Shown here in pieces: positions 1-64,000 of a stretch of DNA of 64,000 bases (the first letter of the stretch is position 1; each line of letters begins with the position of its first letter). Source of the stretch: Spirochaetia bacterium (GTDB lineage Bacteria > Spirochaetota > Spirochaetia > CADAEX01); assembly GCA_017446885.1 (NCBI GenBank), contig JAFSOR010000020.1:102769-166768 (forward strand). The letters are read 5' to 3'. The notes beneath the pieces are model-generated. The model ran no database searches. It was not told where the DNA came from and was given only the letters and a program-made list of their open reading frames with translations. Position numbers and translations under genes: made by a program.

Positions 1-1
1 C

Positions 2-805
2 GGAAGCCAGTTCTCGGTTAATAAGATGCTTACATTCGAGTCCTACCGCAAGAGGATGGAGACAGGTCTTTCATTCATAGAGTTCAACTACCAGCTCTTG
101 CAGAGCTTCGACTACCTGAACCTGCATAAGAAATACAATGCATGTCTCCAGATCGGAGGCGATGACCAGTGGGGCAACATCGTGGCAGGTATAGACCTTA
201 TCCGCCGTCTTACAGGCGATGAGGCATACGGCCTTACATTCCCTCTTGTGACCAGAGCCGACGGCCAGAAGATGGGAAAGAGCGAGAAAGGTGCTATCTT
301 CCTGGATGCAAACCTTACCCCTGTTTACGACTTCTTCCAGTACTGGCGGAATGTCAACGACCCGGATGTGGAGAAGTTCTTCAGGCTGTTCACATTCCTG
401 CCGCTTGATGAGATTGCAGAAATCTGCAAGGGCGACATCAATGCTGCCAAAGAAAGGCTTGCCTGGGAAGTCACAGCACTTATCCACAGCAAGGAAGAGG
501 CCGACAAGGCACTGTCCGGAGCACGGGCTGCATTCAGCGGCAGTGGCAACAAGGAGCATATGCCCACAGTCGAGATTCCAAAGGCCGAATTTGAGGCTGG
601 AATCGGCATAGTGGACCTGTTCTTCAAGGCAATAGGGGGCACCAAGAGCGATGCCCGCCGGCTGGTGGAGCAGGGTGGTGCAGTGGTTGCCGACCAGAAT
701 ATCAGGGATGTCAAGGCTGTGATAAAAGCTGATGTTCTGGATGCCGACGGCGAGGTGGTGATCAAGGCAGGCAAGAAGAAAATGTTCCGTGTGGTTACCA
801 AATGA
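2..805 (+). CDS. tyrS: tyrosyl-tRNA synthetase, C-terminal part (5' end outside window)
   Basis: The frame is open from the window edge. A KMGKS (KMSKS-like) motif is followed by a C-terminal S4-like region (…RRLVEQGGAVVAD…). Confidence 0.85.
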   Translation, partial: GSQFSVNKMLTFESYRKRMETGLSFIEFNYQLLQSFDYLNLHKKYNACLQIGGDDQWGNIVAGIDLIRRLTGDEAYGLTFPLVTRADGQKMGKSEKGAIFLDANLTPVYDFFQYWRNVNDPDVEKFFRLFTFLPLDEIAEICKGDINAAKERLAWEVTALIHSKEEADKALSGARAAFSGSGNKEHMPTVEIPKAEFEAGIGIVDLFFKAIGGTKSDARRLVEQGGAVVADQNIRDVKAVIKADVLDADGEVVIKAGKKKMFRVVTK

Positions 806-812
806 TTGATAG

Positions 813-842
813 ACACCCTGTAAAAAGCAGGGTGTTTTTTTA
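813..842 (+). terminator. intrinsic terminator after tyrS
   Basis: Hairpin acaccctg/cagggtgt with 7-nt loop, followed by T7. Confidence 0.7.
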
Positions 843-891
843 TTTGACTTTATAGGAAAGTCATCCGATAATATAATTATAGGAGCAGACT

Positions 892-1176
892 ATGGCAGAA
901 GAAAAAAGCAATACAAAGAAAGTGATTTTAATCATTATCGCAGTTGTAATTATAATTCTGGCATGCCTATACGGCTGCATGGCAAAAGGAAAGAGCGCAC
1001 CTGCCGCCCAGACCACATCAGCACCTGCACCAGCTCAGGCAACCATAGAATCTGCATCTCCTGCACAGCCAGCGCCTGCACCGGCCAAACCCGCAGAGCC
1101 TGCAAAACCGGCACCTGCACCAGAGCCGCAGAAGTCTATCTTCTCAGATAGCGACGGCGTTGCTACCGACAAATAA
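892..1176 (+). CDS. small Ala/Pro-rich membrane-anchored protein (hypothetical)
   Basis: An N-terminal hydrophobic segment is followed by APAPAQ…PAPAPAKPAEPAKPAPAPEPQ low-complexity sequence. An RBS-like aggag lies upstream. Confidence 0.45.
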   Translation: MAEEKSNTKKVILIIIAVVIIILACLYGCMAKGKSAPAAQTTSAPAPAQATIESASPAQPAPAPAKPAEPAKPAPAPEPQKSIFSDSDGVATDK

Positions 1177-1448
1177 CTGCTGCACAAAGTACAAAAACTT
1201 TATTACTCATTACTACGCCAGCAAAAACCATCCCTGCTTACAGGCACTGCCGCAGGGGGCTCCCCTCGATTAGGCGGAAGCTGGCCGCAAAACCCAGGCA
1301 GGTGAAAGCGGTGACTGAATGGCAGCAAAAGGCATGCCCGTCGGTATTGCGGCCCGAAGGGAGCGCACCTACCGAGCGGGTGTGTCTTATTGCTGCCAGC
1401 AGATTGCTTGTTTGTTGTTTGACTGGGTTTTGACGGTCTGCTGGAGCA

Positions 1449-1535
1449 AAACTCGCTCCGAATTTAGTAAAAAGCAGTTGAAAACTCGCTCCGAATTTAG
1501 TATAATTAGGCTATAAACTCGCTCCGAATTTAGTA
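1449..1535 (+). repeat. three exact 21-bp direct repeats (aaactcgctccgaatttagta) at 33-bp period, overlapping a promoter
   Basis: Copies at 1449-1469, 1482-1502 and 1515-1535. Copy 2 fills the 17-bp spacer between TTGAAA and TATAAT. Confidence 0.9.
1478..1506 (+). promoter_or_regulatory. sigma70-like promoter TTGAAA-N17-TATAAT for the downstream ATPase gene
   Basis: TTGAAA at 1478-1483, TATAAT at 1501-1506, RBS ggagg at 1541-1545, ATG at 1550. Confidence 0.6.
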
Positions 1536-1549
1536 AAAATGGAGGTGGC

Positions 1550-2905
1550 ATGTACTTTGAGAGAAAGATTGACAGGTGGCTTATTGACTGGAAAAACAGG
1601 AAAGAAAAATCTCCTGCACTGATTGTGGGCATAAGACAATGTGGCAAGACAGAGAGCATCGAGCATTTTGCCAGAAACTATAAAAAGCTGGTCAAACTTA
1701 ATTTCTGGGATAACCCTGAGTATTGTTCCGATTTCGATGGGGAGCTTGATGTCGATACATTGATATCTAATATCTCATTGCGTTTTCCTTCTGTCCAGAT
1801 TACCCCAGGCGACACGCTGATATTTTTTGACGAGATACAGGAGTGTCCGCGTGCACGACTGTCATTCAAGAATTTTGAGAAAGATGGAAGATATGATGTC
1901 GTCGGCAGCGGTTCATATTTAGGAATCAATGGATATGTGGTTGGCGATAGTACACCTGCACCAACTGGGTATGATGATGTTTACCGCATGTATACGATGG
2001 ATTTCGAGGAGTTTATGTGGGCGCTTGGATACAGCAGGGAACAGATTTCCGCAATGGAAGAATATTTCAGTACAAAAAAACCGGTTCCTGAACCTATGCA
2101 TAAAAAATTCAAGGAGCTGTTTATTAAATATGCTTGTGTCGGAGGATTCCCGAAAGCTGTAAAGGCCTATGTTCAAAACGATTATAATCTGATGGAGGCT
2201 GTCAGGGTTACAGAGAGCACAGTATTTGATATGAAGACTGATTTCGGCAGGAGAAAAGGAAAGGATGGTAAGCCGCTGTTCAAACCAGCTGAGGTGGCAA
2301 GAATCCAGAATGTCTTTGAGCTGATACCCACATTCCTGGCAAAGGAGAATAAAAGGTTCATCACATCGAAGATAACGGGCGGATCATCAAAAGAAAAGGT
2401 CGATGCCATCGAATATCTGCAGCAGGCACATATTGTCAATAAAGTCTACAATCTGGAATCTCCTTCTCTGCCGTTGAAAGGCAATATCATAAAATCACAG
2501 TTCAAGCTGTTCCCCGAGGATATCGGAATTGTAACATCAATGTATGGACTGGATACTGTCATTGCCATGAACAAGGGCAACTTGGGACAGGGGAAGGGGG
2601 CTATATATGAATCTCTGGTCTTTGATTCTTTTAACAAAGGGGAAATTGACACATTTTATTTTGCAAAGGAATCGGGTCTGGAAATAGATTTTGTCATCTG
2701 CTATGACAGTCATTCGTATCTGGTGGAATCTAAATCAAAAAATGGCAATACCAAGTCAAGTAAAACAGTTATGGCACATCCTGAGCATTATGGAAAGACA
2801 AAGCTTATAAAGATAGGAGATTACAATGTGGGGGAGGAGGGAGATATTATGACAATCCCTCATTACATGGCTTTTATATTGGCAAAATCTAAAATATTAT
2901 TATAA
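1550..2905 (+). CDS. AAA+ ATPase, DUF4143/COG1373 family
   Basis: Walker A GIRQCGKTE near the N-terminus; ~450 aa, typical of the AAA_14+DUF4143 family; strong RBS. Confidence 0.75.
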   Translation: MYFERKIDRWLIDWKNRKEKSPALIVGIRQCGKTESIEHFARNYKKLVKLNFWDNPEYCSDFDGELDVDTLISNISLRFPSVQITPGDTLIFFDEIQECPRARLSFKNFEKDGRYDVVGSGSYLGINGYVVGDSTPAPTGYDDVYRMYTMDFEEFMWALGYSREQISAMEEYFSTKKPVPEPMHKKFKELFIKYACVGGFPKAVKAYVQNDYNLMEAVRVTESTVFDMKTDFGRRKGKDGKPLFKPAEVARIQNVFELIPTFLAKENKRFITSKITGGSSKEKVDAIEYLQQAHIVNKVYNLESPSLPLKGNIIKSQFKLFPEDIGIVTSMYGLDTVIAMNKGNLGQGKGAIYESLVFDSFNKGEIDTFYFAKESGLEIDFVICYDSHSYLVESKSKNGNTKSSKTVMAHPEHYGKTKLIKIGDYNVGEEGDIMTIPHYMAFILAKSKILL

Positions 2906-2950
2906 TTATTACGATATATTGCCGATAATACGATATAGAGGTATTGCCGA

Positions 2951-4120
2951 GTGAAAAAAGGACTCATAATAGCGGCTGCTGTTCTGCTTGCCTTGCTTGC
3001 AGCGACTGGTGTTATGATTCAAAGACAGCAGAAAGAAGACTCACCCCCTGTACGCATAATCGAAGATACTGCAGACAAAACCCCCTCGTCTGATAATAAT
3101 GATGCACTTTTGAATGCCCAGAATGCACAGATAGAGGAGCAGCGTGCCCGGATTAAGGAGCTTGAGGATGCCCTGGCCCAGCATGAGTTTGACTATGCCG
3201 CCCTTAAGGCCGAACGCGACAGGCTTAAGAGGCAAAGTGCCGATATAGAGGAACAGAACCGAGTTCTCCGCGGCAGGAACAATACCCTTAGAGACGATTA
3301 CGACACCCTTAAGCGGGACAGCGGCAAAGAGCTTGCCGACCTGCGCGCTCAGATAGATGATCTAGACCAGAAGCTGTCGGAGCAGGAGTCTGAGCATATT
3401 GCACTTCTGGCACAGATAGAGGAATACAAAGCGCAGCAGGCGGCCCAGGTCGAAGAGGCCGAGCGTGCACAGGCTGCCGAGCGTGCACAGTTGGCTGAGT
3501 CCGCACAGTTGGCAGAACCAGCGGAGCAAGCACAGGCTACCGAGTCCGTACAGGTGGCAGAAGCTGCCGAGTGTGTACAGGCTGCCAAACCAGCACAGGC
3601 CAACCTGCCTGGCCAGAGCCGGAACATAGTAGGGTTAAAGATAGGTGGCTCTGACATAGACCTGGAGGCAACCATAGCCCTTATGCCGCACTGGTTCCTT
3701 ATCGCAGACCTTGCCGCTGTAGAGACCCCCGACGACTTTGTGGAAGAAGAATTCCCCGGCCTTACAGCCAAGCACGCCTTCCTTTATACCGCACTGCTGG
3801 GAACAGGATTCAACTGGCGCTTTAACTCCCTGCAGCCTCAGCCCAACTTCTATATAAGTACTATGATAGGCCCTGCATGGTATGTGTACAACAACGACAC
3901 CGGCAGCGACCTTTATAAGACATATTCGGGCGGAGACGACTACAAGACATACCTTTTGTGGCGTACATCCATAGGCTTTGACATGATACTGTATAAGAAC
4001 CTTCAGTTTACCACAGACCTCAGCTTTGATTATATGAAGGATTATTTCTTTACACCGCACCTGACTGTGGGACTCCAGTGGAGTTTCAGCAGCAGCTGGG
4101 CCCTTTTCGGCAAAAAGTGA
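2951..4120 (+). CDS. secreted/outer-membrane protein with long coiled-coil and C-terminal beta-rich domain
   Basis: GTG start; signal/TM segment; ~200 aa heptad-like coiled coil including eight 6-aa (18-nt) tandem repeats; aromatic-rich C-terminal domain. Confidence 0.6.
   Translation: MKKGLIIAAAVLLALLAATGVMIQRQQKEDSPPVRIIEDTADKTPSSDNNDALLNAQNAQIEEQRARIKELEDALAQHEFDYAALKAERDRLKRQSADIEEQNRVLRGRNNTLRDDYDTLKRDSGKELADLRAQIDDLDQKLSEQESEHIALLAQIEEYKAQQAAQVEEAERAQAAERAQLAESAQLAEPAEQAQATESVQVAEAAECVQAAKPAQANLPGQSRNIVGLKIGGSDIDLEATIALMPHWFLIADLAAVETPDDFVEEEFPGLTAKHAFLYTALLGTGFNWRFNSLQPQPNFYISTMIGPAWYVYNNDTGSDLYKTYSGGDDYKTYLLWRTSIGFDMILYKNLQFTTDLSFDYMKDYFFTPHLTVGLQWSFSSSWALFGKK
3458..3601 (+). repeat. 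8 x 18-nt imperfect tandem repeats encoding AERAQA-like hexapeptides inside the CDS
   Basis: Units gccgagcgtgcacaggct, gccgagcgtgcacagttg, gctgagtccgcacagttg, … read directly. Confidence 0.8.
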
Positions 4121-4121
4121 T

Positions 4122-4511
4122 ATGGCTAAAAAGATATTCTGGATAATTACAGTTTTACTATTCTCTTTATTCTTATGCCTTTCCTGCGACGATGGAAGCC
4201 TGGTGTTCAAGAACGAGATGAGCGTAGTTACAAGCCGTGGCAGTATGGGCGAGATAACTGTAATAGTAGTAAAGGCCAATGCGGCATCAAAAGGCTACAA
4301 TTCCATAAGCCCGCTTCCAGACCCGGAGTTTACATATACCGTCGACCCCGATCCGCTCCCAGACGGAGTATCGCTTACCGGCGAGCTTGAAAGAGATTCA
4401 GGCGAACTTGAAGGGACATATATCATACGGCAGGGGACATTGGCACTCTCTGGAACAAAGGCAAGCAAATACACGCTCAAATTTTATACCAACATCTTTA
4501 CAATTTATTAA
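4122..4511 (+). CDS. small lipoprotein (lipobox LSCDDGS)
   Basis: Signal peptide plus a lipobox cysteine. It sits 1 bp after the previous gene's stop, and a degraded paralog lies at 10661-10879. Confidence 0.6.
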   Translation: MAKKIFWIITVLLFSLFLCLSCDDGSLVFKNEMSVVTSRGSMGEITVIVVKANAASKGYNSISPLPDPEFTYTVDPDPLPDGVSLTGELERDSGELEGTYIIRQGTLALSGTKASKYTLKFYTNIFTIY

Positions 4512-4695
4512 AGAAAAATAAAGTTTCTTTTTTTTGCGATATATTTCTACCAATGTTGGTAGAAATGTTTTATAACGTTGGTAATTCAGTATATTTTAAG
4601 TTTATTTTATTAAAATATAAAAATAACTATATCATTATAATATAAGTATTTATCAAAAATTTTTAAAAATATTTAAAATTTCTTACACGTTTCTA

Positions 4696-4724
4696 TTGAC
4701 AAAACAGTAACGGTATAGTAATGT
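4696..4724 (+). promoter_or_regulatory. promoter TTGACA-N17-TAATGT in a conserved module (ctattgacaa…tagtaatgttggta)
   Basis: A near-identical ~40-bp module occurs again at 61083-61116, upstream of another lipoprotein gene. Confidence 0.5.
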
Positions 4725-4906
4725 TGGTAGTGTGAGAAGAAACGATAGTTATTAATATTTAATAAACTGTCGATACTGAAAAAGGAGGGAAAATAAAAAT
4801 TCTACATTTATTTACTTTAGTAAAATAATTAATTATTATTATTGTTAGTGCATAAATATATATTCCTATATATTTTTTTTGATTTTATTATTTTAAGGAG
4901 AAGATA

Positions 4907-6208
4907 ATGAAAAGAGGGTTTTTAATGATGACAGTACTTGTCGTATTGGCAGTGCTGTTCGCATCGTGCTCCAACGGTATGAGCGAAAGTTCTGCAGAAG
5001 GCGGCTCGTCTGCGCAGAAAGTAATGGTAAGCCTTGGGGTTGATGTAGAAGGAAGTGCATCGCAGAAGGCTATAAGCGGCGATACTGATCTTAGCAGTCT
5101 GACATACTGGTATTGTGCTACCCATAACTGGGTTCAGGACAGACCGGTACATGGTGACACAGATGGAGAGTTCATCCTTATTCCAAACTACAGCACAGGT
5201 GCAGCTCCAAAGGGTTTGGGATATTTTACAGCAGGCTCTTGGACATTTGATGTAGAGGTACGCAAAGGTTCAGATAAAATCTATTCTGGCTCTGTAGATT
5301 ATAATATTTACACTGGCCATGCAAGCCCAGTAATCACAGTAACTCCTGATGGTACCGGCACAGGTTCGATATCTATTACAGTAAAAGTTCCGACAACAGG
5401 AGAACATGAGTCCCTTGCTGTTACCGGTACTGGAACTGCAGGTGCTGTAACAATGACCCGCACTGGAACTGCCGCAGGCCTCACCACATTTACTGGAACT
5501 AGTGCAGGTATTACTCCTGGTGCATACACCTTCATGTTCCGCTATACTGATGAGTCTGGAGCAGTGACTGAGGGCACAGCACAGGCAGTAACTATATTCG
5601 CAGGACAGACTTCCACTATTTCTGGTACAATCGACGGTGGAAAGTGGCATTCAAGCCAGATTACAGTCAATGCACCTGGAATCACAGGATATACCCTTTC
5701 TGCAGCTGCTGACGCTGTTTCAGTAGCCCCAAACACCAACCTTGTATATACAGCTTCCGCTACTTCTGCCCAGGGTAATACAATTAAGTATCAGTGGTTT
5801 GTAAACGGCGTTTCCCAGGGCGATGCTTCTACTACAGCTACATATACATTCAATGAGGAAAATTATGGAATGTATTATATTACTTGCTCTGCAATCGATG
5901 AGACAGCTAAAGTTATTGCTTCTGAGGATGGGGAGAACCCTCATATTTATGCATCACTTTATGTTGAGGTTGGCTACAAGGTGACATTTGCAACTGGTAC
6001 AAACGGAACTGTTGGATATGGAACAAATTCAAGTGCAACCACAATCTTTGCAGCTGGTGATATTGTATCTATGTCTGTTGAACCGGCATCTGGCTATCAT
6101 GTTGGTACACTCAGCCCAGCAGGAGAGTACGATGATGCTTCGCATACTGCTACATTCTATATGCCGGCAGCAGATACAGAGTTCTCTGCAACATTCGAGG
6201 CAGATTAA
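4907..6208 (+). CDS. surface lipoprotein, paralog of the N-terminal domain of the next two genes (lacks DUF285 repeats)
   Basis: Lipobox FASCSNG. Its N-terminal ~120 aa align with the 6334 and 8502 products (…YWY/FYYRATPQW…HG.TD…LIPN…G.WTFDV…). Thr/Gly-rich Ig-like segments follow. Confidence 0.7.
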   Translation: MKRGFLMMTVLVVLAVLFASCSNGMSESSAEGGSSAQKVMVSLGVDVEGSASQKAISGDTDLSSLTYWYCATHNWVQDRPVHGDTDGEFILIPNYSTGAAPKGLGYFTAGSWTFDVEVRKGSDKIYSGSVDYNIYTGHASPVITVTPDGTGTGSISITVKVPTTGEHESLAVTGTGTAGAVTMTRTGTAAGLTTFTGTSAGITPGAYTFMFRYTDESGAVTEGTAQAVTIFAGQTSTISGTIDGGKWHSSQITVNAPGITGYTLSAAADAVSVAPNTNLVYTASATSAQGNTIKYQWFVNGVSQGDASTTATYTFNEENYGMYYITCSAIDETAKVIASEDGENPHIYASLYVEVGYKVTFATGTNGTVGYGTNSSATTIFAAGDIVSMSVEPASGYHVGTLSPAGEYDDASHTATFYMPAADTEFSATFEAD

Positions 6209-6333
6209 GCAGATTTAGGTTTTGGTGTGGCACCGGGGCGGGGTTTCCGCCCATGGTGTCCCACCATTCAGAGGCACCCGGAATGGCGCCCCTGAACGGT
6301 GGTAACCGAGAGGAATATTAAAAAGGAAAAGAA

Positions 6334-8505
6334 TTGGAGAATAAAAGGTTGAAGGCGAAAGTAAGCAGCATAATTGCAGCAGTTTCTCTTATAACAGCAT
6401 TATTTTTCTGTATTCTCTCATGCGACAACGGCTCTGTATCCGACTCCTCTGCTAATAAATCAGATGGTCTGGTCAATGTTTCTCTTACCGTAGGGGAACA
6501 GACTTCAGACAATCAGAAAAGCATTTCGGTGGACAGCAGCATTGACCCTGCAAACCTGAAATTCTATTACAGGGCAACTCCCCAGTGGAGCCAGTCCAGC
6601 CCGATTCATGGCTCTACAAATAACCAGTTTGTACTTATTCCTAACTTCAGTGCAGGCTCTCCAGTCTCCCTTGGAAGTTTCACTGCCGGCCAGTGGATTT
6701 TCGATGTTCAGGTCAAGAATGGCTCTACCCTTGTTTACCAGGGCACCTCTGATGTGACCAGCATCTATCAGGGCAATGTGTCTGTAAGTGTCATGGTGAG
6801 CAAGATTATCCAGCAGGCTTCTGGCTCTGTAATTGTAAATGTCACAGCACCTACTGTGGATGCAGAGGCATTGACCGTAGGCTGGACAGGAACTGCAAGC
6901 AGCTCTGGAAATGCTGTTGCCACACCTCTGGGAGATGGAACCACTCAGTTCTCATATTCCACCAGCGCACTTTCATCAGGATACTATACATTCACATTAA
7001 ACCACTCCTCCACTGGCAGCGGTGCGGCGGTAGCTGTTGATCTGCGGTCTGGCGAGAGAGTGGAGATAACCGGCCACCTTGAGAACGGGGTATGGCAGGT
7101 TGGCTATGTCACTGTTAAAGTTTATACTATAACTATCAACGCAGAGGGATGTGTGGTGAATGCAAATACCACATCTGCGGCAGCAGGCGATAAAGTTACA
7201 TTCTATGCAACCCCATTTACAGGCAATGTGCTGGACGAGATAACTGTCACCTGGGCAGGCGGTACAATCATTCCTGCTGTTTCAGGGGATATGTACACAT
7301 TTACCATGCCAAGTGGCGATGTTTCTGTTACAGCATCTTATTCCGGAGTGAGCGCTGACATAGTTGTCTCCCATTTCCGTGCCATATTCAAGATACTGCA
7401 CGACGATAATCCTCTTGCCACATCCTTCGGACGGTCTCTTACAGAGCCTTCTGATGATGTTGACGAGTATTTCGAGATAAAGAATGTGAAGATGTGGTAC
7501 GATTCTGACAGCAGGAAAATATGCTGGCATTCAGATGACGGCACTATGAAGTTCCAGCCTGGCTCCCTGGCCGGCCTGTTCAAGGACTGCAGTGCTTTCA
7601 CCGCCATAAGCCTTGAGGGTATGGATACTTCTGCGATTACCGATATGTCCGGTATGTTCCAGAACTGCACTGCGCTGGCAGACCTCAATCTGGGTAATAT
7701 GGATACAGGCAGTGTAACTGATATGTCCAGGATGTTCATGGGTTGCTATGCTCTTACTGGCATTGATTTCGGCAGCAATTTCGACACTTCCAGCGTGACA
7801 GATATGTCCTATATGTTCTCAAGTGCAGATATATCTCACTCTGGCCAGCCTCCTAAGATGAATTTCCAGAGCCTTGATGTGAGCGGCTTTGACACTTCTT
7901 CTGTAACAAACATGAGTCATATGTTCTACCAGTGCTCCAACGCAAACCTTACAGTTTTGGATGTCTCCGGGTTCAGGACCCCGCTTGTAACAGATATGTC
8001 TTATATGTTCGCCTGCTATATGAATCAGCCATCCTATGTATCTGTTCTTGATCTCAGTGGCTGGGATTTCACAAACGTGACAACTGTGGCCAATATGTTC
8101 GACCGGTGCGAGTATCTGGATACTGGCTTGACATTCCCGGATACAACCAACTTTGCAAGCTTGACCACTATGACATATTTCTTCAGCCAGTGCCTGGCTC
8201 TTACCCCTGCAACATTTACCAATATTGTGTCTACCTGGACTTTTGCAGGGCAGGATGATTATGAGAAGAATGTGTATGGTATAGGCCATGATGCACCGAA
8301 TAAAACGCTGTTCGGAAACGCCGAGAACAATAATAAGGGTCAGAATACCGGAGCCAACTATATCTTCCGTGAGAATACCATGACTGGTTCCGGAAAGAAA
8401 TTTGCCGTCCGCCAGTCATATACGACAAAAGACGGTAAGAATCTGTGGATAGGTGGCGGAACCAACAGTAAGCATGCCCGGTTGACAATGGAGGAGAGCA
8501 TATGA
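6334..8505 (+). CDS. surface lipoprotein with C-terminal DUF285-type (~27-aa 'TDMSxMF') repeats
   Basis: Lipobox LSCDNGS; repeated LDVSGFDTSSVTNMSHMF / TDMSYMF units; BspA/Mycoplasma-DUF285-like. Confidence 0.75.
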   Translation: MENKRLKAKVSSIIAAVSLITALFFCILSCDNGSVSDSSANKSDGLVNVSLTVGEQTSDNQKSISVDSSIDPANLKFYYRATPQWSQSSPIHGSTNNQFVLIPNFSAGSPVSLGSFTAGQWIFDVQVKNGSTLVYQGTSDVTSIYQGNVSVSVMVSKIIQQASGSVIVNVTAPTVDAEALTVGWTGTASSSGNAVATPLGDGTTQFSYSTSALSSGYYTFTLNHSSTGSGAAVAVDLRSGERVEITGHLENGVWQVGYVTVKVYTITINAEGCVVNANTTSAAAGDKVTFYATPFTGNVLDEITVTWAGGTIIPAVSGDMYTFTMPSGDVSVTASYSGVSADIVVSHFRAIFKILHDDNPLATSFGRSLTEPSDDVDEYFEIKNVKMWYDSDSRKICWHSDDGTMKFQPGSLAGLFKDCSAFTAISLEGMDTSAITDMSGMFQNCTALADLNLGNMDTGSVTDMSRMFMGCYALTGIDFGSNFDTSSVTDMSYMFSSADISHSGQPPKMNFQSLDVSGFDTSSVTNMSHMFYQCSNANLTVLDVSGFRTPLVTDMSYMFACYMNQPSYVSVLDLSGWDFTNVTTVANMFDRCEYLDTGLTFPDTTNFASLTTMTYFFSQCLALTPATFTNIVSTWTFAGQDDYEKNVYGIGHDAPNKTLFGNAENNNKGQNTGANYIFRENTMTGSGKKFAVRQSYTTKDGKNLWIGGGTNSKHARLTMEESI

Positions 8506-10643
8506 GCAGGAGGATCATGTCTGTCTTTGTATTGTTATCTTTCCTCTTCCTGGCTGGATGCGACAACGGCTCGGTATCTGAACCTGCTGTCTCTAAATCA
8601 AGCGGTCTGGTCAAGGTCTGCCTTACTGTGGGCAGTGATTCTTCGGAACTTCAGAAGTCTGCGGCAGCTGACGGCAGCTACTGGACAAGCTTTACATATC
8701 AGTACAATGCAGTTCCCCAGTGGATAGACCCGGCAGGCACCAGAATCCATGGGGCCACAGATTGGATACCAATAAGCTATTCCGCAGGTATGAGCCTGGG
8801 ATACTATTCTCCTGGACAGTGGGTGTTCGGAATACGGATAAAAAATGGCGCCAATGTCATTTACGAAGGTTTCTCCGATGTCATAAATGTAGAGAACACC
8901 TCTGTGAATGTGGATGTTCTGGTGAGCAAGCTGGTTACCGAAGCTGTGGCCGGTTCTGTCCGCATAGCAGTTACTGCTCCTTCTGCTGTGGATGATGAGT
9001 TAAGCATCTCTTACACTGGCGATGCTGCAGGCGGTCCTTTTACAGTTGCCGCCGAAAGTGCATCGGACAGATATCCTTTTGAATATACAGTGACAGGTCT
9101 TTCTGCCGGGACTTACACCTTTACATTAGCCCATTCGGCAGGCGATATCGAGGATGATATAGAGATTGTCATGCCGGCAGGAGCTATGGCAGTGATAAGC
9201 GGCCATCTGGATAATGGAATATGGCAGCTTGGTTACACTACTGCAAATGTCTATTCTGTCAATGTCTCAACCACCGGCTCAGGCAGCGTATCTTCAAATG
9301 CATCCTCTGCAGCTGTGGGGGACAGAGTCTCTTTCCGCGTGAAACCATCGAACAACTCCAGGCTCAACTCCCTGTCTGTGACATGCGGCGGCAGCAATGT
9401 CTCCTATACCACCAGCGGAAGCCTCTATTCATTCATCATGCCCGAGGGCAATGTATCTATAAGTGCAGAATTTGAAGAGGCAGATACCGAGATTGATATA
9501 AACCACTTCAAGATTATAGTTCAGTCCATGTACGACAGCAACCCAAGTGCCACCTCTTTCGGCAGGTCCAATTCTTCCCCGACAGGTGCAGAGTATCTGG
9601 GCATAAAAGATGTGCTTGTATGGTATGATTCAGTAAATAACAAAATCTGCTGGTATTCCGAGAGCGGCAATAACACCCTTAAATTCAAGGCAGGTTCCAT
9701 GGCCAGCTTCTTCAAGGACTGTGTCAGATATGTATCTATAAGCCTGGAAGGTATGGATACCTCAGAGGTGACCAGCATGGCCAGCATGTTCGACGGCTGC
9801 AGTGCTCTGACCTCAATTGATTTGACCGGCCTGAATACTGCAGAGGTGAGAAACATGTCCAAGATGTTCTATGGCTGCATAGGGCTTACTTCGCTTGTGC
9901 TGGACACAGATAAAGATGTCAATGGAAAGTTTGTCAACTTCAATACTGCCAATGTGACAGATATGTCCTATATGTTCTCAAGTACTGCTCTTGATGGATC
10001 TGGTGCGGATACAAAGAAAATGAATATTGAGAGTCTGGATGTAAGCGGTCTTGACACTTCCAGCGTCACAAATATGAGCCATATGTTCTATCTTTGCTCC
10101 AACAGCAATCTTACAACATTGGATGTATCAGGCTTCAATACTTCAAAGGTAACAGATATGTCCTATATGTTCGCCTGCTGGAGAAATTTCCCAAGTTATG
10201 TGACAGCAGTTGACATGAGCGGCTGGGATTTCTCCAAAGTCACAACAGTAAACAGAATGTTCGACCGCTGCGAGCGGGTAGTCATATCATTCCCGACCCT
10301 CACAAAGCTGAGCAATATAGAAGATATCCTTTACTGGTTCAGCCACTGCTTTGCCATGACACCTGCACGGCTTGCAACAGTAATTGGATCATGGGACTTC
10401 TCTGGACATACCAATGTTTCTGCCCTTTCAGCACTTTTTGCAGTATGTGATGATAATAATGGTGAGGTTTCTCCAAACAACAGAATCATGACAAACGATA
10501 TGAATAACTATAAGTCAACAAGACAAGTATTTGATACTCATCAGAACAATACTGTAATCACAAAGCTTTATGTCGGTGGTAATAATCTTTCAAATGTCAG
10601 GGATCAGCGTCTTACAACTGTTCAAGATCCTTATAGCCCTTGA
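8502..10643 (+). CDS. surface lipoprotein with DUF285-type repeats (paralog of 6334..8505)
   Basis: Its start overlaps the upstream stop (ATGA). It has lipobox LAGCDNGS and the same domain order and repeat motifs. Confidence 0.75.
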   Translation: MSRRIMSVFVLLSFLFLAGCDNGSVSEPAVSKSSGLVKVCLTVGSDSSELQKSAAADGSYWTSFTYQYNAVPQWIDPAGTRIHGATDWIPISYSAGMSLGYYSPGQWVFGIRIKNGANVIYEGFSDVINVENTSVNVDVLVSKLVTEAVAGSVRIAVTAPSAVDDELSISYTGDAAGGPFTVAAESASDRYPFEYTVTGLSAGTYTFTLAHSAGDIEDDIEIVMPAGAMAVISGHLDNGIWQLGYTTANVYSVNVSTTGSGSVSSNASSAAVGDRVSFRVKPSNNSRLNSLSVTCGGSNVSYTTSGSLYSFIMPEGNVSISAEFEEADTEIDINHFKIIVQSMYDSNPSATSFGRSNSSPTGAEYLGIKDVLVWYDSVNNKICWYSESGNNTLKFKAGSMASFFKDCVRYVSISLEGMDTSEVTSMASMFDGCSALTSIDLTGLNTAEVRNMSKMFYGCIGLTSLVLDTDKDVNGKFVNFNTANVTDMSYMFSSTALDGSGADTKKMNIESLDVSGLDTSSVTNMSHMFYLCSNSNLTTLDVSGFNTSKVTDMSYMFACWRNFPSYVTAVDMSGWDFSKVTTVNRMFDRCERVVISFPTLTKLSNIEDILYWFSHCFAMTPARLATVIGSWDFSGHTNVSALSALFAVCDDNNGEVSPNNRIMTNDMNNYKSTRQVFDTHQNNTVITKLYVGGNNLSNVRDQRLTTVQDPYSP

Positions 10644-10660
10644 TGCCAGGGTTTGAGATT

Positions 10661-10879
10661 ATGGTAAGAAGAGTTTTTGCATTAACTGTTTTATGCCTCT
10701 TGTTGAGCCTATTGCTCTCCTGCGATGGTGGCTTTCCTTTCATAAGCGAAATGTGGGAAAAGTCCGGGAGTTCAAGCAGCAAGGGTACTTAGCATACAAT
10801 AATTGTCAAGGCAGAGGCGGCGGCAAAGACTTTAGGCCAGCCCGACCCGGAGTTTACCTACACAATGGTTCGCCAGTAG
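10661..10879 (+). pseudogene. decayed paralog of small lipoprotein 4122..4511 (in-frame TAG after codon 43, early stop)
   Basis: Translation MVRRVFALTVLCLLLSLLLSCDGGFPFISEMW…KGT*…VKAEAAAKTLGQPDPEFTYT… is collinear with the 4122..4511 product (LSCDDGSLVFKNEM…VKANAASKGYNSISPLPDPEFTYT). Confidence 0.6.
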
Positions 10880-10944
10880 GTTACTTTACAAACCTTTTCT
10901 CTTATGATAATTTAAAGAGAAGACTATTATAATAAGGAGACTTT

Positions 10945-11688
10945 ATGTCCGGTCATAGCAAATGGGCAAGTATCAAGCATAAAAAAGGTGCTGCAGACGC
11001 AAAGCGCGGTCAGATCTTTACAAAGATCATCAAGGAAATTACAGTTGCTGCCAAGATGGGCGGCGGCGACGAAGAGGGAAACGCACGGCTCAGGACTGCC
11101 ATACTTAAGGCAAAAGCAGCCAACATGCCAAAAGACAACATCGACAAGGCTATCAAGAAAGGTACAGGAGAGCTTGAGGGTGTTGAATACGTTGAACTCC
11201 AGTACGAAGGCTATGGTCCCGGTGGAATCGCACTCCTTATAGAGACCCTTACCGACAACAAGAACAGGACAGCAGCCGATGTCAAGAGCGTTCTTGGAAA
11301 GGGCGGCGGAAACCTGGGAACTCCGGGCAGTGTATCGCACCTGTTCAAGCGAGAGGGAATCATCTGTTTCGATGCTTCTAAATATACAGAAGATGCAGTT
11401 CTCGAGGCAGCTTTGGAGGCTGGTGCCGACGATGTTGCAACCGAGGATGACGAGATTGTTGTTAAGACAAGCCCCGAGGATTTCATGACAGTGCTCGATG
11501 CCCTTAACAAGGCTGGCTTTGAGCAGACATCTGCCGAGATAGAGCGCAATGCCATGATGCTCAAGACCCTGGATAAGGAAAAGACCGAGAAAGTTCTTAA
11601 GCTGGTAGAGCGGCTTGAAGAGCTTGACGATGTCCAGGAAGTATCGCACGACCTGGATGTTCCAGACGATTTCGAGCTGGACGACTGA
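10945..11688 (+). CDS. yebC: YebC/PmpR family transcriptional regulator
   Basis: MSGHSKWASIKHKKG… N-terminus; ~247 aa; conserved position upstream of ruvC. Confidence 0.9.
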   Translation: MSGHSKWASIKHKKGAADAKRGQIFTKIIKEITVAAKMGGGDEEGNARLRTAILKAKAANMPKDNIDKAIKKGTGELEGVEYVELQYEGYGPGGIALLIETLTDNKNRTAADVKSVLGKGGGNLGTPGSVSHLFKREGIICFDASKYTEDAVLEAALEAGADDVATEDDEIVVKTSPEDFMTVLDALNKAGFEQTSAEIERNAMMLKTLDKEKTEKVLKLVERLEELDDVQEVSHDLDVPDDFELDD

Positions 11689-11693
11689 GTCTC

Positions 11694-12176
11694 TTGAGAA
11701 TCCTAGGAATCGACCCTGGACTTGCATCCACAGGCTTTGGCATCATAGAGACTGTGGGTAATAAAATTAAATATGTTGCACATGGGGTCATAAAGACCTC
11801 GCCGGAAAAGCCGCTTGGAGAGCGGCTTTTTCATATTTATCAGGACCTGAACCAGGTCATAGATATGTATAAGCCCGACGAAGGGGGCATAGAGGCCCTG
11901 TTCTTTGCCAAGAACATAACCAGCGCCATTCCTGTGGCCCATGCTAAGGGGATTGTACATCTGGTGTTCGCACAGCACGGCATTCCACTGGGCGAATACA
12001 CCCCTATAGTGATAAAGCGAGCCGTGGTGGGCGAGGGGCGGGCCGAGAAGGCTCAGGTTCAGGAGATGGTCAAGGTGATTCTTAACCTGGATAAAGTGCC
12101 ACGGCCCGACCATGCTGCCGATGCCCTTTCTGCGGCAATATGCCATGTGAACAACAGGAGCTTTGCAAATGTTTAA
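11694..12176 (+). CDS. ruvC: Holliday junction resolvase RuvC
   Basis: ILGIDPG…; DAADALSAAI motif. Confidence 0.9.
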   Translation: MRILGIDPGLASTGFGIIETVGNKIKYVAHGVIKTSPEKPLGERLFHIYQDLNQVIDMYKPDEGGIEALFFAKNITSAIPVAHAKGIVHLVFAQHGIPLGEYTPIVIKRAVVGEGRAEKAQVQEMVKVILNLDKVPRPDHAADALSAAICHVNNRSFANV

Positions 12177-12774
12177 CAGTTTAAGCGGAACCCTTACATA
12201 CAAGGGAATAGACAATATCTACCTTTTGAATTCCTGCGGCATAGAGTGGGATATAACTGTGTCGGCCAAGACACTGCAGGCTCTGCCTCCGGTGGGGGAT
12301 GAATGCCAGGTCTACACCTACTATCTGCACACTGAGAATATGGTCAAGCTTTACGGCTTTTTCTCGAAGGATGAGCGCACCTTCTTCCTTGAGCTTAACA
12401 AGGTGAACGGCATAGGACCCAAGCAGGCCATGAAGATGCTTTCTTCCATATCTGCCAAGCAGATGGCCGATGCCCTGGACAAGGACGATGTGGCACTTTT
12501 GTCCGAGATTCCCGGCGTAGGCAAGAAGACTGCCCAGAAGCTTATGCTTGCAATGCGTGGCAAGCTGGTTATGGACGACGATATTGCAGCCGCTCCTGCC
12601 GGAAACCCTAAGTTTGCCGATATTGTTAACGCCCTTTCCGACATGGGCTTTGAGTATAAAAAGGCGCTCAAGGCAGTGGAGGAAGTTGCAAAGAATTCCG
12701 ATATTATGAATATGAAGGACGATGAGCGCGAGAAAGAGCTCTTTAAGCGCGCCATTGTATTGCTTAGCACATGA
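12163..12774 (+). CDS. ruvA: Holliday junction branch migration protein RuvA
   Basis: HhH region [12 protein letters not shown]; overlaps ruvC and ruvB. Confidence 0.9.
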
Positions 12775-13802
12775 TAGAGACAGAGAACAACGATATTTTA
12801 TCTGGCGAGATTATAGCCGAGGACAAGAAGGATTACGCCCTGCGGCCTCAGACCTTGGATGACTTCCAGGGGCAGAAGGCACTTAAGGAGAATTTAAAGA
12901 TATTCCTTAAGGCTGCAAAGGCACGTGGCGAAAGCCTTGACCACGTATTCTTAAGCGGCCCTCCGGGACTTGGAAAGACCACTCTGGCCGGAATTATTGC
13001 CCACGAGATGAACGCCGAGTTCAAGGTTACATCTGCCCCGGCTTTGGATAAGCCCAAGGACCTTGCAGGACTCCTTACCACTATATCGCCCAACACTGTC
13101 TTTTTTATAGACGAGATACACCGTCTTAAGCCTGCCATAGAAGAAATGCTCTATGTGGCCATGGAGGATTTTGAGCTTGACTGGGTTATAGGGCAGGGGC
13201 CTTCGGCCCGCTCCATAAGGCTTCCTATTCCGCCATTCACACTAGTGGGGGCAACCACCAAAAGCGGCAATGTATCAAGTCCTCTATTCAGCCGGTTTGG
13301 CATAAACATCCGCATGAACCTGTACGAAAAAGACGAGATTACCGATATCTTAAAGCGTTCTTCTGCAATCCTTGAGATAAAGATAGAAAAGTCGGCCATG
13401 GATATTCTGGCAACCTGCTGCCGCGGAACCCCCCGTGTGGCAAACCGTATCCTGCGCCGTATGCGGGACTTTGCCCAGATTTACGGCGACGATGTAATAA
13501 CAACCGAGACTGTAAGGTTTGGCCTTGAGAAACTTGAGATAGACGAGATGGGGCTTGAGGCACACGACCGTGAGCTTTTGCGCGCCATTATAGAAAAGTA
13601 TGGCGGCGGTCCGGTGGGGGCCGACACTCTGGCCATAACAATAGGGGAATCCACCGAGACACTTGAGGATTTCTACGAGCCATATTTGATACAGCAGGGC
13701 TTTATACAGCGCACCCCACGGGGCCGTGTGGCAACCCCTGCGGCATACAGACACCTTGGACTCGAGGCTCAGCTGAATGAAGACCAGCGACTTTTCCTTT
13801 GA
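12771..13802 (+). CDS. ruvB: Holliday junction helicase RuvB
   Basis: Walker [12 protein letters not shown]; AAA+ plus winged-helix C-terminus. Confidence 0.95.
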
Positions 13803-14793
13803 CCTTCCGCAGGAGCTTATAGCCCAGTATCCGCCCGAAGTACGGGGTACTTCCCGCATGATGGTGCTGGACAGGGCAGGCGGCACATTCCAGGACAGGC
13901 ACATAAAAGATATTGTGGACTACTTTGGTCCAGACGATGTTATGGTTGTCAACAACACCAAGGTGCGAAAGGCCAGGCTGTACGGCAACAGCGCTACTGG
14001 AGCTAAGGTTGAGTTCTTTCTGCTAGACCCGGCAGGCGACAGGCGCTGGAGCGTTATCTGCAAGAAAAGCCGCAAGCAGACAGTGGGCAAGACTTACGAT
14101 TTTCCAGCCGGTGTTGCTGGAACAATTGTGCAGGATGACGGCGACTCCAAGATTCTTGAGTTCAGTGTATCAATAGATGACACATACCTTGACAGATATG
14201 CCCATGTCCCACTGCCACCGTACATAAAACGGAGCGACGAGGAATCAGATTCAGAGCGTTACCAGACCATATACGCCAAGGAGCTGGGCTCGGTGGCAGC
14301 CCCCACCGCAGGGCTCCACTTTACCGATTCTATACTCGATGCCATAAAGGCTAAAGGAACACAGGTACTTGAGGTTACGCTGCACGTTGGAGCCGGTACT
14401 TTCTTCCCTGTGCGCACCGAGAATATAGAAGACCACCATATGCACACCGAGTGTTACACCATATCCCAGAGCGTTGCCGATGCCCTCAACCGTGCCAAGG
14501 CTTCTGGTAAAAGGATAACTGCGGTGGGGACCACATCCATGCGCACCCTGGAGTCGGCCTGCACCGGCGGCATTATACCGGCCGGCAGCAGCTCCACATC
14601 CATATTCATTTATCCAGGCTACCAGTTCAAGTTTGTGGACAGGCTTTTCACCAATTTCCATACCCCGGAATCGACATTGCTCATGCTGGTGTCTGCCTTT
14701 GCAGGCCGGGATCTTATAATGCGCTCCTATAAACATGCTGTGGAGGAAAGATACAGGTTCTTCTCCTATGGCGATTGCATGATTATCCTATAA
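13777..14793 (+). CDS. queA: S-adenosylmethionine:tRNA ribosyltransferase-isomerase
   Basis: Typical QueA N-terminus (…YPP…R…S…M…) and length of 338 aa. Confidence 0.9.
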
Positions 14794-14860
14794 ATGCTAT
14801 AATAAAGCATACAATTACTAACTGGAAAGCCTATAAAGCTGACCAAAAAGGAAGGAAATA

Positions 14861-15814
14861 ATGAAAAAATTACTATGTCTCATTCTTTGTGCAGTTGTTG
14901 CTGTATCTTCTTTTGCATCTGGCAAGAAAGAAGAGCAGAGCCTTAAGGAAATCAACATCTCCTATGTCCGCTCTCCATTCAACCTCCCTCTGATTATAAT
15001 GAAGGAAAAGGGAATGGCCGAGAAAGCATTTGGAGAGAAGGGAATCAAGGTAAACTACTACGAGATTACATCAGGTGCCAAGCAGACCGAGGCAATCGCG
15101 GCAGGCAGCCTGGACATTGCATCTGTAATCAACTCGGTCTCTGTAATCCTGGCCAACGCTGCCGGAAACCCTGTAGAGATTTTCTCTGGTTTCAGCCGGC
15201 CACAGAAGATGTTCACCATCATGACCACAAACCCTGATATTAAGACACCTGCCGACCTTAAGGGCAAGAAGATTGCAGGCCCCAAGGGAACAGTGCTCCA
15301 CGAGCTTCTGGTTGCAGCCCTGAATAAAGAGGGTATGACCATTGCCGACGTTGAGCATATAAACATGGGTATTCCAAACGCTGTACAGGCCATGCTTGCC
15401 GGCAAGGTTGACTGCGCCCTTGCTGCCGCCGCCAATGTGGTTGCTGCCGAAAAGAACGGCGCCCGCATCCTGGTTACCTGCGAAGGCTATGTCAGCCCGC
15501 TCCTTATAGCAGCATGCTCCAAGGATTTTGCAAAGAACCATCCCGATATGCTTAAGCTTTATGTTGCAACATACAAGGAGGCAAAGGGCTGGATGGAGGC
15601 AAATATGGACGAGGCCCTTGAAATTGGGGCAAAGGTTCAGGACATCTCTATAGAGGATGCAAAGAAGCTCTACGACTGGAGCAATTTTATAGAGACCCTT
15701 TCCAAGGACGACCTGAACTATCTTGACTACGACATCGGCTTTATGATGGACACCGGCATGATCGAGCAGAAGGTGGACAAGAAAGACTTTGTGAACAAGA
15801 TGGCTCTTAAATAA
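14861..15814 (+). CDS. ABC-type substrate-binding lipoprotein, NMT1/NrtA/SsuA-like (orphan)
   Basis: Signal peptide; periplasmic-binding fold of the nitrate/sulfonate/bicarbonate family; no adjacent permease or ATPase. Confidence 0.65.
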   Translation: MKKLLCLILCAVVAVSSFASGKKEEQSLKEINISYVRSPFNLPLIIMKEKGMAEKAFGEKGIKVNYYEITSGAKQTEAIAAGSLDIASVINSVSVILANAAGNPVEIFSGFSRPQKMFTIMTTNPDIKTPADLKGKKIAGPKGTVLHELLVAALNKEGMTIADVEHINMGIPNAVQAMLAGKVDCALAAAANVVAAEKNGARILVTCEGYVSPLLIAACSKDFAKNHPDMLKLYVATYKEAKGWMEANMDEALEIGAKVQDISIEDAKKLYDWSNFIETLSKDDLNYLDYDIGFMMDTGMIEQKVDKKDFVNKMALK

Positions 15815-15840
15815 AAGGACCTTAAAAAAAGTTCAAGAGG

Positions 15841-16353
15841 TCAGCTCCGGCTGGCCTCTGTCTGTTTTGCAACCTCCACGTAGTGCTTTGGGTGGGCGTG
15901 CAGGCCTGCAACTTCATCTTCTGTAAGCTGGCGCACAGCCTTTGCAGGGCTTCCGATAATCATGGAGCGTGGAGGGAACACCTTGTCCTTGGTGACAAGT
16001 GCACAGGCTCCTACAATAGATTCTTTGCCTATTACAGCACCGTCCAGTATGGTGGCACCCATTCCTATAAGGCAGTTATCCTCCACAGTGCAGCCGTGCA
16101 GAATAACGCCGTGGCCTACTGTAACGTTGTCGCCCACAGTGCATGGTGTTCCCTCCGATGTGTGCAGTATGCACAGATCCTGGATGTTGCTTCCTTTGCC
16201 TACAGTTATAGGCTCAATATCGCCCCTAAGTACTGCGCCGTACCAGATGTTGGCATCTTCCTTTATAATTACATTTCCTGTTATGACTGCATTGCCTGCT
16301 ATAAAGGCAGGTTTATCTATCTTGGGTGAAATTTCATTAAATTTTGCTATCAT
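15841..16353 (-). CDS. gamma-class carbonic anhydrase family (hexapeptide-repeat) protein
   Basis: Left-handed beta-helix hexapeptide repeats and conserved His residues typical of gamma-CA. Confidence 0.85.
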   Translation of the reverse strand: MIAKFNEISPKIDKPAFIAGNAVITGNVIIKEDANIWYGAVLRGDIEPITVGKGSNIQDLCILHTSEGTPCTVGDNVTVGHGVILHGCTVEDNCLIGMGATILDGAVIGKESIVGACALVTKDKVFPPRSMIIGSPAKAVRQLTEDEVAGLHAHPKHYVEVAKQTEASRS

Positions 16354-16432
16354 TTTTCCCTCCTGGCTAAAATTTTATCATTTATATAGGTCTTAACACT
16401 TCATTTTAATTATGATATAATTATATTTTGGA

Positions 16433-17494
16433 ATGAATAGTAACAGTTTTAGCAGAAAAGATAAAGCTATGCATACTCTCTTTGTCCTCTTATTCCTGGT
16501 TGCCGGCATTTTTTTCCTAAAGGCAACTGCGGCAGTTTTTGCACCTCTGGTCTTTTCTGTCATGATAAGCTTTATGCTGTTCCCGATTATGCAGCGTCTT
16601 GAGAGACTGCATATTCCAAGGGTTCTTGCAGTTACACTCATCATGGTTGTACTGGCAGTCATTCTTTATGTCATATTTGTAATACTTCAGAACAGCTTTA
16701 ACCTGTTCATGACCGACTATCCTCGGTACCTTAACCAGTTCCGTGACATCTACTACGATATAACTAACAAGATAATGGAAAAGTTCCAGCTTCAGGCTGC
16801 ACCCGACTTCTTTGCCGGCACCGACTGGAACAGGATGGTTCAGAATTATGTCATAAGCCTTTCAAGCACATTCACCAAGATGGCTGGATACATCTTCCTT
16901 ATCTTTATCTTCATGTTCTTCCTGTTCCTGGAATATCCATACCTTACACAGAAGATATATCAGGCATTCAGCTTCCGCGAGGCGAAGAAGTTCACAATCA
17001 TAAGTGCCCGTATCCTTAAGCTTGTAGGACGTTACTTCTTTGTAAAGACTGTGATTTCGTTCCTGACAGGTCTTGAGGTCTATATTGTCCTGACACTGCT
17101 CAAGGTCGATTTCCCGCTGGTCTGGGGCGGCATAGCGTTTGTGCTCAACTTTATTCCTACTGTCGGTTCCTCGGTAGTTGTAATTTTGATTTCTATACAG
17201 GGTACAGTTCAGTTCTATCCGAACCTTTTCATGCCTACCTTGATTTTCCTGCTCAACCTGGGAATCCAGCAGCTTATGGGTAACTTTATAGAGCCACGTA
17301 TCCAGGGGTCTAACCTCAACTTAAGCCCCGTGCTTATACTTATCTCTTTGGCATTCATGGCATGGCTCTGGGGACCTTTGGGCGCCGTACTCGCAGTTCC
17401 TGTCACTGTCATGCTGCGCGTTGTGTTCGGATACTTTGACTCCACCCGCTTCTTGAGCATACTTATGAGTACGGGTTATTCCAAAAAGAAGTGA
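16433..17494 (+). CDS. AI-2E family (PerM/UPF0118) transporter
   Basis: Multi-TM protein; C-terminal GNFIEPRIQG…LSPV…LWGPLGAVLAVP signature. Confidence 0.8.
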   Translation: MNSNSFSRKDKAMHTLFVLLFLVAGIFFLKATAAVFAPLVFSVMISFMLFPIMQRLERLHIPRVLAVTLIMVVLAVILYVIFVILQNSFNLFMTDYPRYLNQFRDIYYDITNKIMEKFQLQAAPDFFAGTDWNRMVQNYVISLSSTFTKMAGYIFLIFIFMFFLFLEYPYLTQKIYQAFSFREAKKFTIISARILKLVGRYFFVKTVISFLTGLEVYIVLTLLKVDFPLVWGGIAFVLNFIPTVGSSVVVILISIQGTVQFYPNLFMPTLIFLLNLGIQQLMGNFIEPRIQGSNLNLSPVLILISLAFMAWLWGPLGAVLAVPVTVMLRVVFGYFDSTRFLSILMSTGYSKKK

Positions 17495-18030
17495 AGCACC
17501 CCTGCCTTTACCTTTTCCTGGCATTTTTTAAAATCTCTTTCTTTACGGTTGGGGGAGGCCCTGTCATGCTGGCTGTCATGGACCAGGAGTTCCACTTGCG
17601 CCGCAAGCTGCTCTCGGACACTGCGATGAACGATATATTGGCAATCATATATTCCATGCCGGGTGCCATAGGGGTAAATGCAGCCCTGAATATAGGCTAT
17701 AAGCTTGCAGGAAAGAAGGGGAGTGCATGTGCCCTGGCCGGTGTTCTTATTCCACCAGTTGCAATAATTCTTTTTATAACCACATTTGTGGAGATGCTTA
17801 AGGGCTCGCCCCTCACCGGATATGCTTTCATAAGCATAAGAGCGGCAGTTACAGTATTTATCCTGTTTACTGTGGGCAATATGATGAAAAAGACTTTCCG
17901 TTGCTGGAAAGATGTGGTAATAGCTCTGTTTGCCTTCCTGGCAGTTGAGTTTGTTGACCTGCCTGCGGTCTATGTGGTTGCATCCTGCGGCCTTCTTGGA
18001 ATTCTTATGTACAGGGGGAGTGAGGAATGA
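17491..18030 (+). CDS. chrA: chromate transporter, short-chain CHR family, first half
   Basis: FTVGGGP motif; ~180 aa half-size ChrA. Confidence 0.8.
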   Translation: MKHPCLYLFLAFFKISFFTVGGGPVMLAVMDQEFHLRRKLLSDTAMNDILAIIYSMPGAIGVNAALNIGYKLAGKKGSACALAGVLIPPVAIILFITTFVEMLKGSPLTGYAFISIRAAVTVFILFTVGNMMKKTFRCWKDVVIALFAFLAVEFVDLPAVYVVASCGLLGILMYRGSEE

Positions 18031-18635
18031 TATACCTTATGCTCTACCTGGTGTTTGCCAAGATTGCAGTTGTTGCATTCGGGGGAGGTTATGCCAACCT
18101 GCCTATAATACAGTCCGAGCTTATGAGCCGGGGCTGGTGCACTGCCGGGCAGTTTGCCGATATTGTGGCCATAGCCCAGATGACACCTGGGCCGGTAGTA
18201 ATTAATACTGCAACCTATGTGGGCAAGACAATGGCCGGTATCCCGGGCGGCATTATAGCTACTTTGGGCTTTATAACCCCGGCAGTGCTTATAACTGTGG
18301 CAATCTACTTTTTGGCAGAAGCCCTGTCTTCTGTTAAGCTGATTAAGCATGGAATCAGGGGAATACGGGCCGGGGTGGCCGGGCTTATCCTGTGTGCAGT
18401 AATATTTTTTGTGGAGAATTCGGTCCTAAACCATGCTCTTGACCTTAACCGCCTTATCTATGATTTTTCAGGTACTGTAAAGAGCTGGAGCAGCCTGCGT
18501 CTGGTGCTTCCTGCTGTTGTTGTGCTTCTGATGAATTTATTTTTTATTAAAAAAACTCAGCTCAGTATCTATATTTGCATTATTATTTCTGTTATTATAG
18601 GTACGCCGCTTATGTATTTGTACTCATTGCTTTGA
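18027..18635 (+). CDS. chrA: chromate transporter, short-chain CHR family, second half
   Basis: FGGGYANLP and MTPGPVVIN motifs; overlaps the upstream partner. Confidence 0.8.
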   Translation: MIYLMLYLVFAKIAVVAFGGGYANLPIIQSELMSRGWCTAGQFADIVAIAQMTPGPVVINTATYVGKTMAGIPGGIIATLGFITPAVLITVAIYFLAEALSSVKLIKHGIRGIRAGVAGLILCAVIFFVENSVLNHALDLNRLIYDFSGTVKSWSSLRLVLPAVVVLLMNLFFIKKTQLSIYICIIISVIIGTPLMYLYSLL

Positions 18636-18644
18636 AAGGAGGTT

Positions 18645-19946
18645 TTGGAATTGGACAAGTTAGCTGCTGAACTTAATGCTGTTATCGAGAACAAGCCTGT
18701 ATACCGGCTTTTATCTGACCTTGGAAAGAGGATGTATTTCCCAAAAGGTATAATCTCGCAGTCCGCCGAAGCTAAAAAAGATGCGTATAAATACAATGCA
18801 ACGATAGGTATGGCTATGGAGGGAGGCCAGACCATGTTCATACCATCCATGCGCAAGCTGGTGAACGGCCTGTCTGCCACCGAGATGTTTGCCTATGCTC
18901 CTACTGCCGGGCTTCCTGAGCTTAGGCAGATATGGATGATGGAGATGATCCGGAAGAATCCTTCGCTTGTAAACAAGACTGTCTCCATGCCTATAATCAC
19001 CTCGGGCCTTACCCACGGGCTTTCCATAATCTCTGACATATTTGTGGACGAGGATGATGATGTGATTATCCCCGATATGTTCTGGGGAAACTACAAGCTT
19101 ATATTCAATGTGCTGCACAAGGCCAAGGTAGATACATTCGCACTGTTCGACGAAAATTACCATTTCAATGCCAATGCCATGGAAGAGACCATAAAGAAGA
19201 TGGGGGACAAGGTTGTTATTCTTCTTAACTTCCCGAACAACCCTACAGGCTACTCTCCATCCACCTTGGAGCAGCAGCAGATTGTGCAGGCTCTTAAGAG
19301 GCAGGCCGACTCGGGCAAGGATATTCTGGTCATATGCGACGATTCATACTATGGCCTTTTCTTCGAGAACGATATAGAGCATCAGTCCATATTCGCTGCT
19401 CTGTGCGATGCCCACGACAACATCACAGCAGTAAAGATTGACGGTGCCACCAAGGAGGAGCTGGTATGGGGTTTCCGCACCGGGTTCATAACTTTCGGCG
19501 GCAAGGCTCTGGACGACAGCGCCATATCTGTGCTTGAGAAAAAGATTATGGGCTCTATCCGCTCAACAGTATCGACATGCTCAACAATATCACAGAACAT
19601 AATACTTAAGGGAATGCGGAGCATAACATACCATCAGGAGAAAGCATCGGTTGCAGCCAAGATGAAAGGGCGCTACCTGCAGGTTCGCAAGGCTGTGGAC
19701 AGTATGCCGGCCGATGTGCCACTTGTGGCGCTTCCGTTCAACTCGGGTTACTTTATGACATTTGTGGTAAAGAAGATTGGGGCCGAGAACCTGCGTAAAT
19801 ACCTTCTTGAGCGCTACGGAATAGGAACTATCTCGATAGGGGAGAAATACCTGCGTGTAGCATTCTCATCTGTGGACATAAACAATATTCACGACCTTTA
19901 CGGAACTATATTCAAGGCAGCCAAAGAGCTTTGCCGGAGGACATGA
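18645..19946 (+). CDS. PLP-dependent aminotransferase, class I/II fold
   Basis: ~430 aa; aminotransferase fold motifs (…NFPNNPTGY…); the exact subfamily is not resolved. Confidence 0.7.
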
Positions 19947-21241
19947 TGGAACTTAAAGAAAAATCGCTTGAATATCACAGTTATCCAGTTGCTGGAAAGA
20001 TAGAGGTAATCCCTTCAAAACCATGCAAGACTCAGGATGATCTTTCCTGTGCATATACGCCTGGAGTCGCTTTCCCATGCCTTGAGATAAAAGCGGATCA
20101 GAGCCTGGTTTCCACATATACCAGAAGAAAGAACCTGGTGGGTGTTATAACAAACGGCACAGCAGTGCTAGGCCTGGGCAACATAGGTCCCTATGCCGGA
20201 AAGCCGGTCATGGAAGGGAAGGGCGTCCTGTTCAAGCGGTTTGCCGATGTGGATGTGTTCGACCTGGAGCTTGACTGCGCAGATCCCAAGGCATTTATCG
20301 ATGCAGTTAAGCTTATGGGCCCCACATTCGGCGGCATAAACCTTGAGGATATAAAGGCCCCCGAGTGCTTCGAGATAGAGGATAGCCTTAAGGCAGCGAT
20401 GGATATTCCTGTGTTCCACGACGACCAGCACGGAACTGCCATAATAACAGGGGCGGCGCTTCTGAATGCACTTGAGATAATTGGCAAGAAGATAGACCAG
20501 GTTAAGGTTGTAATAAACGGAGCCGGTGCTGCAGGCATTGCATGCGGCAAGTTCTACATTGCCCTGGGTGTAAAGAAAGAGAACATAACCATGTGCGACA
20601 CCAAGGGAATAATCTACAAAGGGCGAGCAGCCGGCATGAACCAGTATAAGGAATACTTTGCAAACCGCACCCAGGGTGGCACACTGGCCGATGCCCTTAA
20701 GGGGGCCGATGTGTTCCTTGGCCTTTCTGGAAAGGGTCTTGTCACAGGCGATATGCTTAAGACCATGAGCGAAAACCCTATAGTGTTTGCACTGGCAAAT
20801 CCCGATCCCGAAATCACATATCCCGAGGCTGTAGCTGCCCGGGCCGATGTCATAATGGCTACAGGTCGCTCCGATTACCCTAACCAGGTTAACAATGTAA
20901 TGGGATTCCCGTTCATTTTCCGCGGTGCCCTGGATGTGGAGGCATCGGCCATAAACGAGGAAATGAAGATTGCAGCTTCCCATGCGCTTGCAGACCTGGC
21001 AAAGCTTCCGGTGCCGGAAGAGGTCCTTAAGGCATACGGTGCAAAGGGCCTTGAGTTTGGCCGTGACTACATTATTCCAAAGCCTTTTGATCCACGTGCA
21101 TTTGTGCAGGTTTCATCGGCAGTTGCCGAAGCTGCTGTCAAAAGCGGTGTGGCAAGGGCACCGTATGCATCCAAAGAGGCCTATATCAAGGAACTTGAGG
21201 AAAGGATGCACACTTCCATAAGCCGTTTCAGAGATGTATAA
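19931..21241 (+). CDS. maeB: NAD(P)-dependent malic enzyme (short form)
   Basis: [20 protein letters not shown] signature; Rossmann motif GAGAAG. Confidence 0.9.
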
Positions 21242-21258
21242 TAGATTCAGGAGTAGAT

Positions 21259-22422
21259 ATGAAGAAGTTCTTGTTGTTAGCCCTTATATTTATCCTTCCG
21301 GCAGGTGTTTTCGCCGATAAAAAGAGCGAGAAGTTCGCTGCAACCATAGGATCAAACAATGTGGCCAAAATCGAGGCTGCAATAAAAGAGGGGGCCGATG
21401 TGAACGGCTACAGCGGCGAGAAAGCTTTTACTCCTCTTATGATTGCCTGCCAGAGCGAGGATTCCATAGAAGTGGTTAAACTGCTCCTTAAATATGGGGC
21501 AAAGGTAAACGAGACCAATGTCAATGGCGATACAGCTCTTATCATTGCTTCCCAGAGCAATACAAATGCAGAAATCCATAAAACCCTTATCGAATCCGGT
21601 GCCGATGTCAATATGCGCAACAAAGACCAGACCACACCTCTTATGGCAGCTTGTGGCAACAACCTTAAGTCTGCTGTTGTCGAGACATTGATAAGTTCTG
21701 GAGCACGCCTTGACGACAAGGATATGGATGGCCGCACACCCCTTATCTTTGCTGTAACCTACAACGAGAATGCAAAAGTTACCGAAGCTTTGCTCAAGGC
21801 AGGTGCAGACCCCAACACCAAGAACAGGTATGGGCTTCCGGTTGTCATGATGGCTGCCCAGTCCAACAAGAATGCAGCAGTGCTGCAGGCTCTTATAGAT
21901 GCCGGTGCCGACTTAAGCTTCTCAATCCAGGGGCTTAACCCTATGTGCTATGCCGCAATCTACAACCCTAATCCCGATATCATCGGGGTGTTGCACAAGA
22001 AGGGCCTTTCTATAAGCGATTACAATGAGAACGGTGTCTCGCCGTTCCTCTATTCCTGCTTCTACAACTTCTCTTCCGATGTAACCAAGAAATTCTTGGA
22101 ACTGGGAGCAGACCCCAAGCAGACCGATAAAAATGGAATCTCTGCCCTTATGTATGCCGCAATGCACAACGGCAATGCCGAGATTATCCATGTTCTTGTA
22201 AAAGCTGGTGCCGATGTCAATGCCAAGGATAAGGCCAACGGCCTTACACCCCTTATGCTGGCAGCCCTGCAGAACGAGAACGGCTCTGTCATAAATGCAC
22301 TTTTGGAGGAGGGGGCCGACATCAGCCTCAAATCCAATGCAGGCATGACAGCCTACGAATATGCGGTAAAGAACGAGACACCTGTATCCAAACTGGATGT
22401 GGTACAGGAGCTTGAACCGTAA
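21259..22422 (+). CDS. secreted ankyrin-repeat protein
   Basis: Signal peptide; about ten ANK repeats (G.TPLM.A…GADVN). Confidence 0.85.
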   Translation: MKKFLLLALIFILPAGVFADKKSEKFAATIGSNNVAKIEAAIKEGADVNGYSGEKAFTPLMIACQSEDSIEVVKLLLKYGAKVNETNVNGDTALIIASQSNTNAEIHKTLIESGADVNMRNKDQTTPLMAACGNNLKSAVVETLISSGARLDDKDMDGRTPLIFAVTYNENAKVTEALLKAGADPNTKNRYGLPVVMMAAQSNKNAAVLQALIDAGADLSFSIQGLNPMCYAAIYNPNPDIIGVLHKKGLSISDYNENGVSPFLYSCFYNFSSDVTKKFLELGADPKQTDKNGISALMYAAMHNGNAEIIHVLVKAGADVNAKDKANGLTPLMLAALQNENGSVINALLEEGADISLKSNAGMTAYEYAVKNETPVSKLDVVQELEP

Positions 22423-22449
22423 ATATTTTATTTATATATAAAATATTAG

Positions 22450-22479
22450 TTGACAATTTGTATCTCTCTCCCTTATCAT
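22450..22479 (+). promoter_or_regulatory. putative promoter TTGACA-N18-TATCAT upstream of the fusA paralog
   Basis: Read directly; the RBS aggagg lies 8 nt before ATG 22507. Confidence 0.4.
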
Positions 22480-22506
22480 ATATAGAGCCCAACAGGAGGA
22501 TTTTTT

Positions 22507-24591
22507 ATGGGATTTACTACTGAACAAATTAAAAACACAGCTATCACTGGGCATACAGGCACAGGAAAGACTACTCTGCTTGAGCGTATTCTTTTTGCAG
22601 GTGGCGCAATTCCAAAGGTTGAGACTGTAGAAAGTGGAAAGACAGTCAGCGACTATACCGACGAGGAGATTGAAAAAAAGATTTCCTTCCATTCCACACT
22701 TTCATACATCGAGAAAAGCGGCAAGAAGCTTAATTTTATAGATACTCCGGGTGCATCCGACTTCGTAGGCGAGGTTATCCTGGGACTGCGTGCATGCGAG
22801 ACAGGCATGCTGGTAGTTGGTGCAGATACCGGTGCTCAGATAGAGACAATCAAACTGTGGCGGCGTATGGACGGCCGTAACATTCCACGGTTCATTTTCA
22901 TAAACAAGATGGACAAGGACAGAGCAAGTTTCTCTGCCACAATGGAAGACCTTAAGAAAAAGTTCCACAAGACTTTTGTTCCTGTAGTCATTCCTATGGG
23001 CGATGCAAAGGATTTCAAGGGTGTAATCGACCTCTTGAACGAAAAGGCATACATGGTTCCTGCAGGCGGCGGAAAAGAGACAGCAGTAGACATTCCAGCC
23101 GATATGGCAGATCTGGTTGCGCAGTATAAAGAGGCCCTTATCGAAGGTGCTGCCGAAGGCGACGACGAGATAATGGAAAAATACCTCGAAAGCGGCGAGC
23201 TCAGCCCAGAGGATGTAAAGAAGGCTCTTATCGAAGGTCTCCACGACAACAAGCTGGCTCCGGTTCTCTGCGGTTCAGCCCTTGCCGGTTGCGGTATCGA
23301 GGCTCTTATCAACTTTATCTGCGAGGTATCTCCAAATCCACTTGGATTCAACGATGTACTCCTTGATGCAGAAGGCAACCAGACACTGGTCCCAATCTCT
23401 CCAGATGGCGATGTAAAGGTTTTCACATTCAAGACCAATATCGACCAGTTCTCTGGAAAGCTTTCTTTCTGGAAGTGTATTACCGGCAAAGTTACAGCCG
23501 ACATGGAGCTTATGAACTCCCGCGAAGGCAAGAAGGAGAAGGTTACCAAGCTCTATACAGCAGTTGGAAAGAAGCTTGTTGATATTAACGAGATTGTTGC
23601 AGGCGATATCGGAATCGCATCCAAGATGCCTCTTACCCTGACCAACGACACAATGTTCACAGGCGAGCTCAAGGATACATTCATCAAGCTGCGTCTGCCG
23701 ACCCCTACATACGAGGTTTCTGTATCTGCCAACGACAAGAAGAACGAGGACAAGCTTGCACAGTTCATGCAGAAGGCTTCCACCGAGGACAACACATTCC
23801 GCATCTCCTACAACAAGGAGACAGCCGAGACTATCGTATCTGGAATGGGCGAGCTTCAGGTCAACATGATACTGGATAAGATTCAGAACAACCAGAAGAT
23901 TGGCATTACAACCAAGATTCCACAGGTTGCATACCGCGAGACAGTTACCAAGAAGGCTTCGGGCAGCTTCAGACACAAGAAACAGTCTGGCGGTCATGGA
24001 CAGTTTGCCGAGGTTCATTTCGAGATTCAGCCGATTGAGCGCGGCGAATATTTAAGATTTATCAACACCATCAAGGGTGGTGCAGTTTCCAAGGGTTATA
24101 TCCCTGGAATCGAGAAGGGAATTGCGGAAGGAATGCAGGAAGGTGTTCTTGCAGGATATCCGGTTGTAGATATAGAAGTAAACCTGTTCGATGGAAAAGA
24201 GCATCCTGTCGACTCATCAGAAATGGCATTCAAGCTTGCAGCCAAGGGCTGTCTTAAGGATGTCATTGAAAAGGCTTCACCTGTTCTCCTGGAGCCTATC
24301 ATGAAACTCACAGTATTTGTCGACGATCAGTACCTGGGCGATGTTCTTTCTGACCTCAGTTCCAAGCGTGGTAGAGTGCTTGGCCAGGACAGCATTGGCG
24401 GTGGTATGCAGCAGGTAAATGCAGAAGTTCCTCAGTCAGAGCTCCTGAGGTATGCAATTGACCTGCGCTCACTTACATCTGGAACTGGCTCCTTCGAGGT
24501 TGAATTCGATCACTACAGCCCGATAAATGGCAAGATTGCTGATGCTGTTATTGCAGAGGCAAAGGCTAAGAGAGAGGCAGCACAGGCTTAA
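22507..24591 (+). CDS. fusA: elongation factor G paralog (EF-G2-like translational GTPase)
   Basis: G1 motif TGHTGTGKTT; DTPG; NKMD; full five-domain EF-G length (694 aa). Confidence 0.85.
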   Translation: MGFTTEQIKNTAITGHTGTGKTTLLERILFAGGAIPKVETVESGKTVSDYTDEEIEKKISFHSTLSYIEKSGKKLNFIDTPGASDFVGEVILGLRACETGMLVVGADTGAQIETIKLWRRMDGRNIPRFIFINKMDKDRASFSATMEDLKKKFHKTFVPVVIPMGDAKDFKGVIDLLNEKAYMVPAGGGKETAVDIPADMADLVAQYKEALIEGAAEGDDEIMEKYLESGELSPEDVKKALIEGLHDNKLAPVLCGSALAGCGIEALINFICEVSPNPLGFNDVLLDAEGNQTLVPISPDGDVKVFTFKTNIDQFSGKLSFWKCITGKVTADMELMNSREGKKEKVTKLYTAVGKKLVDINEIVAGDIGIASKMPLTLTNDTMFTGELKDTFIKLRLPTPTYEVSVSANDKKNEDKLAQFMQKASTEDNTFRISYNKETAETIVSGMGELQVNMILDKIQNNQKIGITTKIPQVAYRETVTKKASGSFRHKKQSGGHGQFAEVHFEIQPIERGEYLRFINTIKGGAVSKGYIPGIEKGIAEGMQEGVLAGYPVVDIEVNLFDGKEHPVDSSEMAFKLAAKGCLKDVIEKASPVLLEPIMKLTVFVDDQYLGDVLSDLSSKRGRVLGQDSIGGGMQQVNAEVPQSELLRYAIDLRSLTSGTGSFEVEFDHYSPINGKIADAVIAEAKAKREAAQA

Positions 24592-24622
24592 GTGTCCCCC
24601 AGGCCTGAAAACACAATTCCGA

Positions 24623-24646
24623 CCCCGGCTTTTCGCCGGGGTTTTT
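24623..24646 (+). terminator. intrinsic terminator after the fusA paralog
   Basis: Hairpin ccccggc-ttttc-gccgggg followed by T5. Confidence 0.8.
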
Positions 24647-24663
24647 ACTAGGCGGGTTGTTCT

Positions 24664-25425
24664 ATGAAAAAAATTGCTATTTATGGTAAAGGTGGAATCG
24701 GAAAATCTACTGTAACCTCCAACATATCGGCAGCTCTTGCAATAAGCGGCTACAAGGTCATGCAGATAGGCTGCGACCCCAAGGCCGACTCCACAATAAA
24801 CCTTATGCATGGAAAGCAGCTTGAGCCTGTCCTTAACTATATGCGGGACCACGATTCAAACCCCAAGATAGAAGATATAATCCACACTGGTTTCGGCGGC
24901 GTCATGTGCATGGAGACAGGCGGTCCCACCCCTGGGCTCGGCTGTGCAGGCCGTGGAATAATAGCCACATTCCAGCTTATGGACGAGCTTGATGTGTTTA
25001 ATATCCTTAAACCCGATGTTGTCCTTTACGATGTCCTAGGCGATGTTGTATGCGGCGGTTTTGCAGCCCCAATACGCGAGGGCTATGCACAGGATATTTA
25101 CATTGTCACCTCTGGCGAGAAAATGTCTTTGTTTGCAGCCAACAATATACGCACCGCAGTAAAGAACTTCGAGGAAAGGGGCTATGCCAGGGTGCGCGGC
25201 ATAATATTCAACTCCCGCGGCCTTAATGGAGAAGAAGAGAAGGTACAAGCCTTTGCCGACAGCATTGGTGTGCCTGTAATTGGCCATCTGCCAAGGTCGC
25301 AGGATATAATGGATTTTGAAGATAAAGGAATGACAGTGGTGGAGGGGAATCCAGACCTGCCTATAAGCAGGGAATTCCTCTCTATCGCCGATAAAATAAT
25401 GAAGTGTAAGAGCGATGAGAGCTGA
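24664..25425 (+). CDS. nitrogenase iron protein-like (NifH/BchL/CfbC family) ATPase
   Basis: P-loop GKGGIGKST, CDPKADST, and both 4Fe-4S Cys ligands (GCAGRGI; VCGGFAAPIREG). Only 253 aa. Confidence 0.85.
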   Translation: MKKIAIYGKGGIGKSTVTSNISAALAISGYKVMQIGCDPKADSTINLMHGKQLEPVLNYMRDHDSNPKIEDIIHTGFGGVMCMETGGPTPGLGCAGRGIIATFQLMDELDVFNILKPDVVLYDVLGDVVCGGFAAPIREGYAQDIYIVTSGEKMSLFAANNIRTAVKNFEERGYARVRGIIFNSRGLNGEEEKVQAFADSIGVPVIGHLPRSQDIMDFEDKGMTVVEGNPDLPISREFLSIADKIMKCKSDES

Positions 25426-26725
25426 ATACAGGACTATAGCACAGCTTGCCTCTGAAAAACAGCAGAACAAGTCGGTCTCTGTGTTCGGCGGCTGCTGGCT
25501 CCACTACAACGGGCCTGGAAGTTCTGGCTACGGAGTTAAGCGCACAGCCATGCTGCTGCCTGAAAGTGCCATGCTTATGGTGGGGCCTATGGGGTGCAGC
25601 AGGTCTGGCACTGTGGTTGCCGAAAAATATGGTTTTGCCCACCGTATGTTCTACCTGCACCTGGACGACAGGAGCATTGCTGTAGGCTCTTACCTTAAAA
25701 AGATTCCGGAGGCAGTCCAATACATTAAAGACCTTGGACAGTTCAAAGCTGTCCTTATATGCATGACATGTCTCGATGCCCTCCTTGGAACGGACCTGGC
25801 AGGCCTGGGACGCAAGATAAGTGACCAGGTAGGAATTCCCGTGACTACCACATTTATGGATCCTATTGTAAGGGATGGTAACTACGGCCCCATGGTGCAG
25901 GTGCGTCAGGCTATAACAAACTGCTTCGAATCTGGCAAAAAAGCTGCGGAACTCAATACTGCGGTAAACCTGCTTGGAACCTTTGCACCGCTTGAGAAGG
26001 ATAGCGAGCTTTTTACAATTCTTTCAGGTGCTGGCATAAAAGAGATAAAGACTGCAGCAGGGTGCAGCACCTTTGAAGAGCTTAAGAATATGGGTACCTC
26101 GAGAGCCAACATAATAGTGCATCCTCAGGCAGCAGCCTGCGGTATAGACCTTGAGAAAAGGCTTGGTATGCCATTTATTAAGCTCTACAAATCCTATGTG
26201 CCAGATAAAATAGAAGATAATTATAAAAAGCTGGGCTCTTTCCTTGGCCTTGATATCGACTGCGCCAAACTGCGGAAGGTTTCAGAAGAAGCGATAAATG
26301 AATTTGCCCGTAAGTACAGCGGCAAGAAGATTGCAGTAGGCGAGGCAGTCTGCGGCAATCCGTTTGACATAGCAATTATGCTGCTTGGTGCAGGAATAGA
26401 GGTCCCATTTGTCTTCCGCGATATGATACATCCCGAAGACTGGGAGCTTATTTCATTGCTCAACAGCGTGGCACCCGATTTAAAGGTATATTCTGGGGTC
26501 CATCCTACCACTGCCGCCTTCCCGGCCACATTGCCAGAGGCCGACCTTTATCTTGGCCTTGATGCAGGGTACTATAATCAGGAGGCAATAAGCGCCGCCT
26601 GGCCTTTCGACAGGACATTCTACGGTTTTGACGGCATACATGCGCTATTGGAAATTATGGACACTGCTTTCAAAAACCCCAAGGGGCACAGACAGCAGAT
26701 GAAAGGAACATATCTTACGGTGTAG
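25415..26725 (+). CDS. nitrogenase component-1-type oxidoreductase, NifD/NflD-like subunit
   Basis: Overlaps the upstream gene; three conserved Cys (GGCW, MGCSRSG, ICMTC) placed as in NifD/BchN; 436 aa. Confidence 0.7.
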   Translation: MRAEYRTIAQLASEKQQNKSVSVFGGCWLHYNGPGSSGYGVKRTAMLLPESAMLMVGPMGCSRSGTVVAEKYGFAHRMFYLHLDDRSIAVGSYLKKIPEAVQYIKDLGQFKAVLICMTCLDALLGTDLAGLGRKISDQVGIPVTTTFMDPIVRDGNYGPMVQVRQAITNCFESGKKAAELNTAVNLLGTFAPLEKDSELFTILSGAGIKEIKTAAGCSTFEELKNMGTSRANIIVHPQAAACGIDLEKRLGMPFIKLYKSYVPDKIEDNYKKLGSFLGLDIDCAKLRKVSEEAINEFARKYSGKKIAVGEAVCGNPFDIAIMLLGAGIEVPFVFRDMIHPEDWELISLLNSVAPDLKVYSGVHPTTAAFPATLPEADLYLGLDAGYYNQEAISAAWPFDRTFYGFDGIHALLEIMDTAFKNPKGHRQQMKGTYLTV

Positions 26726-26734
26726 GGGGCTTTT

Positions 26735-27676
26735 ATGAAAGGATTTTTCAGATATCTTGCACCATTTGCTCCCGACTATTCTGGGGCTGTCTCTGCGCTG
26801 TATGCTGCAGGCGGCCTTGTGGTGCTGTGCGACCCGGGCGGCTGCTCCGGCAATGTGGCAGGCTACGACGAGCCCCGGTTCTATGGCGATAAAGTATGTT
26901 TCTACAGCGCTGCAATCAGGGAGATGGACACTATATTCGGCCGCGACGACAAGCTTAAGAGAAAGATATGCGATGCAGCCCTGCTTGGCGATTACAAGTT
27001 TGTGGCACTGGTAGGCACTCCTGCCGTATCTGTCATAGGAACAGACCTTGCAGCTTCTGCAAAAGCGGTGGAGCAGGAGACAGGCATACCGTCGTTCAGC
27101 GTAAGCACATCTGGAATGGAGAATTATTCCTTTGGCGAGGCCAAGGCAATTACAGCTTATGTCAAGAAGTTCCTGCCGCTATTTGCTGATGCCACAGTAT
27201 TCGGTGCAACACCGCTTAACAGGGCTTTTGACGATGATCTTTCTTCTTTTGCCGCAAATTGTACTTCTAAGGAAAATGTGTGCTTTTCTCCAGGTGCATT
27301 ATCTGCATGCCGCTTTATAAAGGAAAAGTTTGGCATTCCGTATACTCTCAGCTATCCGGAAAGTCAATCCATAAAAGAGGCTGCTAAAGAGGCTGGCAGT
27401 GCAAAGCGCATACTTATAGTGCATCAGCAGGGGGTAGGGAATACCCTGCGTAACATTATAAGACGCTCTTCCGATGCTGATATAACAGTGGGAAGTTTTT
27501 TCCTGCAAGATAGTGAGTTTGCCGAAAAACAGGATATTTTCTTCCAGGGCGAGGATGAGCTTACTGCCGCATCAATCGAGGCAGACCTGGTCTATGCCGA
27601 CCCCATGTATCGCCGTACACTGCCTGCTGATGTGCGGTTTGCCCCTCTGGTGCACTGCGCCCTTTCCGGCTGTTGA
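26735..27676 (+). CDS. nitrogenase component-1-type oxidoreductase, NifK/NflK-like subunit (short)
   Basis: LCDPGGCSG and further Cys residues; Oxidored_nitro-like fold; only 313 aa. Confidence 0.6.
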   Translation: MKGFFRYLAPFAPDYSGAVSALYAAGGLVVLCDPGGCSGNVAGYDEPRFYGDKVCFYSAAIREMDTIFGRDDKLKRKICDAALLGDYKFVALVGTPAVSVIGTDLAASAKAVEQETGIPSFSVSTSGMENYSFGEAKAITAYVKKFLPLFADATVFGATPLNRAFDDDLSSFAANCTSKENVCFSPGALSACRFIKEKFGIPYTLSYPESQSIKEAAKEAGSAKRILIVHQQGVGNTLRNIIRRSSDADITVGSFFLQDSEFAEKQDIFFQGEDELTAASIEADLVYADPMYRRTLPADVRFAPLVHCALSGC

Positions 27677-27707
27677 AACTTGGAGCAATCTGTTGTAGGA
27701 TAAAAGT

Positions 27708-28145
27708 ATGGAGAAAAGGAAAGAATCGGCGATAAAAGAGCTGGCTATGTTCTATCCACGGCTTCTTGCAGGGCTTATAACTATGCTGCTTACTGCGGCC
27801 GCAGGCATCGCACTTGCTGTAATAGTAGTATATCCCCTCTGGAGTACTGCAACCCATTCAAAAGCAGCCTACAACTGGTTCTTCCTGTTGTGTGTAGTCC
27901 TTGCTTTGGTCATTATCCCAACTGTGCGGATCCGTGGTCTTAAGAAGTCGGGCTTGAGCGCTGGTGATATAGTCAGGCATCACATTTTGCCTGTGTTGGT
28001 GCATCTTATCTATATCTTCCTTTTGTTTATGGCAGCTGTCCTTGCATGGATGTTCTTTGCAAACAACCATATTCCCGGCGGTGTTATCTGTATCATTTTC
28101 ATCCTGATAATCACAGGAATTTTTAAAATTTATTTGAAAAAATAA
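27708..28145 (+). CDS. small polytopic membrane protein, last gene of the nif-like operon
   Basis: Four predicted TM helices; 32 bp after the K-like gene; a terminator follows. Confidence 0.5.
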   Translation: MEKRKESAIKELAMFYPRLLAGLITMLLTAAAGIALAVIVVYPLWSTATHSKAAYNWFFLLCVVLALVIIPTVRIRGLKKSGLSAGDIVRHHILPVLVHLIYIFLLFMAAVLAWMFFANNHIPGGVICIIFILIITGIFKIYLKK

Positions 28146-28238
28146 AAGTTTTTCTTAAAGTTTTTTCCTAAATACCGATAATAAAAGTGTCGAGGCAATA
28201 TAGTTCCCCTCCCAGTTAACTATTTGCAATTCGAATCT

Positions 28239-28268
28239 AGGCTGATTTTTCAATCAGCCTTTTTTTTG
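28239..28268 (+). terminator. intrinsic terminator closing the nif-like operon
   Basis: aggctgatt-tttc-aatcagcct followed by T8. Confidence 0.8.
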
Positions 28269-28326
28269 TCCCAGTCCCCATTCTCCAGTTGTTTTTTATA
28301 TAATTTTTATATATACTTTTTTTACT

Positions 28327-31050
28327 ATGTTGCAGAAAGTAGTCGAGGCTATATTCGGATCCAAGCATGACAGAGACTTGAAGGCTCTTCTTCCTATACT
28401 CCATAGCGTAAATGCCAAGGAAAGCTGGGCTATGTCGCTTAAGGACGACCAGTTCAAGGATGTGACACTCTCATTCAAGGAGCGGCTTAAGAAAGGGGAG
28501 ACCCTGGACGATATCCTGCCCGAGGCATTTGCCCTGTGCCGCGAGGCATCACGCCGTGTGCTGGGGGAACGGCCCTACGATGTTCAGATTATGGGCGGAA
28601 TAGTGCTGCATCAGGGCAAGATAACCGAGATGAAGACAGGCGAGGGAAAGACTCTGGCCAGCGTAACTGCGGCATACCTGAACGCCCTTTCAGGCAATGG
28701 TGTCCATATTGTAACTGTAAACGACTACCTGGCCGAGCGCGATGCCCAGTGGATGGGCAAAGTCCACAACTTCTTGGGGGTATCGGTAGGAACTGTCCTT
28801 TCAAACATGGACTTTGCAGCCAAGAAGAAGGCCTATAACTGCGATATAACCTATGCCACCAACAACGAGCTGGGATTCGACTACCTGCGTGACAACATGC
28901 GGTGGAGCGACGACCAGAAGGTGCAGCGTGGCCATAACTTTGCCATTGTGGACGAGATAGACTCAATCCTTATCGACGAGGCCAGGACGCCGCTTATCAT
29001 ATCGGGTGCTGCCGAGGATGACACCAGCAAGTTCTATCAGGTGGACAAGCTTATCCACTATCTTGACGAATGCAAGAAAAATCCAGACACCGGCGAGTAT
29101 CCCGAGGAAGACTCTGACCTTGTGGGTGACTACAAGCTTGAGGAAAAGACCAAGCATGTTGTGTTCACCAACGACGGCATGAACAAGATAGAGGCTCTTC
29201 TGCTCAAGAATAAGTATATAGAAGGTTCTCTTTTCACCGACGACAACTTTGAATATGTCCATTACTTTACCCAGGCACTCAAGGCCCATAAGCTGTTTCA
29301 CAGGGATGTGGACTATGTGGTGCAGGCTGGTGAGGTGCAGATAGTAGATGAGTTCACCGGCCGTATCCTTACAGGGCGCCGCTATTCCGACGGTCTGCAT
29401 CAGGCTATCGAGGCCAAGGAGAAAATCAAGGTTGCACGCAAGAACAGGACCCATGCCACAATAACATTCCAGAACTACTTCCGTATGTACGGAAAGCTTT
29501 CGGGCATGACAGGTACAGCCGACACCGAGGCGCGTGAGTTCACTAAAATCTACGACCTTGATGTTGTAGTCCTTCCTACAAACCGTCCTGTAATACGCGA
29601 TGACATGGACGACGAGATTTATTTGAACGAGGAATATAAGTTCAAGGCTATATGCGACGAGATTGCTGCTTCCCATACCAAGGGACAGCCTGTTCTGGTG
29701 GGTACAGTCTCCATAGAAAAGTCTGAGCAGCTTTCAGCTCTCCTTACCAAGCGTGGAATCCGCCACGAGGTGCTCAATGCCAAAAACCATGCCCGCGAGG
29801 CTATGATTATATCCGAGGCTGGTGCCAAAGGCTCTGTTACCATCGCCACCAACATGGCAGGCCGTGGTACCGATATCAAGCTGGGTGGTAACCCCGAGTT
29901 CATGGCACGCAAGATGTGCGGCACCGAGGCCGATCCTGCCGAATACGAGAAAGCCCTTGCCAAGGCAACCGAGAAGTGGAAGCTTGACTACGAGGAAGTA
30001 AAGGCTTTGGGCGGTCTCTATGTAATAGGAACAGAACGCCACGAATCGCGCCGTATAGACAACCAGCTGCGTGGCCGGTCGGGCCGTCAGGGAGACCCTG
30101 GAAAATCTAAGTTCTACATATCGCTGGACGATACCCTTATGCGCCTTTTCGGGGGCGACAACCTTAAATCTATGATGTCGCGCATAGGCATGAAAGCCGA
30201 TGAGCCTATCCATCATCCTTGGATAAGCAAGTCCATAGAGAATGCCCAGAAGCGGGTAGAAGAGCGCAACTACGAGATTCGTAAGCACCTTTTGGACTAC
30301 GACAACGTCCTTTCCGAGCACCGCAAATACATCTACTCAAAACGCGAGGAAGTTCTTGCCGACACCAACTTTACAGACCATATAAAGAGCATTATAGCTG
30401 AATTTGCCGACGACCTTTTCGATGGAATAAAGGAAATCTCCGAGGTGCCTGAGGTTGTAAAACGGTTCCGCGAGACTCTCTATTATTCGCCCGACACCCA
30501 TATCGATGTGACATCTTTTAAGACACTGCAGGACCTTAAGCAGGCTATTCTGAACAATATCTACAGCGAGATGGATGAAAAGGCGGCCAAAGTAGGGGCA
30601 GAGAACTTCAACATGTTTGCACGGATGGAATACCTCAGACTTATCGATATGAAGTGGCAGGAGCACCTTGAGAACCTGGATGCCTTGAGGGAGGCTGTGA
30701 ACCTGCGTGCATACGGACAGAAGAACCCGCTTTTGGAGTATAAGCTTGAGGGCTTTGAGATTTTTGACAAGATGATAGATGATATCCGCAAGGTTATTGT
30801 CCGCAAGGTCATAAATGTCAAGGTGGAGCGGTATTCCGGCGAGCCACAGCGGACACAAGCTGCATCGGTTGCAACACATCAGGAGTCTTCGCAGTTCGAT
30901 TCGCACCGTAATATGGCAAGCCAGAGCGGTGCAGTGACATCTAACCCCACAGGAAATGTACAGGTGGTGCGCAGCACTCCAAAGGTTGGACGCAACGACC
31001 CATGCCCCTGTGGCAGCGGAAAGAAATACAAGCACTGTCATGGTGCATAA
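28327..31050 (+). CDS. secA: preprotein translocase ATPase SecA
   Basis: Full-length, 907 aa; DEAD-like motor; C-terminal zinc finger [14 protein letters not shown]. Confidence 0.95.
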
Positions 31051-31061
31051 GGAGAGCATAA

Positions 31062-31739
31062 ATGATTAACACAGTTACTGAAATTGATGATATGGTGGCA
31101 CTTAAGAATGTGCTTATCAGCGTTTCAGATAAAACAGGGCTTGAGGATTTTGTAAAAGGGCTTATCAAGATAAACCCCGAGATAAAAATCTATTCCACAG
31201 GTGGCACTTTCACCGCAATCAAGGGCTATCTGGGCAGCTGTGCAGACAAAAACCTTATCCAGGTGTCCGATTACACAAAGCAGCCCGAGATGCAGGGTGG
31301 CCTTGTAAAGACACTGGACTTCAAGATCTACCTTGGAATCCTTTCCGAGACCTACAACGATGCCCACAAAAAGGACATTGCCCGCACCAATGCCACCATC
31401 TTTGACATGATAGTTGTAAACCTGTATCCGTTTGAGAAGACAGTTTCAAAATCAGAATCCACATCCGAGAATGCCCGTGGCAATATTGATATCGGCGGTC
31501 CATGCATGCTGCGTGCATCTGCCAAGAACTTTTTGCGTGTAGCCTCTGTGACAGACCCAGCAGACTATCCTGTAATCCTTAAAAACCTTGGTTCTCAGAA
31601 AGGGACTTTGAGTTTTGCACAGCGGTTTGAGCTTGCCAAAAAGACATTTGCCACCACAGCTAAGTACGACACAGCAATAAGCGCATATCTTGCCGGCCTT
31701 TCGCCATCCGATGCGGCAAAAGTTTACAATCTTCACTAA
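31062..31739 (+). CDS. purH: IMP cyclohydrolase domain of PurH (MGS-like), separate ORF
   Basis: Aligns to PurH residues ~1-200 (…VNLYPF…NIDIGGP…). Ends with TAA, followed by an AAGGAG RBS. Confidence 0.8.
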   Translation: MINTVTEIDDMVALKNVLISVSDKTGLEDFVKGLIKINPEIKIYSTGGTFTAIKGYLGSCADKNLIQVSDYTKQPEMQGGLVKTLDFKIYLGILSETYNDAHKKDIARTNATIFDMIVVNLYPFEKTVSKSESTSENARGNIDIGGPCMLRASAKNFLRVASVTDPADYPVILKNLGSQKGTLSFAQRFELAKKTFATTAKYDTAISAYLAGLSPSDAAKVYNLH

Positions 31740-31750
31740 GGAGTAAAGCT

Positions 31751-33004
31751 ATGGCAGAAAATCTCAAGGATATGTATAAGAACATAAACAAGGATGCATT
31801 CCCACAGTTCATGGACATAAGTTTCAGAAACTCTGACAGCGACAGGCAGACTCTTTTCTACGAGAAGGTGCAGTGGGATATCGCTGGCGAGAAGCTGGGC
31901 CTCCGCTACGGCGAGAACCCCGACCAGCCGGCAGCCATGTACAAGCTTATAAACGGCAACCTGGCCATAGGCGGGGTGGAGACAGTGCTCAAGGGGCGCT
32001 ATCTTGCCTCTGATGTGGAGCTCCTGCAGTCTGGCAAGCACCCTGGGAAAATCAATATAACCGACGTGGACAACGGGCTCAATATCCTGCGCTACTTCAC
32101 AGACACCCCATGCAGTGTAATCATCAAGCACAATAACCCATCTGGTGTTGCCAAGGGCGAGACACTGGCCGATGCCTTCCACAAATCCCTTATGGCAGAC
32201 CGCATTGCAGCATTTGGAGGTGCTGTTATCTTGAACCGCGAGGTTGACCTTGAGACTGCCGAACTGGTTACAGAGGGCTATGTAGAAGTTGTTGCTGCCC
32301 CAGAGTTCTCGGCAAAGGCTTTCGAGCTTTTCCAGACCAAGAAGAACCTGCGTGTTATGCGGATTAAGAACATAGACAAGCTCCAGGACTTTGCATATTC
32401 ACGGTTCATGGACTTTAAGTCTATACTGGACGGCGGAGTAATCGCCCAGTGGTCGTATCTGCCAAAAGCCCGGACAAAGGATGATTTCCTCCCGGCTGTA
32501 TGCGAGTACAAAGGTACAGAATACCGTGTGAACCGGCAGCCTACCGACAAGGAATACGAGGATATGATATTCGGCTGGCTGGTTGAAAGCGGTGTTACAA
32601 GCAACTCTGTGATATATGTCAAAGACGGTGTTACAGTTGGAATAGGAACTGGCGAGCAGGACCGTGTAGGCGTTGCCGAGATTGCCCGTGACAAGGCATA
32701 TAAGAAAATGTGCGACCGCATCTGCTGGGATTTATACGCAAAGTCCTGGTACGAGCTTACAGACCCTGAAAAACGAGCTTCCATAGAATCTGTTGTAAAC
32801 GACGAGCACGGCGGACTTAAGGGGGCTGTAATGGTTTCCGATGCCTTCTTCCCGTTCCGGGACGGAATAGACATTGGCCTTAAAGAAGGGGTAACCGCAG
32901 TGGTTCAGCCGGGCGGCTCGCTCCGTGACTTTGAATCTATAATTGCCTGCAACGAATACAATGCAGCCATGGTCTACACAGGCCAGAGGAGTTTCAGGCA
33001 CTGA
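31751..33004 (+). CDS. purH: AICAR formyltransferase domain of PurH, separate ORF
   Basis: …RYGENPDQ… and the rest of the AICARFT domain; different frame from the N-domain ORF. Confidence 0.85.
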   Translation: MAENLKDMYKNINKDAFPQFMDISFRNSDSDRQTLFYEKVQWDIAGEKLGLRYGENPDQPAAMYKLINGNLAIGGVETVLKGRYLASDVELLQSGKHPGKINITDVDNGLNILRYFTDTPCSVIIKHNNPSGVAKGETLADAFHKSLMADRIAAFGGAVILNREVDLETAELVTEGYVEVVAAPEFSAKAFELFQTKKNLRVMRIKNIDKLQDFAYSRFMDFKSILDGGVIAQWSYLPKARTKDDFLPAVCEYKGTEYRVNRQPTDKEYEDMIFGWLVESGVTSNSVIYVKDGVTVGIGTGEQDRVGVAEIARDKAYKKMCDRICWDLYAKSWYELTDPEKRASIESVVNDEHGGLKGAVMVSDAFFPFRDGIDIGLKEGVTAVVQPGGSLRDFESIIACNEYNAAMVYTGQRSFRH

Positions 33005-34134
33005 TGCAGAAGGATAAGGTCCGCCCGAGAGTTCTTATTATCCTCTTAGCCTGCTGCCTTGTAGGGCTGTTGATATTCAATATCGTAACCCTGAATGCTG
33101 TCAAGAAACTTGGCGATTCTGCACGCGAGACAGCTGCTGCAGTGGGCAATCTGGATTACACTCTCCAGAACATGGGCGAAGACCTTTCCGATGCGCGCAA
33201 TGTGCTTGGACTTAAGATAAACAGCTACGGCTCTGACCTTGCCCAGGATGCACCGGAGGCTCCAGCCGACGACTATGCAGGCTACTACAGCGCTCTGGAC
33301 CAGCTTATGTCGGAGTTCAGTGAATCTATGCTTAGAAAGGGCTGCTCCTACTTTATGGAGAGCAGGGAGTGCCTTGACCTATACCGTTCATTCAATCTTA
33401 CACCTGTGCAAAAGGGAAGGGATATACTCCTTTCAAGCTCTGGCAAGCTTTATTACAGGCTTTCTATACTGCCCTATACTACAGGGGGCAAAGTGCAGTT
33501 CGATACCGAGACCTTTGACAAGGTATCCACTGCCAGGATAAGTACTGAAAAAGAGCTTTCCTCATTTATAGAGGCCAACCAGAGCCGTATACAGGCCCAT
33601 TATGCAGACCTTGAGCCGGTGGCAAGGAAATTTGATCAGTATTCTAAAAATCCTCAGCTGCTTTCATATCTTTCAGGACAGAAGCTCTATATCAAGAAAA
33701 GGGAAAGCGAGCCTCTGCAGACAGGCTACGACATACGCCGCACCGACGGTTCGCTTTTATGCAGCATGATGCTTGACATGGTGGAGGGCAATATCACACT
33801 TGGCAGTAAAAAATGCAAAGATACCGATGAGCTGTGGGAAGACCTTTTAAAGCTCCATACCCTTTTCGATATACGCACTGTCTCTGAGAAAAAGACCGAA
33901 TCCAAGCTGGAAGAGCTTTCTGCCATGGTCAAGGATCCAGCCTTTATGGCATTCCTGGAGACCAAGGGTTTTGCCATTGCCCCCGAGCCGCAGGAAAGCG
34001 ATGAAAGCTACGATTTTCCTATTACCGACAAAGGTGGCTTTAAGATAGGTACACTCTCTCTTGAAAAGGATACCGGCGAGGTATACCTGTTCGACAGCGA
34101 CAACGTGGTTGTATCATCGGTAAAAAAAAACTGA
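33004..34134 (+). CDS. hypothetical membrane-anchored protein
   Basis: Single N-terminal TM; no recognisable domain; A9 tract at its 3' end (34124-34132). Confidence 0.5.
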   Translation: MQKDKVRPRVLIILLACCLVGLLIFNIVTLNAVKKLGDSARETAAAVGNLDYTLQNMGEDLSDARNVLGLKINSYGSDLAQDAPEAPADDYAGYYSALDQLMSEFSESMLRKGCSYFMESRECLDLYRSFNLTPVQKGRDILLSSSGKLYYRLSILPYTTGGKVQFDTETFDKVSTARISTEKELSSFIEANQSRIQAHYADLEPVARKFDQYSKNPQLLSYLSGQKLYIKKRESEPLQTGYDIRRTDGSLLCSMMLDMVEGNITLGSKKCKDTDELWEDLLKLHTLFDIRTVSEKKTESKLEELSAMVKDPAFMAFLETKGFAIAPEPQESDESYDFPITDKGGFKIGTLSLEKDTGEVYLFDSDNVVVSSVKKN

Positions 34135-34187
34135 ATTTTAGCACCGCCTCTGGCTCCGATGGCCACTTTACAATCCTATTATGCGGC

Positions 34188-34949
34188 ATGAACCAGCGGA
34201 ATACCGACACCCTGATTATCGCAAACCTGGATTTAAACTTTAACAAGGCCACACTCATAAGCATTCCACGGGATCTTTTCTACAAACGTGCCAAGATAAA
34301 CAGTATCTTTCGCCGTTTCGGGCCAAAAGTCCTGGAGAATACAATTTCCGAGATAACAGGGCTAAGGATAGATAAATATGTGATGGTTGACATGTATGCC
34401 TTTGCCGAGCTTGTGAATGTGCTGGGTGGCATAGATGTGGAGCTTACAGAGCCCCTGGTGGACCCTACATACCGCGTAAGGGATGATAACGGCAAATGGT
34501 CAACCCTCTATTATCCTGCTGGGGTGCACCATGTCAACGGAGTGCAGGCGCTGCGTATAGCCCGGGCCCGCCATTATACGCCGGCTTTCTCGCGCGATAT
34601 GCGCCAGCAGCAGATTCTTAGGGCTGTCAAAGACAAGCTCCTTTCCATAGGCCTTTCCGACATAAACCGCCTGGGACGTATCATCAAGCTGGGTTTCAAG
34701 TATGTGGAGACCGATATATCGTGGCTTGAGGCATTCAGCCTATACCGCAGCTGCCAGGATATAACTTTGCATCACGCTGTGCTGAATACAGACAATGTGC
34801 TCTATGCAACATATACAAACCTGCTTGCTACCGGCCTTTCGGAGGATGAGGTGGCCGAAGACTTTGACAAAGGGGCTTGGATTGTCATGCCTCTTGACAA
34901 TGACTGGAAAGTTATTAAAAAATTCATAGAGGAAAAACTGGCTGAATGA
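34188..34949 (+). CDS. LCP (LytR-CpsA-Psr) family protein
   Basis: …LIIANLDLN…ISIPRD… core motif of LCP phosphotransferases. Confidence 0.75.
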   Translation: MNQRNTDTLIIANLDLNFNKATLISIPRDLFYKRAKINSIFRRFGPKVLENTISEITGLRIDKYVMVDMYAFAELVNVLGGIDVELTEPLVDPTYRVRDDNGKWSTLYYPAGVHHVNGVQALRIARARHYTPAFSRDMRQQQILRAVKDKLLSIGLSDINRLGRIIKLGFKYVETDISWLEAFSLYRSCQDITLHHAVLNTDNVLYATYTNLLATGLSEDEVAEDFDKGAWIVMPLDNDWKVIKKFIEEKLAE

Positions 34950-36241
34950 AAAAATATTTTCTTGAGACATACGGCTGCCAGATGAACAAGGCAGAGTCCG
35001 ATTCCCTTGAGCTTATACTGCAGAAAAGAGGATGGGAGCCCTGTACCCTGGATTCGCAGGCCGACCTTATAATCATAAACACATGCTCTGTCCGCCAGAC
35101 TGCCGAAGACCGCATATGGGGCCGCATAGGCTATTTCAAGAAGCTTAAGCAGAGCCACAGTTTCAAGCTGGTCATAATCGGCTGCATGGCCCAGCGTGTA
35201 AAAGAGGAACTTTATACCACCTGCAAGGGGACTGTAGACCTGGTCCTGGGAACGCTGGAGAAAAACAATATACTTGAATATCTTGAGGGGCTTCCGGAAT
35301 CCGGCTCTGAACCCGGTGCCTATACATTCCAGGAATACCATTCCGACGGAACCAGCTTTAAGACATTTGTCCCCATAATGCACGGCTGCAACAACTTCTG
35401 CTCCTACTGCATTGTCCCATATGTGCGTGGCCGCGAGGTTTCCCGCAAGGCCGAGGAGGTTCTGCATGAGATAACATTCCTGGAGGATCATAATGTCAGG
35501 GAAATCACACTTTTAGGGCAGAACGTAAACTCATACCGTGGCATGTATCAGGGAAGGGAGATATCATTCCCAGAGCTTCTTGACCTTATATGCAGCCACA
35601 TAAATTCTATAGGCTGGGTTCGCTTCCTGTCATCACATCCCAAGGATTTCAGCTCAGAGCTTATAGACACAATAGCATCGCATCCTCAGATATGCCGCCA
35701 TATCCATCTGCCGGTGCAGCATGGCAGCGACCGCATCCTAAGCCTTATGAACAGGCGCTATACTGCATCTCATTACCTTGATATAGTGTCCGAGATAAAG
35801 GAAAAGATACCAGGTGTATCCCTTACCACCGACATACTTATAGGGTTCCCCGGCGAGACCGAGGAAGACCTTGAAGCTACCCTTGACCTTATGAATAAGG
35901 TCCGTTTTATAGATGCATACACTTATTACTACAACCCCCGGGAAGGAACCAAAGCCTGCACCATGGCCGACAGCCTAAGCCTTGATACCAAGCTTAAGAG
36001 GCTTGAGAAGGTGATAGCCCTGCAGCACCGTATAACTGCCGAAGAGAAAGAGAAGAAGGTGGGACAGATAAAGCGTGTCCTTGTGGAGTCGGTCTCGAAA
36101 AAGGACAAGACCGAGATGCTTGGCCGCACCGAAGGGGATGAGATGGTTGTTTTTCCTGAAAAATATGATACAATAGGGAAGTTCATAGATGTAAAGCTTC
36201 TTTCCTGCAATGGAAACACATATAAAGGAGTCAGAGTATGA
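34946..36241 (+). CDS. miaB: tRNA-i6A37 methylthiotransferase (radical SAM, MiaB family)
   Basis: ETYGCQMN N-terminal motif; CxxxCxxC radical SAM; TRAM C-terminus. Confidence 0.85.
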   Translation: MKKYFLETYGCQMNKAESDSLELILQKRGWEPCTLDSQADLIIINTCSVRQTAEDRIWGRIGYFKKLKQSHSFKLVIIGCMAQRVKEELYTTCKGTVDLVLGTLEKNNILEYLEGLPESGSEPGAYTFQEYHSDGTSFKTFVPIMHGCNNFCSYCIVPYVRGREVSRKAEEVLHEITFLEDHNVREITLLGQNVNSYRGMYQGREISFPELLDLICSHINSIGWVRFLSSHPKDFSSELIDTIASHPQICRHIHLPVQHGSDRILSLMNRRYTASHYLDIVSEIKEKIPGVSLTTDILIGFPGETEEDLEATLDLMNKVRFIDAYTYYYNPREGTKACTMADSLSLDTKLKRLEKVIALQHRITAEEKEKKVGQIKRVLVESVSKKDKTEMLGRTEGDEMVVFPEKYDTIGKFIDVKLLSCNGNTYKGVRV

Positions 36242-36531
36242 GATTCAGGATGATACTGTTTGTTATCTTCATCTGTTTTTATGCGCTTTTTGCAGCGCTT
36301 AACCTATCTAACGCCACCGATATCAACTTCGGCTTTATCTCTTTCAGCCATGTTCCGATTTTCCTCGCGGTTACCGTGGCATTTGCACTTGGAGCTCTTT
36401 TCATGCTTCCTCTTGCCCTGGTAAGGAGAAAGCCTAAAGAGAAAAAAGAAAAGCCGGTAAAAGAAAAGAAAAAGAAAGGCAAGGAGCCGATTGTTCCACT
36501 TGAGCAGCCTGAAGAGAATAAGCCGTTATAA
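36238..36531 (+). CDS. small membrane protein with Lys-rich tail (LapA/DUF1049-like)
   Basis: Two TM helices plus a KPKEKKEKPVKEKKKKGKEP tail. Confidence 0.45.
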   Translation: MRFRMILFVIFICFYALFAALNLSNATDINFGFISFSHVPIFLAVTVAFALGALFMLPLALVRRKPKEKKEKPVKEKKKKGKEPIVPLEQPEENKPL

Positions 36532-37495
36532 TTTAATCCTCATTCTTCTGCTTGTCTGCACATCGCTTTGGGGGGCAGACCTGGATCAGTACTACAAGAC
36601 TGTCCAGAACAGCAAGGAGGTGCCTGATAAGGCACTGGAAGAGATTTTTAAGCAGGAGACCAGCGCAAACAAGATTCTGGAGGCTGTAGGATCGTGCAAA
36701 GAGAGAATCCAGGCCAAGTATGATATTTTCACCAAGGCTGCAAACCTGGCCCTTATGTGCGGCAAATTTGACATTGCCCAGCAGTATTTCCAGCTGGCCT
36801 ACGATGCCAACCAGGATTCGTGGTATTCCCTCTATATGTCTGCCGCACTGCTTTACGAACAGGGCGAGTTCGAGCTGCCATATCTTAAATTCAGGGTGGT
36901 GGAGGAAAAGGCAGGCTCCCCACTTAAGCTTAAAGCCAAGGCCATGAGCGGGGCAGTGCTCCTTTCGCAGGGTAAGAGTTCCGATGGCCTAAGGCAGCTT
37001 ACAAGCACACTATCTTCCACATCTGACGATGGAGTTATCTACCTTATCTACGATATAGCCTCTGCATTCTCTATCCCGGAACTTAAAGATTCTGCCGCAA
37101 AAAAACTCAAAGCAGGCGGTTTCCAGGGACGTCTGGTGTCGGACAAGGCTTCTTTTCCAATCACACCGTCCCGTATCTTTATATCGTCCGATTATTCTGT
37201 AACTGCTATAAGCAAGGCCGAAGAGAGCAAGACAAAGTCATCAAGCCAGGCCGAGCAGGATGCTTCTGTAAGGCGTCCTGTTGCAATCCAGGTGGGATCG
37301 TTCGGCAGCGAGACCAATGCCAGGAATATGGAGAAAAGGCTTAAGGACCTGGGGGTAAAGCCTGCTGTAAACGTTGTCAAGTCTGGCGACAAGACTCTGT
37401 ATAAGGTAACTGTGCCGGTAGATGCCGATATGGATGTGAACAACACTGTGCTGCTGCTCAAAGACAACGGCATTGAATCATATTACGTGTTCTAA
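36491..37495 (+). CDS. TPR-repeat protein with C-terminal SPOR (peptidoglycan-binding) domain
   Basis: Signal peptide; TPR-like helices; C-terminal SPOR signature (VAIQVGSFGSETNARNM…YKVTVPV). Confidence 0.7.
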   Translation: MFHLSSLKRISRYNLILILLLVCTSLWGADLDQYYKTVQNSKEVPDKALEEIFKQETSANKILEAVGSCKERIQAKYDIFTKAANLALMCGKFDIAQQYFQLAYDANQDSWYSLYMSAALLYEQGEFELPYLKFRVVEEKAGSPLKLKAKAMSGAVLLSQGKSSDGLRQLTSTLSSTSDDGVIYLIYDIASAFSIPELKDSAAKKLKAGGFQGRLVSDKASFPITPSRIFISSDYSVTAISKAEESKTKSSSQAEQDASVRRPVAIQVGSFGSETNARNMEKRLKDLGVKPAVNVVKSGDKTLYKVTVPVDADMDVNNTVLLLKDNGIESYYVF

Positions 37496-37864
37496 TTTTT
37501 CCTTAAGGTCAGAGACAAAGCTGCGGGTATCGGTATGCCATGGCAGCAGGTCAACACCCAGAAATTCTGCAGCAGAACTATCATTTATTAAAAATGTACG
37601 ACCGAAAAGTAGTATAAATTTACAATTATTTAAATTATACTTCGAAAAAAGATAGGCAGTTTTCCAGTAATCAGGATAATCATCATAGTTGAACAGTATA
37701 AGATTAGGATTCTGGGCTTTCATGGCATCCATAGCTCCAATGGGGTTGTTGTTCAGCACCAGGTTGTGCTCCGGTGTAGAAGCGCGCTGGATTGCCTGCT
37801 GAAGGTTCTGGTTTTCTGCAATACTGAAAATTGTCATATCGTTCCTCATCTTATTATCCCACAC
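37478..37864 (-). CDS. hypothetical protein (possibly degenerate receiver-like)
   Basis: ORF only; weak resemblance to a CheY-like fold; AT-rich. Confidence 0.35.
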   Translation of the reverse strand: MWDNKMRNDMTIFSIAENQNLQQAIQRASTPEHNLVLNNNPIGAMDAMKAQNPNLILFNYDDYPDYWKTAYLFSKYNLNNCKFILLFGRTFLINDSSAAEFLGVDLLPWHTDTRSFVSDLKEKLEHVI

Positions 37865-37926
37865 ATTTGTTCTTTAATCTATATTTAAATTATACTTTTT
37901 TTATGGTATCTTGAACTTGTGAAATT

Positions 37927-40900
37927 ATGATTGACAATTTCATCCGAGAACTTACTTCCCGTTTCAGAACCCTCCCAGCCCACAAGAGGTTGGTGGATAC
38001 CTTTTGCTCAAAACAGTTTCCTATAACATTAGGTGGCATCCGAAAGCTTCCTTTGGCAGCAGTGGTGGCCGACCTGTTCCGCTATTCCAAAGGCTCTTTC
38101 CTTATTGTCCTGCCCAACGAGAAAGAGGCAGAGCTGTTTTTCGATGATATTGCCTTGTGCAGCAAAGATGTATGCTTAATTCCTTCATTTAACACCCTTC
38201 CATACAGAGGCGAGAGCCCCGGCTCCCAGATTTATGGAAAACGGGTCAAGGCGCTTACCCGGCTTGTATCTGGAGGCAAATGCATAGCTGTAACATCGGT
38301 AGGGGCTTTCCTTTCCCCCATGGTGTCTGTGGATTATTTTAAGAAACACATTTTTACAATCAAGAAGGGTCAGAGCGTAAATACTGCCGAGCTTGAAAAA
38401 GCAATGCAGAGCTGCGGATATATCCGAACGCCCAAGGTATCGGTTCCAGGCGATTTTGCCATAAGGGGCGAGGTTTTTGATTTCTATCCGTTCGGAAGCG
38501 ATGAGCCTATGCGGGCAGTGTTTGAGTTTGACGAGATTGAGGCTATAAGGACTTTTGACCCCATTACACAGGCCTCAACCGGAAAGCTTGATAAAGCTGT
38601 AATTCCTCCATGCCGGGAGATCCTGTGGGATAATGAACACATTGAGGCAGTAAAGAAGCTGGCCATTTTAAAAGAGGATGTCCTTGAGAGTCTGGAAACT
38701 GGGAATGAGGTGCCCGAAGAAGAGTATATTCTGCCGCTTACCTTTGAGAAGCAGGGGCATCTGTTTGATTATCTGGGGGATTTTGCATCTCTTTTCCTGG
38801 TGGATCAGGAGCTTCTGGAACAGCGCTCCGATGCTATTATGGATGAGTATAAGGCCTGTTACCGGCAGTTTGCCCACGATTCTTTTGCAAAGCCTCCTAT
38901 GCCAGATTCCCTTTTATTTGATTTTTCAATAGAGAGCACTGCCATAGAAAGGCGCATTATCCTGCCTCTGCTTCACGACAGCCACCGCAATGATGATGCA
39001 ATAACTTATTCCTACGAGTCGGGCCGTTCATTCTTTGGTAACTTTGCCTACCTTAAGGAAGAGCTTTCTTCGCTTTTAAAGAACAACTACAAGATTTATA
39101 TTTTCTCAAGCTCCGGGGTGCAGGCCCAGAGAATAGGCAAGATATTGGAGAACCTGGATGTCCATGTGATAATGGGTGCAATCTCGGGCGGCTTTGTCCT
39201 CCCCGACAGCCAGATTATCGCAATCCAGGAGAACGAGATATTCGGCCGCAAAAGGCGCCCCCCTGCATCGGTCAAGAAAGTAAAGAGCAGCCCTATAGAC
39301 TCTTTTGTGGAGCTTAATAAAGGCGATTATGTGGTCCATATAAACTATGGAATAGGCAGGTTCATAGGCATAGACCGCATCAAGTCCTCAGGCACAGAGC
39401 GGGACTACATCCACCTTGAGTATGCAGGGGAAGAGACAGTATTTATCCCTATAGAGCAGGTAAACCTGATTCAGCGCTACATAGGTGGGGAAGGCAAAGC
39501 GCCCCACCTTGACCACATAGGGGGCAAGGGCTGGGAAGCCCGCAAAAGCAAGGCCCGCCGCGCCGCAGAGGAGCTGGCCGCCCGGCTTATAAAGCTTTAT
39601 TCAAGGCGGCAGAATGCAAAAGGGTTTGCATTCCCGTCCGACACCGATATGCAGATGGAGTTTGAGGCAGCCTTTCCATATGATGAGACCGACGACCAGC
39701 TCCGGTGCATAGAGGAGGTAAAGGCCGACATGGAAAGGTCAAACCCTATGGACCGGCTAATCTGCGGCGACGTTGGTTTTGGCAAGACCGAGGTGGCCAT
39801 GCGGGCTGTGTTCAAGGCTGTTGCCGGCGGCAGGCAGGCAGCCTTCCTGTGTCCTACCACAATCCTGGCAGAACAGCACTACGAGAACTTTAAGGAACGG
39901 TTCAAGAACTTCCCAGTGGAGATAAGGCTTTTATCGCGCTTTGTTCCGCCAAAGCAGCAGAAGGCTGTAATACAGGACCTTAAGAGCGGCAGGGCCGATA
40001 TAATCATAGGAACCCACCGCATACTGCAGAAAGATGTAATCTTCAACAACCTGGGCCTTATGGTGGTGGACGAGGAACAGCGTTTCGGCGTAAAGGACAA
40101 GGAGAAGATGAAAGAGCTCAAGACCTCCATAGACTGCCTGTCCCTTTCTGCAACCCCGATTCCGCGCACACTCCATATGTCGCTCCTTAAGATACGCGAC
40201 CTGTCTGTGCTTGAGACACCGCCCCGGAACAGGCGTCCTATAGAGACTTTTGTCCAGCCATACAGCATGGAGGTGGTAAGAAAAGCCATACTCCAGGAGA
40301 TTTCCAGGGGCGGGCAGGTCTACTACCTGCATAACAGAGTGGAATCGCTTGATAATGTGCGGCTTACTCTGGAGCATCTTATGCCTGAGCTTATAATGGA
40401 GACAGCCCATGGCAAGATGAGCGGCACAGAGCTTGAGGATATAATGGACAGGTTTGTGCATCAGGAGATACAGGTCCTTATCTCAACCACCATAATAGAG
40501 AATGGAATCGATATACCTAACGTAAACACTATAATCATAGACCGGGCCGACATGTACGGCATATCCCAGCTTTACCAGCTGCGGGGCCGGGTGGGGCGTT
40601 CTGACAAGCTGGCATACGCCTACCTGCTTTATCCAGACCAGACAGCCATGACAGAGCTTGCCATGAAACGGCTCCGCATAATATCTGACAACACAGGTCT
40701 TGGAGCAGGTTTCAAGGTTGCCATGAAAGACCTTGAGGTGCGTGGTGCCGGAAACCTTCTGGGACGCGACCAGAGCGGCGAGATAAGCTCTGTAGGCTTT
40801 GATATGTACCTGCGCCTTATAGACGAGGCTGTCCAGGCACTTGATGAGCACAGGAAAGATGAGCTTGATTTCCACGATGTCTATCTTGAGCTTGAGTATT

Positions 40901-41313
40901 CTGGCTTTATCCCCGACACCTATATCCGCGACCAGAGCGAGAAGATGGAGATTTATAAGAAGATTGCCTCGGTTGTGTCTGAGAATGAGCTTGATACAAT
41001 ATGCAGCGAGCTTGAGGACCGTTTCGGGCCGCTTCCTGACGAGGTAGAGAGCCTGGTTTCCCTTGCCGAGATACGGGTGCTGTGCGGAAAGCTCTATATA
41101 ACCTCGATGAAGGAACATCATGGCGAGATAGAGATAACTTTCGGCAAGGTGCATATAATCAATCTGGAGAAATATATGCGTCTTATCAAGGAGAGCGGTG
41201 GCAAGATAAAGCCGTCGCCACATAGGGCCAATGTCATGATTATAACCACTGATTTAGTGGATCTTAAGGAAAAGTCAGCCTTCCTGCGCGATAAGCTTAT
41301 GCAGCTGATATAG
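37927..41313 (+). CDS. mfd: transcription-repair coupling factor Mfd
   Basis: 1128 aa; GDVGFGKTEVA Walker A; DExx helicase motifs; TRG motif. Confidence 0.95.
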   Translation: MIDNFIRELTSRFRTLPAHKRLVDTFCSKQFPITLGGIRKLPLAAVVADLFRYSKGSFLIVLPNEKEAELFFDDIALCSKDVCLIPSFNTLPYRGESPGSQIYGKRVKALTRLVSGGKCIAVTSVGAFLSPMVSVDYFKKHIFTIKKGQSVNTAELEKAMQSCGYIRTPKVSVPGDFAIRGEVFDFYPFGSDEPMRAVFEFDEIEAIRTFDPITQASTGKLDKAVIPPCREILWDNEHIEAVKKLAILKEDVLESLETGNEVPEEEYILPLTFEKQGHLFDYLGDFASLFLVDQELLEQRSDAIMDEYKACYRQFAHDSFAKPPMPDSLLFDFSIESTAIERRIILPLLHDSHRNDDAITYSYESGRSFFGNFAYLKEELSSLLKNNYKIYIFSSSGVQAQRIGKILENLDVHVIMGAISGGFVLPDSQIIAIQENEIFGRKRRPPASVKKVKSSPIDSFVELNKGDYVVHINYGIGRFIGIDRIKSSGTERDYIHLEYAGEETVFIPIEQVNLIQRYIGGEGKAPHLDHIGGKGWEARKSKARRAAEELAARLIKLYSRRQNAKGFAFPSDTDMQMEFEAAFPYDETDDQLRCIEEVKADMERSNPMDRLICGDVGFGKTEVAMRAVFKAVAGGRQAAFLCPTTILAEQHYENFKERFKNFPVEIRLLSRFVPPKQQKAVIQDLKSGRADIIIGTHRILQKDVIFNNLGLMVVDEEQRFGVKDKEKMKELKTSIDCLSLSATPIPRTLHMSLLKIRDLSVLETPPRNRRPIETFVQPYSMEVVRKAILQEISRGGQVYYLHNRVESLDNVRLTLEHLMPELIMETAHGKMSGTELEDIMDRFVHQEIQVLISTTIIENGIDIPNVNTIIIDRADMYGISQLYQLRGRVGRSDKLAYAYLLYPDQTAMTELAMKRLRIISDNTGLGAGFKVAMKDLEVRGAGNLLGRDQSGEISSVGFDMYLRLIDEAVQALDEHRKDELDFHDVYLELEYSGFIPDTYIRDQSEKMEIYKKIASVVSENELDTICSELEDRFGPLPDEVESLVSLAEIRVLCGKLYITSMKEHHGEIEITFGKVHIINLEKYMRLIKESGGKIKPSPHRANVMIITTDLVDLKEKSAFLRDKLMQLI

Positions 41314-41321
41314 GAGAGGGT

Positions 41322-42017
41322 ATGGAAGAAGTTTTGCACAGAACTATAAAAAGCTTTGTACTGCGCTCGGGGCGTATAACCAAGCTGCAGCAGCATGCTC
41401 TGGACAATTATGCCCAGCTATACTGCATCCCGTATGAGGCAGAAAAGAAGCTTGATTTTGTCCAGGTTTTCCATAACACTAAGCAGACCGTAGTGGAGAT
41501 AGGCTTTGGCGACGGCGAGGCCACCCACCAGATGGCAGAGCGTAATCCAGATATAAACTATCTGGCCCTTGAGGTATATCCGCCAGGAGTGGGGGCACTT
41601 TTGGATGTGGTTCATACCAGGCAGCTTCCCAATGTGCGCATAGTCCAGTACGATGCATCCGAGGTGGTGCAGAATATGCTGGCCGATAGCTCTGTAAGCG
41701 GTTTCCATATCTTTTTCCCCGACCCGTGGCAGAAGAAACGGCATAACAAAAGGCGCCTTATAAATCCGGCATTTACTGCTCTTTTGGCAGACAAGCTTAA
41801 GACTGGAGGCTATATCTACTGCGCAACCGACTGGGAGGATTATGCATTGCAGATGCAGGATGTGCTCAGGGGCGAGGCAAGGATATCATCGCCATTCTCA
41901 GGTTTTGCAGAAAAACCCAACGATATTGTCCCCTGGCGCCCCCAGACCAAGTTTGAGCGCAAAGGTGTTTCGGCAGGCAGGAGAATATTTGAATCCTACT
42001 TTGTGAAAACTTGCTAA
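41322..42017 (+). CDS. trmB: tRNA (guanine46-N7)-methyltransferase
   Basis: …EIGFGDGE… SAM-binding motif and TrmB length. Confidence 0.85.
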   Translation: MEEVLHRTIKSFVLRSGRITKLQQHALDNYAQLYCIPYEAEKKLDFVQVFHNTKQTVVEIGFGDGEATHQMAERNPDINYLALEVYPPGVGALLDVVHTRQLPNVRIVQYDASEVVQNMLADSSVSGFHIFFPDPWQKKRHNKRRLINPAFTALLADKLKTGGYIYCATDWEDYALQMQDVLRGEARISSPFSGFAEKPNDIVPWRPQTKFERKGVSAGRRIFESYFVKTC

Positions 42018-42057
42018 TTAATTATATTTGTTATATTATAAAAATAGGAGGGGTGCT

Positions 42058-42972
42058 GTGGCCAAACGGAAAAAGAACTTAAAAAAGAATTATCCTCTTA
42101 TTGTTTCTGCTTTAGTACTTTTAGTTTCTCTTCTGGTGCTGGTTGCTATAATAAACTATCACCCATCTGCCAGGCAGGAAACCCCATCTCAAGCCGAAAC
42201 CCCGGCCCCTAAGCCCGAGCCGCAGGTGCAGAGCCCACCACAGACGGCACCCGAGCCTGTGGTTCCAGAGCCTGCTGAAAAGCCGGAAAAACCTAAAAAA
42301 CGCATTTACCTTATCCTTGATGACGGCGGCCATAACACCAGGCAGCTTATGCCGTTCCTTAAGTTTCCTGGAAAGTTGGCCATAGCAGTTATTCCGCGCC
42401 TTGAGTATTCTGCCGAGGTTGCCGAGCTTACATATCAGCATGGCAAGACTGTAATGCTGCATCAGCCTATGCAGCCGCTTGGAAAGGCAGACCCTGGCGA
42501 AGGTGCCATATATGTCAACATGAGCGACAATGATGTCCGCAAGACTCTTGAGGAAAACCTCGATTCCATACCCCATGTAGTCGGGTTCAACAACCATATG
42601 GGCTCTGCCGGCACCAGCGACGAGCGTGTCATGGATGTGGTGCTCAAGGTGGCCAAACAGCGCAGCCTGTTCTTTGTGGACAGCTTTACCCATGCAGGTT
42701 CTGTCTGCGCCAAGGTGGCTAAAAAGAACGGTATGCGTATTGCAAGACGTGATGTATTTCTTGATAATGATAAAAGCAGGGAAAAGATGATCGAATCATT
42801 CAACAAAGGAAAAGAAGTGGCAGACAAGAAAGGTTATGCAGTCATGATTGGCCATGTGTGGTCAGATGAACTGGCTAAGGTTATGATTGATTTGTATCCT
42901 GAGTTCATAGAAGAAGGCTATTGCTTCGAGTCGGTTTCCGATTTCTTTACCCTGGAAGCAGAAGAGGAATAA
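42058..42972 (+). CDS. divergent polysaccharide deacetylase (YibQ/DUF610-like)
   Basis: Start moved to the GTG after RBS aggaggg (the ORF track starts at 42028); TM anchor, Pro-rich linker, …LDDGGHN… core. Confidence 0.7.
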   Translation: MAKRKKNLKKNYPLIVSALVLLVSLLVLVAIINYHPSARQETPSQAETPAPKPEPQVQSPPQTAPEPVVPEPAEKPEKPKKRIYLILDDGGHNTRQLMPFLKFPGKLAIAVIPRLEYSAEVAELTYQHGKTVMLHQPMQPLGKADPGEGAIYVNMSDNDVRKTLEENLDSIPHVVGFNNHMGSAGTSDERVMDVVLKVAKQRSLFFVDSFTHAGSVCAKVAKKNGMRIARRDVFLDNDKSREKMIESFNKGKEVADKKGYAVMIGHVWSDELAKVMIDLYPEFIEEGYCFESVSDFFTLEAEEE

Positions 42973-42975
42973 AAA

Positions 42976-43992
42976 TTGAACATCTTAGGTATCGAGTCCT
43001 CGTGTGATGAATGTTCTGTCTCAGTTGTGGCAGACGGAAAAAAGATTCTCTCCAATGTGGTTGCTACCCAGATTCCGCTGCACCAGCCCTATATGGGGGT
43101 TGTGCCGGAGATAGCATCGCGCACCCATGTGGAATGGATAAAAGGGGTGGTGCGCACATCGCTTGAGACAGCAGGCTGCACCCTTAAGGATATAGACGGC
43201 ATAGCTGTTACAGCCAAACCAGGCCTTGCAGGTTCCCTTTTGGTGGGCCTTTCCTACGCCAAAGCTCTTTCTTATGCCACCGATATTCCATACATAGGAA
43301 TAAACCACATATATGGCCATATCCATGCTGCCCATATAGAATACGATATCCAGTACCCCTATGTGGCACTTCTGGTATCGGGCGGCCATACCCTTATCGC
43401 AATCATGGAAAACTACGACAAGATGCAGATAATGGGAACCACCATAGACGATGCCTGCGGCGAGGCCTTTGACAAGATTGCCAAGTTCTACGGCTGGGGG
43501 TATCCGGGCGGAGTAGTTATAGACAAGCTTGCTCAGAATGGCGATTCAAATGCTTTCTCGTTCCCAGACCCGAACCTCCATAAGGGGGAACATAAATACG
43601 ATGTCTCGTATTCAGGGCTTAAGACAGCGGTAATAAACCAGCTGCACCAGTTCCAGAACCCTGGCTACGAGGCCACACCCGAGAATATTGCCGCATCTTT
43701 CCAAAAGACAGCCATAGATATGCTTATAAAGCGGCTTAAGAAGGCTGCCAAAGATACAAATCTTAATACTGTGGTCACAGGGGGCGGTGTGGCGGCAAAC
43801 TCATACCTTCGCAAGGCTCTGTCTGAACTTAAAGGCTTCAAGGTCTATATCCCGTCTATGAAGCTGTGCGGCGACAACGGTGCCATGATAGCAGGGCTTG
43901 GGTACCATTTTTTGAAAGATGGCATGACATCGGACCTTGACCTTACCATAACGTCCAAAGTTATGGCCTTCCATAGGAGTTATCCGCGGTAA
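42976..43992 (+). CDS. tsaD: tRNA t6A37 threonylcarbamoyltransferase TsaD
   Basis: ILGIESSCD N-terminus; His-rich metal site (…HIYGH…H…). Confidence 0.9.
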   Translation: MNILGIESSCDECSVSVVADGKKILSNVVATQIPLHQPYMGVVPEIASRTHVEWIKGVVRTSLETAGCTLKDIDGIAVTAKPGLAGSLLVGLSYAKALSYATDIPYIGINHIYGHIHAAHIEYDIQYPYVALLVSGGHTLIAIMENYDKMQIMGTTIDDACGEAFDKIAKFYGWGYPGGVVIDKLAQNGDSNAFSFPDPNLHKGEHKYDVSYSGLKTAVINQLHQFQNPGYEATPENIAASFQKTAIDMLIKRLKKAAKDTNLNTVVTGGGVAANSYLRKALSELKGFKVYIPSMKLCGDNGAMIAGLGYHFLKDGMTSDLDLTITSKVMAFHRSYPR

Positions 43993-44862
43993 ATGTCCAA
44001 GAAGAGTGTCCTGTATATAATTATAACTGCACTCTGCTTCGGAACCATGGAGGTTGCCCTTAAAATAGGGGGCAGCACCTTTACAGCGCTTCAGATGAAT
44101 TTTCTCCGCTTCCTTATAGGGGGGCTTCTGCTTCTGCCGCTTGCCCTGAAAGAGCTTAAGCGCAGGCAGATAACCCTTACCATGGGAGACTGGGGCTATA
44201 TGACTCTTTTAGGGGTGCTGGGAATAAGTTTCAGCATGTCATTTTTCCAGATAGGGGTAATGTACCTTAATGCCAATACCGCAGCCATAATAATATCCTG
44301 CAATCCTGTATTCACCATGCTGTTTGCCCATTTTCTGGTGCACGACCGCTTTACTTCTGATAAAGCTACAGTGTTATGCATCTGCCTTGTGGGGCTTCTG
44401 TTTGTGGCCAATCCTTTCCATATGGCAGCCGGCAACACCCCCAAGGGTTTTCTGTATATGCTTATTGCAATGGTCTCTTTCGCCCTCTATTCTTCGTTGG
44501 GAAACATAAGGGCAAAGCGGCTTGGCGGCGCTATCCAGACCTGCATACCGTTTCTTATTGCATCGGCAGTCAATCTTCTTATACTTATTCTGCTTAAAGA
44601 GCCAATTTTCAGCGGAATCTCCATAAAAAGCGCTCCAGTGCTGCTTTATATCGGCTTTATAGTCACAGGGCTTGGATATTACACATATCTTGGCGCCATA
44701 GAGATGGTTGGGCCATCCAACGCCTCTATCTCTTTCTTCCTTAAACCGGTTGTGGCTGTTGTCTCCGCCGCCCTGATCCTGCACGAGGCAGTGACATGGA
44801 ACATTGTCTTAGGAATTGCTATTATTCTTGCAGGCTTTTGTATAAACATGAAGAAGCGCTAA
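43993..44862 (+). CDS. EamA/DMT family transporter
   Basis: Ten TM helices in two EamA repeats. Confidence 0.7.
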   Translation: MSKKSVLYIIITALCFGTMEVALKIGGSTFTALQMNFLRFLIGGLLLLPLALKELKRRQITLTMGDWGYMTLLGVLGISFSMSFFQIGVMYLNANTAAIIISCNPVFTMLFAHFLVHDRFTSDKATVLCICLVGLLFVANPFHMAAGNTPKGFLYMLIAMVSFALYSSLGNIRAKRLGGAIQTCIPFLIASAVNLLILILLKEPIFSGISIKSAPVLLYIGFIVTGLGYYTYLGAIEMVGPSNASISFFLKPVVAVVSAALILHEAVTWNIVLGIAIILAGFCINMKKR

Positions 44863-46173
44863 TGCAAACAGGGCACCGCACCCTTCGCCTGCTATTATAG
44901 CCGAAACCAGTCCATAAATACCGAACATCCTGTTAAGCAGGTACATGAAAGGAATATAGAAAACAAGTTCCCGCACCACGGCATGTATAAAGGTTCCACC
45001 TCCGTTTCCCATGGCCTGCAGGCAGAACGATGAATGGTAGTTCAAGAACTGGAAAGGGGAAGCAAGGCATCGGATACGCAGGAACACTATACCAAAGGCG
45101 ATAGTGGTTGCCGCTTCTTTTGAATAGCCGGTGGAGGTGCTCATGAATATGCGTATTATCGGGGATGCAAGAGCCAGGAATATTGCTATGCTTATAAGGC
45201 TTACATAAAGGCCGCTGCGGCGCCCTGTGCGTATTACGCTCTTCATCCTGTCGTGGTTGCCAGATGCATAGTTGTAGGCCACAATGGGGAGCATACCCTG
45301 GCATATTCCTATGTTTATTGCGTTTGGAAGGCGCTCCGCCTTCATGACTATGCCTATTGCGGCCAGCTGCAGGTCGCCCCAGCCAGCCATAAGAATGTTA
45401 AGCACTATGTTGGCAATGTCGAAAAGCAGTGTCAGGCAGGAAGATGGAATACCCACAGCAAGCAGTGCCTTTAAATCGGAGCGCCGCATTCCGAATGCAT
45501 CCTTAAGCCGGGTGCTAAGCGGGGCTATCTTAGAAACCTTTTTAAGGTAGGCCAGCAGGAATATGCACGATACCGAGTTTGAGACAGTGGTTGCCAATGC
45601 TGCTCCAAGCACCTCGTTCCCGGGGCTCATCAGGTGGAACATGAATATAGGGTCCAGGATAACATTAAGTATTCCTCCGCCGGAAAGCCCTATGCTGGCC
45701 TGCTTGGAATAGCCTGTGTTCCGCAGCAGGTGGGCAGCAGTCAGTGAGACTATAGTAGGAAAGTTGCCCACCACCAGAACCACCAGCACATACTGCTTTG
45801 CATAGGGCAGTGTTGCATCGGATGCACCCAGAAAGCGCAGTATAGGTGTCAGAAACACTAAAAGCAAGAGGGAATAGAGAAGGGCCGAGCCCATGGCACA
45901 GTACAGGCTTGCAGAAGATACCTTTCTGGCGTTGTCCAGATCCTGGGCGCCAGAAAGACGGGCAATAAGGCTGCCCCCACCTATGCCGAACAGATTGGCA
46001 AAGCTTATATTCATCATAAACAGGGTAAAGGAGACTGTGACGGCAGCCATCATGTAAGAGTTGCCTGTCCTGCCTATGAAGAATGTGTCAACGATGCTGT
46101 ATACAAGGTTTATCAGCTGGCTGACTATTGTGGGTACAGCCATTGCCCTGATAGCCTTGGATACAGGCATCAA
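44809..46173 (-). CDS. MATE family efflux transporter
   Basis: 12-TM MATE topology; 454 aa. Confidence 0.8.
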   Translation of the reverse strand: MMPVSKAIRAMAVPTIVSQLINLVYSIVDTFFIGRTGNSYMMAAVTVSFTLFMMNISFANLFGIGGGSLIARLSGAQDLDNARKVSSASLYCAMGSALLYSLLLLVFLTPILRFLGASDATLPYAKQYVLVVLVVGNFPTIVSLTAAHLLRNTGYSKQASIGLSGGGILNVILDPIFMFHLMSPGNEVLGAALATTVSNSVSCIFLLAYLKKVSKIAPLSTRLKDAFGMRRSDLKALLAVGIPSSCLTLLFDIANIVLNILMAGWGDLQLAAIGIVMKAERLPNAINIGICQGMLPIVAYNYASGNHDRMKSVIRTGRRSGLYVSLISIAIFLALASPIIRIFMSTSTGYSKEAATTIAFGIVFLRIRCLASPFQFLNYHSSFCLQAMGNGGGTFIHAVVRELVFYIPFMYLLNRMFGIYGLVSAIIAGEGCGALFALALLHVYTKACKNNSNS

Positions 46174-46205
46174 TTCAAAAAGATCACGTTTACTGGAGCT
46201 TAATG

Positions 46206-47231
46206 TCAGCAGATTTTTACAACCCAGCCTTCTGGTCCCTTGATTCTTCCCATCTGGATACCAGTAAGGGTGTCGTACAGCTTCTGGGTTACAGGACCCA
46301 TAGATGTCATGCCGCTAGGGAAGCATATCTCCTTGCCGTGGTCGTTGATTTTTCCGACAGGAGAGATGACAGCTGCTGTTCCGCACAGGCCGCACTCTGC
46401 AAAGTCTGCAAGTTCTTCCTTGTAAATCTCTCTCTGCTCAACCTCGAGGCCCAGATAGTCTTTTGCAACTACCATAAGGGATCTTCTGGTGATTGAAGGC
46501 AGAATGGTGTTGGATTTAGGTGTTACAACCTTGTTGTCCTTTGTAACGAACAGGAAGTTTGCTCCACCGGTCTCCTCCACCTTTGTCCGTGTTGCAGAAT
46601 CCAGGAACATATTCTCGTCAAAGCCCTGTTTGTGGGCATCTACTATTGCATGGAGGCTCATAGCATAGTTAAGACCAGCCTTGATGTGGCCTGTTCCGTG
46701 CGGTGCTGCCCGGTCAAAGTCGCAGATACGCAGTGTAAGAGGCTTTACTCCGCCCTTGAAGTAAGGTCCTACAGGGGTGACAAAGATTCTGAACTGATAC
46801 TCGTCAGCCGGCTTTACGCCGATAACTGCACCGGTTGCATTCATGTTAGGTCTTATGTACAGAGTTGCGCCAGAGCCATAAGGTGGAACCCATGCCTCGT
46901 TTGCCTTTACAGTGTCGATAACAGCCTTGATGAACCTGTCTTTCGGGAATACAGGCATCTCAAGCCGCTCTGCGCTCTGTGCCATACGCTCTGCGTTAAG
47001 GTCAGGTCTGAAGCATACTATGCTGCCATCCTCGGTTGTATAAGCCTTAAGGCCTTCAAAACATGTCTGAGCGTACTGGAATACACCTGCACATTCAGTG
47101 ATTGAAACATTTGCATCGGAGATTATAGCGCCATCGTCCCATGCTCCGTCCTTGTAATTTGAAACAAATCTCTTGTCGGTCTGCATATAAGCAAATCCAA
47201 GATTTCCCCAGTCGATGTTTTTCTTTTCCAT
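46206..47231 (-). CDS. ilvE: branched-chain amino acid aminotransferase (class IV)
   Basis: …FEGLKAY… and class IV fold motifs; 341 aa. Confidence 0.9.
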   Translation of the reverse strand: MEKKNIDWGNLGFAYMQTDKRFVSNYKDGAWDDGAIISDANVSITECAGVFQYAQTCFEGLKAYTTEDGSIVCFRPDLNAERMAQSAERLEMPVFPKDRFIKAVIDTVKANEAWVPPYGSGATLYIRPNMNATGAVIGVKPADEYQFRIFVTPVGPYFKGGVKPLTLRICDFDRAAPHGTGHIKAGLNYAMSLHAIVDAHKQGFDENMFLDSATRTKVEETGGANFLFVTKDNKVVTPKSNTILPSITRRSLMVVAKDYLGLEVEQREIYKEELADFAECGLCGTAAVISPVGKINDHGKEICFPSGMTSMGPVTQKLYDTLTGIQMGRIKGPEGWVVKIC

Positions 47232-47338
47232 AATTCACTTCTCTTTAGATAAGATTTATATAAAAATTTTATCATTTAATAAAAAAATAGGGAATAGTTT
47301 TTGTTGCAAAAAGGGGAGGAAAATAATAGTATGCTAAT

Positions 47339-47998
47339 ATGATATGGTTTCCATTGGGTGTTTTTGCCCTTCTTATTATATTAGGCTTGACCTTCATTCC
47401 TTCCTCCAGGAAAAGTCCGGGGTTTATTTTCAGCTGTGTCCTTTCTCTGCTTATCGCTTTTCTGGTAAGCTTCCTTTACAGCTTTATCAAGAATTCGTAT
47501 CCGCTTACTAACGACACATCCAGGATTTTGATGCATTACATGGTGCACGACCACCTGTTCTTCTATTTCCCGGGCGCAGCTTTAGTGCTTGTGTGTCTGG
47601 TGTGCCTGCGAAAAGAGCTTTCACGTTATGCTGCCCAGGCCATGGCATTGGTGCTTTTATGCCTTTATATGGGGTTTGCCATGCTGGCTTCGTTCTTCTA
47701 TTCAAGCCACAGCGGATGGGCCGATCCATACCTGCTTTTCTATCTTACAGGATGCAGAGTGTTCCAGTGCCTGGTTTTTGCCGGTCTGGCACATTTTATT
47801 TTCATAAAATCCAGATGGTTCTTCATGGTGGGAGCCATCGCAATTATTCTGGCTGTTCCGTTCATCACAGCCCAGGTGTCGTTCTTATTCTATACCAGCA
47901 AAGTACATGCAGCTACAGTGCTGCTTGCTTTTCTATATGGTGCTGCTCTTATTATAGGCCTGTCTTATGCCATTGTAGTCCGGAGGCTTAAATCTTGA
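47339..47998 (+). CDS. hypothetical polytopic membrane protein
   Basis: ORF with 5-6 TM helices; no recognisable family. Confidence 0.45.
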   Translation: MIWFPLGVFALLIILGLTFIPSSRKSPGFIFSCVLSLLIAFLVSFLYSFIKNSYPLTNDTSRILMHYMVHDHLFFYFPGAALVLVCLVCLRKELSRYAAQAMALVLLCLYMGFAMLASFFYSSHSGWADPYLLFYLTGCRVFQCLVFAGLAHFIFIKSRWFFMVGAIAIILAVPFITAQVSFLFYTSKVHAATVLLAFLYGAALIIGLSYAIVVRRLKS

Positions 47999-48849
47999 GG
48001 CTCCGGTTCTGGCCTTTTACATTATTCCTTATACTGCTTCTTTCAGGCTGTGCAAATAATAAAGGTGAAAGTCTTTTGTTCTTCTATGACAAGGAATTTG
48101 GACAGGTGGCAGAGTTTACCCCGTCGCTTTTCTTGGGCGACGATAAGCCTTTTTTCAAGGAGATAGGCTCTGTTGCCCTGGAATCGGGCTATGCCCTTAA
48201 GCCTGTCTCTGTTGATGTTCTGGGAGCCGATTATCAGGCTATTATTCAAAAACAGCTGCTCAAATCCGGCAAGCAGGTTATAATTACCTCATTTCTCTAC
48301 AGCATTCCAGAGGTTCAGACTCTTTTAGACAGTTATCAGGTTGCAGTGGTGGGAGCAGCCCTGGATATTAATCTGGATAAGCTAAGAATAATAGGAAATG
48401 GTTTTAAGGTTATTGAGGATGAAGGCCGGCTCTTGGCATCGGCAGGGAAAAAGATTAACTTTGTATCTCTTAAAAGCGGTTTCCAGCAGCTTATAACAGA
48501 TGCCTTTTTAGAAGGGGCAGGCTCTGATGTCCATGTGCTTGAGGCCGAGCTGAATGCTGCAACGCTCAAGTCAATAGATTTGGTCAGCCTGATTCACATG
48601 GATTCTATGATTGTGGCAAGCTACGGTCCCTGTTTTAAAAGCTTTTCTTCTCCGCAGAGCAGGGCTGGAGCAATCCGTGTTCTTAACTATCCATCAACCC
48701 CGGAATATGCCGATCCATATATGAAAAAGAGGGTAGAGGCCTTTGTCTGCTACGACTTCGGCACATCGTTCAAGAGCGCAATATTGGAACTTGCTTCCAG
48801 AAAGGGAGAGAAAAAAAGTTTTTATTCCTTTGACTTAATCAGGCGATAG
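47995..48849 (+). CDS. hypothetical lipoprotein (lipobox LLSGC)
   Basis: Signal peptide and lipobox; periplasmic-binding-like alpha/beta pattern. Confidence 0.45.
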   Translation: MRLRFWPFTLFLILLLSGCANNKGESLLFFYDKEFGQVAEFTPSLFLGDDKPFFKEIGSVALESGYALKPVSVDVLGADYQAIIQKQLLKSGKQVIITSFLYSIPEVQTLLDSYQVAVVGAALDINLDKLRIIGNGFKVIEDEGRLLASAGKKINFVSLKSGFQQLITDAFLEGAGSDVHVLEAELNAATLKSIDLVSLIHMDSMIVASYGPCFKSFSSPQSRAGAIRVLNYPSTPEYADPYMKKRVEAFVCYDFGTSFKSAILELASRKGEKKSFYSFDLIRR

Positions 48850-49666
48850 GAGGATAGGTGTTCACAAACACCACCTTGTTCTCCACCTGCTCAACGCCCT
48901 CATAGCCTGCAACAGCCTGGCCCACCTGGTCAATAAGGCCGCGTACCTCTACAGTACCCATTATGGTGGCAGTCTTGTCGTGGACATCCACCTCCAGGAA
49001 GTGGACTGGAATCTTTTCTTCATACAGAAGGTATATTACAATCTTCTGGGCCAGGTACAGCTCCTTAAGCCGTTTTACCAGCTTTTCGGTGTAGTTCTCG
49101 TGGTTGAACACCTCGATTGCCCCTTCCACCATTCTGTAAACAACTTCGGTGCCAAGGATATCTGTGTTTATAACCATATCGTAGGAGCCTGGGTCATCCC
49201 AGGACATATTGTAGAAGAACCGTGTGTAGCCTGCCCGCTCATCATCCCGCTGGTTAACAAGCTTGCGTGCAGCTTTCTCGTCCAGGTGGTAGCGGTCCAT
49301 GATCCGGGCAACACGCACATTCTCGCTTCCTATAATGCGTATGCGCAGCACTCCTGGAACATTCTTAAGGAAGAAGGCTCCGCCCCGTCCAAGAAGGATA
49401 CACTGTGGGGTATCTATGACTTTTTCGAAGAAATAGAGCTTAAAGTAGTTGTTGTATTTGTCATGCTGGTTTGAGAAACTGGCCAGAAGGCCTGGTTTCT
49501 TCTCGTCGAATTTAGAGATGCTTTTCTCTGTAATGCCGTAATAACCTGCAAGCTCTTTGTTGATAAGGTCCCTTGATATGAACTGCCAGCCGAACCGTTC
49601 AGCCAGCCCCTGGGAGATCTCCTTGCTCAAACTTCCTTCTTGCCGTGCGATTGTAATGATAGCCAT
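48839..49666 (-). CDS. cytidylate kinase-like family protein with C-terminal BON-like domain
   Basis: N-terminal P-loop-like IARQEGS; the C-terminal ~60 aa resemble a BON domain. Confidence 0.6.
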   Translation of the reverse strand: MAIITIARQEGSLSKEISQGLAERFGWQFISRDLINKELAGYYGITEKSISKFDEKKPGLLASFSNQHDKYNNYFKLYFFEKVIDTPQCILLGRGGAFFLKNVPGVLRIRIIGSENVRVARIMDRYHLDEKAARKLVNQRDDERAGYTRFFYNMSWDDPGSYDMVINTDILGTEVVYRMVEGAIEVFNHENYTEKLVKRLKELYLAQKIVIYLLYEEKIPVHFLEVDVHDKTATIMGTVEVRGLIDQVGQAVAGYEGVEQVENKVVFVNTYPPIA

Positions 49667-49796
49667 AAATAAACCTCCAACGTAATTTTACCATATGTTT
49701 ACAGAAAAAAGCAATTGTAAAAATAAAATGAATTTGATATAATTGATAAATAAGAATTATAGTTATTTTGATACTTTTTAAAGTCGGGGTATAAAA

Positions 49797-50369
49797 ATGA
49801 GCGAAATAATCAAAGCTGTAGCAATCGACAAAGGTATGTTCCTTATGATTAAGAATGCACCTTATTATGTTGTGGACAGAGAGTTTGTAAACCCAGGAAA
49901 GGGTTCCGCATTCTGCCGTCTTAAGCTTAGGAACCTTCTGAACGGCCAGGGCCTTGCAACCACCATGAAGTCCAACGAAGATGTAGAGATGACCGAGGTT
50001 ACCGAGTGCAACTGCCAGTATATGTATGCAGATGACGAGAATTACTATTTCATGGAAAGCGAGTCATTCGAGCAGTTTGCTATGCCTCGTGCCGGAATGG
50101 AAGACAAGATTTACTATATCCGCGAAGGCGAGGAATACAGAGTGATCAAGTGGGAAGGAAATCCTGTGGACATCAAGCTTCCACCAAAGATGGTTTTCGT
50201 AGTTGCCGAAGGTTCCGAGGGAATCAAGGGCGATACAGTTACCAAGACACTCAAGCCTGTAAAGACCGAGACCGGACTGGTAGTAAAGGTTCCTCTGTTC
50301 ATCAAAGAGGGCGAGAAGATTCTGGTAAGCACCGAGACAGGCGAGTATCAGGAGCGTGTAAACAAATAA
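49797..50369 (+). CDS. efp: elongation factor P
   Basis: Length and KOW/OB pattern; …GKG.A… loop. Confidence 0.9.
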   Translation: MSEIIKAVAIDKGMFLMIKNAPYYVVDREFVNPGKGSAFCRLKLRNLLNGQGLATTMKSNEDVEMTEVTECNCQYMYADDENYYFMESESFEQFAMPRAGMEDKIYYIREGEEYRVIKWEGNPVDIKLPPKMVFVVAEGSEGIKGDTVTKTLKPVKTETGLVVKVPLFIKEGEKILVSTETGEYQERVNK

Positions 50370-50385
50370 CACTGCTCAGTGTAAA

Positions 50386-50420
50386 TAAAAAAAGCCGACC
50401 CAAAAGGTCGGCTTTTTTTA
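50386..50420. terminator. bidirectional intrinsic terminator between efp and mscS
   Basis: A7-agccgacc-caaaa-ggtcggct-T7. Confidence 0.85.
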
Positions 50421-50479
50421 TCAGCATACCCTGAAACAAGTTCAGGGTGACATAGTCCTGGGTGACAGGACAGCTCAGC

Positions 50480-51343
50480 TCAGATGTTCTTGATCTGAAT
50501 CTTTCTGGATGGCAGTGGGATTCCCTGCTCCTGGAAAGCATGTACCAGCGCAATGTTGTTCCAGGACTTTGCTGTTCCCTTGTCGTCAACATTTGCAATA
50601 GTAATGTAGGCAACCAGCTGGATTCCAAGCTCCTCGAACGATGCGATACGTACATCGGCCTTTGCACCCTCTTTGTTTGCTGGGTTTTTCTCCAATGTCT
50701 CGGCCATGACCTTCATCGCCTTGTCTACATCGGCAGAGTAGTCAATCTTGATTGTGGTGTCGATTGCCACGCTCTTGTCATCGCCGAATGTGTGGCTGTG
50801 GCAGACCTCGGAAATAAGGATAGAGTTAGGCACAATAAGGGTCTCGTTCATAAGTGTTGTAACTACGGTGTTGATAAAGTTGATTTTTGTGATATAGCCT
50901 TCTGTATCGCCAATTGTAACTCTGTCGCCTTCCTTGATAGGACCTGTGAACAGGATTACCAGACCTGCAGAGAAGTTGGAGATAAGGGTCTGCAACCCGA
51001 AGCCTACGCCTATACCTAATGCTCCCAGTATAACTGCTATGGACGACAGGTTTATACCCAGCATCGTAAGACCTATGAACAGAGCCAGGATTGTGACTCC
51101 GTAGCTTACTATTTTTACAATTCTGAACTGGTATGTCTCAGAGACAGGTTTGTTCTTGATCGAGAACTTTACCAGCTTGCCCACAAGCTTTCCAATCTTC
51201 TGTGCAATAATGATGACAGGGATAAAGAGCAGCAGGGTAAGGATTGAGATGTTGATGCTTCCTGCTGTCAGGAAAGGCTTGTTGATGAATGCATAAATGG
51301 CATTGAGCACATCCATGACACTTTCTGGAAGGATATTTTCCAT
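50480..51343 (-). CDS. mscS: small-conductance mechanosensitive channel (MscS family)
   Basis: Three TM helices plus a conserved MscS beta domain. Confidence 0.85.
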   Translation of the reverse strand: MENILPESVMDVLNAIYAFINKPFLTAGSINISILTLLLFIPVIIIAQKIGKLVGKLVKFSIKNKPVSETYQFRIVKIVSYGVTILALFIGLTMLGINLSSIAVILGALGIGVGFGLQTLISNFSAGLVILFTGPIKEGDRVTIGDTEGYITKINFINTVVTTLMNETLIVPNSILISEVCHSHTFGDDKSVAIDTTIKIDYSADVDKAMKVMAETLEKNPANKEGAKADVRIASFEELGIQLVAYITIANVDDKGTAKSWNNIALVHAFQEQGIPLPSRKIQIKNI

Positions 51344-51366
51344 TATATAATTCTCCTTTTAAAAAA

Positions 51367-51558
51367 TTATTTCTTTGGGTTGTCGGTGGAGTAGAATCCA
51401 CTTCCTTTAAAGATTATACCCACAGAGGAATCCTGGGGGATTATCTTCTTTACTGCCTTTCCACATTTGATGCACTTCTTTATGGGCGCGTCAGACATGG
51501 ATTGCTCAACTTCGAAGACATGCTTACAGCTCTGACATTCATATGTGTAGATAGGCAT
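51367..51558 (-). CDS. FmdB-family zinc-ribbon protein
   Basis: CxxC…CxxC with the MPIYTYEC…KCIKCGK signature. Confidence 0.7.
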   Translation of the reverse strand: MPIYTYECQSCKHVFEVEQSMSDAPIKKCIKCGKAVKKIIPQDSSVGIIFKGSGFYSTDNPKK

Positions 51559-51576
51559 TTCAAGTTTCCTTTAAGA

Positions 51577-51825
51577 CTATTTGCGGAATTTTCCGAAGAA
51601 GTAACCGAACACAGCACCAGCTGCACCGCAGCCCAGCACCTTAAGCCGTACAGTTCCCAGGTCGGCAATCTTGCCGCCAAGCTTCTGCAGTCCGTTCTTT
51701 GCAGGAAGAATCAGGGTATCCAGCGAAATATACTTTCCATTTGCCCCTTTTGCAAAGAAAAGATAACCCAGCACCAGACCGATTACAACCCAACAGATGA
51801 TTGAAACCACATTGTTCTTTTTCAT
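51577..51825 (-). CDS. small membrane protein (hypothetical)
   Basis: Two TM helices; overlaps nifU by 4 bp. Confidence 0.4.
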   Translation of the reverse strand: MKKNNVVSIICWVVIGLVLGYLFFAKGANGKYISLDTLILPAKNGLQKLGGKIADLGTVRLKVLGCGAAGAVFGYFFGKFRK

Positions 51826-52421
51826 TTTCTTCCTCCGAAAATATGAAGATAATCCTCAAAAAGCTCCTTGGCTTTCTCGACACAGCCGCCGCATACCTTG
51901 CCCAGCTTGGTCTTCTCCTGAAGCTCCTCAAAGGTTTTTCCGCCAGCTTTGACGAAATTCTCGATGTCTACATCAGTTATATTGTTGCATACGCATATTA
52001 CTTTTGCAACTTCTTTCTCGAGCATACCTTCTTTGCCGTTTTTCTTGCAGTAATCCTCGATAGCTGCACGCAGTGCCCGGTCTCCCAGGACAGAGCAGTG
52101 TATCTTGTGGTCAGGCAGACCGCCCAGCTGGCCTACAATATCCTCGGGCTTAATCTTATATGCCTCTTTTATAGGCATGCCCTTGACCATCTCGCTCATC
52201 ATGGATGTGCTTGCAATGGCGCTGGCACAGCCGTATGTCTTCCACTTTATGTCTTCAATCTTGTCATCTTTGACTTTGATGGCTACCAGCATCTCGTCGC
52301 CGCAGGTTATGTTTCCCACCTTTCCCCAGCCGTCGGCCTGGTAGGAAGCCTCATCTTCCAGTATATTACGTGGATTGGTGAAGTGGTCCTTCACTTTATC
52401 GGTATAAACCCATGAAATCAT
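51822..52421 (-). CDS. nifU: Fe-S cluster scaffold NifU (IscU-like N-domain plus BFD-like 2Fe-2S domain)
   Basis: Cys ligands at GDEM…, GCASAIA…; C-terminal CxxC…GGC. Confidence 0.85.
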   Translation of the reverse strand: MISWVYTDKVKDHFTNPRNILEDEASYQADGWGKVGNITCGDEMLVAIKVKDDKIEDIKWKTYGCASAIASTSMMSEMVKGMPIKEAYKIKPEDIVGQLGGLPDHKIHCSVLGDRALRAAIEDYCKKNGKEGMLEKEVAKVICVCNNITDVDIENFVKAGGKTFEELQEKTKLGKVCGGCVEKAKELFEDYLHIFGGRK

Positions 52422-53671
52422 TTTATCTCTCCTTTCTTATATACAGTGGACATCTTCCGTATTCTCTCGATTATAGGAGGAAGCTTCTCAAGCACATAGT
52501 CCACATCTTCTTCTGTATTATCAAGCCCCAGACTGAACCGGATAGAGCCGTGTGCAAGCTCTGCGTCGACTCCGGTGGCCATAAGGACATGCGATGGCTC
52601 AAGGGATCCTGTAGAGCAGGCAGAACCTGTGGATACCGCTATTCCCTCCAGATCAAGGTAGAGCAGTATGGACTCTCCCTCGGCACCAGTAAAGGAGACA
52701 TTCAGGGTATTGGGCAGGGTATGCTCCTGGTTCCCGTTTATCTTGATGTCTGGGATAGAGGCTATGATGCCCTCCTTAAGCCTGTTCCGCAGTTTTAGAA
52801 GCCGTGCAGACTCTGTATCAAGCTCTCGTTCTGCAATCTCTGCAGCCTTGCCCAGCGATACTATGCCTGTTGTGTTCATGGTTCCGGCACGGCGGCCTCC
52901 CTCCTGGTGTCCTCCGTGGACAAATGGGCAGTAGGGGGCTCCCTTTCGGGCATAAAGGATTCCTATACCCTTAGGGGCATAGATTTTATGGCCCGACATG
53001 CTTAAGTAGTCAATTCCCATAGCTTTTACATCAATAGGAATCTTGCCTATAGCCTGAACTGCATCGGTGTGGAACAGAACTCCCTTCTCATGGCATATCT
53101 GGGCAATGCGCTTTATATCCTGCAGGGTGCCAATCTCGTTGTTGGCAGCCATTACCGACACCAGAGCTGTCTTGTCAGTTATAAGGTCGTACAGCTCCTC
53201 GGGGTTTACCAGACCGGTTGAGTCCACCTTCATGAATTTAGTGGTTATGCCGCTTTCCTTAAGGAATTTTACAGTCTCAAGAATTGCAGGGTGCTCGATA
53301 GGGGTGGTGATAATCTCGTTCTTGACACACCGTGCGCAGTATTCTTTGGCCACGCATGAGCTTTTCTGGCAGCCCACATATTTAAGCACTGTGTTGTCGC
53401 TCTCGGAGCCGCCTGCAGTAAAGATAATCTCGCCGGGGTCTGCATTTATAAGGTGGGCAATCTGCTTCCTTGCCTTGTCTATGAGCATTCCAGCCTCCCG
53501 GCCGTAGCCGTGCATGCTGGAACCGTTTCCAAATGCATCCAGCGACTCTATCATCACCTTTTTAACTTCGGGGTGGATAGGGGTGGTGGCATTATAATCC
53601 ATATATACATTTCTGTGTTCCATGGGATATTCCTCTAAATAATATATACTAAAAAAATATGTAAAATTCAA
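52418..53671 (-). CDS. nifS: cysteine desulfurase NifS
   Basis: PLP Lys motif SGHK; active-site SxGxAC near the C-terminus. Confidence 0.9.
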   Translation of the reverse strand: MNFTYFFSIYYLEEYPMEHRNVYMDYNATTPIHPEVKKVMIESLDAFGNGSSMHGYGREAGMLIDKARKQIAHLINADPGEIIFTAGGSESDNTVLKYVGCQKSSCVAKEYCARCVKNEIITTPIEHPAILETVKFLKESGITTKFMKVDSTGLVNPEELYDLITDKTALVSVMAANNEIGTLQDIKRIAQICHEKGVLFHTDAVQAIGKIPIDVKAMGIDYLSMSGHKIYAPKGIGILYARKGAPYCPFVHGGHQEGGRRAGTMNTTGIVSLGKAAEIAERELDTESARLLKLRNRLKEGIIASIPDIKINGNQEHTLPNTLNVSFTGAEGESILLYLDLEGIAVSTGSACSTGSLEPSHVLMATGVDAELAHGSIRFSLGLDNTEEDVDYVLEKLPPIIERIRKMSTVYKKGEIK

Positions 53672-53740
53672 GTTAAAGTCTGTAAACTGTACTTTTTTAT
53701 TAAAATATGTTATTATAAAGTCGATTTAGGAGTTAGAATA

Positions 53741-54808
53741 ATGAAGAGAGTTTTCTTGACTGCAGCTCTGGTTCTGCTGCTTTTTACAGGTTGTGCCACA
53801 TCCAAGGGAAATGTATACAATGTATCCTTATATAAAGCTGTAGCCCCCGAAGACGGAGTAACATATGTGGTGGGCCACCGCAATCCCGACACCGATACTG
53901 TAAGCACAGCTATTGCCTATGCCACCCTGCGCAGCAAGCTGGGTTTCAATACTGTTGCCGTAATCCCTGGAAAGCTTAATAAAGAAAGCCAGTTTGTCCT
54001 TGATTATTTCAAGGTGGAGACTCCAGAGATTCTTGAGGATGCCACAGGAAAGAACATAATTCTGGTGGATCATGCCGACTTCCAGCAGGCAGTGCCTGGC
54101 ATGGACAAGGCCAATATAGTGGAGATCCTGGACCATCATCAGCCGGCAGGGCTTTCGTTCGAGAATAACCTTGTTTACCGCAGCGCACCTATAGGGGCGA
54201 CAGCCACCATGCTGTACAACGAGTTCAAGGTAAACCATGTCAGTGTGGACCGTAAGACTGCAGGTCTTCTGGCTGCCGCTATAATGTCCGACACCAACAA
54301 CCTTAAGAAGGAGCGGACCACCGAGGCCGACCGGGTATATCTGGCAGAGCTTTGCAAGAAAGCCGGAATCCAGAAGCCTAAGAAATTCTTCAAGATGATG
54401 AAGGCTGAAGGCCGCTCTTTAGACGGGCTTACCGACGAGGAAATTCTTCTGACCAATTACAAGGAATACGAGTTCAGCGGCCATATAGTGGGAATTGCCA
54501 GCGTGGACAACCCCGACGACGACGACACCCTGTGGGAGTTTGCAGAGCGCATGGATAAGGCACTGGCTGCATATGCCTCTAAGACCGATGCAGAGCATAT
54601 CTTTATGAAACTTGATGCAGATGGTGATGAGGGACAGGAGGATTTTACTGTGTTCCTGTACAGCGGCAATGGGGCAGAGGAAGTTGCAAAAGCTAGCTTC
54701 CCCGCAGCACAGACAGTAAATGGTCATATAGTCTGCACCCCTAAGCTCAACAGGACCAATGATGTGGTTCCTGCACTTAAAAATACATACGAAGGAATGG
54801 CAAAATAA
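53741..54808 (+). CDS. ppaC: DHH/DHHA2 family-II (Mn-dependent) inorganic pyrophosphatase homolog with N-terminal lipoprotein-type signal
   Basis: HRNPDTDT, VDHAD and ILDHHQ motifs are collinear with PpaC, but the ORF begins with a ~20-aa signal plus lipobox LFTGC. Confidence 0.7.
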   Translation: MKRVFLTAALVLLLFTGCATSKGNVYNVSLYKAVAPEDGVTYVVGHRNPDTDTVSTAIAYATLRSKLGFNTVAVIPGKLNKESQFVLDYFKVETPEILEDATGKNIILVDHADFQQAVPGMDKANIVEILDHHQPAGLSFENNLVYRSAPIGATATMLYNEFKVNHVSVDRKTAGLLAAAIMSDTNNLKKERTTEADRVYLAELCKKAGIQKPKKFFKMMKAEGRSLDGLTDEEILLTNYKEYEFSGHIVGIASVDNPDDDDTLWEFAERMDKALAAYASKTDAEHIFMKLDADGDEGQEDFTVFLYSGNGAEEVAKASFPAAQTVNGHIVCTPKLNRTNDVVPALKNTYEGMAK

Positions 54809-55581
54809 TGAAAATTGTTGTCAAGATAGGAACATCGACACTGGCATACTCAAGCGGAAGACTCAACATACGGCACACCGAGGAGCTGTGCAAGATTATA
54901 AGCGACCTTAAAAACTCGGGTATAGAGGTTATCATGGTCTCATCCGGCTCCATAGGAATGGGAACCGGCAAGCTGTCGCTCAAGGAGCGGCCATCCGACA
55001 TGCCCACAAAACAGGCTGCGGCAGCTGTGGGGCAGTGCGAGCTCATGTACACCTACGACAAGCTTTTTTCGGAGTACAGGCATACTGTGGCCCAGATTCT
55101 GGTTACTGCCGAGGATATCCAGCACCCCCAGCGGCATAAGAACTTCTCCAACACCCTTAACCGGCTGTTAGAGCTTGGTGTAATCCCAATCATAAACGAG
55201 AATGACACCATTGCCACCGAGGAGATAGGGGTGGGCGACAACGACACTCTGGCAGCTGTTATTGCCACCAGTGCCAAGGCCGACCTTCTGGTGCTCCTTT
55301 CAGACATAGATGGGCTTTATACAGCAAACCCGAACACAGACAAGAATGCAAAGCTCATAACCGAGGTCCGGGAACTGGACGACAAGATTATGGCTTTGGG
55401 CGGCAAGAGCTCTTCTAAACTTGGCACAGGTGGCATGAAGACCAAGCTTTCGGCAGCCAAAATCTGCACCGATGCAGGCTGCGACATGATAATAGCAAAC
55501 GGTGCCGACCCGTCGGTACTCTATAAGATTGCAGACGGAAAGCAGGCTGGAACCCGATTCTATGCCAAAAGGAATGGATAA
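54808..55581 (+). CDS. proB: glutamate 5-kinase (short form, no PUA domain)
   Basis: …VVKIGTS…; amino-acid kinase fold; TAATG overlap with the upstream gene. Confidence 0.9.
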
Positions 55582-56840
55582 TGACAACACAGGAAATCCT
55601 TAAAGATGCAAAGAATGCAAAGTCCTATCTGGCAACCTTAGGCGCTGTAGAAAAGAATAAAGCGCTCTGTGCCATGGCCGATGCCCTGGAAACAGAATAT
55701 GATTCCATTCTGGCCGAAAACGCCCTTGATCTGGATGCGGCCCGTGGTACCGTAAGCGATGTGATGCTGGACCGCCTTATGCTTGACCAGGCTAGAATTA
55801 AGGCTATGGCCGATGGAATAAGGGAAGTTGCTGCACTGCCAGACCCGGTTGGCCGCATACTTACCCAGCGCACTACAGCCGATGGGCTTATGCTTAAGAA
55901 AGTATCAGTTCCGATAGGTGTTATTGCTATCATATATGAGAGTAGACCCAACGTGACATCCGATGCAGCTGCCCTGTGCATTAAAAGCGGCAATGTCTGC
56001 ATACTGCGGGGCGGAAAGGAGGCATACCGGTCCTCCCACGCCATAGTTAACGCAATGAAGAATGGCCTTACTAAGGCTGGTTTCAGGGCCGACATAATCC
56101 AGATACTGGACGACACCACCCGCACAGGAGCTGCCGAGCTTATGAAAGCCAGCGGATATGTGGATCTTCTTATACCACGTGGCGGTGCAGGGCTTATAAG
56201 AAGCTGTGTCGAGAACGCTACAGTGCCCTGCATAGAGACAGGAACAGGTATATGCACAGTATATGTGGACCAGTATGCAGATCAGGCAAAAGCTTTGGGC
56301 ATAATAGAGAATGCCAAGACTCAGCGCCCATCGGTGTGCAATGCCGAAGAGACATTGCTGGTTTCCCGTGATATTGCAAAGGAGTTCCTGCCTAAGCTCA
56401 AGAAAGTGCTGGTGGACGACCGTATAGCAGCAGGAAGGCAGCCTGTGGAGCTCAGGCTCTGCCAGGAGGCACTTGCCATCATTCCAGGTACACCGGCAAC
56501 AGAAAAGGATTTTGATACCGAGTTCCTGGACTATATCCTGGCAGTAAAAGTTGTCTCTTGCGTAAAAGAGGCGGCTGAGCACATAGCACAGCACTCAACA
56601 CATCACAGCGAGGCTATTATTACAGAGAATAAGGAGAATGCAGACTATTTCACAGCCCATGTGGACAGCGCTGCAGTCTATGTCAACGCCTCAACCCGGT
56701 TCACCGACGGCGGCAAGTTCGGCCTTGGCTGCGAGATGGGAATCTCCACCCAGCGCCTCCATGCACGTGGACCTATGGGGCTTGAGGAGCTTACAAGTTA
56801 TAAGTATGTCATTACCGGAAACGGACAGGTTAGAAAGTAG
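55581..56840 (+). CDS. proA: gamma-glutamyl phosphate reductase
   Basis: Aldehyde-dehydrogenase fold with catalytic Cys (…CNAEE…). Confidence 0.9.
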
Positions 56841-56848
56841 GAGAGAGT

Positions 56849-57640
56849 ATGGATAATATTGGATTCATCGGTTGCGGAAATATGGGAGGCGCCCTTATAC
56901 GGGCTGCGGTTAAATCGGTAAAGCCAGCTCAGATCTGGATTACAGACAAGGACTCTGCAAAGAGCAGCGCACTGGCAAAGGAGACTGGTGCTGCCGCAAA
57001 GGATATAAACGAGATAGCCTCCAAGTGCCAATATATTTTTCTGGGGGTAAAACCTCAGGTTTTGGCCGAAATGGTATCTGGAATCAAGGATATTCTTTTA
57101 TCACGCAAAGATAAGTTCGTACTTGTCTCGATGGCTGCCGGCATTTCGATCGAGCGCATTATAAAGATGGCAGGCGACTGGCCTATAATCCGTATAATGC
57201 CCAATATCCCGGCCTCGGTGGGCGAGGGTATGATACTCTACTGCAGCCATAAGGCCACCATGGCCGATGTAAAGGCATTCCTTGCAGTTATGGCCAAAGC
57301 CGGAAAGCTTGCCGAGATAGACGAAAAACTTATCGATGCCGGCAGCGCAGTGTCTGGCTGCGGCCCTGCCTACGCATTCATGTTCATAGAGGCACTGGCC
57401 GACGGAGGGGTCCGGTGCGGACTTCCAAGAGCCCAGGCACAGCTTCTGGCAGCCCAGACACTGCTTGGCAGTGCCAAGATGGTGCTGGATACTGGCAAGC
57501 ATCCGGGCGAGCTTAAAGATGCAGTATGCAGTCCTGGCGGCACCACCATCGAGGGGGTTCTGGCCCTGGAGCAGGGGGGCTTCCGGGGTACAGCATCCGA
57601 GGCTGTCATCGCAGCCTACGAGAAGACACTGGGACTGTGA
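56849..57640 (+). CDS. proC: pyrroline-5-carboxylate reductase
   Basis: N-terminal GFIGCGNMG Rossmann motif. Confidence 0.9.
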   Translation: MDNIGFIGCGNMGGALIRAAVKSVKPAQIWITDKDSAKSSALAKETGAAAKDINEIASKCQYIFLGVKPQVLAEMVSGIKDILLSRKDKFVLVSMAAGISIERIIKMAGDWPIIRIMPNIPASVGEGMILYCSHKATMADVKAFLAVMAKAGKLAEIDEKLIDAGSAVSGCGPAYAFMFIEALADGGVRCGLPRAQAQLLAAQTLLGSAKMVLDTGKHPGELKDAVCSPGGTTIEGVLALEQGGFRGTASEAVIAAYEKTLGL

Positions 57641-57685
57641 TAAAGCTTGACGGCACAGTGCATTGCCGTGTATAATTAAAAAATA

Positions 57686-57758
57686 GGGGCATTGGCGCAA
57701 CTGGTAGCGCGTTTGGCTGGCAGCCACAAGGTCACGGGTTCGAGTCCCGTATGCTCCA
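57686..57758 (+). tRNA. tRNA-Ala (anticodon GGC)
   Basis: Cloverleaf folded by hand: 7-bp acceptor stem with the G3:U70 Ala identity pair; anticodon GGC at 57719-57721 flanked by U33/A37; T-loop GGTTCGAGTCC; CCA not encoded. Confidence 0.8.
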
Positions 57759-58547
57759 ATCTAAAATAGTTTCCTCTTTTCCCCGTTTTTCCCATGAAGT
57801 CTGAATATCGCATACTGCCACATCATCTTTAGTAAGGTGATGTATGTAGGTGTTTGCCACAGCAGTGCTGCTGGTTGAGCAGGCAATAGTGTCGCCAAGG
57901 AAAGTCTCCCGTTTGAAGCTTATCCTGATGTCTTTAAGCAGATTTTCTTTCTTGAAGTCATCAGCCATGGTTGCTTCTGCCACTGTTATGTAGCTCTTGT
58001 TATTCACATGGCTGTTGAAGTCTATATCAGACAGGTTTATGGTGTGCTGCAAACTGCTGATTTTCTCCACTGCCTTTTCTATGGAGAACTTGCTGTGTTC
58101 TCCCATTTCCTTTTCATTGCATATATCAAAAGTCTCTGCCACTATGTCGGTCTTTACCGGACGGTGGGTATTCTGGTCCAGTATGAACCAGCAGCCGTTA
58201 CCCTTGGCAAATAGAGTATTGCCATAATAAAGGCGGAAGTCAGTATAAATCTTAAGAGCTGTGAGCTCTGATATCCAGATTTCCACCTTGATCTCCTGGG
58301 ACCAGAAGGGAAGGACTGCAGTGAATTCCATATTAAGCTCTGCTATTACCCAATAGAGATTCTTCGGAAAAAGATCATAGGCTGCCATGTGCTTTGTTGC
58401 GCTGAATCTGGCAAAGGCATCCTGCATATACTTGATGGCAGATATAGGCTTAAGACGGTATCCGTTCAAGTCCATATCATCCAGGATTACAGAGTATGAA
58501 TGGGTGTAGATGCTCATGATGTAAGTTCCTTTTTTATTCTTTGGCAC
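57732..58547 (-). CDS. acyl-ACP thioesterase family protein
   Basis: Double hot-dog fold pattern; the 3' end reads through ~27 bp antisense to tRNA-Ala before the first stop. Confidence 0.7.
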   Translation of the reverse strand: MPKNKKGTYIMSIYTHSYSVILDDMDLNGYRLKPISAIKYMQDAFARFSATKHMAAYDLFPKNLYWVIAELNMEFTAVLPFWSQEIKVEIWISELTALKIYTDFRLYYGNTLFAKGNGCWFILDQNTHRPVKTDIVAETFDICNEKEMGEHSKFSIEKAVEKISSLQHTINLSDIDFNSHVNNKSYITVAEATMADDFKKENLLKDIRISFKRETFLGDTIACSTSSTAVANTYIHHLTKDDVAVCDIQTSWEKRGKEETILDWSIRDSNP

Positions 58548-59733
58548 CAGCTTTAATCAGCATCTGCTCAATATCTTCTGCACCTAGGTCTTTGGCCAGT
58601 GACAGCGGTGTGTTGCCGCCTTTTGTCACGACATTCACATCTGCCCCTTTATAGATAAGGACTTCTGTCATCTCATGGTTCTGGTGCATAATTGCCTCGA
58701 TCAGGGCAGTTTTGTTCTCAGGGTCTGCATAATTGATATCTGCCCCCATGACCAGGGATTTATAGAAGTTTTCTATGTTCCCGTCTTTAACTGATTTCTT
58801 TAGCAGTTCTGTGGCCTCTTGTGCCGATATTACAGCAGAAGTGGATTTTGCTTTAGAAAGCTTTTGTGCCTGTGATGCCTTTTGTGCAGGAGAAGCCTTT
58901 TTAGGAGGCTGCTTAGGGGCTGTCTGTTTAGGGGCTGGCTGCTTAGCCTGTGGCTTAGACTCCTGTGGCTTAGGTGCAGTGGCCTTGCCTGCTTCTGGCT
59001 TGGCTTCTGGTGCAGGAGCTGCTGCAACTGCAACCGGCTTCTGGTTGTCCTCGGCATTCTTAAGTATTTTCATTACTCTGTTGTATTCTTTCTTATCTTT
59101 CTTGTTGGACTTAGATTTCTTGACTGCATCTATAGTATTGTCAATACTGGCATCGCGTCTGTCGCCATTCTCTTCGCAGACAGCATACGACCAGGAGATG
59201 CTGCATCCTTTGTTTATCATAAAATCAAGGACATCAGCGTTGCAGTCGCTGCCTCCAACTACAAACCATACTGGGTTGATAAAAGATATGTATTTCTTGC
59301 CCGCAGTTTCAAAATCATCCGACTCGTTACGCACTGCACCCGAATTGATGTCAATACCGGCATCCAAAAGCATCTGTATTATCTTTGCTGTGTTTGCGCT
59401 GTCGTGTGTGTCCCGTGTGCTCCAGACAGCTCCAGTAAGGGCATTGCCTCCAAAATTGTTGTCTGCCATAAGATTGACATCGGCCTTTGCCTTGATAAAA
59501 AGCTCAACCATTTCGGCGTTTCCGGTCTGGGCAGCTTCCATTACTGGGGGCTGGCCGTTGGGAAGGTATGTGTCAGGGTTGTAGCCGCCATCAAGCAGTT
59601 CCTTTACTTTGGCAGTATCGCCAGTATTTATAGCACTGAACATCTCTTGCGGGGTATCATCTGCAAAGACAGATACTGCTGCAAATATCAATATGGCAAT
59701 CACGCTTAAACTTATTATATTTTTTCGATTCAT
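58534..59733 (-). CDS. secreted ankyrin-repeat protein with Pro/Ala/Lys-rich linker
   Basis: Signal peptide; ANK repeats on both sides of a PAK-rich low-complexity segment. Confidence 0.8.
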   Translation of the reverse strand: MNRKNIISLSVIAILIFAAVSVFADDTPQEMFSAINTGDTAKVKELLDGGYNPDTYLPNGQPPVMEAAQTGNAEMVELFIKAKADVNLMADNNFGGNALTGAVWSTRDTHDSANTAKIIQMLLDAGIDINSGAVRNESDDFETAGKKYISFINPVWFVVGGSDCNADVLDFMINKGCSISWSYAVCEENGDRRDASIDNTIDAVKKSKSNKKDKKEYNRVMKILKNAEDNQKPVAVAAAPAPEAKPEAGKATAPKPQESKPQAKQPAPKQTAPKQPPKKASPAQKASQAQKLSKAKSTSAVISAQEATELLKKSVKDGNIENFYKSLVMGADINYADPENKTALIEAIMHQNHEMTEVLIYKGADVNVVTKGGNTPLSLAKDLGAEDIEQMLIKAGAKE

Positions 59734-59865
59734 TTATATCTCCTGTCTGGTTTCACTTTTAATAATATAGAACAACATTGCCACAGTTGCAATAAGTTTG
59801 ATTCCAGCCTGGAAACAGTTGACATTTGGGGTATTATCGTAAAGAATAAAATTAAGGAGAATAAT

Positions 59866-60393
59866 ATGAGCACAAGTGCAAAAGTATGTATAGGGCTTTC
59901 TGGAATTCTGTTTATAATTGCAGGTATAATGTGCCTTGCCAGCCCCGAGGCCACATTGCTGTCCCTTGCCTGGATTTTAGGGTTCTTGACCCTGCTTTCT
60001 GGAATATTTTCGCTCTATTTCTATTTTGGAGGTTTCAGCGAGGCATCTGGAAGCGGCTTTGTTCTCCTTTCAGCCATTGCTGATATCATTATAGGAATTA
60101 TTTTCCTGGCAAACCAGGTGTTTGTGGCAGCTGCCATTCCATTTGTATTTGCAGCCTGGATTCTGTTTGCCGGAATGCTTGCAGTGATCCATGCCTTTGA
60201 TTTCAAGAGGGCAGGGTTCATTAACTGGTATCTGCTTCTTATCTTTGGCATCCTTACAGTTCTTTTCGCAGTATTGTCTTTTGTAGACCCCGCAATAAGC
60301 GCATTCACAATCACATTCATGGTAGGCTTTGCCCTTATCACCCGTGGTGTGAACCGATTCATCTTCCTGGCCGGAATTAAGAATCTTTTATAA
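59866..60393 (+). CDS. HdeD/DUF308 family membrane protein
   Basis: Six short TM helices with the characteristic glycine-rich pattern. Confidence 0.65.
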   Translation: MSTSAKVCIGLSGILFIIAGIMCLASPEATLLSLAWILGFLTLLSGIFSLYFYFGGFSEASGSGFVLLSAIADIIIGIIFLANQVFVAAAIPFVFAAWILFAGMLAVIHAFDFKRAGFINWYLLLIFGILTVLFAVLSFVDPAISAFTITFMVGFALITRGVNRFIFLAGIKNLL

Positions 60394-60872
60394 GCGGAAA
60401 ACTGCAATTACATAGATTCAAGCATCTTAAGTAGAATACGGCTTGAGTTTGCCCCTGCTGTAGAACCAAAGTCCTCGTAGCTGTCGTGGGCTTTGCCGTC
60501 TGCTTTGTCAGATAAAGCGCGTATGACATCTCGCATGCGTAGGCATCATATTCCTTTTTAAGACGCTCTACATAAGTTTCAGATGCAATGAACTGGTCTC
60601 CTGTGGCAATAGTCCCCTTAAAGACATGCTCTCTCCCCAATACTTCCACCGCAGCCTTGTATGCAAGATCAACCAGGGCAGGATCGCAGTAATAATATTC
60701 GCCATCTTCACGGCTGGTTCCAGGGTCGCCCGACACCCAAACAAAGCCGTCGTTACTTATAATGCCGTAATCGTGCTCAACAAGCCTTGTGGCTACAACC
60801 TCATCAAGCACCTTATAATAAAAGCAAAAGCAGTCCTGCTGCCACGATTGTTAGGATAATGATTTTTTTCAT
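60377..60872 (-). pseudogene. degraded exported 5'-methylthioadenosine/S-adenosylhomocysteine nucleosidase (pfs) remnant
   Basis: Signal peptide MKKIIILTIVAAGLLLLLL then a stop/frameshift. The middle section matches MTAN (…GTIATGDQFI…EMS…); the C-terminus goes out of frame near 60520. Confidence 0.5.
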
Positions 60873-61084
60873 ATCTAATTTATATCAGATATTCCAATAA
60901 TGATTAAACACAAATCAAAAGAAAGCATATTTTAGTCTGTAAATCCATTACCCACGTTTCTAAATATGGGTATTTTGCGAGTTTCTTGTCAGTTTCTAAA
61001 AAAAAATTAAATTTAATAAGTTTTTGTCTCGTAAACACTTACAAAAAAGTTTCAGAAAATTGTAAAATTTCTTCTGCGTTACTA

Positions 61085-61113
61085 TTGACAACTTAGTAAC
61101 GTTGTAGTAATGT
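61085..61113 (+). promoter_or_regulatory. promoter TTGACA-N17-TAATGT, second copy of the conserved lipoprotein promoter module
   Basis: ctattgacaa…agtaacg…tagtaatgttggtaatgt, near-identical to 4693-4728; 9-bp inverted repeat AGTAACGTT/AACGTTACT at 61095-61103 and 61141-61149. Confidence 0.5.
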
Positions 61114-61163
61114 TGGTAATGTAAACGGAAACGTTGGTGAAACGTTACTGAAAGGAGAGGAAA

Positions 61164-61616
61164 ATGAGAAACTTCGGTAAGATGGTTAAGATGATGGTTG
61201 CAGCAGTTATGATGAGCGCTTTCTTCTGCTCTTGCAATGCAGCAGGCGGACCTAGCTACGAGGCTTCCGAGGTTTCACATTCTTCCAGCTATGAGACAAA
61301 CAATCAGAACGGTCCTTCAACAGGTTCCGGTATCAGCATCAAGTTCAAGCAGATGAGCATCACCGCAGAGACAGACGGAAACAGAGACAAGATTTCTTCT
61401 GGCGAATCCCTCCAGATCAGATGCTATGCAAACGAGGACAGCGAGCAGATCGGAATGTGCGACTGGTACATCGGCGGAACCAAGGTTTCATCAGGCACAA
61501 CATACACATTCTGCCAGAACAACCCAGGCTTGTACAACGTAACCTGCATCGCCGCAGACAGCTCAAGCAACCCAACATGCATCGACTGCCAGCAGCTGAT
61601 GATTGAGGTTTGGTAA
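61164..61616 (+). CDS. small lipoprotein (lipobox FFCSCNA)
   Basis: Signal peptide plus Cys; RBS aggagagg. Confidence 0.6.
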   Translation: MRNFGKMVKMMVAAVMMSAFFCSCNAAGGPSYEASEVSHSSSYETNNQNGPSTGSGISIKFKQMSITAETDGNRDKISSGESLQIRCYANEDSEQIGMCDWYIGGTKVSSGTTYTFCQNNPGLYNVTCIAADSSSNPTCIDCQQLMIEVW

Positions 61617-61640
61617 TCTCTCCTTAGATATAAAAAGAAG

Positions 61641-61667
61641 GGGCATCCAGAAACGGATGCCCTTTTT
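61641..61667. terminator. bidirectional intrinsic terminator
   Basis: gggcatcc-agaaac-ggatgccc followed by T5; A-tract upstream. Confidence 0.8.
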
Positions 61668-61674
61668 CGTTTTG

Positions 61675-62103
61675 TCATTTTATGTTGATTATTATAATGC
61701 CGACCAAGCATATGGCAACACCCACCAGCTTATTCCAAGTCAGTGCCTCATGATAAAGCAGGAATCCTACAAAAATCAGAGCTGCGGCAAGGAAACAGCT
61801 TTGTATTATATTGCCTGTGCTTACCTGCCAGCCAGCCTTGTAGGCGTAAATCCAGCCAACCTCAAGCCCCACCACCACTAGGCCGAACACAAACGGCGCC
61901 CAGTTAAGCTTTGAATACTCCTTTATAAGGCTGCCATCATGGTTCAATAGAAAATAGAGAACCGCACTGGCCAGAGCCCCCACCAGATAAGTGACAGTCA
62001 AAGATGCCAGAGGATTCATCCCCGCAGGGACAGATTTTGCACATATCTGATACACAACATTCGAGAACACAACAAGGGCAATAGGCCATATATATGAAAT
62101 CAT
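61675..62103 (-). CDS. small EamA-like (4-TM) membrane protein
   Basis: Four TM helices resembling a single EamA repeat. Confidence 0.5.
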   Translation of the reverse strand: MISYIWPIALVVFSNVVYQICAKSVPAGMNPLASLTVTYLVGALASAVLYFLLNHDGSLIKEYSKLNWAPFVFGLVVVGLEVGWIYAYKAGWQVSTGNIIQSCFLAAALIFVGFLLYHEALTWNKLVGVAICLVGIIIINIK

Positions 62104-62136
62104 AGACTCTCCAGAACTGTCAAAATCGGCAGGACA

Positions 62137-62322
62137 TCAGGCTGCATCCGGCATAAGCAGGGCAGCGATTATATAAGCCAGCAGTCCTGTGCCGCATCCA
62201 AGAACAAGCAATAGCCAGATAATCCTAACTACTGTGGGATCCATGTCAAAATATTCTGCAACTCCGCCACATACGCCCCAAATCTTCTTATCCCGTGATT
62301 TTCTAAGTATTTTATCTGGCAT
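62137..62322 (-). CDS. PspC-domain protein
   Basis: KIWGVCGGVAEYFDMDPTVVRI PspC signature. Confidence 0.7.
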   Translation of the reverse strand: MPDKILRKSRDKKIWGVCGGVAEYFDMDPTVVRIIWLLLVLGCGTGLLAYIIAALLMPDAA

Positions 62323-62334
62323 AGCTTACTCCTT

Positions 62335-62793
62335 TTAAATAATATAGAACATCATTGTCACTGTTGCAACAAGTTTGATTCCGGTTCCTGCCATGACTCC
62401 CGCAAATGCCCCCAGGGCCGACTTGAATGATGCACCTGGTTCCCTGCGGCCGAAGATAAGCTCGCCCACAAGTGCCCCTGCAAAGCAGCCAGCTATCATT
62501 CCTACGGCAGTGAAGAGAATACCGGCCAGCAGTCCTATCGTTGCTCCCCAGCTTCCAGCCTTTGAGCCGCCGGACATCCGGGTGAACTTGGCTGGAATAA
62601 CATAGTCCAGTACTGTCACGATTATAGTGATGGCCAGCCAGATAAGAAGGGTTGTGGTGGTTATGCTTTTTGCAAAGTATGCCACCAGAAGTCCTGCCCA
62701 GCTTATAGGAGGCCCTGGCAGACCTGGGACAACGCTTCCAATTATCCCCGCAATTCCCAGTATGTATGCAATTACAATCAACGCAACTGACAT
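62335..62793 (-). CDS. DUF456-like membrane protein
   Basis: Four TM helices with a glycine-rich pattern. Confidence 0.5.
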   Translation of the reverse strand: MSVALIVIAYILGIAGIIGSVVPGLPGPPISWAGLLVAYFAKSITTTTLLIWLAITIIVTVLDYVIPAKFTRMSGGSKAGSWGATIGLLAGILFTAVGMIAGCFAGALVGELIFGRREPGASFKSALGAFAGVMAGTGIKLVATVTMMFYII

Positions 62794-63206
62794 TCGATTA
62801 TCTCCACAGCATCGGCAATGTATCGCAGGCAGGGACGTTTGGTATAGTAGGCCTCTGAGCGTGGGCTTGGAACAGGGAAGGTGGAGCTTTCTATCCCTTT
62901 AAGAAGTTCCCTGCAGATGATGCTTCCATTCTTTTCCCTGAACTTCTCTGCCAGCTTCTGGACCATCCTGTACTGATCAGCTCTGGTGGTATTTTCTGCA
63001 ACGGCAAGTCCGGCTATCATGAACATGGCACTTACTGTTCCGCATACTTCCCGCATCCGGCCCATACCTCCGCCGAAGGATGACGCAAGCTTCATTGCAG
63101 TCTGGAAAGAAAGGCCATAATCCTGGCAGAACGCCCCAAGAACAGCCTGGCAGCAGTTGTATCCCTGCCGGAACAATATCTCAGCTTTTTCTGATTTTTC
63201 ACTCAT
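62778..63206 (-). CDS. C_GCAxxG_C_C family redox-active protein
   Basis: GYNCCQAVL…CGAV motif. Confidence 0.7.
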   Translation of the reverse strand: MSEKSEKAEILFRQGYNCCQAVLGAFCQDYGLSFQTAMKLASSFGGGMGRMREVCGTVSAMFMIAGLAVAENTTRADQYRMVQKLAEKFREKNGSIICRELLKGIESSTFPVPSPRSEAYYTKRPCLRYIADAVEIIECQLR

Positions 63207-63318
63207 ATTATTTATATTATATCAGATTCTTCAAAAAAATAATATGTTTGACAGCTGATAAATATTCTGATAATATAAATAAGATGTTTATCCTTAAAAC
63301 AGATTTGGGAGGAAAACC

Positions 63319-63915
63319 ATGGTTGAAATTATTCCGCGCTGGGAATGGCGCACTTTTGGGATGACTTTCGGAGAAGGCGAGAACCGTATCAAGGCACATG
63401 AGTTGGGAACTTTCAAGAAAAGTTCGGAAAAATACATCCTGTCCAAGAACAGCAATGAGAACTGCAAGATAAGGGATGACCTTATGGATATCAAGTCGCT
63501 CCGGCAGATCAATGCAGACAAGCTTGAGCAGTGGTATCCTACTATGAAGCTTACCTTTCCGCTTAAAAAAGGAGACATTGAGAACCTTTTCAAGAACTTC
63601 TTCAAGGTGGCTGTCCCTGAATTCAAAAGGGAAGAGTATACCTACGAGCAGTATCTGGATGAGCTGGTTTCAAAGTGCGACGACCTGGTGATTGTGGATG
63701 TCTACAAGGAGCGCTCAATCTACACTATAGATGATGCTACTGTAGAAATTGCCGAGACCAAGTTCAACGGAGTTCCAAACAGGACTATATGCGTTGAGCA
63801 TATCGACCCAGCCCTGGTTATGAAGGTGGTCAAGGAGCTTGGAGTGGAAGGCTGCCCGAATATCAACTACCTTAAGGCTATGAAACAGGCTGTGGGTATG
63901 CCTGCTTGGGTCTGA
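63319..63915 (+). CDS. hypothetical protein, possibly CYTH-like (triphosphate tunnel) domain
   Basis: Weak pattern match only (…LRQIN…, …VEIAETKF…); sits next to a Ppx/GppA gene. Confidence 0.35.
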   Translation: MVEIIPRWEWRTFGMTFGEGENRIKAHELGTFKKSSEKYILSKNSNENCKIRDDLMDIKSLRQINADKLEQWYPTMKLTFPLKKGDIENLFKNFFKVAVPEFKREEYTYEQYLDELVSKCDDLVIVDVYKERSIYTIDDATVEIAETKFNGVPNRTICVEHIDPALVMKVVKELGVEGCPNINYLKAMKQAVGMPAWV

Positions 63916-63932
63916 CAGAAGTGGAGGATACA

Positions 63933-64000
63933 ATGAGCAGAAAAGCAATCATTGATATCGGGTCAAACTCTATCAAGTTCTTTGTGGGAGAGCTTGCAGA
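63933..64000 (+). CDS. Ppx/GppA-family phosphatase, N-terminal fragment (continues beyond window)
   Basis: AIIDIGSNSIKFFVGE motif. Confidence 0.6.
   Translation, partial: MSRKAIIDIGSNSIKFFVGELA

Follow-up and report, generated by a model that had tools for sequence, protein, structure and literature searches.

A lipoprotein trio, two of them with DUF285/PARCEL repeats, within a conserved five-gene cassette of uncultured Spirochaetia, with a candidate RNA motif between its first two genes

On the sequence evidence, three adjacent lipoprotein genes (g1, g2 and g3) form the centre of a five-gene cassette conserved in uncultured Spirochaetia. The order coiled-coil outer-membrane protein (OMP), g1, g2, g3 and MBG_2 is the same in 14 of 14 distinct related metagenomic cassettes examined; judging by the names of contigs and samples, the sources are probably ruminants and other guts. 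The encoded proteins rather probably constitute a co-expressed, heteromeric, outer-membrane-associated and presumably surface-located complex of adhesin type. The relevant elements of the window, meaning the whole 64-kb stretch of DNA that was analysed, are the following:

2951..4120, plus strand: coiled-coil/DUF481-like OMP gene, 389 aa, the first cassette gene
4122..4511, plus strand: MBG_2 lipoprotein gene, 129 aa, with the adhesin-associated MBG_2 domain (PF18676, E=5.2e-7, 30.6 bits, cutoff 25)
4543..4566, plus strand: palindrome ATTTCTACCAA-TG-TTGGTAGAAAT, with GTTTTAT next (GUUUUAU in RNA)
4611..4744, plus strand: AT-rich promoter-like module with TTGACA (4696-4701), a 17-nt spacer and TAATGT (4719-4724), then AATGTTGGTAG
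4907-6208, plus strand: g1, lipoprotein ORF of 433 aa without DUF285
6218..6315, plus strand: structured RNA element, two adjacent G+C-rich hairpins, ~95 nt, no U-tract
6349-8505 (longer ORF from 6334), plus strand: g2, lipoprotein of 718 aa (723 aa from 6334), TTG start
8502-10643, plus strand: g3, lipoprotein of 713 aa, architecture as in g2, packed against the g2 stop
10661..10879, plus strand: MBG_2 pseudogene, in-frame TAG after 43 codons, truncated after ...PDPEFTYTMVRQ

The first-pass annotation described g1, g2 and g3 as tandem paralogous lipoprotein genes, and the open reading frames, BLASTP comparisons and lipobox pattern bear this out. The lipoboxes of g1 (LFAS/C21) and g3 (LAG/C20) fit a PROSITE PS51257-like pattern, and that of g2 (FFCILS/C) departs from it at one position only, a Cys at -4; across 31 homologues, neither the lipid Cys nor the DNGS after it varies. 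An ATGA overlap joins the g2 stop to the g3 start, as noted earlier. The start of g3 at 8502 is that of NCBI too; another gene caller places it at 8517, 11 nt past the g2 stop. The g2 start codon is backed by the alignment of intergenic regions. The g2 protein is 100% identical to MBR0318793.1 (718 aa), g3 is entered as MBR0318794.1 (713 aa), and in a Spirochaetia MAG both carry the product name ‘BspA family leucine-rich repeat surface protein’; g1 is MBR0318792.1, a ‘hypothetical protein’, from a family of only 47 proteins, none informatively named. The trio proteins are thus already named in GenBank and are not new as proteins. No further copy of g1, g2 or g3 was found in the 64-kb window.

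The relationships within and between cassettes argue against a family expanding by tandem duplication, as had been proposed. In BLASTP, g2 and g3 are 42% identical over their full length, g1 and g2 36% over ~280 aa, and g1 and g3 31% over ~255 aa. When three loci (L082, L083 and L085) were compared gene by gene, orthologs were 57-68% identical as against 31-44% for paralogs; the window and L082 share 68% (g1), 60% (g2) and 65.5% (g3), and orthology of the three genes among the compared loci is 1:1. The most similar DNA tract of g2 and g3 extends over 258 nt at 73%. The suggested comparison of copy number among relatives gave three genes in every related cassette examined. With the trio fixed and orthologs closer than paralogs, the triplication is to be read as old and the copy number as fixed. 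The paralogs are anciently diverged and in all likelihood no variable antigen family. Across the cassette lineages g1 diverges down to 29% identity, and the trio, its order and its packing are still kept. The g2-g3-MBG_2 spacing is tight: in the other cassettes no more than 13 nt separate g2 from g3, save for 135 nt, as the genes were called, in the duplicate pair L104/L105. The g1-g2 gap measures 128-160 nt in the four most divergent cassettes; for the window it comes to 125-140 nt, according to which g2 start is taken.

The OMP begins with a signal or anchor, continues as a long coiled coil rich in Q, A and E, and ends in a beta-rich, DUF481-like domain. The match to DUF481 (PF04338, residues 278-385) has E=4.6e-4 and 20.7 bits, just under the cutoff of 21.1. 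A total of 106 homologues were found, all metagenomic, and every organism-labelled one belongs to the Spirochaetia; many have a precomputed PF04338 match and one is named ‘DUF481 domain-containing protein’. The DUF481-like domain is probably an outer-membrane beta-barrel. Orthologues upstream of g1 in L082, L083 and L085 are 48-49% identical to the window protein. The cassette of the window is rearranged, as the intact MBG_2 gene lies upstream of g1 and a pseudogene follows g3. The intact copy is 52-53% identical to the MBG_2 genes placed after g3 in the same three loci, and the pseudogene matches MBG_2 of L083 and L085 at 52-55% identity across the stop (SCDGGFPFISEMWEKSG..., E ~1e-16, tblastn). 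In the same genomes a second cluster, with a coiled-coil OMP paralogue in front of it, encodes MBG_2+DUF285 fusion proteins, and these fusions are the reason for regarding MBG_2 as functionally linked to DUF285.

An N-terminal module common to the three lipoproteins had been described with a length of ~120 aa. The module itself stands; its length does not, since the BLASTP alignments of the paralogs extend it to ~255 aa. Its family comprises 536 protein clusters, has neither a Pfam model nor an annotation, and is always N-terminal in lipoproteins with varying C-terminal payloads. The module profile matches PKD domains and resembles PKD/Ig domains, and the module is a candidate new domain family. 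In g1 it contains two Ig-like domains and is followed by a PKD-like domain (PKD_3, E=6.7e-5, under the Pfam cutoff) and a B-repeat-like beta domain; its AF2 model (pLDDT 75.6) contains four beta-sandwich blocks and is beta throughout. In g2 and g3 the module leads to an InlB B-repeat-like domain (PF18998, E=1.2e-6 and 5.4e-10, respectively) and then to the C-terminal DUF285/PARCEL repeats, with a helix before the repeats in g2.

The C-terminal repeats of g2 and g3 were correctly assigned in the first-pass annotation to the DUF285 type of Mycoplasma and Listeria. DUF285 (PF03382) was found in g2 with E=2.2e-33 (115 bits) and in g3 with E=4.8e-29 (101 bits; cutoff 25), and TIGR02167, the ‘PARCEL repeat’, with E=6e-32 and 2.7e-32 (108.9 and 110 bits; cutoff 30), in five stretches of g2 and four of g3. 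The repeats are therefore no mere compositional bias. The Pfam HMM search gave no DUF285 match in g1, which is indeed the shorter paralog without the repeat domain. The additional comparison with BspA-like repeats fails, as LRR_5 (PF13306) has no match at E<=0.1 in the trio proteins; judged by its profile matches, the domain is DUF285/PARCEL and LRR-like only distantly. A cassette profile gave marginal matches to LRR structures, with E=0.014 for 4fs7 and E=0.69 for TpLRR of T. pallidum (6mlx). The g2 repeat domain consists of ~7-8 repeats of 26-36 aa and a C-terminal cap; the motif ..VT[DN]MS.MF recurs every 26-37 residues in g3 and every 36-53 in g2 under a strict pattern, and the repeat-coding DNA contains a 49-nt unit in six copies of 63-88% identity. 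This agrees with the family trait of ~25-residue tandem repeats in which hydrophobic residues are conserved periodically. The C-terminal half of the g2 AF2 model (pLDDT >90) is a regular ladder of short strands. Foldseek matches fell mostly on the Ig-like part and left a solenoid fold of the DUF285 domain unconfirmed; by sequence, too, no solved structure matched DUF285/PARCEL in this analysis. Long antisense ORFs cross the repeat regions on the minus strand (7338-7739, 7819-8289 and 9521-9862).

The DUF285 domain is widespread in many unrelated gut and rumen taxa. Many PARCEL carriers are animal-associated (PMC2996958), a niche common to the organisms with this cassette; spirochaetes are not mentioned in that paper, and a literature search for DUF285 together with Treponema returned a Mycoplasma bovis study alone, with one mention of Treponema. 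The PARCEL/DUF285 lipoproteins of Mollicutes and Listeria (LppQ of Mycoplasma mycoides, Mbov_0838-type) resemble g2 and g3 in matching both HMMs, in the lipoprotein signal peptide and in tandem ~26-residue repeats with the ...S.VT.MS.MF..C signature. However, the host here is a diderm spirochaete, the repeats lie C-terminal to an undescribed two-Ig-like module and an InlB-B-repeat-like domain, the genes are part of a fixed set of five, which includes an outer-membrane protein gene and is accompanied by a conserved RNA, and neither mobile-element association nor hypervariability is seen. With the LRR proteins BspA, LrrA and TpLRR of Tannerella and Treponema (PF13306), g2 and g3 share the NCBI name, the marginal LRR profile matches, faint LRR_5/LRR_8 matches beneath DUF285 in homologues, and a presumed surface binding of proteins or cells; they differ in having the repeat signature and length of DUF285, another domain order and other partner genes. 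Listeria internalins likewise combine a repeat-built binding domain, Ig-like spacers and a B-repeat-type domain (PF18998). In contrast to the internalins, g2 and g3 have the reverse order, with lipid anchor and Ig stalk first and repeats last, use another repeat family, and are held by a lipoprotein anchor instead of LPXTG or GW modules.

The RNA element lies directly 3' of g1 in 19 of 19 cassette sequences with downstream sequence (18 distinct), scoring 89-116 bits on the plus strand versus 25-44 bits on the minus strand; at several positions the G:U pairs are compatible with the sense strand alone. Its fold has an MFE of -52 kcal/mol (z=-2.8). At its 31 base pairs 98% of the cells are paired, versus 40-50% in slid controls, and eight pairs covary with 27 compensatory cells; these statistics come from related sequences, and one of the alignments had been fitted to the model. 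Core identity reaches 82%, against 65% and 73.5% in the flanking coding DNA, and the primary sequence is conserved including loops and unpaired tails, with many invariant columns. The purine-rich tail (6316-6348) contains GGA motifs and the g2 Shine-Dalgarno sequence. The element occurs once in the window. Rfam 15 gave nothing in the window at gathering thresholds, and at E<=10 the element itself matched only miRNA and snoRNA families at noise level (13-16 bits). An intrinsic terminator was considered and rejected: no T run comes after the hairpins (6229-6301), where the sequence reads UAACCGAGAGGAA, and the terminator scan did not report them. Covariation is clear and the sequence unusually well conserved, which makes this a candidate for a new cis-acting RNA motif. 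Intercistronic stem-loops set the product ratios of operons in several systems, such as the REP hairpins of malEFG, the hairpins of the puf operon and those after major pilin genes. Like these hairpins, the present element is stable, has no U-tract and directly follows the first gene of a multi-subunit operon. Unlike them, it is nearly invariant in sequence across lineages whose flanking proteins are at 29-60% identity, is single-copy per genome region and not dispersed, has a conserved GGA-rich tail, and belongs to no Rfam family.

The AT-rich, poly-T leader reported upstream of g1 is real (395 nt, 19% G+C, two T8 runs), as is its palindrome, which was first placed at 4546-4563 and extends to 11-nt arms at 4543-4566. 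The palindrome lies 32 nt past the stop of the upstream MBG_2 gene, outside the leader part conserved in other loci. The region 4512-4600 folds with an MFE of -16.7 kcal/mol (z=-2.9) into a structure in which part of the palindrome is paired to a repeat further downstream and not to the opposite arm, and a simple terminator scan did not flag the palindrome. It probably serves the MBG_2 gene as an intrinsic terminator, instead of regulating the array. At other loci, the regions preceding the coiled-coil OMP gene and a 141-147-aa lipoprotein gene match the promoter-like module at 75-81% identity, as does 61044-61133 of the window; the alignment across loci contains invariant columns. The module, shared with other lipoprotein genes of the same genomes, may act as a promoter.

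In the model preferred here, the three lipoproteins would each consist of an N-terminal tether and a stalk of two PKD-like Ig domains. The g2 and g3 proteins would present two further domains, one InlB-B-repeat-like and the other, which presumably binds the ligand, of the LRR-like DUF285/PARCEL type; g1 would contribute Ig-like domains only. The coiled-coil DUF481-like beta-barrel OMP would be the outer-membrane partner and the small MBG_2 lipoprotein a further member; conserved linkage and domain fusion point to complex formation. Translation of g2, g3 and MBG_2 would proceed from one tightly packed message, and g1 in this genome would be driven by the promoter-like module. The RNA element, parting g1 from g2, g3 and MBG_2, may set the g1:(g2,g3) expression ratio through mRNA processing or stabilisation, or through control of g2 translation. 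Treponemal lipoproteins are often periplasmic, so surface exposure, which the model assumes, is not certain.

Three other readings were weighed. A surface-antigen or adhesin multigene family, shaped by recent tandem duplication and by antigenic or phase variation, would suit three adjacent paralogs, T8 runs in the leader and a length of the DUF285 domain that varies by species (~700 versus ~930-1100 aa), and DUF285/PARCEL proteins of mycoplasmas are variable surface lipoproteins (PMC2996958). The cassettes, however, hold three copies throughout with orthologues closer than paralogs, paralog DNA is nowhere near-identical, the repeat region is as conserved among orthologues as the stalk and no more variable than the rest of the protein, and long inverted repeats of invertible-promoter type do not flank the leader. 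Copy-number expansion is largely refuted, and the reading as a whole is very improbable. Independent lipoproteins with a common display stalk but no complex, their hairpins being a generic mRNA 3'-end stabiliser or transcription stop, are unlikely to a lesser degree. Such separate binding proteins would be comparable to the surface glycan-binding lipoproteins of Bacteroides; multi-Ig receptors and SGBP-B (6e57) are among the Foldseek matches of both models, many different payloads follow the reused N-terminal module, and g1 has its own promoter-like site in other cassettes. It is the retention of trio, order and packing despite the low g1 identity that argues for interdependence, and the conservation of core, loops and tails in the RNA goes far beyond the need of a stabiliser hairpin.

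A type V pilus-like (FimA/Mfa-like) assembly would have g1 as stalk and g2 and g3 as tip adhesins, polymerising by strand exchange after cleavage behind a conserved Gln-Lys in the loop that follows the first beta-strand. All three proteins are lipoprotein precursors, and a ratio of major to minor subunits would be in keeping with a structured RNA placed behind the gene of the first subunit. The Q-K pair lies ~32 residues past the lipid Cys in a low-confidence loop directly after the first strand, which is suggestive only; the position resembles that of the Arg/Lys site at which FimA and Mfa1 are matured. For the g2 model, Foldseek ranked highest in the PDB the type-V-pilin-like ‘putative cell adhesion proteins’ 3up6, 4k4k and 3ufi of Bacteroides, together with Mfa3 (5nf4) and BF1861 (3sy6) (E 4e-6 to 1e-2, probability ~1), but these first-ranked entries reach a TM of at most 0.29. 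No pilin-like entry appears in the Foldseek top 50 of the g1 model, and FimA/Mfa Pfam families were found neither in g1, g2 and g3 at E<=0.1 nor, at E<=0.01, in ten distantly related proteins of the module family. Such a pilus is highly unlikely. A broader speculation, slightly less remote and still a long shot, would be an undescribed spirochaetal surface organelle like the type V pili of Bacteroidota, with a g1 stalk, DUF285-tipped g2 and g3 adhesins together with MBG_2, cleavage in the Gln-Lys loop and assembly on the coiled-coil beta-barrel OMP; its stoichiometry would be governed by a new sequence-specific class of intercistronic RNA, possibly read by CsrA or another RNA-binding protein.

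No major paradigm is altered by the cassette. What is new are the two-hairpin RNA element and the unannotated N-terminal module family; neither the RNA element nor the cassette around the trio had been noticed in the first-pass annotation. DUF285/PARCEL proteins are abundant in animal-associated microbes and their mechanism is little known; in gut and rumen spirochaetes the cassette gives them a defined genetic context, with an OMP partner, an MBG_2 partner and a fixed paralog trio, and the idea of a heteromeric adhesin complex thereby becomes directly testable.

The three tandem genes and the ATGA overlap of the g2 stop with the g3 start, described in the first-pass annotation, have been confirmed as co-oriented open reading frames:

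4907-6208, + strand, g1, 433 aa
6334-8505, + strand, g2, 723 aa counted from the first TTG
8502-10643, + strand, g3, 713 aa

Identical proteins are deposited in GenBank (MBR0318792-94) with starts at 4907, 6349 (g2 of 718 aa) and 8502. Aligned intergenic regions of the orthologues also back the TTG start of g2 at 6349, and some orthologues possess an ATG two codons downstream. Under a PROSITE-like rule, the lipoboxes of g1 (Cys21) and g3 (Cys20) match and that of g2 (FFCILS-C) is off at a single position; Cys-Asp-Asn-Gly-Ser at the lipobox is invariant among 31 homologues. The BLASTP identity is 42% for g2/g3 (full length), 36% for g1/g2 (~280 aa) and 31% for g1/g3 (~255 aa). The extents of these alignments therefore define a common N-terminal module of about 255 aa, which exists as proposed earlier but is twice as long as estimated. 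A search of the 64-kb window revealed no extra copies of g1, g2 or g3.

The assignment of DUF285 to g2 and g3 was correct. PF03382 matches g2 (E=2.2e-33) and g3 (E=4.8e-29), so that the repeats are not compositional bias only, and TIGR02167 of NCBIfam, at present titled “PARCEL repeat-containing surface protein”, matches both at ~1e-32 in 4-5 repeat stretches. Both proteins also possess a mid-protein Flg_new_2/InlB-B-repeat-like domain. GenBank already labels g2 and g3 as BspA-family LRR surface proteins. The BspA-type part of the earlier reading found no such support: PF13306 (LRR_5, BspA repeat) had no match at E<=0.1, the family profile matched LRR structures only marginally (4fs7, E=0.014; TpLRR of T. 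pallidum, E=0.69), and g2 alone matched no PDB sequence. In the AlphaFold2 model of g2, built from family alignments (mean pLDDT 79.6), the C-terminal 380 residues are mostly above 90, and short strands placed every 13-15 residues form a regular ladder in the C-terminal part. For g1 the sole Pfam match is a sub-threshold PKD_3, and the corresponding model (pLDDT 75.6) is all-beta with four sandwich-like blocks. Antisense ORFs of 113-156 aa on the minus strand (7338-7739, 7819-8289 and 9521-9862) cross the DUF285 repeat-coding regions; progenitor palindromic coding sequences of PARCEL type have been predicted to give overlapping ORFs (PMC2996958).

Related loci were gathered from many assemblies through exact-protein look-ups and a metagenome scan using the g1 family. 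When contigs were scanned with the g2 family alignment, the VTDMSYMF pattern swamped the result: the matches were DUF285 domains of unrelated gut and rumen taxa at 35-46% identity, and no syntenic spirochaete genome was among them. In every locus long enough for judgement the gene order is constant, forming a five-gene cassette:

Gene 1, 356-426 aa, signal/anchor, coiled coil and beta-rich C-terminus
Gene 2, g1-like, followed by a gap of 128-160 nt in the four most divergent cassettes
Gene 3, g2-like, then at most 13 nt to the next gene (in the related loci L104 and L105, 135 nt by the gene calls)
Gene 4, g3-like, followed by a gap of ~8-25 nt
Gene 5, MBG_2 lipoprotein, 124-147 aa

The array had been interpreted as a family expanding by tandem duplication, and this interpretation fails: the same trio in the same order occurs in all judgeable loci, and orthologues are more similar than paralogs. 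All-against-all BLASTP indicates 1:1 orthology, with identities between the window and the related locus L082 of 68% (g1), 60% (g2) and 65.5% (g3), whereas within genomes g2 and g3 are 40-44% and g1 and g2 35-41% identical. The order is kept even where g1 falls to 29-43% identity. The best DNA tract shared by g2 and g3 (258 nt, 73%) rules out that the two genes underwent gene conversion recently. Across a set of 21 g2 orthologues, mean identity is 68% in the repeat region, about the level of the Ig-like stalk (68-79%), without any sign of diversifying selection in the repeats; the DUF285 domain does vary in length (~700 versus 930-1100 aa in some lineages). Because the order is constant, orthology is 1:1, paralog identity is low, the best DNA tract reaches only 73% and the repeats are no more variable, sequence comparison indicates that the triplication is old and the copy number fixed.

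A profile of the N-terminal module, built from 16 sequences of the g1, g2 and g3 families, was searched against 1.84 billion representatives (E<=1e-3) and retrieved 536 clusters. The module is nearly always found at residues 1-260, in lipoprotein-like proteins that are 330-1100 aa long and differ in their C-terminal portions. Pfam contains no model for it, and among PDB sequences it best matches the tandem PKD domains of KIAA0319L (E=1.4e-4). A Gln-Lys pair is near-invariant in all three families (g1 Q53-K54; g2 Q56-K57 in 718-aa numbering; g3 Q51-K52) and lies in a low-pLDDT loop right after the first beta-strand, ~32 residues past the lipid cysteine; this pair is a candidate site of proteolytic maturation. 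Its position resembles that of the type V pilin maturation site, and the top structural matches of the g2 model are Bacteroides type-V-pilin-like proteins and Mfa3, although with TM-scores <=0.29. That g1-g3 are type V pilins is nevertheless improbable, as no pilin HMM matches and the pilin matches are absent with the g1 model, which instead resembles SGBP-B, a surface glycan-binding protein of Bacteroides, and generic multi-Ig proteins.

The G+C-rich spacer between g1 and g2 (125-140 nt) folds into a pair of neighbouring hairpins (MFE -52 kcal/mol, z=-2.8):

6218-6315, tail to 6348, + strand, two-hairpin RNA element between g1 and the TTG start of g2

This element occurs 3' of every g1-like gene with downstream DNA (19 sequences, 18 distinct; 89-116 bits with a covariance model), one per cassette; none was found in the sister clusters described below and no second copy in the window. 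Standard pairs make up 98% of the pair cells in the alignment based on the model, versus 40-50% when the partners are slid by 1-3 columns. Both-sided changes affect 8 of the 31 pairs (27 cells), and none of 500 shuffles reached the observed covariation score, in sequences that are related and with one alignment fitted to the model; independently, MAFFT/RNAalifold returned an identical structure with 5-6 compensatory pairs. At several positions a G:C or A:U pair is replaced by G:U in some sequences, a pattern compatible with the sense strand only. In pairwise comparison the core is on average 82% identical, versus 65% for the last 300 nt of g1 and 73.5% for the first 300 nt of g2; near-invariance extends to the loops and to the flanks left unpaired on the 5' and 3' sides. 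Rfam 15 gave no match to the element. An intrinsic terminator of the classical type is ruled out by the missing U-tract, and a sigma-54-type promoter (GGCAC...GC) was rejected by eye, since its spacing is wrong and the G:U covariation favours an RNA structure. The tail between the element and the g2 start is conserved and purine-rich, with 3-4 GGA motifs, of which the last is the Shine-Dalgarno sequence. Our best guess is that the element would serve in sequence-specific processing/stability or translational control and would thereby uncouple the expression of g1 from that of g2-g3-MBG_2; its candidate readers include a CsrA-type protein.

The partner genes of the trio are arranged as follows in the window:

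2951-4120, + strand, first cassette gene, signal/anchor, ~170-aa Q/A/E-rich coiled coil, DUF481-like beta-rich C-terminus
4122-4511, intact MBG_2 gene directly after the coiled-coil gene
10661-10879, + strand, MBG_2 pseudogene remnant after g3, with an in-frame TAG and 3' truncation

The C-terminus of the coiled-coil protein scores 20.7 bits with DUF481, an outer-membrane beta-barrel family, just under the Pfam cutoff of 21.1. Its 106 homologues are all metagenomic and, where an organism label is present, assigned to Spirochaetia; PF04338 is recorded for many of them and one is named “DUF481 domain-containing protein”. Several genomes possess, just downstream of the cassette, a sister cluster composed of a 141-147-aa lipoprotein gene, a coiled-coil paralogue (43-52% identical to the cassette protein) and one or two MBG_2-DUF285 fusions of 960-1026 aa:

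L083, 15035-19986
L085, 13883-20097
L104, 15371-19275
L106, 17661-19251

That the coiled-coil protein recurs alongside DUF285 proteins, and that an MBG_2-DUF285 fusion exists, is the main, indirect evidence that the cassette proteins may work together. The coiled-coil family is always encoded beside DUF285 lipoprotein genes, with anchor or export partner as its candidate role.

All other cassettes with recovered upstream flank adjoin ymdB/rseC/rsmE/ctpB/lgt; that of the window is flanked by an AAA_14/DUF4143 ATPase gene and yebC-ruvCAB. The ATPase gene stands directly upstream of the coiled-coil gene in the window (1550-2905, + strand) and also in L106 (6123-7382), a cassette otherwise placed differently. 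The N-terminus of the MBG_2 remnant, SCDGGFPFISEMWEKSG, matches the L083/L085 orthologues, and this pseudogene after g3 demonstrates a rearrangement of the cassette in this lineage. The palindrome noticed earlier before g1 is real, with 11-nt arms (4543-4566), but falls outside the conserved leader segment, and its regulatory reading is unsupported. Located 32 nt after the MBG_2 stop and followed by GUUUUAU, it is most simply the terminator of that gene; an array operator is ruled out, as the palindrome is not conserved with the leader and lies where the MBG_2 terminator is expected.

The leader comprises 395 nt (19% G+C) and includes T8 tracts at 4528-4535 and 4873-4880. Its 134-nt segment 4611-4744 is 75-81% identical to DNA upstream of coiled-coil and 141-aa lipoprotein genes elsewhere, and 4655-4744 matches window 61044-61133 (78% over 90 nt). 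The invariant core, TTGACA-N17-TAATGT followed by AATGTTGGTA, is a putative promoter with a shared operator-like motif. In other cassettes g1 is preceded by its own TTGACA-N17-TATTTT site and then GCAATGTTGG. At 61044-61616 (+ strand), the second copy of the promoter-like module precedes a 150-aa lipoprotein gene orthologous to the first gene of the sister DUF285 cluster, here without coiled-coil or MBG_2-DUF285 genes after it. Several lipoprotein genes have the motif AATGTTGG(TA) closely following their promoter-like sites of the form TTGACA-N17-TAnnnT (window 4722-4732 and 61111-61125; upstream of g1 in L082-L110). The motif is also present inside the palindrome (4552-4562) and could mark a common operator or regulon.

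The DUF285/PARCEL family, to which g2 and g3 belong, was described by Roske et al. 2010 (PMC2996958), where spirochaetes are not mentioned, and the domain is widespread among unrelated gut and rumen bacteria. A literature search for DUF285 in Treponema returned no paper on the subject, both terms co-occurring only in a Mycoplasma bovis study. Three features are new compared with this: the N-terminal module, the five-gene cassette with its fixed order and outer-membrane partner, and the RNA element. The main interest lies in a candidate RNA motif and a testable hypothesis of a complex.

Follow-up and report, generated by a model that had tools for sequence, protein, structure and literature searches.

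Introduction

The nitrogenase-like (NFL) clades resolved so far, CfbCD, MAR and ISR, have each revealed new anaerobic chemistry. CfbD (Group IV-B) is homomeric, operates without a K subunit and belongs to a methanogen/F430 context. MAR (methylthio-alkane reductase, MarBHDK; Group IV-C; PDB 9fmg), an NFL that obtains sulfur anaerobically by cleaving C-S bonds reductively, has a P-cluster together with an [Fe8S9C] cluster; its features include MarD Cys270 and His429 and a NifB-like MarB (PMC12552129). ISR (isethionate reductase, IsrBHDK, Group IV-F; Rhodobacter capsulatus rcc02237-02234) is predicted to hold a four-Cys [4Fe-4S] cluster at the D/K interface and has no ligands of the FeMo-co type; IsrD keeps only the Cys88 equivalent, with Arg and Pro/Ser in place of the remaining two, and IsrK keeps all three cysteines. 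The system depends on the SsuCAB transporter and has been reported from gut bacteria and spirochaetes (PMC11423573). DPOR and COR (BchLNB and BchXYZ; Group V) are [4Fe-4S]-only NFLs (PMC13474568). The Group VI NflHDK proteins of Elusimicrobia have highly divergent D and K subunits that retain no more than four of six P-cluster cysteines, and have no NifB; their loci, from groundwater lineages, abound in genes for radical SAM and B12-binding proteins, with an H that forms the sister group of BchL (10.1101/765248). According to a 2026 review, the many uncharacterised NFL clades are the main open challenge of the field (PMC13474568). Here, we characterized an H/D/K locus in a 64,000-nt stretch of the genome of a rumen spirochaete (Spirochaetia; GCA_017446885.1, JAFSOR010000020.1:102769-166768), referred to below as the window.

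Organisation of the Locus

Four genes, for H, D, K and a membrane protein in that order, occupy positions 24664-28145 of the window on the plus strand. The ORFs are exactly those called in the sequence-only reading, and coordinates and Pfam matches agree with the three-gene system of 253, 436 and 313 aa proposed there. Values of dN/dS between 0.02 and 0.14 across the four genes indicate strong purifying selection. Matches to EF-G (791 bits) on one side and SecA on the other bear out the earlier view that the neighbours, a fusA paralog and secA, are housekeeping genes.

Both intrinsic terminators that had been proposed to bound the unit found support, the downstream one from a scan match and a fold z of -3.5 and the upstream one from its sequence and its invariance in sister genomes. 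The former (28239-28268, plus strand) closes the unit with a 9-bp stem and T8. The latter, a GC-rich hairpin with a T-run (24621-24651, plus strand), stops 13 nt short of the H start codon and may act either as an intrinsic terminator for the EF-G gene or as an attenuator. Its 9-bp stem appears in the MFE fold, its T-run was read directly from the sequence, and the consensus terminator scan did not list it. The hairpin is invariant among the window and loci L009 and L010, whereas the synonymous sites around it are nearly saturated. An Rfam search returned no riboswitch or leader near the HDK locus, and neither sulfur-assimilation genes nor sulfur-responsive elements were found next to it. Searches of the 64-kb window turned up no further PF00148 gene and no gene of the NifB-type radical SAM or Hyd/Hyp kinds; nifB, nifE and nifN are likewise missing, as had been noted earlier, and the sole radical SAM gene is MiaB-type and lies ~9 kb downstream of HDK.

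The fourth gene (27708-28145, plus strand) encodes a 145-aa protein with four hydrophobic segments that matched no family in model searches. It has a dN/dS of 0.10-0.14 and is probably co-transcribed with HDK here. It occurs only in the window, L008 and L009, in the last on the opposite strand, and is a lineage-specific neighbour, not a conserved member of the system. The 4-TM protein described earlier as appended to the operon thus does follow K, but its narrow distribution and its inversion in L009 rule it out as a system component.

The H, D and K Subunits

The NflH-type Fe protein, H (24664-25425, plus strand; 253 aa; PF00142, 2e-91), has a P-loop (G8-S15), switch I, switch II and the cysteines Cys94 and Cys130, equivalent to NifH Cys97/132, so that the P-loop and both [4Fe-4S] ligands are intact as first described. 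Its highest model score was to CfbC (317 bits; cut-off 402), next to 312 bits for NifH, both below cut-off. H is 45% identical to Clostridium butyricum NifH and 40% to BchL, matches the MAR Fe protein (9fmg_D) with 227 bits, and has a dN/dS of 0.02. These features suggest that it is an ATP-dependent reductase component, predicted to form a homodimer bridged by a [4Fe-4S] cluster.

The putative D-like catalytic subunit (25415-26725, plus strand; 436 aa; dN/dS 0.10) overlaps H by 11 nt and matches PF00148 across its full length (8e-31). Its AF2 single-chain model (pLDDT 86.6) aligned with NifD/K, VnfD, NifE and MarD at TM 0.6-0.7 (MarD, 0.67) in a Foldseek search of the PDB, which confirms the fold and does not discriminate subfamilies. 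Searched against the PDB, the D-family profile hit NifE best (79 bits), with MarD (50.6 bits) below both NifE and NifD. Overall it stands at much the same distance from NifE, NifD, MarD and BchB, and the group IV assignment of the sequence-only reading stays tentative. In HMMER alignments, C61 falls at the position of NifD C88 and C119 at that of NifD C154. Together with C116, a conserved cysteine specific to the family, they make up the family-wide set; C27 lies off the NifD Cys62 position and is conserved in the nearer subclade only. Neither equivalents of the FeMo-co ligands NifD Cys275 and His442 nor L-cluster ligands are conserved in the D family alignment.

The K-like partner (26735-27676, plus strand; 313 aa; dN/dS 0.09-0.11) matches PF00148 (8e-12) in its N-terminal third only, and its AF2 single-chain model (pLDDT 84.9) has the component-1 fold. 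The sole invariant cysteine, C37 in a GGCxGN motif, aligns with NifD C88 and NifK C95. Ala stands at the NifK C70 position, and an invariant Pro, P96, at the Cys153/154 position. Family alignments show an intact C-terminus, and the 313-aa form recurs in 13 separate clusters; K is short because of an internal loop deletion of ~27 residues, not because of truncation. Natural D-K fusions occur, in one of which (P0234) the K part aligns over its full length, indicating that D and K act together.

Across the family, exactly four cysteines are conserved, of which D supplies three and K one. This 3+1 pattern suggests that D and K share one [4Fe-4S] cluster at their interface, with three predicted ligands from D and one from K; family alignments of D and K revealed no further conserved Cys/His site for a second cofactor. 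The earlier claim that both subunits keep cysteines at P-cluster/NB-cluster-like positions stands for D C61, D C119 and K C37, and fails in that D has no Cys62 equivalent and K retains one of the three NifK ligands.

Comparison with Known Systems

The locus combines a NifH-type ATPase, complete with P-loop, switches I and II and two cluster cysteines, with two PF00148 subunits, the hallmarks of the nitrogenase superfamily. The system is no nitrogenase: it lacks FeMo-co ligands and nifB/E/N, and every curated Nif, Bch and Cfb model falls well short of its cut-off. The nifD, nifK and nifE models gave 13-47 bits against cut-offs of 427-654 (nifE, 47 vs. 505), the equivalog scores being 10-20 times below cut-off, and identity to NifD and NifK is 19 and 15%, respectively, which places the proteins outside Nif/Anf/Vnf. 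Of the six P-cluster positions (NifD C62/C88/C154 and NifK C70/C95/C153), D keeps C88 and C154 and K keeps C95. Ligands, nif gene content and model scores all agree with the earlier reading of an H/D/K system that resembles nitrogenase, does not fix nitrogen and sits among housekeeping genes.

The resemblance to MAR lies in the similar H proteins and the shared D fold; equivalents of MarD Cys270/His429 and the B gene are absent. Like ISR, the locus comprises H, D and K with a predicted four-Cys [4Fe-4S] cluster; K C37 carries the same number as IsrK Cys37, and IsrK likewise starts near the first ligand region. Compared with the published description of IsrD (WP_013067944.1) and IsrK (WP_013067943.1), however, the cysteine pattern is reversed, with C61, C116 and C119 in D and C37 alone in K (PMC11423573). 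No IsrB-type radical SAM gene adjoins HDK in the window, and relatives of the window type carry HydE/HydF or HypFCDE, which have not been reported for Isr.

With DPOR and COR the locus shares a two-component build, independence from NifB and a single inter-subunit [4Fe-4S] cluster with three D-type ligands and one K-type ligand, predicted here from a matching four-Cys pattern (PMC13474568). In contrast to those enzymes, the third D ligand is probably the family-specific CxxC cysteine, C116, not a Cys62 equivalent; identity is 13-20%, and neither bch genes nor a chlorophyll-biosynthesis context occurs at the locus. The CfbD, BchN, BchB and BchY models gave 17-36 bits against cut-offs of 268-490 (BchN/BchY and BchB/BchZ, 407-490). 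Against Cfb, H falls short of the CfbC cut-off, K scores 27.6 vs. 268, D has no match to CfbD, and a distinct K is always present. NifEN, the FeMo-co maturase scaffold, which includes the best match of the D-family profile, is only 17-23% identical, and the window holds neither nifB nor a nifDK client; natural E-N fusions parallel the D-K fusions, and the many maturase genes near HDK in relatives would suit a function as scaffold. By description, the cysteine count and lack of NifB fit Group VI, whereas the neighbourhoods differ and H is nearer NifH than BchL.

Family and Distribution

D and K belong to a deep, uncharacterised NFL clade; the neighbor-joining tree gives no support values, and a small artefact group of mis-called ORFs in it was ignored. 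Searches recovered 474 clusters at 50% identity and 570 confirmed matches in a one-genome-per-species collection. The hosts are mostly gut and rumen anaerobes, among them Blautia, Coprococcus, Eubacterium, Megasphaera, Selenomonas, Pyramidobacter and Spirochaetia, and carriers are in culture for several, such as Pyramidobacter piscolens, Selenomonas and Blautia. Since D ranges from 420 to 445 aa and K from 313 to 390 aa in the family, the "strongly shortened" pair of the sequence-only reading is no special feature of this locus, nor is the arrangement unusual in such a widespread family. The search for a characterised relative was as fruitless as that reading implied. We found no published description of a link between NFL and Hyp proteins or of a gut NFL clade, and two papers are silent on the clade (PMC9431212; PMC12552129). 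A tblastn search of a plasmid collection for Mar-, Isr- and Cfb-type loci yielded Nif and Bch loci and a single related Treponema locus, and nothing else. The clade deserves attention for being common in human-gut and rumen bacteria, for its distinctive predicted cluster ligation and for two strong genomic partnerships, one with a sulfonate-type importer and the other with hydrogenase-cofactor maturases.

Proposed Function and Alternatives

The genes around HDK in relatives, on which the sequence-only reading was silent, are informative. Where identity is 39-60%, HDK shares an operon with genes for an SsuABC-type importer, and hydE/hydF often lie alongside. Loci with an HDK-permease-ATPase-SsuA-type solute-binding protein (SBP) operon or an adjacent SBP (L004, L005, L006, L011, L012, L014, and L091-L094) occur in Synergistota, Negativicutes, Clostridia and unassigned metagenomes. 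Of the SsuCAB-type importer on which ISR depends, the window has only an orphan SsuA-family SBP lipoprotein of the aliphatic sulfonate type (14861-15814, plus strand; TIGR01728, 172 bits vs. a cut-off of 163.5), which lies 9.8 kb upstream of HDK among unrelated genes. At 32-39% identity to the HDK-adjacent SBPs of L004, L006, L091, L093, and L094, it is a candidate distal partner of HDK. These operons, taken with the orphan SBP in the window lineage, make an imported sulfonate or organosulfur compound the most likely substrate. Our leading reading, held tentatively and at a little under even chances, is that H, D and K form a working two-component NFL reductase, from a clade as yet uncharacterised, that carries out ATP-driven reduction of an imported substrate of the organosulfur type.

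In such an enzyme, the H2 dimer would bind MgATP and carry one [4Fe-4S] cluster on Cys94/Cys130. It would dock on a D2K2 core in which every D/K interface bears one [4Fe-4S] cluster, ligated by D C61 and C119, most likely D C116, and K C37, and would supply that cluster with low-potential electrons. The electrons would then reduce a bound small substrate other than N2. By analogy with ISR and MAR, we infer that this may be a small imported organic anion of the sulfonate/organosulfur type, the C-S bond of which would be cleaved for sulfur acquisition. If so, the clade would represent a further means by which gut bacteria acquire sulfur anaerobically.

Some observations sit less easily with an organosulfur substrate. 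No permease or ATPase gene was found in the window, the orphan SBP is distant from HDK, and most HDK-adjacent SBPs score just under the SsuA cut-off of TIGR01728. SsuA/NMT1-family binding proteins also bind non-sulfonate ligands. The reversal of the IsrDK cysteine pattern, the lack of an IsrB-type gene and the lack of sulfur-assimilation genes or sulfur-responsive elements nearby point the same way. The linkage to HydE/HydF/TM1266 or to HypFCDE is equally consistent, and simple sulfur scavenging would not explain it.

That linkage is the basis of a serious rival, which we rate as somewhat unlikely: HDK may be a module for metallocofactor biosynthesis or maturation, an ATP-driven reductase or scaffold like NifEN/NifH or CfbCD that works with hydrogenase-type maturases building Fe-CO/CN centres, the partners of the window locus being encoded elsewhere in the genome. 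Genes for HydE, HydF and a TM1266-like protein flank the HDK-ABC operon in L011 and L091-L094, and the radical SAM genes near HDK in relatives are HydE equivalogs. In more distant relatives, loci of the Blautia type are built around hypFCDE, with HypF, C, D and E, all above curated cut-offs, between two HDK sets in ~60 of the loci fetched. CooS adjoins HDK in Selenomonas, and among PDB entries the D-family profile comes nearest to NifE, a scaffold protein. On the other hand, neither the 64-kb window nor the portions of sister contigs that were fetched contain any of the HydE/HydF/TM1266/HypFCDE genes, D and K have no extra conserved Cys/His for a second cofactor, and a co-operonic importer better fits a catabolic or assimilatory substrate. 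The adjacency of hydE/hydF may also be partly circumstantial, since these are housekeeping genes in organisms with [FeFe]-hydrogenase.

The same neighbourhoods would accommodate a bolder proposal, which we regard as doubtful. The clade could be a hitherto unrecognised NFL class that operates with the machinery for hydrogenase CO/CN ligands (HypFCDE in Blautia-type loci; HydE/HydF/TM1266 in the nearer clade), either as an ATP-driven reductase making or processing diatomic ligands or imported precursors, or as an enzyme that itself carries a novel organometallic Fe cofactor; the window would then encode its stripped-down catalytic core in rumen spirochaetes. A genuine HypCDEF/HydEF partnership would link nitrogenase-type to hydrogenase-type metallocofactor biochemistry.

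Reduction of a tetrapyrrole or another ring, as by DPOR, COR or CfbCD or in the role proposed for Group VI, so as to make or modify a cofactor, seems improbable. The 3+1 cysteine pattern does resemble the NB-cluster of DPOR/COR (PMC13474568), H scores highest with the CfbC model, and iron-complex/B12-type ABC transporter genes flank HDK in the related T. saccharophilum branch. Against this, there are no tetrapyrrole-biosynthesis genes in the window or the examined neighbourhoods, the Cfb and Bch component-1 models score far below cut-off, and a distinct K always accompanies D where CfbD is homomeric.

Finally, despite the H-D-K gene order, the 45% identity of H to NifH and the N2 fixation reported for Group IV-A Nfa enzymes (PMC13474568), a minimal nitrogenase or decaying nifHDK remnant is highly improbable: the former is refuted by the ligand analysis (no Cys275/His442 or Cys62 equivalents in D, two of three P-cluster cysteines missing from K), by the nifD/K/E scores and by the lack of nifB/E/N, and a remnant or truncated pseudogene is ruled out, as the earlier reading had supposed, by a dN/dS of 0.02-0.11 for H, D and K, intact termini including the aligned K C-terminus, the conservation of a family of 474 clusters, and conserved lengths, with the 313-aa K kept in its 13 clusters.

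Results

Four co-directional ORFs occupy exactly the coordinates proposed in the sequence-only reading, as an ORF check confirmed. The first encodes a NifH-type ATPase (H; 24664-25425, + strand; 253 aa; Pfam Fer4_NifH, 2e-91), and is overlapped by 11 nt by the D-like gene (25415-26725, + strand; 436 aa), whose product matches the component 1 type oxidoreductase domain over its full length (8e-31). The K-like protein (26735-27676, + strand; 313 aa) matches the same domain over its N-terminal third only (8e-12), and a 145-aa membrane ORF with four hydrophobic segments follows (27708-28145, + strand). H contains the P-loop, switch I and switch II, keeps both cluster cysteines (Cys94/Cys130, equivalent to NifH Cys97/132), and is 45% identical to a clostridial NifH and 40% to BchL. 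An identical protein is also found on metagenome contigs of up to 96 kb. Among named genomes, rumen 'Spirochaetia bacterium' MAGs come closest (82-83% identity) and share with the window the order EF-G, H, D, K, membrane ORF, SecA. Comparison with these MAGs (dS ~0.9-1.1) gave dN/dS values of 0.02 (H), 0.10 (D), 0.09-0.11 (K) and 0.10-0.14 (membrane ORF).

The sequence-only reading had stressed a strongly shortened D/K pair with an appended membrane protein, and neither emphasis held. All relatives align with K through to their C-terminal ends, with an invariant His among the matched residues, and the alignment attributes the length of K to an internal deletion of ~27 residues in a variable loop. 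This deletion is common to the window and the sister locus L008 and absent from the 340-aa K of the sister locus L009; a K of exactly 313 aa is retained in 13 separate 90%-identity clusters. Together with the low dN/dS, these observations led us to reject the alternative that K or D is a truncated pseudogene. Beyond the window, the membrane ORF occurs in L008 and L009 alone, and in L009 it is inverted relative to HDK (12468-12905, minus strand, vs. 27708-28145 in the window) while still under purifying selection. It is a neighbour, not a subunit.

HDK is flanked by the EF-G gene and secA and the remainder of the 64-kb window is housekeeping, bearing out the setting originally described; the suggestion that hairpins bound the unit was likewise sustained. 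Downstream, a terminator (28239-28260 plus T8) was confirmed by terminator scan and fold. Upstream, a GC hairpin plus T-run (24621-24651), read from the sequence and folded, separates the EF-G stop codon from the start of H, and is invariant in the window and two sister genomes (L009 and L010) in spite of saturation at nearby synonymous sites. Only 13 nt separate its end from the H start codon, which leaves HDK no space for a promoter of its own, and control by read-through of the hairpin or by attenuation is possible. No riboswitch was detected, and genes of NifB, Hyd or Hyp type, like any additional component-1 gene, are absent from the 64-kb window.

None of the curated equivalog models reached its cut-off with H, D or K, all scores being far below. 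H scored 317 bits against CfbC (cut-off 402) and 312 against NifH (394); D scored 47 against nifE (505), 36 against BchY (425) and 32 against nifD (654); K scored 28 against CfbD (268) and 13 against nifK (427). The core of the sequence-only reading, a nitrogenase-like (NFL), non-diazotrophic and uncharacterised system, stands. Against solved structures, single sequences gave E-values of ~1e-6 (D) and ~2e-3 (K), and a D-family profile matched NifE best (79 bits), followed by NifD/VnfD (~60), MarD (51) and BchB (36). Confident AlphaFold models (pLDDT 86.6 for D, 84.9 for K) matched NifD/K, VnfD/K, NifE/N and MarD about equally (TM 0.55-0.70, 13-18% identity). In a neighbour-joining tree, which is limited to the references obtained, shown without support values and thus indicative only, the D and K families each formed their own clade apart from NifD, NifE, NifK, BchN and BchB, with D 19% identical to NifD, 17% to NifE and 13% to BchN, and K 15% to NifK, 23% to NifE and 20% to BchB; the placement inside Nif that would have contradicted the sequence-only reading was not seen.

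In HMMER alignments, D Cys61 and Cys119 occupy the NifD Cys88 and Cys154 positions, and K Cys37 the Cys88/Cys95 position; in K, the counterpart of NifK Cys153 is an invariant Pro. An alignment of 22 D sequences, reaching down to 22% identity, shows C61 and C119 without exception and C116, which forms a CxxC with C119, almost without exception; no counterparts of NifD Cys275 or His442 were present in this alignment. Conservation of D C27 is confined to the nearer subclade, and this residue does not align with Cys62, whose position is taken by an invariant NGPGxxGxGVKR motif. In the K family, no Cys other than C37 is invariant, so that the family-wide conserved set is three in D and one in K. 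Association of the two proteins is supported by natural single-chain D-K fusions in the family (P0232-P0248, 770-1000 aa). One of these, P0234 (853 aa), was verified against both window proteins, its residues 38-439 aligning with D and its residues 494-851 with K from end to end.

The family comprises at least 570 confirmed matches in a one-genome-per-species collection, and 474 representatives of 50%-identity clusters (E <= 1e-30). Its members come mainly from gut/rumen Clostridia (Blautia, Coprococcus, Eubacterium, Ruminococcus, Anaerostipes), Negativicutes (Megasphaera, Selenomonas), Coriobacteriia, Synergistota (Pyramidobacter), Victivallales and Spirochaetia. All-ORF clustering and a tblastn table of 94 loci gave three tiers of neighbourhoods. 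In the distant clade (33-39% identity to window D; ~60 loci), the genes run H-D-K, hypF-hypC-hypD-hypE, TM1266-like and then another H-D-K set, as exemplified by L015 of Blautia luti (9117-20868) and by the loci L016-L023, L054 and L085. In the nearer clade (39-60%), HDK shares its operon with downstream importer genes: those for an SsuC/TauC/SaoP-like permease, an ABC ATPase and a binding protein of the SsuA family in L012, L091-L094, L011 and L005, and that for the binding protein alone in L004, L014 and L006. The window lineage, as the third tier, has HDK only. TM1266-like, hydE and hydF genes lie directly beside the HDK-importer operon, upstream or downstream, in L011 and L091-L094 (L091, 7244-15408), which suggests a conserved functional cluster. 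Partner assignments exceeded the cut-offs of curated models: HydE (505 bits vs. 255), HydF (562 vs. 326), TM1266 (114 vs. 61), HypF (763 vs. 466), HypC (63 vs. 48), HypD (385 vs. 193) and HypE (428 vs. 252). In the Selenomonas locus L005, a gene for CooS, the anaerobic CO dehydrogenase catalytic subunit (2062-4119; 494 bits vs. cut-off 478), lies directly upstream of an ssuABC-like/HDK/hypFCDE/DK cluster. Cultured Treponema saccharophilum carries a third branch of the family (D 29% identical to window D over 90%), with ABC transporter genes of the iron-complex type on its flanks. On plasmid pTS1 (L088, 7599-15255) these encode an 'iron ABC transporter permease', an ATPase and two binding proteins, a different importer type joined to the same enzyme family.

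Discussion

On the criteria tested, the locus does not belong with Nif, CfbCD, methylthio-alkane reductase (MAR), isethionate reductase (ISR) or DPOR/COR, the groups with which it was compared. Judged against these groups, we assign it to an uncharacterised NFL clade that has a ligand pattern and partner genes of its own, and of which the window locus is the minimal form. The conserved three-plus-one Cys set fits a predicted single [4Fe-4S] cluster at each interface of D and K, an arrangement like that of DPOR/COR, and also fits the absence of any NifB gene. IsrDK has one Cys in D and three in K (PMC11423573), a pattern of which the present family is the mirror image.

The system would work like the [4Fe-4S]-only NFLs (DPOR/COR, CfbCD, ISR), as an ATP-dependent two-component reductase. 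An H2 dimer carrying one [4Fe-4S] cluster and two MgATP would pass electrons to the inter-subunit cluster of D2K2, which in turn would reduce a small non-N2 substrate. Operons that join HDK to an SsuABC-type importer recur in at least four phyla-level lineages, which makes an imported anion of the sulfonate or organosulfur kind the most likely substrate class, and reductive C-S cleavage for sulfur acquisition has been proposed for ISR and shown for MAR (PMC11423573, PMC13474568, PMC12552129). By analogy, HDK may serve this purpose, a reading we hold tentatively because transporter specificity is putative, permease and ATPase genes are missing from the window, and Isr has a different Cys pattern.

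A serious rival, itself doubtful, is that HDK acts in metallocofactor maturation. The recurrent partnership with HydE/HydF/TM1266 or HypFCDE, which equals the importer link, counts for it, as does the NifE-like profile match of the D family, and both point to Fe-CO/CN cofactor chemistry. Our literature search found no publication on an HDK-Hyp/Hyd association or an HDK-hypFCDE cluster. A tetrapyrrole-type reductase is quite improbable, and a true or decayed nitrogenase scarcely credible.

The window encodes an orphan SsuA-family binding lipoprotein (14861-15814, + strand; 172 bits vs. cut-off 163.5). It shares 32-39% identity with the binding proteins encoded beside HDK in relatives, sits among unrelated genes 9.8 kb upstream of HDK, a position kept in sister MAGs, and is adjoined by a gamma-carbonic-anhydrase-like hexapeptide protein (15841-16353, minus strand). 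A class-V aminotransferase of the NifS/IscS/SufS-type cysteine desulfurase family (52418-53671, minus strand; PF00266, 4e-83) is 25 kb from HDK.

Several other features of the window were observed. A chromate-transporter-family pair is split into two ORFs (17491-18635), and PurH function is apparently split over two adjacent ORFs (31062-33004) of 225 aa (MGS and part of AICARFT_IMPCHas) and 417 aa (AICARFT_IMPCHas), a split kept in sister MAGs. Two tandem large proteins (6334-10643; 723 and 713 aa) each combine a DUF285 domain with a divergent InlB B-repeat domain. Two proteins with ankyrin repeats, one of 387 aa with an N-terminal signal-like sequence (21259-22422) and one of 399 aa (58534-59733, minus strand), are unusual cargo for a free-living or commensal spirochaete.
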